Shown: in pieces, positions 1-64,000 of the stretch
How positions within the stretch are numbered: the stretch's first letter is position 1
Layout: each line of letters begins with the position of its first letter
Assembly (NCBI GenBank): GCA_017499595.2
Contig: CM039010.1
Span: 2,232,001-2,296,000 of the forward strand
From: Psilocybe cubensis
Taxonomy: Eukaryota
Direction of reading: 5' to 3'
DNA: 64,000 nucleotides
Notes under the pieces: generated by a model
Database searches by the model: none
The model's input: only the letters and a program-made list of their open reading frames with translations
What the model was told of the DNA's origin: nothing
Made by a program: the position numbers and the translations under genes

Positions 1-36600: not shown

Positions 36601-37227
36601 TATACGTCGGACTCCCTTGTTGTCTGTAGAGAAAACAGGGAGCTTGTAGCTGGATTTGCGGTCATCGTAAGTTGCCTTAACGATGAGGGCAGCAGCTTCG
36701 TAGCAAGAGTTGAGCGCGCATTTATCATCCCAAAAGGCCAGCTCGTCCTTTTTCGCCTGAATGGCGCCGTCGTTAATCGTCTTTTGGAAGACGTCACGAG
36801 CGGTAGAGAACGTAGTGGAGACTCGAAGAGCCTCCGCTGACCCGGCATCCGCGAATTCCTTCGTGAGTTGGAACTCGGGCGCCTTCACCTTAAGGCGATT
36901 GGGCGTGTTGCCTGCGCTAACGGCAGATTCAAGGCGCTCGAGGCTAGCCTTGACTGTTTCCCTTTTGTCGCACCACGATGCGAGGTTGAGGAGAAACTCC
37001 CTGAGGGCAGCACGATAGTCAAAAAAGACGCAGTCTATGACTTGGTCAACGGAGCGGCACTCAGCTATTTTTTTGATGACCACAGTGGCCAGCTCGTCGA
37101 TAAGAGCGTTATGGCGGCCTGCTTCATCGTTGACGCCGAAGACAGTGTTGTTGACGACGGCCTGGGTGAGTGCGTCCAGGGTAGGGGACATGGCACGAGA
37201 GAATGCAGCAGAGTATTGGGATGACAT
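33694..37227 (-). CDS. Penelope-like reverse transcriptase polyprotein (ORF1-RT, 1177 aa, no GIY-YIG endonuclease seen)
   Basis: PLE/TERT-like motifs TDKNLGL, FHGIPKIHK, FRPII, VTGDVVAFYPNI, YFRQKNGLAMG, YGRYIDDCF, QFLD, SHHP; no GIY-YIG motif after the RT. Confidence 0.93.
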   Translation of the reverse strand: MSSQYSAAFSRAMSPTLDALTQAVVNNTVFGVNDEAGRHNALIDELATVVIKKIAECRSVDQVIDCVFFDYRAALREFLLNLASWCDKRETVKASLERLESAVSAGNTPNRLKVKAPEFQLTKEFADAGSAEALRVSTTFSTARDVFQKTINDGAIQAKKDELAFWDDKCALNSCYEAAALIVKATYDDRKSSYKLPVFSTDNKGVRRIAEWVVSPQKKAECSALQTILPAIFSHIKQIVNMRHRALAIKIEKKRTTAATADVEMADATKPGPSIQSLIDKGLNARLKKLNLGSVGKKASFRNPSPIILDTNYYSNYPDFVWPEFVQGSSTSGQKSWPFETQVVVDAFAEEASNQGFQQGRQQEEREGESSRQEQRSKGKGKGKSLDARSTVASFTSVRPAFPNSIPDDILTMTKTDAVSFVHLNTPISFLLAGQYRSSVHCSPGVSVPVDVANDLSLGLNYMFFTLPSKNLIMQAWNDFQRRIRWRIYFLFKEGMNKPFDPDYGVSSKKKEKPPMLPQFMELGLSMGRRYVIKTIASIPEEALKEMRKHAFSPKRDKIQKFLIDNNYVITMTDKNLGLAVSERDWILRNELNLLEDERNYEELEFEVAQEVMKSKMIQMQTLARTVEDEHLFLFELGLSRFFLSNVPEDGSSFKYPQFHGIPKIHKKPTGFRPIIPCHSVVFNPAAKFVSKELKPIIKSTPSIIHGTKDLFTRLSQLRIDSKRQWYFVTGDVVAFYPNIPLDLCIEIVCSMYEEWLLNTSEENTTLAHIKPNSLENNLVKLGIFKRAIEIGNTQLITQHGSRYFRQKNGLAMGVADSPDLANLFGAHFEIKSKILDHPNVAFYGRYIDDCFAIVYAESKALALNLIKETIKFDGCVIEWAVSSSGCQFLDAFIFKESGKLHWKPFVKTGNNRERVPWVSHHPLDVKRGVYIGELSRLAVLCSTKEIYIGAIRDLNALYLMRGYPENLVMSWCKKNIQERWEKRFALRVAEHDESILVLKTRFDQVWNWFSAAELGKTVTEYWSAWYEHAEKGLYSADSSRPLIKPDPNYVHDLDDVRPELFTQILVDGETEFVPDLRKIGLLGSRWIVSRKRNTNLFDLANVWKKTVFRKLDEDIAEKGGVVPETQNVNETYHSALVEAAEQISIESDNEIILHRRSISQEREHPEFGRISKSYNR
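36069..37227 (-). CDS. Predicted spliced ORF1 isoform (365 aa): exon 37227-36334 plus exon 36272-36069, Lys-rich tail
   Basis: AAG|GCAAGT donor, CTAAT branch point and CCCAG| acceptor. Removing 61 nt joins ...GSVGKK to TLSGPNSSKAPQ...KGKGKARA*. Conserved in all five full copies. Confidence 0.7.
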
Positions 37228-37330
37228 GGTAACTGATGGGTGATAGCAAAGTCGTTGGGTTTAGGGGGGGAGCGAGCACCGAGCGAAGCGAGGTGCGAGC
37301 GACTAGTTTAAACTGTGAGTTTGAAATAGA

Positions 37331-37406
37331 AAGAAGGCCAGAGGGCTGTTTGGGGGTACAAACGGCCAGCCCTTTCGTCTTTATAGACTCTTCAGTGGCT
37401 ATTCTT
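37331..37406 (-). ncRNA. Type I hammerhead ribozyme
   Basis: Same as 32907-32982; cleavage 37341/37340, 113 nt upstream of the ORF start. Confidence 0.88.
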
Positions 37407-37981
37407 AGAAGGAATGTTCTGGAACATCCGATGACAGCGCGTGAAGTGATGCTGCGCAGCTGTCATGTATCTTACCGACTATCACAAATCTGTCAATGTT
37501 TATTGTCAAGTTAGACAGGTCTCTGATGAACAGAGTGTCACGGGTCAATGTGGCACATGGTAACCTGTCAAAAGTGGATCCAACACTTTTGTTCTTTGAC
37601 ATCGTGGGTTATTGACTGTGATGTGAATCACATGGATATAGATTACTCTGGTTACGTGGCTCCGAGTAACCGCGACATGGGAATATTCACATGTCTAGAG
37701 TATAAATAGCTTACCTGGGTCCTTACCTAACAATCAAAAAATAGAATGATTGATTGTTGTGAATCTTAATTGGACAATTCATGATCCGGTCCATCAAAAA
37801 TGTTTCCACGGTACTAAGGAACTTTTCCCGAAGTACTAAGTAACTTTTCCCATGTACTAAATTAGATCCGGCCCTTCACAATCACATGCCGTTCGGAAGT
37901 TCACACGCCTACCTTATTTCCTACTAAGGTTAGACTTAGTTAGCTTAGGGTTGGGGTTAGGTTAGGGCTTAGGGTTTAGGG

Positions 37982-38050
37982 GGGGAGCGAGCACCGAGCG
38001 AAGCGAGGTGCGAGCGACTAATTTAAACTGTGAGTTAAATGGAAAGTAGC
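37982..38050 (-). mobile_element. 69-bp terminal fragment of the element
   Basis: GGGGAGCGAGCACC...GGAAAGTAGC, then TTTAGGG repeats. Confidence 0.9.
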
Positions 38051-38141
38051 GTTTAGGGTTTAGGGTTAGGGTTTAGGGTTTAGGGTTTAGGGTTTAGGGT
38101 TTAGGGTTTAGGGTTTAGGGTTTAGGGTTTAGGGTTTAGGG
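38051..38141 (+). repeat. Interstitial TTTAGGG tract
   Basis: About 13 units, one TTAGGG variant. Confidence 0.95.
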
Positions 38142-38202
38142 GGGGAGCGAGCACCGAGCGAAGCGAGGTGCGAGCGACTAGTTTAAACTGGGAGTTAAAT
38201 GG

Positions 38203-38278
38203 AAAGTAGCCAGAGGGCTGTTGGGGGATCCCAACAACCAGCCCTTTCGTCTTTATAGACTCTTCAGTGGCTATTCTT
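38203..38278 (-). ncRNA. Type I hammerhead ribozyme
   Basis: UAGCCA-CUGAAGA-GUCUauaaAGAC-GAAA-GGGCUG..GGGAUCCC..CAGCCC-UC^UGGCUA; cleavage 38213/38212. Confidence 0.9.
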
Positions 38279-38988
38279 AGAAGGAATGTTCTAGACATCC
38301 GATGACAGCGCGTGAAGTGATGCTGCGCAGCTGTCATGTATCTTACCGACTATCACAAATCTGTCAATGTTTATTGTCAAGTTAGACAGGTCTCTGATGA
38401 ACAGAGTGTCACGGGTCGATGTGGCACATGGTAACCTGTCAAAAGTGGATCCAACACTTTTGTTCTTTGACATCGTGGGTTATTGACTGTGATGTGAATC
38501 ACATGGATATAGATTACTCTGGTTACGTGGCTCCGAGTAACCGCGACATGGGAATATTCACATGTCTAGAGTATAAATAACTTACCTGGGTCCTTACCTA
38601 ACAATCAAACAATAGAATGATTGATTGTTGTGAATCTTAATTGGACAGTTCATGATCCGGTCCATCAAAAATGTTTCCACGGTACTAAGGAACTTTTCCC
38701 GAAGTACTAAGTAACTTTTCCCATGTACTAAATTAGATCCGGCCCTTCACAATCACATGCCGTTCGGAAGTTCACACGCCTACCTTACTTCCTACTAAGG
38801 TTAGACTTAGTTAGCTTAGGGTTGGGGTTAGGTTAGGGTTTAGGGTTTAGGGTTTAGGGTTTAGGTTTAGGTTTAGCTATTCAATCCAATGTGTTGCTTG
38901 TAAGTAGATGTTTGTTACTTTATAGCAAGGAATACTTACGGTTAGGGTTTTTTTCTAATGCTTTACGCCTTAAGCGCTAGTATTCTTT

Positions 38989-41900
38989 TCATCGGTTGTA
39001 AGATTTGGATATTCTGCCAAATTCTGGATGTTCCCTCTCTTGTGAGATTGAACGTCTATGAAGTATTATCTCGTTATCACTTTCGATACTTATCTGCTCA
39101 GCAGCTTCAACTAAAGCAGAATGATAAGTTTCATTAACGTTTTGAGTTTCGGGAACAACACCACCTTTTTCAGCGATGTCTTCATCCAGTTTACGAAAGA
39201 CTGTTTTCTTCCACACATTTGCAAGGTCGAAAAGATTAGTATTGCGTTTTCGCGATACTATCCAACGACTTCCGAGTAGTCCTATCTTCCTCAAATCCGG
39301 TACGAACTCAGTTTCTCCGTCCACGAGGATCTGTGTGAACAGCTCCGGGCGAACATCATCGAGGTCGTGAACGTAATTTGGATCTGGTTTGATAAGGGGT
39401 CTGGACGAGTCTGCACTATACAAACCTTTCTCGGCATGTTCATACCATGCCGACCAGTACTCGGTAACAGTTTTTCCAAGTTCAGCAGCTGAAAACCAAT
39501 TCCATACCTGATCAAATCTGGTTTTAAGTACAAGAATGGATTCGTCGTGCTCTGCGACTCGTAAAGCGAATCGCTTTTCCCAACGTTCTTGTATATTCTT
39601 CTTACACCAAGATATGACTAGGTTTTCGGGATAACCGCGCATCAAATAGAGAGCGTTAAGGTCTCTAATTGCTCCGATGTAGATTTCCTTGGTACTACAT
39701 AGCACGGCTAACCTGGATAACTCTCCAATGTAGACGCCACGTTTGACGTCCAAAGGATGATGTGATACCCATGGAACTCGTTCTCGGTTGTTTCCTGTCT
39801 TGACAAAAGGCTTCCAATGAAGTTTTCCAGACTCCTTGAATATGAAAGCATCGAGAAATTGACATCCCGACGAGGAAACAGCCCATTCGATAACACAACC
39901 ATCGAACTTTATTGTTTCTTTAATAAGATTAAGTGCAAGTGCTTCGGACTCGGCGTAAACAATTGCGAAACAATCGTCGATGTACCTTCCATAGAAGGCC
40001 ACGTTTGGGTGGTCTAAGATTTTTGACTTTATTTCAAAATGGGCTCCAAAGAGGTTAGCAAGGTCCGGAGAATCCGCGACGCCCATTGCGAGGCCATTTT
40101 TTTGTCTAAAATATCTAGACCCATGTTGTGTTATCAATTGCGTATTGCCAATCTCGATAGCACGTTTAAAGATGCCCAATTTAACCAAGTTATTCTCTAA
40201 CGAATTTGGATTAATATGGGCTAATGCAGTGTTTTCTTCCGAAGCGTTGAGTAACCATTCCTCGTACATACTACAAACGATTTCGATGCACAAGTCCAAC
40301 GGAATATTGGGATAGAAAGCAACTACATCTCCAGTGACAAAATACCATTGTCTTTTGGAGTCTATACGCAATTGGCTTAATCTCGTAAAGAGATCCTTCG
40401 TTCCGTGTATGATTGAAGGAGTCGATTTAATAATCGGCTTAAGCTCTTTTGATACAAACTTGGCTGCAGGATTAAATACTACAGAGTGACACGGAATTAT
40501 GGGCCTAAATCCAGTAGGTTTCTTGTGGATTTTAGGTATACCATGAAATTGAGGATACTTGAACGATGATCCGTCTTCCGGTACATTCGATAGAAAGAAT
40601 CGAGACAACCCAAGTTCAAATAGAAACAGATGTTCATCTTCGACAGTACGTGCGAGCGTTTGCATCTGAATCATTTTGCTCTTCATAACTTCTTGCGCAA
40701 CTTCGAATTCTAACTCTTCGTAATTACGTTCATCTTCAAGAAGATTGAGCTCATTCCTTAATATCCAGTCGCGTTCAGACACCGCGAGGCCAAGATTCTT
40801 ATCTGTCATCGTAATAACATAGTTGTTATCGATAAGAAACTTACGGATCTTGTCCCTTTTAGGAGAGAACGCGTGCTTTCGCATCTCCGTAAGGGCTTCT
40901 TCCGGGATACTTGCGATCGTGCGTTGCACGTACCGACGTCCCATCGAAAGGCCAAGTTCCATATATTGCGGTAATACAGGAGGTTTCTCTTTCTTTTTTG
41001 AGCTTACTCCATAATCTGGATCAAAAGGTTTATTCATGCCTTCCTTAAACAAAAAATAGATACGCCATCTTATTCTTCGTTGGAAATCATTCCATGCTTG
41101 CATGATCAGACTTTTAGAAGGCAGAGTGAAAAACATATAATTAAGTCCGAGAGAGAGATCGTTTGCTACATCAACAGGGACAGAAACACCAGGACTACAA
41201 TGTACACTACTACGATACTGGCCAGCCAACAAGAATGATATTGGAGTATGTAAGTGTACGAAAGAAACTGCGTCTGTTTTAGTCATGGTGAGTATATCGT
41301 CAGGAATAGAGTTGGGGAAGGCGGGTCTCACCGACGTAAAAGGTACTACATTAGACCGCGCATCTAGGCTCTTGCCTTTCCCTTTCCCTTTGGATCGTTC
41401 TTGACGGGAGCTCTCCCCTTCCCTTTCTTCTTGTTGTCGACCTTGTTGGAAGCCTTGGTTTGAGGCTTGCGTTGCGAAGGCGTCGACGACGACTTGGGTT
41501 TCGAAGGGCCAGCTTTCTTGGCCTGAGGTTGAGGAGCCTTGGACGAATTCTGGCCAGACAAAGTCTGGGTAATTAGAGTAGTAATTAGTATCCAGAATTA
41601 TGGGTGAAGGGTTACGAAAACTTGCCTTCTTGCCCACAGATCCAAGGTTGAGCTTCTTGAGACGTGCATTCAAGCCCTTATCAATAAGGGATTGAATCGA
41701 CGGACCTGGTTTGGTCGCGTCGGCCATCTCGACATCGGCTGTTGCCGCAGTCGTCCGCTTTTTCTCAATCTTAATTGCCAAAGCGCGGTGGCGCATGTTG
41801 ACAATTTGTTTGATGTGAGAAAAGATCGCCGGCAGTATGGTTTGCAGCGCACTGCATTCGGCTTTCTTTTGCGGAGACACTACCCACTCTGCTATACGTC

Positions 41901-42519
41901 GAACTCCCTTGTTATCTGTAGAGAAAACAGGGAGCTTGTAGCTGGATTTGCGATCATCGTAAGTTGCCTTAACGATGAGGGCAGCAGCTTCGTAGCAAGA
42001 GTTGAGTGCGCATTTATCATCCCAAAAAGTCAGCTCGTCCTTTTTCGCCTGAATGGCGCCGTCGTTAATTGCCTTTTGGAAGGCGTCACGAGCGGTAGAG
42101 AACGTAGTGGAGACTCGAAGAGCCTCCGCTGACCCGGCATCCGCGAATTCCTTCGTAAGTTGGAACTCGGGTGCCTTCACCTTAAGGCGATTGGGCGTGT
42201 TGCCTGCGCTAACGGCAGATTCAAGGCGCTCGAGGCTAGCCTTGACTGTTTCCCTCTTATCGCACCACGATGCGAGGTTGAGGAGAAACTCCCTAAGGGC
42301 AGCACGATAGTCAAAAAAGACGCAGTCTATGACTTGGTCAACGGAGCGGCACTCAGCTATTTTTTTGATGACCACAGTGGCCAGCTCGTCGATCAGAGCG
42401 TTATGGCGGCCTGCTTCATCGTTGACGCCGAAAACGGTGTTGTTGACGACGGCCTGGGTGAGTGCGTCCAGGGTGGGGGACATGGCACGAGAGAAAGCAG
42501 CAGAGTATTGAGATGACAT
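38989..42519 (-). CDS. Penelope-like RT polyprotein, 1176 aa (candidate intron 41565-41625)
   Basis: Same RT motifs as copy 1. Confidence 0.93.
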   Translation of the reverse strand: MSSQYSAAFSRAMSPTLDALTQAVVNNTVFGVNDEAGRHNALIDELATVVIKKIAECRSVDQVIDCVFFDYRAALREFLLNLASWCDKRETVKASLERLESAVSAGNTPNRLKVKAPEFQLTKEFADAGSAEALRVSTTFSTARDAFQKAINDGAIQAKKDELTFWDDKCALNSCYEAAALIVKATYDDRKSSYKLPVFSTDNKGVRRIAEWVVSPQKKAECSALQTILPAIFSHIKQIVNMRHRALAIKIEKKRTTAATADVEMADATKPGPSIQSLIDKGLNARLKKLNLGSVGKKASFRNPSPIILDTNYYSNYPDFVWPEFVQGSSTSGQESWPFETQVVVDAFATQASNQGFQQGRQQEEREGESSRQERSKGKGKGKSLDARSNVVPFTSVRPAFPNSIPDDILTMTKTDAVSFVHLHTPISFLLAGQYRSSVHCSPGVSVPVDVANDLSLGLNYMFFTLPSKSLIMQAWNDFQRRIRWRIYFLFKEGMNKPFDPDYGVSSKKKEKPPVLPQYMELGLSMGRRYVQRTIASIPEEALTEMRKHAFSPKRDKIRKFLIDNNYVITMTDKNLGLAVSERDWILRNELNLLEDERNYEELEFEVAQEVMKSKMIQMQTLARTVEDEHLFLFELGLSRFFLSNVPEDGSSFKYPQFHGIPKIHKKPTGFRPIIPCHSVVFNPAAKFVSKELKPIIKSTPSIIHGTKDLFTRLSQLRIDSKRQWYFVTGDVVAFYPNIPLDLCIEIVCSMYEEWLLNASEENTALAHINPNSLENNLVKLGIFKRAIEIGNTQLITQHGSRYFRQKNGLAMGVADSPDLANLFGAHFEIKSKILDHPNVAFYGRYIDDCFAIVYAESEALALNLIKETIKFDGCVIEWAVSSSGCQFLDAFIFKESGKLHWKPFVKTGNNRERVPWVSHHPLDVKRGVYIGELSRLAVLCSTKEIYIGAIRDLNALYLMRGYPENLVISWCKKNIQERWEKRFALRVAEHDESILVLKTRFDQVWNWFSAAELGKTVTEYWSAWYEHAEKGLYSADSSRPLIKPDPNYVHDLDDVRPELFTQILVDGETEFVPDLRKIGLLGSRWIVSRKRNTNLFDLANVWKKTVFRKLDEDIAEKGGVVPETQNVNETYHSALVEAAEQISIESDNEIILHRRSISQEREHPEFGRISKSYNR

Positions 42520-42619
42520 AGTGGCTGATGGATAATAGCAAAGTCGTTGGGTTTAGGGGGGGAGCGAGCACCGAGCGAAGCGAGGTGCGAGCGACTAGTT
42601 TAAACTGGGAGTTAAATGG

Positions 42620-42695
42620 AAAGTAGCCAGAGGGCTGTTGGGGGATCCCAACAACCAGCCCTTTCGTCTTTATAGACTCTTCAGTGGCTATTCTT
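42620..42695 (-). ncRNA. Type I hammerhead ribozyme
   Basis: Same as 38203-38278; cleavage 42630/42629. Confidence 0.9.
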
Positions 42696-43356
42696 AGAAG
42701 GAATGTTCTAGACATCCGATGACAGCGCGTGAAGTGATGCTGCGCAGCTGTCATGTATCTTACCGACTATCACAAATCTGTCAATGTTTATTGTCAAGTT
42801 AGACAGGTCTCTGATGAACAGAGTGTCACGGGTCGATGTGGCACATGGTAACCTGTCAAAAGTGGATCCAACACTTTTGTTCTTTGACATCGTGGGTTAT
42901 TGACTGTGATGTGAATCACATGGATATAGATTACTCTGGTTACGTGGCTCCGAGTAACCGCGACATGGGAATATTCACATGTCTAGAGTATAAATAACTT
43001 ACCTGGGTCCTTACCTAACAATCAAACAATAGAATGATTGATTGTTGTGAATCTTAATTGGACAGTTCATGATCCGGTCCATCAAAAATGTTTCCACGGT
43101 ACTAAGGAACTTTTCCCGAAGTACTAAGTAACTTTTCCCATGTACTAAATTAGATCCGGCCCTTCACAATCACATGCCGTTCGGAAGTTCACACGCCTAC
43201 CTTACTTCCTACTAAGGTTAGACTTAGTTAGCTTAGGGTTGGGGTTAGGTTAGGGTTTAGGGTTTAGGGTTTAGGGTTTAGGTTTAGGTTTAGGGGGGGA
43301 GCGAGCACCGAGCGAAGCGAGGTGCGAGCGACTAGTTTAAACTGGGAGTTAAATGG

Positions 43357-43432
43357 AAAGTAGCCAGAGGGCTGTTGGGGGATCCCAACAACCAGCCCTT
43401 TCGTCTTTATAGACTCTTCAGTGGCTATTCTT
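43357..43432 (-). ncRNA. Type I hammerhead ribozyme
   Basis: Same core and stems. Confidence 0.9.
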
Positions 43433-44142
43433 AGAAGGAATGTTCTAGACATCCGATGACAGCGCGTGAAGTGATGCTGCGCAGCTGTCATGTATCTTAC
43501 CGACTATCACAAATCTGTCAATGTTTATTGTCAAGTTAGACAGGTCTCTGATGAACAGAGTGTCACGGGTCGATGTGGCACATGGTAACCTGTCAAAAGT
43601 GGATCCAACACTTTTGTTCTTTGACATCGTGGGTTATTGACTGTGATGTGAATCACATGGATATAGATTACTCTGGTTACGTGGCTCCGAGTAACCGCGA
43701 CATGGGAATATTCACATGTCTAGAGTATAAATAACTTACCTGGGTCCTTACCTAACAATCAAACAATAGAATGATTGATTGTTGTGAATCTTAATTGGAC
43801 AGTTCATGATCCGGTCCATCAAAAATGTTTCCACGGTACTAAGGAACTTTTCCCGAAGTACTAAGTAACTTTTCCCATGTACTAAATTAGATCCGGCCCT
43901 TCACAATCACATGCCGTTCGGAAGTTCACACGCCTACCTTACTTCCTACTAAGGTTAGACTTAGTTAGCTTAGGGTTGGGGTTAGGTTAGGGTTTAGGGT
44001 TTAGGGTTTAGGGTTTAGGTTTAGGTTTAGCTATTCAATCCAATGTGTTGCTTGTAAGTAGATGTTTGTTACTTTATAGCAAGGAATACTTACGGTTAGG
44101 GTTTTTTTCTAATGCTTTACGCCTTAAGCGCTAGTATTCTTT

Positions 44143-47100
44143 TCATCGGTTGTAAGATTTGGATATTCTGCCAAATTCTGGATGTTCCCTCTCTTGTGAG
44201 ATTGAACGTCTATGAAGTATTATCTCGTTATCACTTTCGATACTTATCTGCTCAGCAGCTTCAACTAAAGCAGAATGATAAGTTTCATTAACGTTTTGAG
44301 TTTCGGGAACAACACCACCTTTTTCAGCGATGTCTTCATCCAGTTTACGAAAGACTGTTTTCTTCCACACATTTGCAAGGTCGAAAAGATTAGTATTGCG
44401 TTTTCGCGATACTATCCAACGACTTCCGAGTAGTCCTATCTTCCTCAAATCCGGTACGAACTCAGTTTCTCCGTCCACGAGGATCTGTGTGAACAGCTCC
44501 GGGCGAACATCATCGAGGTCGTGAACGTAATTTGGATCTGGTTTGATAAGGGGTCTGGACGAGTCTGCACTATACAAACCTTTCTCGGCATGTTCATACC
44601 ATGCCGACCAGTACTCGGTAACAGTTTTTCCAAGTTCAGCAGCTGAAAACCAATTCCATACCTGATCAAATCTGGTTTTAAGTACAAGAATGGATTCGTC
44701 GTGCTCTGCGACTCGTAAAGCGAATCGCTTTTCCCAACGTTCTTGTATATTCTTCTTACACCAAGATATGACTAGGTTTTCGGGATAACCGCGCATCAAA
44801 TAGAGAGCGTTAAGGTCTCTAATTGCTCCGATGTAGATTTCCTTGGTACTACATAGCACGGCTAACCTGGATAACTCTCCAATGTAGACGCCACGTTTGA
44901 CGTCCAAAGGATGATGTGATACCCATGGAACTCGTTCTCGGTTGTTTCCTGTCTTGACAAAAGGCTTCCAATGAAGTTTTCCAGACTCCTTGAATATGAA
45001 AGCATCGAGAAATTGACATCCCGACGAGGAAACAGCCCATTCGATAACACAACCATCGAACTTTATTGTTTCTTTAATAAGATTAAGTGCAAGTGCTTCG
45101 GACTCGGCGTAAACAATTGCGAAACAATCGTCGATGTACCTTCCATAGAAGGCCACGTTTGGGTGGTCTAAGATTTTTGACTTTATTTCAAAATGGGCTC
45201 CAAAGAGGTTAGCAAGGTCCGGAGAATCCGCGACGCCCATTGCGAGGCCATTTTTTTGTCTAAAATATCTAGACCCATGTTGTGTTATCAATTGCGTATT
45301 GCCAATCTCGATAGCACGTTTAAAGATGCCCAATTTAACCAAGTTATTCTCTAACGAATTTGGATTAATATGGGCTAATGCAGTGTTTTCTTCCGAAGCG
45401 TTGAGTAACCATTCCTCGTACATACTACAAACGATTTCGATGCACAAGTCCAACGGAATATTGGGATAGAAAGCAACTACATCTCCAGTGACAAAATACC
45501 ATTGTCTTTTGGAGTCTATACGCAATTGGCTTAATCTCGTAAAGAGATCCTTCGTTCCGTGTATGATTGAAGGAGTCGATTTAATAATCGGCTTAAGCTC
45601 TTTTGATACAAACTTGGCTGCAGGATTAAATACTACAGAGTGACACGGAATTATGGGCCTAAATCCAGTAGGTTTCTTGTGGATTTTAGGTATACCATGA
45701 AATTGAGGATACTTGAACGATGATCCGTCTTCCGGTACATTCGATAGAAAGAATCGAGACAACCCAAGTTCAAATAGAAACAGATGTTCATCTTCGACAG
45801 TACGTGCGAGCGTTTGCATCTGAATCATTTTGCTCTTCATAACTTCTTGCGCAACTTCGAATTCTAACTCTTCGTAATTACGTTCATCTTCAAGAAGATT
45901 GAGCTCATTCCTTAATATCCAGTCGCGTTCAGACACCGCGAGGCCAAGATTCTTATCTGTCATCGTAATAACATAGTTGTTATCGATAAGAAACTTACGG
46001 ATCTTGTCCCTTTTAGGAGAGAACGCGTGCTTTCGCATCTCCGTAAGGGCTTCTTCCGGGATACTTGCGATCGTGCGTTGCACGTACCGACGTCCCATCG
46101 AAAGGCCAAGTTCCATATATTGCGGTAATACAGGAGGTTTCTCTTTCTTTTTTGAGCTTACTCCATAATCTGGATCAAAAGGTTTATTCATGCCTTCCTT
46201 AAACAAAAAATAGATACGCCATCTTATTCTTCGTTGGAAATCATTCCATGCTTGCATGATCAGACTTTTAGAAGGCAGAGTGAAAAACATATAATTAAGT
46301 CCGAGAGAGAGATCGTTTGCTACATCAACAGGGACAGAAACACCAGGACTACAATGTACACTACTACGATACTGGCCAGCCAACAAGAATGATATTGGAG
46401 TATGTAAGTGTACGAAAGAAACTGCGTCTGTTTTAGTCATGGTGAGTATATCGTCAGGAATAGAGTTGGGGAAGGCGGGTCTCACCGACGTAAAAGGTAC
46501 TACATTAGACCGCGCATCTAGGCTCTTGCCTTTCCCTTTCCCTTTGGATCGTTCTTGACGGGAGCTCTCCCCTTCCCTTTCTTCTTGTTGTCGACCTTGT
46601 TGGAAGCCTTGGTTTGAGGCTTGCGTTGCGAAGGCGTCGACGACGACTTGGGTTTCGAAGGGCCAGCTTTCTTGGCCTGAGGTTGAGGAGCCTTGGACGA
46701 ATTCTGGCCAGACAAAGTCTGGGTAATTAGAGTAGTAATTAGTATCCAGAATTATGGGTGAAGGGTTACGAAAACTTGCCTTCTTGCCCACAGATCCAAG
46801 GTTGAGCTTCTTGAGACGTGCATTCAAGCCCTTATCAATAAGGGATTGAATCGACGGACCTGGTTTGGTCGCGTCGGCCATCTCGACATCGGCTGTTGCC
46901 GCAGTCGTCCGCTTTTTCTCAATCTTAATTGCCAAAGCGCGGTGGCGCATGTTGACAATTTGTTTGATGTGAGAAAAGATCGCCGGCAGTATGGTTTGCA
47001 GCGCACTGCATTCGGCTTTCTTTTGCGGAGACACTACCCACTCTGCTATACGTCGAACTCCCTTGTTATCTGTAGAGAAAACAGGGAGCTTGTAGCTGGA

Positions 47101-47673
47101 TTTGCGATCATCGTAAGTTGCCTTAACGATGAGGGCAGCAGCTTCGTAGCAAGAGTTGAGTGCGCATTTATCATCCCAAAAAGTCAGCTCGTCCTTTTTC
47201 GCCTGAATGGCGCCGTCGTTAATTGCCTTTTGGAAGGCGTCACGAGCGGTAGAGAACGTAGTGGAGACTCGAAGAGCCTCCGCTGACCCGGCATCCGCGA
47301 ATTCCTTCGTAAGTTGGAACTCGGGTGCCTTCACCTTAAGGCGATTGGGCGTGTTGCCTGCGCTAACGGCAGATTCAAGGCGCTCGAGGCTAGCCTTGAC
47401 TGTTTCCCTCTTATCGCACCACGATGCGAGGTTGAGGAGAAACTCCCTAAGGGCAGCACGATAGTCAAAAAAGACGCAGTCTATGACTTGGTCAACGGAG
47501 CGGCACTCAGCTATTTTTTTGATGACCACAGTGGCCAGCTCGTCGATCAGAGCGTTATGGCGGCCTGCTTCATCGTTGACGCCGAAAACGGTGTTGTTGA
47601 CGACGGCCTGGGTGAGTGCGTCCAGGGTGGGGGACATGGCACGAGAGAAAGCAGCAGAGTATTGAGATGACAT
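44143..47673 (-). CDS. Penelope-like RT polyprotein, 1176 aa (candidate intron 46719-46779)
   Basis: Translation appears identical to copy 2. Confidence 0.93.
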   Translation of the reverse strand: MSSQYSAAFSRAMSPTLDALTQAVVNNTVFGVNDEAGRHNALIDELATVVIKKIAECRSVDQVIDCVFFDYRAALREFLLNLASWCDKRETVKASLERLESAVSAGNTPNRLKVKAPEFQLTKEFADAGSAEALRVSTTFSTARDAFQKAINDGAIQAKKDELTFWDDKCALNSCYEAAALIVKATYDDRKSSYKLPVFSTDNKGVRRIAEWVVSPQKKAECSALQTILPAIFSHIKQIVNMRHRALAIKIEKKRTTAATADVEMADATKPGPSIQSLIDKGLNARLKKLNLGSVGKKASFRNPSPIILDTNYYSNYPDFVWPEFVQGSSTSGQESWPFETQVVVDAFATQASNQGFQQGRQQEEREGESSRQERSKGKGKGKSLDARSNVVPFTSVRPAFPNSIPDDILTMTKTDAVSFVHLHTPISFLLAGQYRSSVHCSPGVSVPVDVANDLSLGLNYMFFTLPSKSLIMQAWNDFQRRIRWRIYFLFKEGMNKPFDPDYGVSSKKKEKPPVLPQYMELGLSMGRRYVQRTIASIPEEALTEMRKHAFSPKRDKIRKFLIDNNYVITMTDKNLGLAVSERDWILRNELNLLEDERNYEELEFEVAQEVMKSKMIQMQTLARTVEDEHLFLFELGLSRFFLSNVPEDGSSFKYPQFHGIPKIHKKPTGFRPIIPCHSVVFNPAAKFVSKELKPIIKSTPSIIHGTKDLFTRLSQLRIDSKRQWYFVTGDVVAFYPNIPLDLCIEIVCSMYEEWLLNASEENTALAHINPNSLENNLVKLGIFKRAIEIGNTQLITQHGSRYFRQKNGLAMGVADSPDLANLFGAHFEIKSKILDHPNVAFYGRYIDDCFAIVYAESEALALNLIKETIKFDGCVIEWAVSSSGCQFLDAFIFKESGKLHWKPFVKTGNNRERVPWVSHHPLDVKRGVYIGELSRLAVLCSTKEIYIGAIRDLNALYLMRGYPENLVISWCKKNIQERWEKRFALRVAEHDESILVLKTRFDQVWNWFSAAELGKTVTEYWSAWYEHAEKGLYSADSSRPLIKPDPNYVHDLDDVRPELFTQILVDGETEFVPDLRKIGLLGSRWIVSRKRNTNLFDLANVWKKTVFRKLDEDIAEKGGVVPETQNVNETYHSALVEAAEQISIESDNEIILHRRSISQEREHPEFGRISKSYNR

Positions 47674-47773
47674 AGTGGCTGATGGATAATAGCAAAGTCG
47701 TTGGGTTTAGGGGGGGAGCGAGCACCGAGCGAAGCGAGGTGCGAGCGACTAGTTTAAACTGGGAGTTAAATGG

Positions 47774-47849
47774 AAAGTAGCCAGAGGGCTGTTGGGGGAT
47801 CCCAACAACCAGCCCTTTCGTCTTTATAGACTCTTCAGTGGCTATTCTT
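47774..47849 (-). ncRNA. Type I hammerhead ribozyme
   Basis: Same core and stems. Confidence 0.9.
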
Positions 47850-48510
47850 AGAAGGAATGTTCTAGACATCCGATGACAGCGCGTGAAGTGATGCTGCGCA
47901 GCTGTCATGTATCTTACCGACTATCACAAATCTGTCAATGTTTATTGTCAAGTTAGACAGGTCTCTGATGAACAGAGTGTCACGGGTCGATGTGGCACAT
48001 GGTAACCTGTCAAAAGTGGATCCAACACTTTTGTTCTTTGACATCGTGGGTTATTGACTGTGATGTGAATCACATGGATATAGATTACTCTGGTTACGTG
48101 GCTCCGAGTAACCGCGACATGGGAATATTCACATGTCTAGAGTATAAATAACTTACCTGGGTCCTTACCTAACAATCAAACAATAGAATGATTGATTGTT
48201 GTGAATCTTAATTGGACAGTTCATGATCCGGTCCATCAAAAATGTTTCCACGGTACTAAGGAACTTTTCCCGAAGTACTAAGTAACTTTTCCCATGTACT
48301 AAATTAGATCCGGCCCTTCACAATCACATGCCGTTCGGAAGTTCACACGCCTACCTTACTTCCTACTAAGGTTAGACTTAGTTAGCTTAGGGTTGGGGTT
48401 AGGTTAGGGTTTAGGGTTTAGGGTTTAGGGTTTAGGTTTAGGTTTAGGGGGGGAGCGAGCACCGAGCGAAGCGAGGTGCGAGCGACTAGTTTAAACTGGG
48501 AGTTAAATGG

Positions 48511-48586
48511 AAAGTAGCCAGAGGGCTGTTGGGGGATCCCAACAACCAGCCCTTTCGTCTTTATAGACTCTTCAGTGGCTATTCTT
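48511..48586 (-). ncRNA. Type I hammerhead ribozyme
   Basis: Same core and stems. Confidence 0.9.
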
Positions 48587-49296
48587 AGAAGGAATGTTCT
48601 AGACATCCGATGACAGCGCGTGAAGTGATGCTGCGCAGCTGTCATGTATCTTACCGACTATCACAAATCTGTCAATGTTTATTGTCAAGTTAGACAGGTC
48701 TCTGATGAACAGAGTGTCACGGGTCGATGTGGCACATGGTAACCTGTCAAAAGTGGATCCAACACTTTTGTTCTTTGACATCGTGGGTTATTGACTGTGA
48801 TGTGAATCACATGGATATAGATTACTCTGGTTACGTGGCTCCGAGTAACCGCGACATGGGAATATTCACATGTCTAGAGTATAAATAACTTACCTGGGTC
48901 CTTACCTAACAATCAAACAATAGAATGATTGATTGTTGTGAATCTTAATTGGACAGTTCATGATCCGGTCCATCAAAAATGTTTCCACGGTACTAAGGAA
49001 CTTTTCCCGAAGTACTAAGTAACTTTTCCCATGTACTAAATTAGATCCGGCCCTTCACAATCACATGCCGTTCGGAAGTTCACACGCCTACCTTACTTCC
49101 TACTAAGGTTAGACTTAGTTAGCTTAGGGTTGGGGTTAGGTTAGGGTTTAGGGTTTAGGGTTTAGGGTTTAGGTTTAGGTTTAGCTATTCAATCCAATGT
49201 GTTGCTTGTAAGTAGATGTTTGTTACTTTATAGCAAGGAATACTTACGGTTAGGGTTTTTTTCTAATGCTTTACGCCTTAAGCGCTAGTATTCTTT

Positions 49297-52200
49297 TCAT
49301 CGGTTGTAAGATTTGGATATTCTGCCAAATTCTGGATGTTCCCTCTCTTGTGAGATTGAACGTCTATGAAGTATTATCTCGTTATCACTTTCGATACTTA
49401 TCTGCTCAGCAGCTTCAACTAAAGCAGAATGATAAGTTTCATTAACGTTTTGAGTTTCGGGAACAACACCACCTTTTTCAGCGATGTCTTCATCCAGTTT
49501 ACGAAAGACTGTTTTCTTCCACACATTTGCAAGGTCGAAAAGATTAGTATTGCGTTTTCGCGATACTATCCAACGACTTCCGAGTAGTCCTATCTTCCTC
49601 AAATCCGGTACGAACTCAGTTTCTCCGTCCACGAGGATCTGTGTGAACAGCTCCGGGCGAACATCATCGAGGTCGTGAACGTAATTTGGATCTGGTTTGA
49701 TAAGGGGTCTGGACGAGTCTGCACTATACAAACCTTTCTCGGCATGTTCATACCATGCCGACCAGTACTCGGTAACAGTTTTTCCAAGTTCAGCAGCTGA
49801 AAACCAATTCCATACCTGATCAAATCTGGTTTTAAGTACAAGAATGGATTCGTCGTGCTCTGCGACTCGTAAAGCGAATCGCTTTTCCCAACGTTCTTGT
49901 ATATTCTTCTTACACCAAGATATGACTAGGTTTTCGGGATAACCGCGCATCAAATAGAGAGCGTTAAGGTCTCTAATTGCTCCGATGTAGATTTCCTTGG
50001 TACTACATAGCACGGCTAACCTGGATAACTCTCCAATGTAGACGCCACGTTTGACGTCCAAAGGATGATGTGATACCCATGGAACTCGTTCTCGGTTGTT
50101 TCCTGTCTTGACAAAAGGCTTCCAATGAAGTTTTCCAGACTCCTTGAATATGAAAGCATCGAGAAATTGACATCCCGACGAGGAAACAGCCCATTCGATA
50201 ACACAACCATCGAACTTTATTGTTTCTTTAATAAGATTAAGTGCAAGTGCTTCGGACTCGGCGTAAACAATTGCGAAACAATCGTCGATGTACCTTCCAT
50301 AGAAGGCCACGTTTGGGTGGTCTAAGATTTTTGACTTTATTTCAAAATGGGCTCCAAAGAGGTTAGCAAGGTCCGGAGAATCCGCGACGCCCATTGCGAG
50401 GCCATTTTTTTGTCTAAAATATCTAGACCCATGTTGTGTTATCAATTGCGTATTGCCAATCTCGATAGCACGTTTAAAGATGCCCAATTTAACCAAGTTA
50501 TTCTCTAACGAATTTGGATTAATATGGGCTAATGCAGTGTTTTCTTCCGAAGCGTTGAGTAACCATTCCTCGTACATACTACAAACGATTTCGATGCACA
50601 AGTCCAACGGAATATTGGGATAGAAAGCAACTACATCTCCAGTGACAAAATACCATTGTCTTTTGGAGTCTATACGCAATTGGCTTAATCTCGTAAAGAG
50701 ATCCTTCGTTCCGTGTATGATTGAAGGAGTCGATTTAATAATCGGCTTAAGCTCTTTTGATACAAACTTGGCTGCAGGATTAAATACTACAGAGTGACAC
50801 GGAATTATGGGCCTAAATCCAGTAGGTTTCTTGTGGATTTTAGGTATACCATGAAATTGAGGATACTTGAACGATGATCCGTCTTCCGGTACATTCGATA
50901 GAAAGAATCGAGACAACCCAAGTTCAAATAGAAACAGATGTTCATCTTCGACAGTACGTGCGAGCGTTTGCATCTGAATCATTTTGCTCTTCATAACTTC
51001 TTGCGCAACTTCGAATTCTAACTCTTCGTAATTACGTTCATCTTCAAGAAGATTGAGCTCATTCCTTAATATCCAGTCGCGTTCAGACACCGCGAGGCCA
51101 AGATTCTTATCTGTCATCGTAATAACATAGTTGTTATCGATAAGAAACTTACGGATCTTGTCCCTTTTAGGAGAGAACGCGTGCTTTCGCATCTCCGTAA
51201 GGGCTTCTTCCGGGATACTTGCGATCGTGCGTTGCACGTACCGACGTCCCATCGAAAGGCCAAGTTCCATATATTGCGGTAATACAGGAGGTTTCTCTTT
51301 CTTTTTTGAGCTTACTCCATAATCTGGATCAAAAGGTTTATTCATGCCTTCCTTAAACAAAAAATAGATACGCCATCTTATTCTTCGTTGGAAATCATTC
51401 CATGCTTGCATGATCAGACTTTTAGAAGGCAGAGTGAAAAACATATAATTAAGTCCGAGAGAGAGATCGTTTGCTACATCAACAGGGACAGAAACACCAG
51501 GACTACAATGTACACTACTACGATACTGGCCAGCCAACAAGAATGATATTGGAGTATGTAAGTGTACGAAAGAAACTGCGTCTGTTTTAGTCATGGTGAG
51601 TATATCGTCAGGAATAGAGTTGGGGAAGGCGGGTCTCACCGACGTAAAAGGTACTACATTAGACCGCGCATCTAGGCTCTTGCCTTTCCCTTTCCCTTTG
51701 GATCGTTCTTGACGGGAGCTCTCCCCTTCCCTTTCTTCTTGTTGTCGACCTTGTTGGAAGCCTTGGTTTGAGGCTTGCGTTGCGAAGGCGTCGACGACGA
51801 CTTGGGTTTCGAAGGGCCAGCTTTCTTGGCCTGAGGTTGAGGAGCCTTGGATGAATTCTGGCCAGACAAAGTCTGGGTAATTAGAGTAGTAATTAGTATC
51901 CAGAATTATGGGTGAAGGGTTACGAAAACTTGCCTTCTTGCCCACAGATCCAAGGTTGAGCTTCTTGAGACGTGCATTCAAGCCCTTATCAATAAGGGAT
52001 TGAATCGACGGACCTGGTTTGGTCGCGTCGGCCATCTCGACATCGGCTGTTGCCGCAGTCGTCCGCTTTTTCTCAATCTTAATTGCCAAAGCGCGGTGGC
52101 GCATGTTGACAATTTGTTTGATGTGAGAAAAGATCGCCGGCAGTATGGTTTGCAGCGCACTGCATTCGGCTTTCTTTTGCGGAGACACTACCCACTCTGC

Positions 52201-52827
52201 TATACGTCGAACTCCCTTGTTATCTGTAGAGAAAACAGGGAGCTTGTAGCTGGATTTGCGATCATCGTAAGTTGCCTTAACGATGAGGGCAGCAGCTTCG
52301 TAGCAAGAGTTGAGTGCGCATTTATCATCCCAAAAAGTCAGCTCGTCCTTTTTCGCCTGAATGGCGCCGTCGTTAATTGCCTTTTGGAAGGCGTCACGAG
52401 CGGTAGAGAACGTAGTGGAGACTCGAAGAGCCTCCGCTGACCCGGCATTCGCGAATTCCTTCGTAAGTTGGAACTCGGGTGCCTTCACCTTAAGGCGATT
52501 GGGCGTGTTGCCTGCGCTAACGGCAGATTCAAGGCGCTCGAGGCTAGCCTTGACTGTTTCCCTCTTATCGCACCACGATGCGAGGTTGAGGAGAAACTCC
52601 CTAAGGGCAGCACGATAGTCAAAAAAGACGCAGTCTATGACTTGGTCAACGGAGCGGCACTCAGCTATTTTTTTGATGACCACAGTGGCCAGCTCGTCGA
52701 TCAGAGCGTTATGGCGGCCTGCTTCATCGTTGACGCCGAAAACGGTGTTGTTGACGACGGCCTGGGTGAGTGCGTCCAGGGTGGGGGACATGGCACGAGA
52801 GAAAGCAGCAGAGTATTGAGATGACAT
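49297..52827 (-). CDS. Penelope-like RT polyprotein, 1176 aa (candidate intron 51873-51933)
   Basis: Two aa differences noticed versus copies 2 and 3 (FADAG to FANAG, EFVQ to EFIQ). Confidence 0.93.
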   Translation of the reverse strand: MSSQYSAAFSRAMSPTLDALTQAVVNNTVFGVNDEAGRHNALIDELATVVIKKIAECRSVDQVIDCVFFDYRAALREFLLNLASWCDKRETVKASLERLESAVSAGNTPNRLKVKAPEFQLTKEFANAGSAEALRVSTTFSTARDAFQKAINDGAIQAKKDELTFWDDKCALNSCYEAAALIVKATYDDRKSSYKLPVFSTDNKGVRRIAEWVVSPQKKAECSALQTILPAIFSHIKQIVNMRHRALAIKIEKKRTTAATADVEMADATKPGPSIQSLIDKGLNARLKKLNLGSVGKKASFRNPSPIILDTNYYSNYPDFVWPEFIQGSSTSGQESWPFETQVVVDAFATQASNQGFQQGRQQEEREGESSRQERSKGKGKGKSLDARSNVVPFTSVRPAFPNSIPDDILTMTKTDAVSFVHLHTPISFLLAGQYRSSVHCSPGVSVPVDVANDLSLGLNYMFFTLPSKSLIMQAWNDFQRRIRWRIYFLFKEGMNKPFDPDYGVSSKKKEKPPVLPQYMELGLSMGRRYVQRTIASIPEEALTEMRKHAFSPKRDKIRKFLIDNNYVITMTDKNLGLAVSERDWILRNELNLLEDERNYEELEFEVAQEVMKSKMIQMQTLARTVEDEHLFLFELGLSRFFLSNVPEDGSSFKYPQFHGIPKIHKKPTGFRPIIPCHSVVFNPAAKFVSKELKPIIKSTPSIIHGTKDLFTRLSQLRIDSKRQWYFVTGDVVAFYPNIPLDLCIEIVCSMYEEWLLNASEENTALAHINPNSLENNLVKLGIFKRAIEIGNTQLITQHGSRYFRQKNGLAMGVADSPDLANLFGAHFEIKSKILDHPNVAFYGRYIDDCFAIVYAESEALALNLIKETIKFDGCVIEWAVSSSGCQFLDAFIFKESGKLHWKPFVKTGNNRERVPWVSHHPLDVKRGVYIGELSRLAVLCSTKEIYIGAIRDLNALYLMRGYPENLVISWCKKNIQERWEKRFALRVAEHDESILVLKTRFDQVWNWFSAAELGKTVTEYWSAWYEHAEKGLYSADSSRPLIKPDPNYVHDLDDVRPELFTQILVDGETEFVPDLRKIGLLGSRWIVSRKRNTNLFDLANVWKKTVFRKLDEDIAEKGGVVPETQNVNETYHSALVEAAEQISIESDNEIILHRRSISQEREHPEFGRISKSYNR

Positions 52828-52938
52828 AGTGGCTGATGGATAATAGCAAAGTCGTTGGGTTTAGGGGGGGAGCGAGCACCGAGCGAAGCGAGGTGCGAGC
52901 GACTAGTTTAAACTGGGAGTTAAATGGAAAGTAGCCAG

Positions 52939-53422
52939 CGGCTCGTGATTTTTTACGGGCGTGGACCAGTGCAAGCAATGGGCGCTACCGTACAGGCAAA
53001 CGATCACTACATACCGCTCATGACAAAAGAGCAGGCTATTGCCTATTAAGTCCTTTACCAAGGGACACTCTCATGCCATTGGACATGGCAGGCTAATACC
53101 CTTTAAGCCCTTTACCAAGGGGCGCCACATCAGCCATTACAGCCACAGGTTCATTTCCGGCGACGAACTATTTGTCCATCCTTGTGTTAACTCCCTTTAC
53201 TAAGGGGAGGCCGGGTCACCCGCGTTTTAAGCGGTTCTGGACTTCGGGCCGTCCTCGTAAGCAGCGAGGCGCGGTTTAGATACCAGATGTGGGTTTCCCC
53301 ACTCCCAAGACTATATCTTAAGATCCGAAGACCCCACTACCACCTAGTCGTTGAACGCTTCCGTCGGCGTGACCGTTACGGATTCGCTGCTGATTATCCA
53401 TTCCAGCTTTCGCTGAATCTTG
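52939..53422. other. Unique foreign hairpin-rich insert of unknown origin
   Basis: No match seen elsewhere in the window; bounded by the element 5' end and a telomeric tract. Confidence 0.8.
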
Positions 53423-53460
53423 GGGTTTAGGGTTTAGGGTTTAGGGTTTAGGGTTTAGGG
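53423..53460 (+). repeat. Interstitial TTTAGGG tract
   Basis: About 5 units. Confidence 0.95.
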
Positions 53461-53524
53461 GGGGAGCGAGCACCGAGCGAAGCGAGGTGCGAGCGACTAG
53501 TTTAAACTGTGAGTTTGAAATAGA

Positions 53525-53600
53525 AAGAAGGCCAGAGGGCTGTTGGGGGATCCCAACAACCAGCCCTTTCGTCTTTATAGACTCTTCAGTGGCTATTCTT
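53525..53600 (-). ncRNA. Type I hammerhead ribozyme
   Basis: Same core; cleavage 53535/53534. Confidence 0.88.
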
Positions 53601-54304
53601 AGAAGGAATGTTCTAGACATCCGATGACAGCGCGTGAAGTGATGCTGCGCAGCTGTCATGTATCTTACCGACTATCACAAATCTGTCAATGTTTATTGTC
53701 AAGTTAGACAGGTCTCTGATGAACAGAGTGTCACGGGTCGATGTGGCACATGGTAACCTGTCAAAAGTGGATCCAACACTTTTGTTCTTTGACATCGTGG
53801 GTTATTGACTGTGATGTGAATCACATGGATATAGATTACTCTGGTTACGTGGCTCCGAGTAACCGCGACATGGGAATATTCACATGTCTAGAGTATAAAT
53901 AGCTTACCTGGGTCCTTACCTAACAATCAAACAATAGAATGATTGATTGTTGTGAATCTTAATTGGACAGTTCATGATCCGGTCCATCAAAAATGTTTCC
54001 ACGGTACTAAGGAACTTTTCCCGAAGTACTAAGTAACTTTTCCCATGTACTAAATTAGATCCGGCCCTTCACAATCACATGCCGTTCGGAAGTTCACACG
54101 CCTACCTTACTTCCTACTAAGGTTAGACTTAGTTAGCTTAGGGTTGGGGTTAGGTTAGGGTTTAGGGTTTAGGGTTTAGGGTTTAGGTTTAGCTATTTAA
54201 TCCAAAGTGTTGCTTGTAAGTAGATGTTTGTTACTTTATAGCAAGGAATACTTACGGTTAGGGTTTTTTTCTAATGCTTTACGCCTTACGCGCTAGTATT
54301 CTTT

Positions 54305-57300
54305 TCATCGGTTGTAAGATTTGGATATTCTGCCGAATTCTGGATGTTCCCTCTCTTGTGAGATTGAACGTCTATGAAGTATTATCTCGTTATCACTTTC
54401 GATACTTATCTGTTCAGCAGCTTCAACTAGAGCAGAATGATAAGTTTCATTAACGTTTTGAGTTTCGGGAACAACACCACCTTTTTCAGCGATGTTTTCA
54501 TCCAGTTTACGAAAGACTGTTTTCTTCCACACATTTGCAAGGTCGAAAAGATTAGTATTGCGCTTTCGCGATACTATCCAACGACTTCCGAGTAGTCCTA
54601 TCTTCCTCAAATCCGGTACGAACTCAGTTTCTCCGTCCACGAGGATCTGTGTGAACAGCTCCGGGCGAACATCATCGAGGTCGTGAACGTAATTTGGATC
54701 TGGTTTGATAAGGGGTCTGGACGAGTCTGCACTATACAGACCTTTCTCGGCATGTTCATACCATGCCGACCAGTACTCGGTAACAGTCTTTCCAAGTTCA
54801 GCCGCTGAAAACCAATTCCATACCTGATCAAATCTGGTTTTAAGTACAAGAATGGATTCGTCGTGCTCTGCGACTCGTAAAGCGAATCGCTTTTCCCAAC
54901 GTTCTTGTATATTCTTCTTACACCAAGACATGACTAGGTTTTCGGGATAACCGCGCATCAAATAGAGAGCGTTAAGGTCTCTAATTGCTCCGATGTAGAT
55001 TTCCTTGGTACTACATAGCACGGCTAACCTGGATAACTCTCCAATGTAGACGCCACGTTTGACGTCCAAAGGATGATGTGATACCCATGGAACTCGTTCT
55101 CGGTTGTTTCCTGTCTTGACAAATGGCTTCCAATGAAGTTTTCCAGACTCCTTGAATATGAAAGCATCGAGAAATTGACATCCCGACGAGGAAACAGCCC
55201 ATTCGATAACACAACCATCGAACTTTATTGTTTCTTTAATAAGATTAAGTGCAAGTGCTTCGGACTCGGCGTAAACAATTGCGAAACAATCGTCGATGTA
55301 CCTTCCATAGAAGGCCACGTTTGGGTGGTCTAAGATTTTTGACTTTATTTCAAAATGGGCTCCAAAGAGGTTAGCAAGGTCCGGAGAATCCGCGACGCCC
55401 ATTGCGAGGCCATTTTTTTGTCTAAAATATCTAGACCCATGTTGTGTTATCAATTGCGTATTGCCAATCTCGATAGCACGTTTAAAGATGCCCAATTTAA
55501 CCAAGTTATTCTCTAACGAATTTGGATTAATATGGGCTAATGCAGTGTTCTCTTCCGAAGCGTTGAGTAACCATTCCTCGTACATATTACAAACGATTTC
55601 GATGCACAAGTCCAACGGAATATTGGGATAGAAAGCAACTACATCCCCGGTGACAAAATACCATTGTCGTTTGGGGTCTATACGCAATTGGCTTAATCTC
55701 GTAAAGAGATCCTTCGTTCCGTGAATGATTGAAGGAGTCGATTTAATAATCGGCTTAAGCTCTTTTGATACAAACTTGGCTGCAGGATTAAATACTACAG
55801 AGTGACACGGAATTATGGGCCTAAATCCAGTAGGTTTCTTGTGGATTTTAGGTATACCATGAAATTGAGGATACTTGAACGATGATCCGTCTTCCGGTAC
55901 ATTCGATAGAAAGAATCGAGACAACCCAAGTTCAAATAGAAACAGATGTTCATCTTCGACGGTACGTGCGAGAGTTTGCATCTGAATCATTTTGCTCTTC
56001 ATAACTTCTTGCGCAACTTCGAATTCTAACTCTTCGTAGTTGCGTTCATCTTCAAGAAGATTGAGCTCATTCCTTAATATCCAGTCGCGTTCAGACACCG
56101 CGAGGCCAAGATTCTTATCTGTCATCGTAATAACATAGTTGTTATCGAAAAGAAACTTTTGGATCTTGTCCCTTTTAGGAGAGAACGCGTGCTTTCGCAT
56201 CTCTTTAAGGGCTTCTTCCGGGATACTTGCGATCGTTTTAATAACGTACCGACGTCCCATTGAAAGGCCAAGTTCCATAAATTGCGGTAACATTGGAGGT
56301 TTCTCTTTCTTTTTAGAGCTTACTCCATAGTCTGGATCGAAAGGTTTATTCATGCCTTCTTTAAACAAAAAATAGATACGCCATCTTATTCTTCGTTGAA
56401 AATCATTCCATGCTTGCATGATCAGATTTTTAGAAGGCAGTGTAAAAAACATATAATTGAGTCCAAGAGATAAATCATTTGCTACATCAACAGGGACCGA
56501 AACACCAGGACTACAGTGTACACTAGATCTATACTGGCCAGCCAATAAGAATGAAATCGGGGTATTGAGGTGTACAAAAGAAACTGCGTCTGTTTTAGTC
56601 ATGGTGAGTATATCGTCAGGAATAGAGTTGGGGAAGGCGGGTCTCACCGACGTAAATGATGCTACAGTAGACCGCGCGTCTAGGCTCTTGCCTTTCCCTT
56701 TCCCTTTGGATCGTTGTTCTTGACGGGAGCTCTCCCCTTCCCTTTCTTCTTGTTGTCGACCTTGTTGGAAGCCTTGGTTTGAGGCTTCCTCTGCGAAGGC
56801 GTCGACGACGACTTGGGTTTCGAAGGGCCAGCTTTCCTGGCCTGAGGTTGAGGAGCCTTGGACGAATTCTGGCCAGACAAAGTCTGGGTAATTAGAGTAA
56901 TAATTAGTGTCCAGAATTATGGGTGAAGGGTTACGAAAACTTGCCTTCTTGCCCACAGATCCAAGGTTGAGCTTTTTGAGACGTGCATTCAAGCCCTTAT
57001 CAATAAGGGATTGAATCGATGGACCTGGTTTGGTCGCATCGGCCATCTCGACATCGGCTGTTGCCGCAGTCGTCCGCTTTTTCTCAATCTTAATTGCCAA
57101 GGCGCGGTGGCGCATGTTGACAATCTGTTTGATATGAGAAAAGATCGCCGGCAGTATAGTTTGCAGCGCACTGCATTCGGCTTTCTTTTGCGGAGACACT
57201 ACCCACTCTGCTATACGTCGAACTCCCTTGTTGTCTGTAGAGAAAACAGGGAGCTTGTAGCTGGATTTGCGATCATCGTAAGTTGCCTTAACGATGAGGG

Positions 57301-57838
57301 CAGCAGCTTCGTAGCAAGAGTTGAGCGCGCATTTATCATCCCAAAAAGCCAGCTCGTCCTTTTTCGCCTGAACGGCGCCGTCGTTAATTGCCTTTTGGAA
57401 GGCATCACGAGCGGAAGAGAACGTAGTGGAGACTCGAAGAGCCTCCGCTGACCCGGCATCCGCGAATTCCTTCGTAAGTTGGAACTCGGGTGCCTTCACC
57501 TTAAGGCGATTGGGCGTGTTGCCTGCGCTAACGGCAGATTCAAGGCGCTCGAGGCTAGCCTTGACTGTTTCCCTCTTGTCGCACCACGATGCGAGGTTGA
57601 GGAGAAACTCCCTGAGGGCAGCACGATAGTCAAAAAAGACGCAGTCTATGACTTGGTCAACGGAGCGGCACTCAGCTATTTTTTTGATGACCACAGTGGC
57701 CAGCTCGTCGATAAGAGCGTTATGGCGGCCTGCTTCATCGTTGACGCCGAAGACAGTGTTGTTGACGACGGCCTGGGTGAGTGCGTCCAGGGTAGGGGAC
57801 ATGGCACGAGAGAATGCAGCAGAGTATTGGGATGACAT
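54305..57838 (-). CDS. Penelope-like RT polyprotein, 1177 aa (candidate intron 56884-56944)
   Basis: Same RT motifs. Confidence 0.93.
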   Translation of the reverse strand: MSSQYSAAFSRAMSPTLDALTQAVVNNTVFGVNDEAGRHNALIDELATVVIKKIAECRSVDQVIDCVFFDYRAALREFLLNLASWCDKRETVKASLERLESAVSAGNTPNRLKVKAPEFQLTKEFADAGSAEALRVSTTFSSARDAFQKAINDGAVQAKKDELAFWDDKCALNSCYEAAALIVKATYDDRKSSYKLPVFSTDNKGVRRIAEWVVSPQKKAECSALQTILPAIFSHIKQIVNMRHRALAIKIEKKRTTAATADVEMADATKPGPSIQSLIDKGLNARLKKLNLGSVGKKASFRNPSPIILDTNYYSNYPDFVWPEFVQGSSTSGQESWPFETQVVVDAFAEEASNQGFQQGRQQEEREGESSRQEQRSKGKGKGKSLDARSTVASFTSVRPAFPNSIPDDILTMTKTDAVSFVHLNTPISFLLAGQYRSSVHCSPGVSVPVDVANDLSLGLNYMFFTLPSKNLIMQAWNDFQRRIRWRIYFLFKEGMNKPFDPDYGVSSKKKEKPPMLPQFMELGLSMGRRYVIKTIASIPEEALKEMRKHAFSPKRDKIQKFLFDNNYVITMTDKNLGLAVSERDWILRNELNLLEDERNYEELEFEVAQEVMKSKMIQMQTLARTVEDEHLFLFELGLSRFFLSNVPEDGSSFKYPQFHGIPKIHKKPTGFRPIIPCHSVVFNPAAKFVSKELKPIIKSTPSIIHGTKDLFTRLSQLRIDPKRQWYFVTGDVVAFYPNIPLDLCIEIVCNMYEEWLLNASEENTALAHINPNSLENNLVKLGIFKRAIEIGNTQLITQHGSRYFRQKNGLAMGVADSPDLANLFGAHFEIKSKILDHPNVAFYGRYIDDCFAIVYAESEALALNLIKETIKFDGCVIEWAVSSSGCQFLDAFIFKESGKLHWKPFVKTGNNRERVPWVSHHPLDVKRGVYIGELSRLAVLCSTKEIYIGAIRDLNALYLMRGYPENLVMSWCKKNIQERWEKRFALRVAEHDESILVLKTRFDQVWNWFSAAELGKTVTEYWSAWYEHAEKGLYSADSSRPLIKPDPNYVHDLDDVRPELFTQILVDGETEFVPDLRKIGLLGSRWIVSRKRNTNLFDLANVWKKTVFRKLDENIAEKGGVVPETQNVNETYHSALVEAAEQISIESDNEIILHRRSISQEREHPEFGRISKSYNR

Positions 57839-57941
57839 GGTAACTGATGGGTGATAGCAAAGTCGTTGGGTTTAGGGGGGGAGCGAGCACCGAGCGAAGC
57901 GAGGTGCGAGCGACTAGTTTAAACTGTGAGTTTGAAATAGA

Positions 57942-58017
57942 AAGAAGGCCAGAGGGCTGTTGGGGGATCCCAACAACCAGCCCTTTCGTCTTTATAGACT
58001 CTTCAGTGGCTATTCTT
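57942..58017 (-). ncRNA. Type I hammerhead ribozyme
   Basis: Same core; cleavage 57952/57951. Confidence 0.88.
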
Positions 58018-58609
58018 AGAAGGAATGTTCTAGACATCCGATGACAGCGCGTGAAGTGATGCTGCGCAGCTGTCATGTATCTTACCGACTATCACAAATC
58101 TGTCAATGTTTATTGTCAAGTTAGACAGGTCTCTGATGAACAGAGTGTCACGGGTCGATGTGGCACATGGTAACCTGTCAAAAGTGGATCCAACACTTTT
58201 GTTCTTTGACATCGTGGGTTATTGACTGTGATGTGAATCACATGGATATAGATTACTCTGGTTACGTGGCTCCGAGTAACCGCGACATGGGAATATTCAC
58301 ATGTCTAGAGTATAAATAGCTTACCTGGGTCCTTACCTAACAATCAAACAATAGAATGATTGATTGTTGTGAATCTTAATTGGACAGTTCATGATCCGGT
58401 CCATCAAAAATGTTTCCACGGTACTAAGGAACTTTTCCCGAAGTACTAAGTAACTTTTCCCATGTACTAAATTAGATCCGGCCCTTCACAATCACATGCC
58501 GTTCGGAAGTTCACACGCCTACCTTACTTCCTACTAAGGTTAGACTTAGTTAGCTTAGGGTTGGGGTTAGGTTAGGGTTTAGGGTTTAGGGTTTAGGGTT
58601 TAGGTTTAG

Positions 58610-58662
58610 GGTTAGGGTTTTTTTTTTTTTAGGGTTTAGGGTTTAGGGTTTAGGGTTTAGGG
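58610..58662 (+). repeat. Telomeric tract containing a T13 run
   Basis: GGGTTAGGG-T13-AGGG(TTTAGGG)n. Confidence 0.9.
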
Positions 58663-58724
58663 GGGGAGCGAGCACCGAGCGAAGCGAGGTGCGAGCGACT
58701 TGTTTAAACTGTGAGTTAAATGGA

Positions 58725-58800
58725 AAGAAGGCCAGAGGGCTGTTGATTGTTATCAGCAGCCAGCCCTTTCGTCTTTATAGACTCTTCAGTGGCTATTCTT
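58725..58800 (-). ncRNA. Type I hammerhead ribozyme (divergent stem III)
   Basis: Core intact; distal stem III reads GCUGAU aaca AUCAAC. Confidence 0.85.
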
Positions 58801-59503
58801 AGAAGGAATGTTCTGGAACATCCGATGACAGCGCGTGAAGTGATGCTGCGCAGCTGTCATGTATCTTACCGACTATCACAAATCTGTCAATGTTTATTGT
58901 CAAGTTAGACAGATCTCTGATGAACAGAGTGTCACGGGTCGATGTGGCACATGGTAACCTGTCAAAAGTGGATCCAACACTTTTGTTCTTTGACATCGTG
59001 GGTTATTGACTGTGATGTGAATCACATGGATATAAAATACTCTGGTTACGTGGCTCCGAGTAACCGTGACATGGGAATATTCTCATGTCAAGAGTATAAA
59101 TAGCTTACCTGGGTCCTTACCTAACAATCAATTGATTGATTGTTGTGAATCTTAATTGGACAGTTCATGATCCGGTCCATCAAAAATGTTTCCACGGTAC
59201 TAAGGAACTTTTCCCGAGGTACTAAGTAACTTTTCCCATGTACTAAATTAGATCCGGCCCTTCACAATCACATGCCTTTCGGAAGTTCACACGCCTACCT
59301 TACTTCCTACTAAGGTTAGACTTAGTTAACTTAGGGTTGGGGTTAGGTTAGGGCTTAGGGTTTAGGGTTTAGGGTTTAGGTTTAGGTTTAGCTATTTAAT
59401 CCAATGTGTTGCTTGTAAGTAGATGTTTGTTACTTTGTAGCAAGGAATACTTACGGTTAGGGTTTTTTTCTAATGCTTTACGCCTTACGCGCTAGTATTC
59501 TTT

Positions 59504-61110
59504 TCATCGGTTGTAAGATTTGGATATTCTGCCGAATTCTGGATGTTCCCTCTCTTGTGAGATTGAACGTCTATGAAGTATTATCTCGTTATCACTTTCG
59601 ATACTTATCTGTTCAGCAGCTTCAACTAAAGCAGAATGATAAGTTTCATTAACGTTTTGAGTTTCGGGAACAACACCACCTTTTTCAGCGATGTCTTCAT
59701 CCAGTTTACGAAAGACTGTTTTCTTCCACACATTTGCAAGGTCGAAAAGATTAGTATTGCGTTTTCGCGATACTATCCAACGACTTCCGAGTAGTCCTAT
59801 CTTCCTCAAATCCGGTACGAACTCAGTTTCTCCGTCCACGAGGATCTGTGTGAACAGCTCCGGGCGAACATCATCGAGGTCGTGAACGTAATTTGGATCT
59901 GGTTTGATAAGGGGTCTGGACGAGTCTGCACTATACAAACCTTTCTCGGCATGTTCATACCATGCCGACCAGTACTCGGTAACAGTTTTTCCAAGTTCAG
60001 CAGCTGAAAACCAATTCCATACCTGATCAAATCTGGTTTTAAGTACAAGAATGGATTCGTCGTGCTCTGCGACTCGTAAAGCGAATCGCTTTTCCCAACG
60101 TTCTTGTATATTCTTCTTACACCAAGACATGACTAGGTTTTCGGGATAACCGCGCATCAAATAGAGAGCGTTAAGGTCTCTAATTGCTCCGATGTAGATT
60201 TCCTTGGTACTACATAGCACGGCTAACCTGGATAACTCTCCAATGTAGACGCCACGTTTGACGTCCAAAGGATGATGTGATACCCATGGAACTCGTTCTC
60301 GGTTGTTTCCTGTCTTGACAAATGGCTTCCAATGAAGTTTTCCAGACTCCTTGAATATGAAAGCATCGAGAAATTGACATCCCGACGAGGAAACAGCCCA
60401 TTCGATAACACAACCATCGAACTTTATTGTTTCTTTAATAAGATTAAGTGCAAGTGCTTCGGACTCGGCGTAAACAATTGCGAAACAATCGTCGATGTAC
60501 CTTCCATAGAAGGCCACGTTTGGGTGGTCTAAGATTTTTGACTTTATTTCAAAATGGGCTCCAAAGAGGTTAGCAAGGTCCGGAGAATCCGCGACGCCCA
60601 TTGCGAGGCCATTTTTTTGTCTAAAATATCTAGACCCATGTTGTGTTATCAATTGCGTATTGCCAATCTCGATAGCACGTTTAAAGATGCCCAATTTAAC
60701 AAAGTTATTCTCTAACGAATTTGGATTAATATGGGCTAATGCAGTGTTTTCTTCCGAAGCGTTGAGTAACCATTCCTCGTACATATTACAAACGATTTCG
60801 ATGCACAAGTCCAACGGAATATTGGGATAGAAAGCAACTACATCCCCGGTGACAAAATACCATTGTCGTTTGGGGTCTATACGCAATTGGCTTAATCTCG
60901 TAAAGAGATCCTTCGTTCCGTGAATGATTGAAGGAGTCGATTTAATAATCGGCTTAAGCTCTTTTGATACAAACTTGGCTGCAGGATTAAATACTACAGA
61001 GTGACACGGAATTATGGGCCTAAATCCAGTAGGTTTTTTGTGGATTTTAGGTATACCATGAAATTGAGGATACTTGAACGATGATCCGTCTTCCGGTACA
61101 TTCGATAGAA
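59504..61110 (-). pseudogene. 5'-truncated RT coding fragment
   Basis: Lacks the ORF1 region and the native start codon. Confidence 0.85.
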
Positions 61111-61172
61111 GGGTTAGGGTTTAGGGTTTAGGGGGGGTTTAGGGTTTAGGGTTTAGGGTTTAGGGTTTAGGG
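61111..61172 (+). repeat. Telomeric tract with an internal G7 variant
   Basis: TTTA-GGGGGGG-TTTAGGG at 61127-61144. Confidence 0.93.
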
Positions 61173-61236
61173 GGGGAGCGAGCACCGAGCGAAGCGAGGT
61201 GCGAGCGACTAGTTTAAACTGTGAGTTTGAAATAGA

Positions 61237-61312
61237 AAGAAGGCCAGAGGGCTGTTGGGGGATCCCAACAACCAGCCCTTTCGTCTTTATAGACTCTTCA
61301 GTGGCTATTCTT
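61237..61312 (-). ncRNA. Type I hammerhead ribozyme
   Basis: Same core; cleavage 61247/61246. Confidence 0.88.
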
Positions 61313-62022
61313 AGAAGGAATGTTCTAGACATCCGATGACAGCGCGTGAAGTGATGCTGCGCAGCTGTCATGTATCTTACCGACTATCACAAATCTGTCA
61401 ATGTTTATTGTCAAGTTAGACAGGTCTCTGATGAACAGAGTGTCACGGGTCGATGTGGCACATGGTAACCTGTCAAAAGTGGATCCAACACTTTTGTTCT
61501 TTGACATCGTGGGTTATTGACTGTGATGTGAATCACATGGATATAGATTACTCTGGTTACGTGGCTCCGAGTAACCGCGACATGGGAATATTCACATGTC
61601 TAGAGTATAAATAGCTTACCTGGGTCCTTACCTAACAATCAAACAATAGAATGATTGATTGTTGTGAATCTTAATTGGACAGTTCATGATCCGGTCCATC
61701 AAAAATGTTTCCACGGTACTAAGGAACTTTTCCCGAAGTACTAAGTAACTTTTCCCATGTACTAAATTAGATCCGGCCCTTCACAATCACATGCCGTTCG
61801 GAAGTTCACACGCCTACCTTACTTCCTACTAAGGTTAGACTTAGTTAACTTAGGGTTGGGGTTAGGTTAGGGTTTAGGGTTTAGGGTTTAGGGTTTAGGT
61901 TTAGGTTTAGCTATTTAATCCAATGTGTTGCTTGTAAGTAGATGTTTGTTACTTTGTAGCAAGGAATACTTACGGTTAGGGTTTTTTTCTAATGCTTTAC
62001 GCCTTACGCGCTAGTATTCTTT

Positions 62023-64000
62023 TCATCGGTTGTAAGATTTGGATATTCTGCCGAATTCTGGATGTTCCCTCTCTTGTGAGATTGAACGTCTATGAAGTAT
62101 TATCTCGTTATCACTTTCGATACTTATCTGTTCAGCAGCTTCAACTAAAGCAGAATGATAAGTTTCATTAACGTTTTGAGTTTCGGGAACAACACCACCT
62201 TTTTCAGCGATGTTTTCATCCAGTTTACGAAAGACTGTTTTCTTCCACACATTTGCAAGGTCGAAAAGATTAGTATTGCGTTTTCGCGATACTATCCAAC
62301 GACTTCCGAGTAGTCCTATCTTCCTCAAATCCGGTACGAACTCAGTTTCTCCGTCCACGAGGATCTGTGTGAACAGCTCCGGGCGAACATCATCGAGGTC
62401 GTGAACGTAATTTGGATCTGGTTTGATAAGGGGTCTGGACGAGTCTGCACTATACAAACCTTTCTCGGCATGTTCATACCATGCCGACCAGTACTCGGTA
62501 ACAGTCTTTCCAAGTTCAGCAGCTGAAAACCAATTCCATACCTGATCAAATCTGGTTTTAAGTACAAGAATGGATTCGTCGTGCTCTGCGACTCGTAAAG
62601 CGAATCGCTTTTCCCAACGTTCTTGTATATTCTTCTTACACCAAGACATGACTAGGTTTTCGGGATAACCGCGCATCAAATAGAGAGCGTTAAGGTCTCT
62701 AATTGCTCCGATGTAGATTTCCTTGGTACTACATAGCACGGCTAACCTGGATAACTCTCCAATGTAGACGCCACGTTTGACGTCCAAAGGATGATGTGAT
62801 ACCCATGGAACTCGTTCTCGGTTGTTTCCTGTCTTGACAAATGGCTTCCAATGAAGTTTTCCAGACTCCTTGAATATGAAAGCATCGAGAAATTGACATC
62901 CCGACGAGGAAACAGCCCATTCGATAACACAACCATCGAACTTTATTGTTTCTTTAATAAGATTAAGTGCAAGTGCTTCGGACTCGGCGTAGACAATTGC
63001 GAAACAATCGTCGATGTACCTTCCATAGAAGGCCACGTTTGGGTGGTCTAAGATTTTTGACTTTATTTCAAAATGGGCTCCAAAGAGGTTAGCAAGGTCC
63101 GGAGAATCCGCGACGCCCATTGCGAGGCCATTTTTTTGTCTAAAATATCTAGACCCATGTTGTGTTATCAATTGCGTATTGCCAATCTCGATAGCACGTT
63201 TAAAGATGCCCAATTTAACCAAGTTATTCTCTAACGAATTTGGATTAATATGGGCTAATGCAGTGTTCTCTTCCGAAGCGTTGAGTAACCATTCCTCGTA
63301 CATATTACAAACGATTTCGATGCACAAGTCCAACGGAATATTGGGATAGAAAGCAACTACATCCCCGGTGACAAAATACCATTGTCGTTTGGGGTCTATA
63401 CGCAATTGGCTTAATCTCGTAAAGAGATCCTTCGTTCCGTGAATGATTGAAGGAGTCGATTTAATAATCGGCTTAAGCTCTTTTGATACAAACTTGGCTG
63501 CAGGATTAAATACTACAGAGTGACACGGAATTATGGGCCTAAATCCAGTAGGTTTCTTGTGGATTTTAGGTATACCATGAAATTGAGGATACTTGAACGA
63601 TGATCCGTCTTCCGGTACATTCGATAGAAAGAATCGAGACAACCCAAGTTCAAATAGAAACAGATGTTCATCTTCGACGGTACGTGCGAGAGTTTGCATC
63701 TGAATCATTTTGCTCTTCATAACTTCTTGCGCAACTTCGAATTCTAACTCTTCGTAGTTGCGTTCATCTTCAAGAAGATTGAGCTCATTCCTTAATATCC
63801 AGTCGCGTTCAGACACCGCGAGGCCAAGATTCTTATCTGTCATCGTAATAACATAGTTGTTATCGAAAAGAAACTTTTGGATCTTGTCCCTTTTAGGAGA
63901 GAACGCGTGCTTTCGCATCTCTTTAAGGGCTTCTTCCGGGATACTTGCGATCGTTTTAATAACGTACCGACGTCCCATTGAAAGGCCAAGTTCCATAAAT
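62023..64000 (-). CDS. Penelope-like RT polyprotein, partial (5' part outside the window)
   Basis: 657 aa open to the window edge, nearly identical to copy 5. Confidence 0.9.
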   Translation of the reverse strand, partial: FMELGLSMGRRYVIKTIASIPEEALKEMRKHAFSPKRDKIQKFLFDNNYVITMTDKNLGLAVSERDWILRNELNLLEDERNYEELEFEVAQEVMKSKMIQMQTLARTVEDEHLFLFELGLSRFFLSNVPEDGSSFKYPQFHGIPKIHKKPTGFRPIIPCHSVVFNPAAKFVSKELKPIIKSTPSIIHGTKDLFTRLSQLRIDPKRQWYFVTGDVVAFYPNIPLDLCIEIVCNMYEEWLLNASEENTALAHINPNSLENNLVKLGIFKRAIEIGNTQLITQHGSRYFRQKNGLAMGVADSPDLANLFGAHFEIKSKILDHPNVAFYGRYIDDCFAIVYAESEALALNLIKETIKFDGCVIEWAVSSSGCQFLDAFIFKESGKLHWKPFVKTGNNRERVPWVSHHPLDVKRGVYIGELSRLAVLCSTKEIYIGAIRDLNALYLMRGYPENLVMSWCKKNIQERWEKRFALRVAEHDESILVLKTRFDQVWNWFSAAELGKTVTEYWSAWYEHAEKGLYSADSSRPLIKPDPNYVHDLDDVRPELFTQILVDGETEFVPDLRKIGLLGSRWIVSRKRNTNLFDLANVWKKTVFRKLDENIAEKGGVVPETQNVNETYHSALVEAAEQISIESDNEIILHRRSISQEREHPEFGRISKSYNR

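What the first reader, a model, noticed from the sequence alone, without database searches (positions are those of the whole stretch)
52921..52945. Copy 4 ends at the predicted hammerhead scissile bond
Homology with the other copies ends at ...GTAGCCA(G), 52937-52938. The predicted cleavage position, projected from 47783 at +5154, is 52937/52938. A cDNA ending here is what RT run-off on a ribozyme-cleaved RNA would give, so this is genomic evidence that the ribozyme cuts in vivo (inference).
Basis: partly seen in the sequence, partly recalled or inferred. Interest (0 to 1): 0.75.

Follow-up and report, generated by a model that had tools for sequence, protein, structure and literature searches.

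The report
Group I intron beside telomeric hammerhead
The break in copy 4 of this mushroom telomere retroelement is real, but it abuts a piece of a second ribozyme, a group I intron, so it may be an intron border, not the end of a copy made from hammerhead-cut RNA.

Summary
Copy 4 of a Coprina-type, endonuclease-less Penelope-like element (99% identical to a Psilocybe cubensis RT protein) loses homology at 52938/52939. That is one base past the predicted hammerhead scissile bond (52937|52938), so C17 is retained.

What follows is not random sequence. It is 481 nt unique in the window, in the element's sense orientation, with a group I intron core (Rfam RF00028, E about 1e-6, below gathering score). 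It ends ...CG just before C17 and is capped by five telomere repeats.

In metagenome relatives, about 1.07-kb group I introns sit as precise insertions in the same leader, 4 and 48 nt after the scissile bond. Their boundaries are U|...CG|C, their guide sequences match each site, and nearly identical intron-less copies exist.

My best reading (0.45): copy 4 was copied from RNA carrying such an intron between U16.1 and C17 and was truncated inside it. The main rival (0.3): run-off on hammerhead-cut RNA followed by a template jump onto free intron RNA.

A separate leader-only insertion (37979-38050) stops 2 nt short of the scissile bond. It is the cleaner sign of cleavage or RT arrest. No read-level check was possible.

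The parts
48448..52938 (-). Copy 4 (my A6) of the Coprina-type element. In RNA sense it runs C17, leader, 5'UTR, ORF, 3'UTR, 3' pLTR module.
   Evidence: blastn of the 5154-nt unit against the window: 47780-52933 is 99.96% identical and 52855-52938 matches the leader; alignment.
49297..52827 (-). ORF of 1176 aa: reverse transcriptase with a DKN motif and YIDD, and no endonuclease domain detected.
   Evidence: Best hit is a P. cubensis RT-domain protein at 99% identity, among 319 hits. My Pfam scan gave 0 families at E<=0.1.
52864..52937 (-). Leader L of copy 4, from N1.1 (52937) to the C-run that precedes one telomere-like unit.
52938..52938 (-). Base equal to hammerhead C17; the last base shared with the other copies.
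52939..53419 (-). X: 481 nt unique in the window. It is a 5'-truncated group I intron-like RNA. Its core (P4-P9) lies at 53287-53419, a further 348 nt follow, and it ends ...GAGCCG.
   Evidence: RF00028 at 36.4 bits, E 6e-6 and at 32.5 bits, E 1.4e-6, flagged 5'-truncated; the gathering score is 50. No other copy in the window. Fold z-score -3.2.
53420..53459 (+). Five TTTAGGG repeats capping X, followed by the next element.
53460..58615 (-). Next full element (A7), from a 97%-identical subfamily, with an intact hammerhead at 53535|53534.
47778..47844 (-). Reference type I hammerhead (5' pLTR of copy 3), with the scissile bond between 47784 (C17) and 47783 (N1.1).
   Evidence: descriptor results; sub-threshold RAGATH-1 hammerhead hits.
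37979..38050 (-). Leader-only insertion (A3). It starts at the C-run and ends at ...GTAGC, 2 nt short of N1.1.
38051..38141 (+). 13.7 telomere repeats capping the leader-only insertion.

Best explanation
Copy 4 does not end at the hammerhead. Its template RNA carried a group I intron lodged between U16.1 and C17 of the hammerhead in the 5' pseudo-LTR. The intron either came from an intron-bearing master copy or entered by reverse splicing of a free intron into the element RNA. The element's own RT, primed on the G-rich chromosome end, copied 3' pLTR, ORF, leader and C17 and continued into the intron. Synthesis, or later erosion, stopped inside the intron near P3, and telomerase capped the end with five repeats before the next element was added.

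Shown: the break position, the group I core, the sense orientation, the CG|C boundary, and precise intron insertions with site-matched guide sequences in relatives.

Inferred: that the missing 5' exon was the hammerhead up to U16.1, that the intron splices, and the order of events.
For: 1. X has a group I core on the element's sense strand.

2. Of the 81 sequences scanned with a P7/P7' motif pattern (80 loci plus the window), only the window, L026 and L018 match, and all three match on the sense strand. Rfam gives 34.2 and 31.6 bits for L026 and L018. Five loci were searched that way; L064, L014 and L021 gave no group I hit.

3. L026:444-1514 (1071 nt) and L018:749-1821 (1073 nt) are precise insertions relative to intron-less L064. 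L064 is 98% identical to L026, and its flanks of 50 and 23 nt are 100% identical to those of L018. Boundaries are U|...G|C, and the sites lie 4 and 48 nt after the scissile bond.

4. At the aligned position just 5' of P2, the L026 intron reads GGUUAA, complementary to its 5' exon UUAACU. The L018 intron reads GGCGCA against UUCGCU. Both start with a G.U pair, so the guide sequence changes with the site (pairing read by me).

5. The RNAalifold consensus of the two introns recovers P3, P4-P6, P8 and P9. It has 95 pairs, 17 with both sides changed and none broken.

6. All four intron 3' ends (window, L026, L018, L021) read CG|C. The window site would be CCCU|C, which follows the CU|C rule of the other two.

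7. This reading accounts for C17 without any extra assumption.
Against: - The intron's 5' half and its 5' exon are absent from the window, so the insertion site is inferred from one boundary only.
- None of the 12 intact hammerhead-leader junctions in the window carries an intron.
- Copy 4 differs from intron-less copy 3 at only 2 of 5154 positions, so an intron-bearing master must be very recent, or the intron entered at the RNA level.
- All Rfam scores are below the gathering score of 50.
- X shares only the core and short motifs with the metagenome introns.
- A site one base from the scissile bond is a coincidence under this reading. I put it at about 1 in 7, counting the CUC sites I read in the hammerhead 3' end plus leader.
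- The junction was not verified in reads.
Confidence: 0.45

Rival explanations
1. The 5' hammerhead cut the template RNA. The RT ran off at N1.1, added one untemplated base, and jumped to the 3' end of a free excised group I intron RNA. It copied part of that RNA, and telomerase then capped the end.
For: The break lies within one base of the scissile bond, about 1e-3 by chance. X ends in G, as an excised intron does. Overlap at the junction is at most 1 nt, as expected for end-to-end template jumps (established for non-LTR and group II RTs; recalled, not tested for this RT). A second end close to the same bond exists: the leader-only insertion stops 2 nt short of N1.1 and is capped by 13.7 repeats. 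A 13-T run inside a telomere tract at 58618-58630 could be an aborted jump onto a poly(A) tail.
Against: C17 is not part of the 3' cleavage product, so the retained base must be an untemplated G that happens to match (1 in 4). The same CG|C boundary occurs at true intron-exon junctions in relatives. The model needs a reason why the acceptor RNA is a group I intron. In 27 metagenome loci with a strict hammerhead, no leader start was found that lacked hammerhead sequence in front: the 3 extra leader starts found, in L006, L013 and L046, all have it. Published work on an anole PLE found no RNA-seq reads ending at the hammerhead site (PMC11167929, passages read).
Confidence: 0.3
2. The RT was arrested at the base of helix III of an uncleaved, folded hammerhead, after copying C17. 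It then switched template to X RNA, or, for the leader-only insertion, simply dissociated.
For: C17 is retained, and the stop lies exactly at the 3' foot of a stable helix III (fold). The leader-only end falls within helix I.
Against: The RT read through the same hammerhead in 11 of 13 traversals in this window (the eight complete additions A1-A8). It also gives no reason for a group I acceptor or for the shared CG|C boundary.
Confidence: 0.1
3. Assembly artefact, or a DNA-level rearrangement (end joining or capture of a foreign fragment) unrelated to either ribozyme.
For: No read-level check was possible. The region is a long tandem array, which is hard to assemble.
Against: Collapse of repeats joins homologous sequence; it does not create a unique 481-nt stretch with a clean boundary. 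The orientation, the CG|C boundary and the position near the scissile bond would all have to be coincidences.
Confidence: 0.08

Closest known systems
[quoted passage not shown] 2017, both known to me only as cited in PMC8557442 and PMC6431247, passages read; Cervera and De la Pena 2014, PMC4209133, passages read)
   Same: Telomeric head-to-tail arrays with the sense strand equal to the C-rich strand. A single RT ORF with a DKN motif. Pseudo-LTRs. A type I hammerhead with a large helix III, followed by a short leader and CCCTAAA units.
   Different: Here a group I intron-like RNA abuts the hammerhead. In the passages I read, no group I intron is reported in any PLE. I could not read the two primary papers.
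Nuclear group I introns of rDNA and their proposed RNA-level mobility by reverse splicing (review PMC3679873, abstract and passages read)
   Same: A P3-P9 core, 5' exon ending in U paired to a guide sequence, a terminal G, and precise intron-plus and intron-minus forms.
   Different: That review states that all known nuclear group I introns interrupt rRNA genes, and that the reverse transcription and integration step has never been shown. Here the host is a retroelement whose RNA is reverse transcribed onto chromosome ends as part of its normal cycle.
R2 and other non-LTR elements whose 5' end is set by an HDV-like self-cleaving ribozyme (Eickbush and Eickbush 2010; Ruminski et al. 2011; seen only in the reference list and discussion of PMC13725137)
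   Same: The idea that a ribozyme cut defines the RNA 5' end, and so the 5' junction of new copies, and may help translation.
   Different: A different ribozyme class. In this window most copies read through the hammerhead, and the one exact case is confounded by the intron.
Chimeric retrocopies made by template switching, such as U6-L1 chimeras (recalled, no paper read)
   Same: A cellular RNA is joined to the 5' side of a retroelement copy in the same orientation.
   Different: Those junctions fall at variable positions in L1 and do not share an intron-type boundary.

Membership tests
Type I hammerhead ribozyme | Core CUGANGA ... GAAA with H17, three helices, helix I open | tested here: met
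   The descriptor finds 12 motifs in the window, all on the minus strand. 27 of 80 loci have a sense motif and 0 of 80 an antisense one. Over 377,051 nt there are 43 sense motifs, 0 antisense, 0 in reversed sequence, and 0 in each of 20 shuffles.
Type I hammerhead ribozyme | Helices kept by compensatory change | tested here: met
   The table shows that helices I, II and III differ in sequence between lineages yet still pair (read by eye, not scored). Four helix III variants occur within the window.
Type I hammerhead ribozyme | Reaches the Rfam curated score | tested here: not met
   No hammerhead at gathering threshold. The best match is RAGATH-1 hammerhead at 29.1 bits against 56.3.
Type I hammerhead ribozyme | Self-cleavage | not testable with these tools
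   A Serpula lacrymans PLE hammerhead was reported to cleave in vitro (PMC4209133, figure legend read).
Coprina-type EN(-) Penelope-like element | PLE-type RT with DKN and YIDD motifs, and no endonuclease | tested here: met
   The motifs are present in the translation and invariant in alignment A1. No endonuclease family was detected, but the Pfam scan detected nothing at all. No phylogeny was made.
Coprina-type EN(-) Penelope-like element | Telomeric location, sense strand on the C-rich strand, telomere-complement tail after the hammerhead | tested here: met
   Window junctions. 40 of 80 loci carry C-strand repeats on the sense strand and 0 of 80 carry G-strand repeats there. The hammerhead-leader-CCCTAA(A) order is seen.
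Group I intron (window X) | Catalytic core P3-P9 with P7 | tested here: inconclusive
   P4-P9 align to RF00028 at 32.5-36.4 bits, E about 1e-6, below the gathering score of 50. The 5' strand of P3 is not convincing, and the match is flagged 5'-truncated.
Group I intron (window X) | P1: guide sequence paired to a 5' exon ending in U | not testable with these tools
   The 5' part of X is replaced by telomere repeats. U16.1 as the last exon base is inferred.
Group I intron (window X) | Terminal G at the 3' boundary | tested here: met
   X ends ...CG before C17, the same CG|C as in L026, L018 and L021.
Group I intron (loci L026, L018) | Core, U|...G boundaries, guide sequence matching the exon, intron-less allele | tested here: met
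   Rfam scores (34.2 and 31.6 bits) are below gathering. Splicing activity was not tested.
RT run-off at a ribozyme-made 5' end | cDNA ends at N1.1 and lacks N17 | tested here: not met
   Copy 4 retains C17. The leader-only copy stops 2 nt short of N1.1.

The most novel reading that the evidence does not exclude
Self-splicing group I introns live in telomeric Penelope-like retroelements, outside rDNA. In P. cubensis one sits inside the hammerhead itself (U16.1|C17), so one ribozyme must splice out before the other is whole. The host element's RT and its attachment to chromosome ends supply the reverse transcription and integration steps that RNA-level group I intron mobility has always lacked. 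That would explain related introns at three different CU|C sites with retargeted guide sequences.
Probability: 0.45. Interest if true: 0.9.

Novelty: new variant of a known kind. Interest (0 to 1): 0.75.

Why it matters
The hammerheads of Penelope-like elements are known, but whether they cut in vivo is open. A 2024 in vitro study found cleavage dispensable and saw no RNA ends at the site (PMC11167929, passages read). This window gives at most one clean genomic footprint of a cut or an RT stop, the leader-only insertion.

The larger point is the group I intron. A review states that nuclear group I introns are known only in rRNA genes, and that the reverse-splicing route of spread lacks evidence for its reverse transcription and integration steps (PMC3679873, passages read). 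Introns that sit in retroelement RNA, with intron-plus and intron-minus copies that are otherwise 98-100% identical and guide sequences matched to different sites, would make that route directly testable.

My three literature searches returned no such report among the listed titles and abstract starts. They combined 'group I intron' with 'Penelope-like' (22 papers held both terms), with telomere, reverse-transcription, template-switch and rDNA terms, and with reverse splicing, retrotransposon and nuclear. Supplements and the two primary Athena/Coprina papers were not seen.

Tried and rejected
The run shares are used only as a hint.
- Genome: none is held.
- Papers: the two primary Athena/Coprina papers are not held.
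- Descriptor: the first version had a lazy-match bug and found nothing. It was fixed.
- More ends at the scissile bond: in the 27 loci with a strict hammerhead I found none. The 3 extra leader starts, in L006, L013 and L046, all have hammerhead sequence in front. I also read all the C-strand telomere tracts in 40 loci. The junctions there are random truncations or pLTR starts. These contigs are mostly one element long, so the test is weak.
- Captured cellular RNAs: Rfam at gathering score over the 20 longest loci gave 0 matches.
- Origin of X: it has no match in the window's rDNA or elsewhere in the window.
- ORFs in the metagenome introns: only frames expected of 64-66% GC sequence, with nothing conserved.
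- Ideas dropped: (a) Hammerhead-catalysed ligation of X to the leader, because X ends G-C where that reaction would need U16.1-C17. (b) A lariat-capping (GIR1-type) role, because the core lies 348 nt from the junction and RF00028 was the only ribozyme family that matched X. (c) A group I intron inserted with both exons present in this window, because its 5' side is telomere repeats.
- Earlier scan notes: nothing on this genome.

Full report
**Setting.** The window starts in single-copy genes and then holds 2.5 rDNA units on the + strand. The last LSU gene is broken near 31934 and healed by TTTAGGG repeats. From there to the window's end runs a head-to-tail array of one retroelement. Its 1176-aa ORF lies on the minus strand and is 99% identical to a Psilocybe cubensis RT-domain protein. 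It carries the DKN and YIDD motifs, and no endonuclease family was detected, although my Pfam scan found nothing at all. Telomere repeats read TTTAGGG on the + strand. The + strand is therefore the strand extended by reverse transcription, and each element's RNA 5' end points right, towards the chromosome end.

**Anatomy of the element.** In RNA sense, a 737-nt module (pseudo-LTR) holds these parts in order:
- a degenerate CCCTAAA tract;
- about 530 nt of other sequence;
- a type I hammerhead;
- a 74-nt leader ending in a C-run.

The module is followed either by CCCTAAA units or, upstream of the ORF, by one such unit and a 36-nt UTR. A full unit is module-ORF-module, and three copies repeat at 5154 nt. 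This matches the published Coprina/Athena design, a hammerhead followed by reverse-complement telomere repeats (PMC6431247 and PMC8557442, passages read).

**The hammerhead is solid.** A strict descriptor finds 12 motifs in the window, all in sense, and a sense motif in 27 of 80 related metagenome loci. There were none on the antisense strand, none in reversed sequence and none in 20 shuffles over 377 kb. All three helices differ between lineages yet still pair. Rfam's curated thresholds are not reached.

**The observation.** Copy 4 matches the other copies through ...GTAGCCAG, to 52938, and then diverges completely. The scissile bond projects to 52937|52938. The break is therefore one base beyond it, and C17 is kept.

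**How the other additions end.** I count eight complete additions in the array:
- two are truncated at arbitrary points and capped by repeats (32784 and 61110);
- four run through the 5' module into its telomere-like tract;
- copy 4 ends as described above;
- a leader-only insertion (37979-38050) stops 2 nt short of N1.1 and is capped by 13.7 repeats.

Two of four non-full-length ends within 3 nt of a scissile bond is far beyond chance, about 4e-5 by my estimate.

**What lies beyond the break.** Positions 52939-53419 are unique in the window. On the element's sense strand they carry a group I intron core: RF00028 at 36.4 and 32.5 bits, E 6e-6 and 1.4e-6, below the gathering score of 50 and flagged 5'-truncated. 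The stretch ends ...GAGCCG directly before C17. On its 5' side it is capped by five telomere repeats, and the next element follows.

**Relatives.** A weak nhmmer match led me to loci L026 and L018. Rfam finds group I cores there on the sense strand, between the hammerhead and the ORF, at 34.2 and 31.6 bits. A core-motif scan finds such cores in only these two loci and the window, out of 81 sequences.

Comparison with L064 shows that both are precise insertions:
- L026:444-1514 sits 4 nt after the scissile bond. L064 lacks it and is 98% identical to L026.
- L018:749-1821 sits 48 nt after the scissile bond. Its flanks are 100% identical to L064 over 50 and 23 nt.
- Each has a 5' exon ending in U and an intron ending in G, and the next base is C.
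- L021 begins inside the same intron as L018.

The two introns are only 80-86% alike where they align. Even so, their consensus fold recovers P3, P4-P6, P8 and P9, with 17 of 95 pairs changed on both sides and none broken. Just 5' of P2, at aligned positions, one intron reads GGUUAA and the other GGCGCA. Each is complementary to its own 5' exon, starting with G.U (my reading). I take these to be genuine group I introns with retargeted guide sequences. All four intron ends, the window's included, read CG|C.

**Consequences for the finding.** The window's break has the form of a group I 3' splice site placed between U16.1 and C17. Under that reading, copy 4's cDNA did not stop there; it ran on into an intron and was truncated later. 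The coincidence with the scissile bond then shrinks to the choice of one CU|C site among about seven in the hammerhead 3' end plus leader. That is the zone where the relatives' introns also sit.

It must, however, explain C17 as a matching untemplated base. RT arrest at helix III explains C17 but does not explain the intron.

I put the resident-intron reading at 0.45, run-off plus jump at 0.3, arrest at 0.1, and artefact or other rearrangement at about 0.1. The leader-only insertion is the better footprint of an RNA end or RT stop at the hammerhead. It could be the copied 3' cleavage product, which is leader plus telomere-complement tail.

**A note on mechanism.** Every addition begins at the leader's C-run, so priming uses the tail downstream of the 3' hammerhead. 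A productive template must therefore keep that hammerhead uncut. Cleavage may serve expression rather than transposition, as proposed for other ribozymes in UTRs (PMC13725137, passages read). This is inference.

**Limits.**
- There is no read-level confirmation.
- The intron's 5' half is missing in the window.
- All group I Rfam scores are sub-threshold.
- The metagenome loci are unnamed contigs, mostly one element long.
- Splicing and cleavage are untested.
- The two primary Athena/Coprina papers and all supplements were not seen.

Noticed in passing
L026:444-1514, L018:749-1821, L021:1-about 100, compared with L064:383-399 and 951-967: Group I introns of about 1.07 kb are precisely inserted at two different CU|C sites in the leader of Coprina elements. 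Intron-less copies are 98-100% identical in the flanks, and each intron's guide sequence matches its own site.
   Followed up: yes
window 58618-58630: A run of 13 T lies inside a telomere-repeat tract between two elements. It may be an aborted copy of a poly(A) tail, or telomerase or replication slippage.
   Followed up: no
window 61131-61137: A G7 run interrupts the telomere repeats that cap a truncated ORF. It looks like an aborted start on the leader's C-run.
   Followed up: no
window 31934: The last rDNA unit is broken inside the LSU gene, healed by about three TTTAGGG repeats, and then extended by retroelements. This telomere therefore sits directly on the rDNA.
   Followed up: partly
window 16040-16152 and 25015-25127: The rDNA spacer holds three tandem 37-mers that each begin with CCCTAAACCCTAAG, a telomere-like motif on the C-rich strand.
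   Followed up: no
window leaders such as 47710-47783, and leaders of many loci: A GC-rich hairpin, often closed by a UUCG loop, lies just before the telomere-complement tail in distant lineages. The layout resembles a template-boundary helix next to a template.
   Followed up: no
window 8294-8640: The first SSU gene lacks about its first 300 nt and abuts AT-rich unique sequence. The assembled rDNA array is only 2.5 units long and may be collapsed.
   Followed up: partly
L026 about 1257 and the aligned place in L018: A conserved GGTAAGTCCC, which looks like a spliceosomal 5' splice site, is followed by a 200-nt block conserved at 86% inside the group I introns.
   Followed up: no

Follow-up and report, generated by a model that had tools for sequence, protein, structure and literature searches.

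How did 484 nt of structured sequence come to interrupt a telomeric retroelement array at the very point where a ribozyme is predicted to cut the element's RNA? The piece in question (52939-53422, - strand) lies in the 64,000-nt stretch of Psilocybe cubensis DNA that we analysed (the window). An earlier note, made from the letters alone, had described it as the 3' end of another RNA onto which a reverse transcriptase (RT) had jumped, naming a mycovirus, another retroelement or a host noncoding RNA as possible donors. We agree that it does not belong to the regular repeat and is unrelated to the rest of the window; a BLASTN comparison with the whole window returned the piece itself and otherwise matches of at most 29 nt with E-values of at least 0.31. 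In our reading it is cDNA: a group I ribozyme without its 5' part and, behind that, 348 nt of structured RNA.

The chromosome end and its retroelements

The window displays a chromosome end, at which the terminal rDNA unit is broken within its 28S gene and capped with TTTAGGG repeats; the rRNA genes lie at 8294-31876, and beyond 31939 the telomere repeats in the window are exclusively in + strand orientation. The cap carries a head-to-tail array of endonuclease-less Penelope-like retroelements (PLEs) of the Coprina type, whose sense strand is the - strand. We counted five complete (1176-1177 aa) and two partial ORFs on the - strand of the window, and the three 5154-bp units in the array are 99.95-100% identical to one another. 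The 3' ends of the units all face the centromere-side rDNA, and a terminal region of 738 nt, which we call R, abuts the 3' end of the ORF unit in 8 of 8 cases. Read in the sense direction, every copy of R ends in a C7 run followed by UAAACCC repeats, i.e., the elements have at their 3' ends the reverse-complement telomere repeats by which members of the Coprina clade attach to telomeres. At the other side, GGGTTTA, a G7 run and a tail come, in that order, after the 5' ends of all five complete ORF units. The array also holds 5'-truncated ORF copies that are capped with telomere repeats (32691-32790 and 59392-61110).

The ORF unit beside the piece (49185-52856, - strand) belongs to a Coprina-like element and contains an ORF (49297-52827, 1176 aa) for an RT with DKNLG and YIDD motifs. 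The protein used in our searches (P0001, the window RT ORF) contains MTDKNLG and YIDD, corresponding to the N-terminal DKG/DKN motif and the RT catalytic motif of PLEs, and the residues T-D-K-N-L-G were invariant across the nine aligned homologues. There were 326 homologues at E-values of 1e-3 or less, the best named matches being Psilocybe cubensis proteins with 99% identity. Pfam searches with P0001 found no family at E-values up to 10, and hence no GIY-YIG endonuclease domain, a weak test because the RT domain was missed as well; the homologue P0064 passed RVT_1 (34.7 bits, cut-off 29.6). A search for relatives of P0001 in the PDB found none.

A predicted hammerhead ribozyme in the terminal region

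In each R, 74 nt before the 3' end, lies a predicted type I hammerhead ribozyme, present in 12 of 12 full copies as five sequence variants. In the regular unit that we used as a reference (48515-48581, - strand), cleavage is predicted between 48521 and 48520. By reading, the motif consists of CUGAAGA, a GUC/GAC helix II, GAAA, a helix III of 7+5 bp and CUC directly before the cut, with an open helix I of 4-6 bp, so that the CUGANGA...GAAA core, the three helices and the cleavage after NUH of a type I hammerhead are all present. The core was invariant in the five variants, 89.5% of cells were paired, and compensatory changes were found at three distal pairs of helix III. The motif scored below the Rfam gathering scores of the two hammerhead families that it matched (RAGATH-1-hammerhead, 25.3 vs. 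56.3 bits; Hammerhead_3, 19.5 vs. 48.5 bits).

Two copies in the window end at the predicted cut. In one, a single telomere unit GGGTTTA (52857-52863, + strand; constant in 5/5 complete units) separates the ORF unit from a 74-nt tail of the resident element (52864-52937, - strand), which runs from the first base past the hammerhead cut (UGGCUAC...) to the C7 run. The regular repeat departs at 52939, 1 nt beyond the predicted cut (52937/52938 on the + strand), and the foreign piece begins there; the earlier placement of the piece at the cleavage-site junction is accurate to within 1 nt. The base between them (52938, G on + and C on -) equals C17 of the hammerhead in regular copies, and could be the donor's last base, a non-templated base or shared sequence. 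A microhomology at the junction (AGCC..C) was set aside as within chance (estimate ~10%). At its other end the piece is capped by (GGGTTTA)5 (53423-53457, + strand), after which come the G7 run and the tail that belong to the next R unit (53458-54192). All 74 positions of the tail in this chimeric copy agree with the neighbouring type-1 tails while other R variants differ in the tail, which argues that the join is recent.

The second copy is a solo tail (37979-38050, - strand) that ends 2 nt short of the hammerhead cut with telomere repeats directly after it. It is the only other broken R copy in the window and is a second footprint of cleaved template. By our own arithmetic, the chance that two random breaks in 738 nt would both fall within 2 nt of one site is ~(5/738)^2 = 5e-5. 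For self-cleavage by the hammerhead, these copies ending at +1 and -2 nt of the predicted site provide only indirect support.

A truncated group I ribozyme

The Rfam scan that the earlier note had recommended matched the first 136 nt of the piece (53287-53422, - strand) to the group I ribozyme model RF00028 (positions 71-253 of 253; 45.9 bits, E-value 1.3e-10; gathering score 50, the copy being cut at its 5' end). The match covers the ribozyme core from P5 to P9: the sequence GUUCAACGACUA...AAGAUAUAGUCU aligns to RF00028 with the P4-P6, P7, P8 and P9 helices and the P7/J8-7 sequence expected of a group I core, and GTGGGTTTCCCCAC, one of the hairpins singled out previously, is the P9 hairpin read on the + strand. 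The copy lacks P1-P3 and the 5' strand of P4. Because it starts in P5, the partners of P3 and P4 are absent; a complete catalytic core would have P1-P3 and both strands of P3/P4, and this copy cannot be active. When we compared it with two related ribozymes from metagenome contigs (L001 and L004, see below), P7 was invariant and P9 differed by two compensatory pairs. A possible "ORF tail" ending ...DSAKAGMDNQQRIRNGHADGSVQRLGGSGVFGS* proved not to be coding; the frame exists on the - strand, where it lies inside the ribozyme core and overlaps P5-P8, and its 34 stop-free codons are of unremarkable length.

A nuclear rDNA group I intron would interrupt an rRNA gene, but there is no rRNA beside the piece, nor in L001, L004 or the third related contig (L013), and the rDNA units in the window are intron-free (SSU 1807 nt, LSU 3400 nt). 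An origin in the mitochondrion was judged unlikely on base composition alone (~51% G+C; 0.51 for the core). A CUUAAAACG motif (53223-53231, - strand), 66 nt after P9, aligns with the GGUAAAA(U/C)G of L001 and L004 at which the L013 copy begins, and it may mark the 3' boundary of the ribozyme, for which it is one of two candidates. For the L001-type ribozyme, any splicing, 3'-site hydrolysis or branching might be expected near the border between GGUAAAAUG and CGC.

Hairpins and a conserved three-way junction

Folding of the - strand of the piece gave -176 kcal/mol (z -3.16, equalled by 0 of 100 shuffles) and that of the + strand -153.9 kcal/mol (z -1.84), so that the - strand, which we take as the sense of the piece, folds better than the +. 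The 348 nt beyond the core contain a UGUAAUG-loop hairpin (53132-53144, - strand), whose loop recurs on different, still-pairing stems in L001, L004 and L013, and two copies of a 50-nt three-way-junction module. The copy at 53082-53131 (w2, - strand) consists of a closing stem, hairpin A, UUAAA and hairpin B and scored 67.7 bits against our model R1; that at 53025-53074 (w1, - strand) scored 65.7 bits, and TGCCATTGGACATGGCA is the hairpin between the two. A further solo hairpin, CUCCCCUUAGUAAAGGGAG (53191-53209, - strand), resembles hairpin A. All of the hairpins named in the earlier note are in the piece. Of the three that it grouped as related, two are hairpin A of the module, and the third matches hairpin A only, as a partial R1 match (positions 10-24, 16.9 bits). 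We found no poly(A) at either end of the piece, in agreement with what had been remarked for the junction. A long-range helix is predicted between piece positions 188-194 and 404-410, closing most of the stretch after P9.

In the alignment of the module 94.1% of cells were paired and 9 of 17 pairs showed compensatory changes, with 0 of 500 shuffles attaining its covariation score, and the module is 92-94% conserved between elements whose proteins are ~25% identical, with covarying stems. R1 matches in L003-L016 were left uncounted as these loci had been picked by 19-mer. As a candidate RNA signal, the module could be a binding site for the element's protein or a folding aid. Rfam matches of the UGUAAUG hairpin to Fungi_SRP (11.2 bits, E-value 2.2) and of the piece to MEG3_2 (E-value 7.1) were treated as chance.

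Relatives of the piece precede reverse transcriptase genes

At least half of the piece's sampled words occurred in nine sequencing runs, two other organisms included, which shows that the sequence of the piece is conserved and is uninformative on the junction. Ice and air metagenomes held word shares of just 0.07-0.09, which carry no meaning. A pattern scan of metagenome contigs gave 13 loci on 12 contigs, and matches extended beyond ~25 nt in only three contigs (L001/L002, L004 and L013), all from one metagenome. Each of these three has an ORF homologous to the window RT from residue 7-8 on (tblastn E-value 3e-37, 25% identity); a protein search with the L004 ORF found only four longer proteins, all of them without a name. 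Searches with profile A1 yielded 164 pattern matches in viral contigs and 41 in genome contigs, none of which were confirmed.

L001 contains a complete RF00028 ribozyme (57 bits, positions 1-253, above the gathering score of 50) and L004 one that is cut by the contig end (39.6 bits), both sharing the orientation of the ORF and lying ~540 nt upstream of it. The two are 91% identical and both keep the ribozyme linked to the ORF, so that the ribozyme appears to have been inherited as part of the element in this lineage. L013 is a copy lacking the ribozyme, with the module in its 5'UTR, and its start corresponds to a point ~59 nt beyond P9 in the L001 ribozyme, as might be expected from 5' end processing of the kind attributed below to end-setting ribozymes. 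From P7 to ~60 nt past P9, 85 of 167 columns were invariant between the window and L001/L004, and the UGUAAUG hairpin is followed by the module in the window piece and in the metagenome relatives alike. These leader comparisons were anchored because a MAFFT alignment of whole leaders misaligned the cores.

Since similar RNAs precede an RT ORF in distant Coprina-like elements, with no rRNA nearby, the donor was most likely a ribozyme-bearing RNA of a related retroelement lineage, probably in the same genome, rather than a virus. Among the donors proposed earlier, "other retroelement" is the one that fits best, given the ribozyme, UGUAAUG hairpin and module shared in the same order as upstream of a homologous RT ORF; a mycovirus does not fit. 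Together these observations hint that some such retroelements carry group I ribozymes.

How the piece may have reached the hammerhead site

With moderate confidence, our best explanation is that RNA of a related retroelement was joined, at the RNA or cDNA level, to element RNA cut by the hammerhead, that synthesis stopped within the ribozyme and that the product was telomere-capped. The hammerhead would cut the element RNA to leave a 5'-OH end starting UGGCUAC, and the element's RT would copy the cleaved RNA to its very end and continue by a template jump onto the donor RNA from the donor's 3' end; alternatively, the two RNAs may have been ligated beforehand through the 5'-OH end. cDNA synthesis would then halt in P5 of the ribozyme, five telomere repeats would extend the end, and later R and ORF units would be added further out. 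The earlier suggestion of capture by reverse transcription is borne out to the extent that the - strand sense, the truncation at the sense 5' end and the telomere cap form the pattern expected if cDNA synthesis continued past the cleaved 5' end of the element RNA onto a second RNA, and the orientation and the retroelement-side end fit those of chimeras of the U6/L1 type. Several points stand against our explanation. The donor's 3' end (...GAGCCG, with or without C) would count as a recognised RNA end only if all 484 nt were a single intron-like RNA with its terminal G there; an arbitrary internal jump or break point in the donor would have to be assumed in addition. The succession of ribozyme, structured stretch, tail and ORF is colinear with the leader of the metagenome elements and similar to it in length, and our explanation does not account for the extra base at 52938. 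The hammerhead's scores below the Rfam gathering scores, and the dominance of unprocessed RNA as substrate in the in vitro work on Poseidon PAc described below, count against it as well.

As that colinearity would also allow, the piece and the 74-nt tail could instead be a 5'-truncated copy of a native, pre-existing variant terminal region, in which the group I ribozyme and modules replace the body of R and its hammerhead; it would have been copied as any solo R is, with no template jump in this copy. The shared tail would prime on telomeres, and an older exchange of modules would explain why the break falls at the hammerhead site. The correspondence with the metagenome elements extends from the ribozyme through the UGUAAUG hairpin and module to a CUCGCUUCGCU-loop hairpin ~50-65 nt before the ATG; the ribozyme seems to be inherited as an element part in the L001/L004 lineage, the piece's words are found in several organisms, and the GGGTTTA unit and G7 run precede the tail exactly as in every ordinary R. 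We nonetheless regard this as unlikely, because the tail of an old, separate lineage should have diverged from its type-1 neighbours and does not differ from them at any position, because no second such copy exists among the 14 tails in the window, and because a boundary coinciding with the hammerhead cut would need another, unstated reason.

Less likely still is a free group I intron as donor, the RT having jumped onto the 3' terminal G of an intron excised from nuclear rDNA or elsewhere, with the 348 nt as a peripheral extension. Excised introns have a free 3'-OH, a natural acceptor end for an end-to-end jump, and the piece does end in G right before the junction; the rDNA adjoins the array, and the predicted 188-194/404-410 helix would close the post-P9 stretch into one domain, as in peripheral extensions. 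The rDNA units in the window, however, have no intron, the closest relatives of the piece adjoin RT ORFs on contigs with no rRNA, the module also occurs in the 5'UTR of the ribozyme-less L013, and the G+C content of ~51% speaks against a mitochondrial intron.

A DNA-level event (end joining, or recombination involving a different locus) or an assembly mis-join between near-identical repeats seems to us very improbable. Units of 5154 bp that are 99.95-100% identical are hard to assemble, but the break is no more than 1 nt away from a predicted ribozyme cut, the piece is oriented as cDNA synthesis would have it, and its far end is truncated and telomere-capped like the ORF copies at 32691-32790 and 59392-61110. 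An endogenised RNA-virus fragment deserves almost no credence, as its one argument, the stop-free 34-codon frame on the - strand, falls inside a group I ribozyme core, the relatives of the piece are retroelement leaders, a 19-mer scan of viral contigs gave three loci sharing 20-21 nt each, and phage records gave no match.

The sequence shows what the piece is, how it is built and where its two junctions lie; from this we infer that the joining took place at the RNA or cDNA level and that the donor was a retroelement RNA.

Relation to known systems and significance

In the cited accounts, reverse-complement telomere repeats and hammerhead (HHR) motifs next to them help Coprina elements to attach to telomeric overhangs (PMC8557442). 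The window array resembles these elements, including Coprina-1_Alen of Ascochyta (PMC13159263), in its one RT ORF, which has a DKN-type motif and in which no endonuclease domain was found, its head-to-tail arrangement on a chromosome end, its hammerhead and reverse-complement telomere repeats near the element end, and its 5'-truncated copies separated by telomere repeats (PMC8557442, PMC13159263). Unlike the Coprina elements in those descriptions, one window copy bears a group I ribozyme fragment at its hammerhead-cut end, and distant metagenome relatives have a complete group I ribozyme upstream of the ORF. A full-text literature search found no paper linking group I ribozymes to PLEs.

For U6/LINE-1 chimeras and the tripartite pseudogene of Magnaporthe, the routes proposed are RT template switching or ligation of RNAs before reverse transcription (PMC2104539, PMC4476161, PMC6789731). 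The window chimera is like both in that the 5' end of a retroelement copy is joined to a second RNA of the same orientation. It departs from the U6/LINE-1 type, as set out in these sources, in that the acceptor end would be made by a self-cleaving ribozyme, whose 5'-OH is the type of end used as a substrate by RNA ligases, that the RT is of the PLE type and the product sits on a telomere, and that a ribozyme-bearing retroelement RNA would have been captured instead of an snRNA.

The L001-type ribozyme likewise has parallels among ribozymes that set RNA ends. HDV-like ribozymes set the RNA ends of R2 and other non-LTR elements. In the accounts cited, hammerheads do so in PLEs (PMC4209133), and the twin-ribozyme introns contain a lariat-capping group I-like ribozyme (PMC4167309, PMC3679873). 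Like these, the L001-type ribozyme directly precedes a protein-coding RNA and could generate the 5' end of that RNA; as judged by model scores, the ribozymes of the piece and L001 would differ from small nucleolytic ribozymes in being ordinary group I cores (RF00028). According to the paper cited, known nuclear group I introns all interrupt rRNA genes (PMC3679873), whereas the window piece and the L001 and L004 ribozymes have no rRNA nearby.

Tentatively, and with more doubt than we attach to the joining event itself, we suggest that there may be a Coprina-like lineage in which a group I-derived ribozyme and the 50-nt module are integral to the terminal or leader region and do the hammerhead's job, cutting or even capping the RNA 5' end. 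The window fragment would then be what is left of that lineage in a Psilocybe-like genome, after recombination at the hammerhead cut with an element of the hammerhead type.

It is not settled what hammerheads do in PLEs. For Poseidon PAc, the sole PLE studied in vitro, the dominant substrate was unprocessed RNA, and the RNA-seq results given there included no reads starting or ending at the HHR site (PMC11167929). The window, by contrast, has two genomic copies that stop at the predicted cut, and in one of these a further RNA is attached; as natural footprints, they would mean that RNA cut by the hammerhead is used as a template and can recombine at its end. The linkage of a group I ribozyme with an RT ORF, seen in the window and in one metagenome, two unrelated sources, provides a testable case of recruitment by a retroelement. 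If true, the ribozyme-bearing Coprina-like lineage would provide the first example of a group I-type ribozyme that resides in a eukaryotic nucleus but not in rRNA genes.

A truncated group I ribozyme in the foreign piece

An earlier note had singled out a hairpin-rich piece at the cleavage-site junction of the retroelement array, unrelated to the rest of the window, and proposed that it was an RNA captured by a template jump of the reverse transcriptase (RT), possibly viral. The 484 bp (52939-53422, sense on the - strand) do occur nowhere else in the window. An Rfam search with the piece only matched Intron_gpI on the - strand (53422-53287; 45.9 bits, E 1.3e-10, model positions 71-253, flagged 5'-cut). 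P5, P6, P7, P8 and P9 of the group I core are present and P1-P3 are absent, so this copy is dead. The ORF tail proposed in the earlier note is the translation of ribozyme P5-P8; its hairpins are present and include P9 (GTGGGTTTCCCCAC) and hairpins of a repeated module. Folding gave -176 kcal/mol (z -3.16) for the - strand versus -153.9 kcal/mol (z -1.84) for the + strand. In the 348 nt beyond P9 are a UGUAAUG-loop hairpin and a 50-nt module present twice, along with a lone hairpin of that type and a fourth, degenerate copy.

Relatives upstream of an RT gene in metagenome contigs

A 19-letter motif taken from the module was used to scan metagenome contigs and hit 13 loci distributed over 12 contigs, nine of which were set aside as having only 19-25 nt in common. 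Loci on three contigs of one metagenome (L001/L002, L004 and L013) share 36-39 nt with the piece at 92-94% identity. Their ORF carries the MTDKNLG motif and, starting at residue 7-8, is homologous to the window RT (~25% identity, tblastn E 3e-37 to 1e-27). The group I ribozyme of L001 is complete and, at 57 bits, exceeds the gathering score; it has the orientation of the ORF, whose ATG follows ~540 nt further on. Its counterpart in L004 (91% identity to L001) is interrupted by the end of the contig and scores 39.6 bits, and in L013, 86-87% identical to both, homology starts ~59 nt after P9. Between the window and L001/L004, 85 of 167 columns from P7 to ~60 nt past P9 are invariant, P9 has two compensatory pairs, and a CCGNUUAAAAYGCG motif is common to both where L013 starts. 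Rfam found no rRNA in the three loci, and no telomere repeats occur in the contig parts examined. In L013 (1-1053) the ribozyme-less copy borders not on telomere repeats but on an apparent, unrelated host gene interrupted by three short introns, so such relatives may not be strictly telomeric.

Copies of the module sit before the ribozyme, within its P6 and in the 5'UTR. Eight gapless copies (two from the window, three from L001, two from L004 and one from L013) fit a three-way junction whose parts are a closing stem and two hairpins, A (GYCCCUURGUAAAGGRC) and B (four bp closing an ANUA loop), with 94.1% of cells paired and compensatory changes in 9 of 17 pairs. The covariation score was 0.511 versus 0.181 in shuffles, none of 500 shuffles reaching it, and slid controls were 35-56% paired. 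A covariance model from the eight copies found no further full copy in the window. The UGUAAUG hairpin (window 53132-53144, - strand; L001 2140-2156, - strand; L013 1178-1194) precedes the module in all four sequences with three different pairing stems, its loop conserved while the stems covary; its match to the first 15 positions of the Rfam fungal SRP RNA model was not significant (11.2 bits, E 2.2). Separately, L001 (1855-1895) and, at the same place, L004 have an insertion in the 5'UTR that forms a G+C-rich hairpin of 40 nt. Its 11-nt loop, CUCGCUUCGCU, is also the loop of a hairpin in the window's 74-nt tail, and the hairpin with this loop stands 50-65 nt before the ATG.

By sequence comparison, the piece is homologous to what lies upstream of the ORF in a Coprina-like element of a distant lineage. 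We rejected an RNA virus fragment, as neither the viral contigs nor the phage records contained a real match.

The array and its chromosome end

The five complete ORFs of the array (1176-1177 aa) all lie on the - strand within 31.9-64 kb, with one 5'-truncated and one running off the window. The window RT (P0001) has MTDKNLG and YIDD motifs and 326 homologues at E 1e-3 or better, the best named being Psilocybe cubensis proteins at 99% identity; T-D-K-N-L-G is kept in 9 of 9 aligned sequences. P0001 had no Pfam match and no PDB relative; its 49%-identical homologue P0064 passes RVT_1. Judged from protein features and telomeric position, the element matches the endonuclease-less Penelope-like elements Coprina/Athena as described in passages of PMC8557442 and PMC13159263.

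BLAST against two reference pieces showed that the array is built from two units, an ORF unit of 3685 bp and R of 738 bp; on the sense (-) strand R begins with telomere-like repeats and ends with a predicted hammerhead, the 74-nt tail, a C7 run and then UAAACCC repeats. ORF-unit 3' ends abut the R start in 8 of 8 cases without a variable telomere tract, and complete ORF-unit 5' ends meet exactly GGGTTTA, a G7 run and the tail (5/5); R is therefore the element's 3'-terminal region, and in tandem it also precedes the next ORF, as a pseudo-LTR would. The 5'-truncated ORF copies at 32691-32790 and 59392-61110, capped by telomere repeats, bear the mark of cDNA synthesis that ran left to right on the + strand and was aborted. 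Identity is 99.95-100% between the two 5154-bp units (ORF unit, R, R) and one further ORF unit within 38877-52869, intervening telomere-like tracts included, which suggests that a segment was duplicated very recently or that a single template was copied repeatedly.

The hammerhead is present in all 12 full R copies, in five sequence variants with an invariant core. Rfam scores it weakly, at 25.3 and 19.5 bits, short of the gathering scores; by reading, the core is complete (GCCA-CUGAAGA-GUC..GAC-GAAA-GGGCUG..CAGCCC-UC/UGGC). Among the variants 89.5% of cells are paired, with compensatory changes at three pairs of distal helix III. The predicted cleavage after C17 would yield an RNA with a 5'-OH, beginning UGGCUAC. 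The array itself is of a known kind, Coprina with a hammerhead.

Rfam placed three rDNA units (SSU, 5.8S and LSU, with 5S in the spacers) on the + strand at 8294-31876. Their left edge falls inside an SSU (8548-8609), homology to the next unit running from 8606 (= 17581), ~270 nt into the SSU, so the window holds only ~2.6 units, between unique DNA and telomere. The third LSU (28705-31966 with its repeats) equals the second up to 31935, 169 nt before the LSU end, and passes directly into TTTAGGG repeats: the chromosome end healed within an rRNA gene, which then became the base of the retroelement array. Telomere-pattern matches in the whole window fall on the + strand in 64 of 66 cases, the other two, on -, lying in an rDNA spacer; from the third-LSU break to the window end they are on + only, and the chromosome end is therefore to the right. 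The unit in all window tracts (e.g. 53423-53457) is TTTAGGG, the 7-nt telomere unit of plants, beside an RT with that 99% identity to Psilocybe cubensis proteins. One tract contains a 13-T run (GGGTTTTTTTTTTTTTAGGG, 58618-58631).

The junctions and the origin of the piece

From 49185 to 52937, across an ORF unit, the GGGTTTA unit and the complete 74-nt tail, the sequence is identical to the neighbouring units. As the earlier note had it, the piece begins at the cleavage-site junction: R is left at 52939, 1 nt past the predicted cut, and base 52938 could have been added without a template, or it could be the final base of the donor. The piece ends at 53422, followed by (GGGTTTA)5 and a new R. 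The sole other broken R copy (37979-38050) stops 2 nt before the same cut site, with telomere repeats next. By our own arithmetic two breaks so near one site in 738 nt have a probability of ~5e-5, making chance unlikely.

We propose that cDNA synthesis would run off the hammerhead-cut RNA onto a second RNA; the junction at the cut, the orientation, the truncated far end and the telomere cap are together the product expected of such a run-off. Equivalently, the donor RNA might have been ligated to the 5'-OH end ahead of reverse transcription, and ligation before reverse transcription is reported for U6/L1 chimeras (PMC6789731). The capture reading of the earlier note thus stands in part: a foreign, probably RNA-derived, retroelement-related piece that starts at the predicted hammerhead cut and is truncated and telomere-capped at its far end, minus the viral origin and the ORF tail.

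Alternatively, piece and tail together could represent a native R variant whose copying involved no template jump, since the order of ribozyme, structured stretch, tail and ORF follows that of the metagenome leader, as far as the hairpin with the CUCGCUUCGCU loop in L001 and L004 (absent from L013); the tail, however, equals those of the neighbouring type-1 R copies, although other R variants differ. The donor could also have been a free intron-like RNA if the ribozyme ends at the final G, 52939, an end supported by a predicted helix closing most of the post-P9 stretch; the other candidate 3' end is the UUAAAACG motif, homologous to the start of L013. With low probability, the junction could be an assembly artefact. 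A plain rDNA intron is an unlikely source: the window rDNA has no intron and the relatives no nearby rRNA. According to PMC3679873, every nuclear group I intron known so far lies within an rRNA gene.

Full-text searches of a limited collection of papers did not find a group I ribozyme described in any retroelement, Penelope-like or other. What is new here is the fusion at the hammerhead cut, the link between a group I ribozyme and this Coprina-type retroelement family, and the conserved three-way-junction module.
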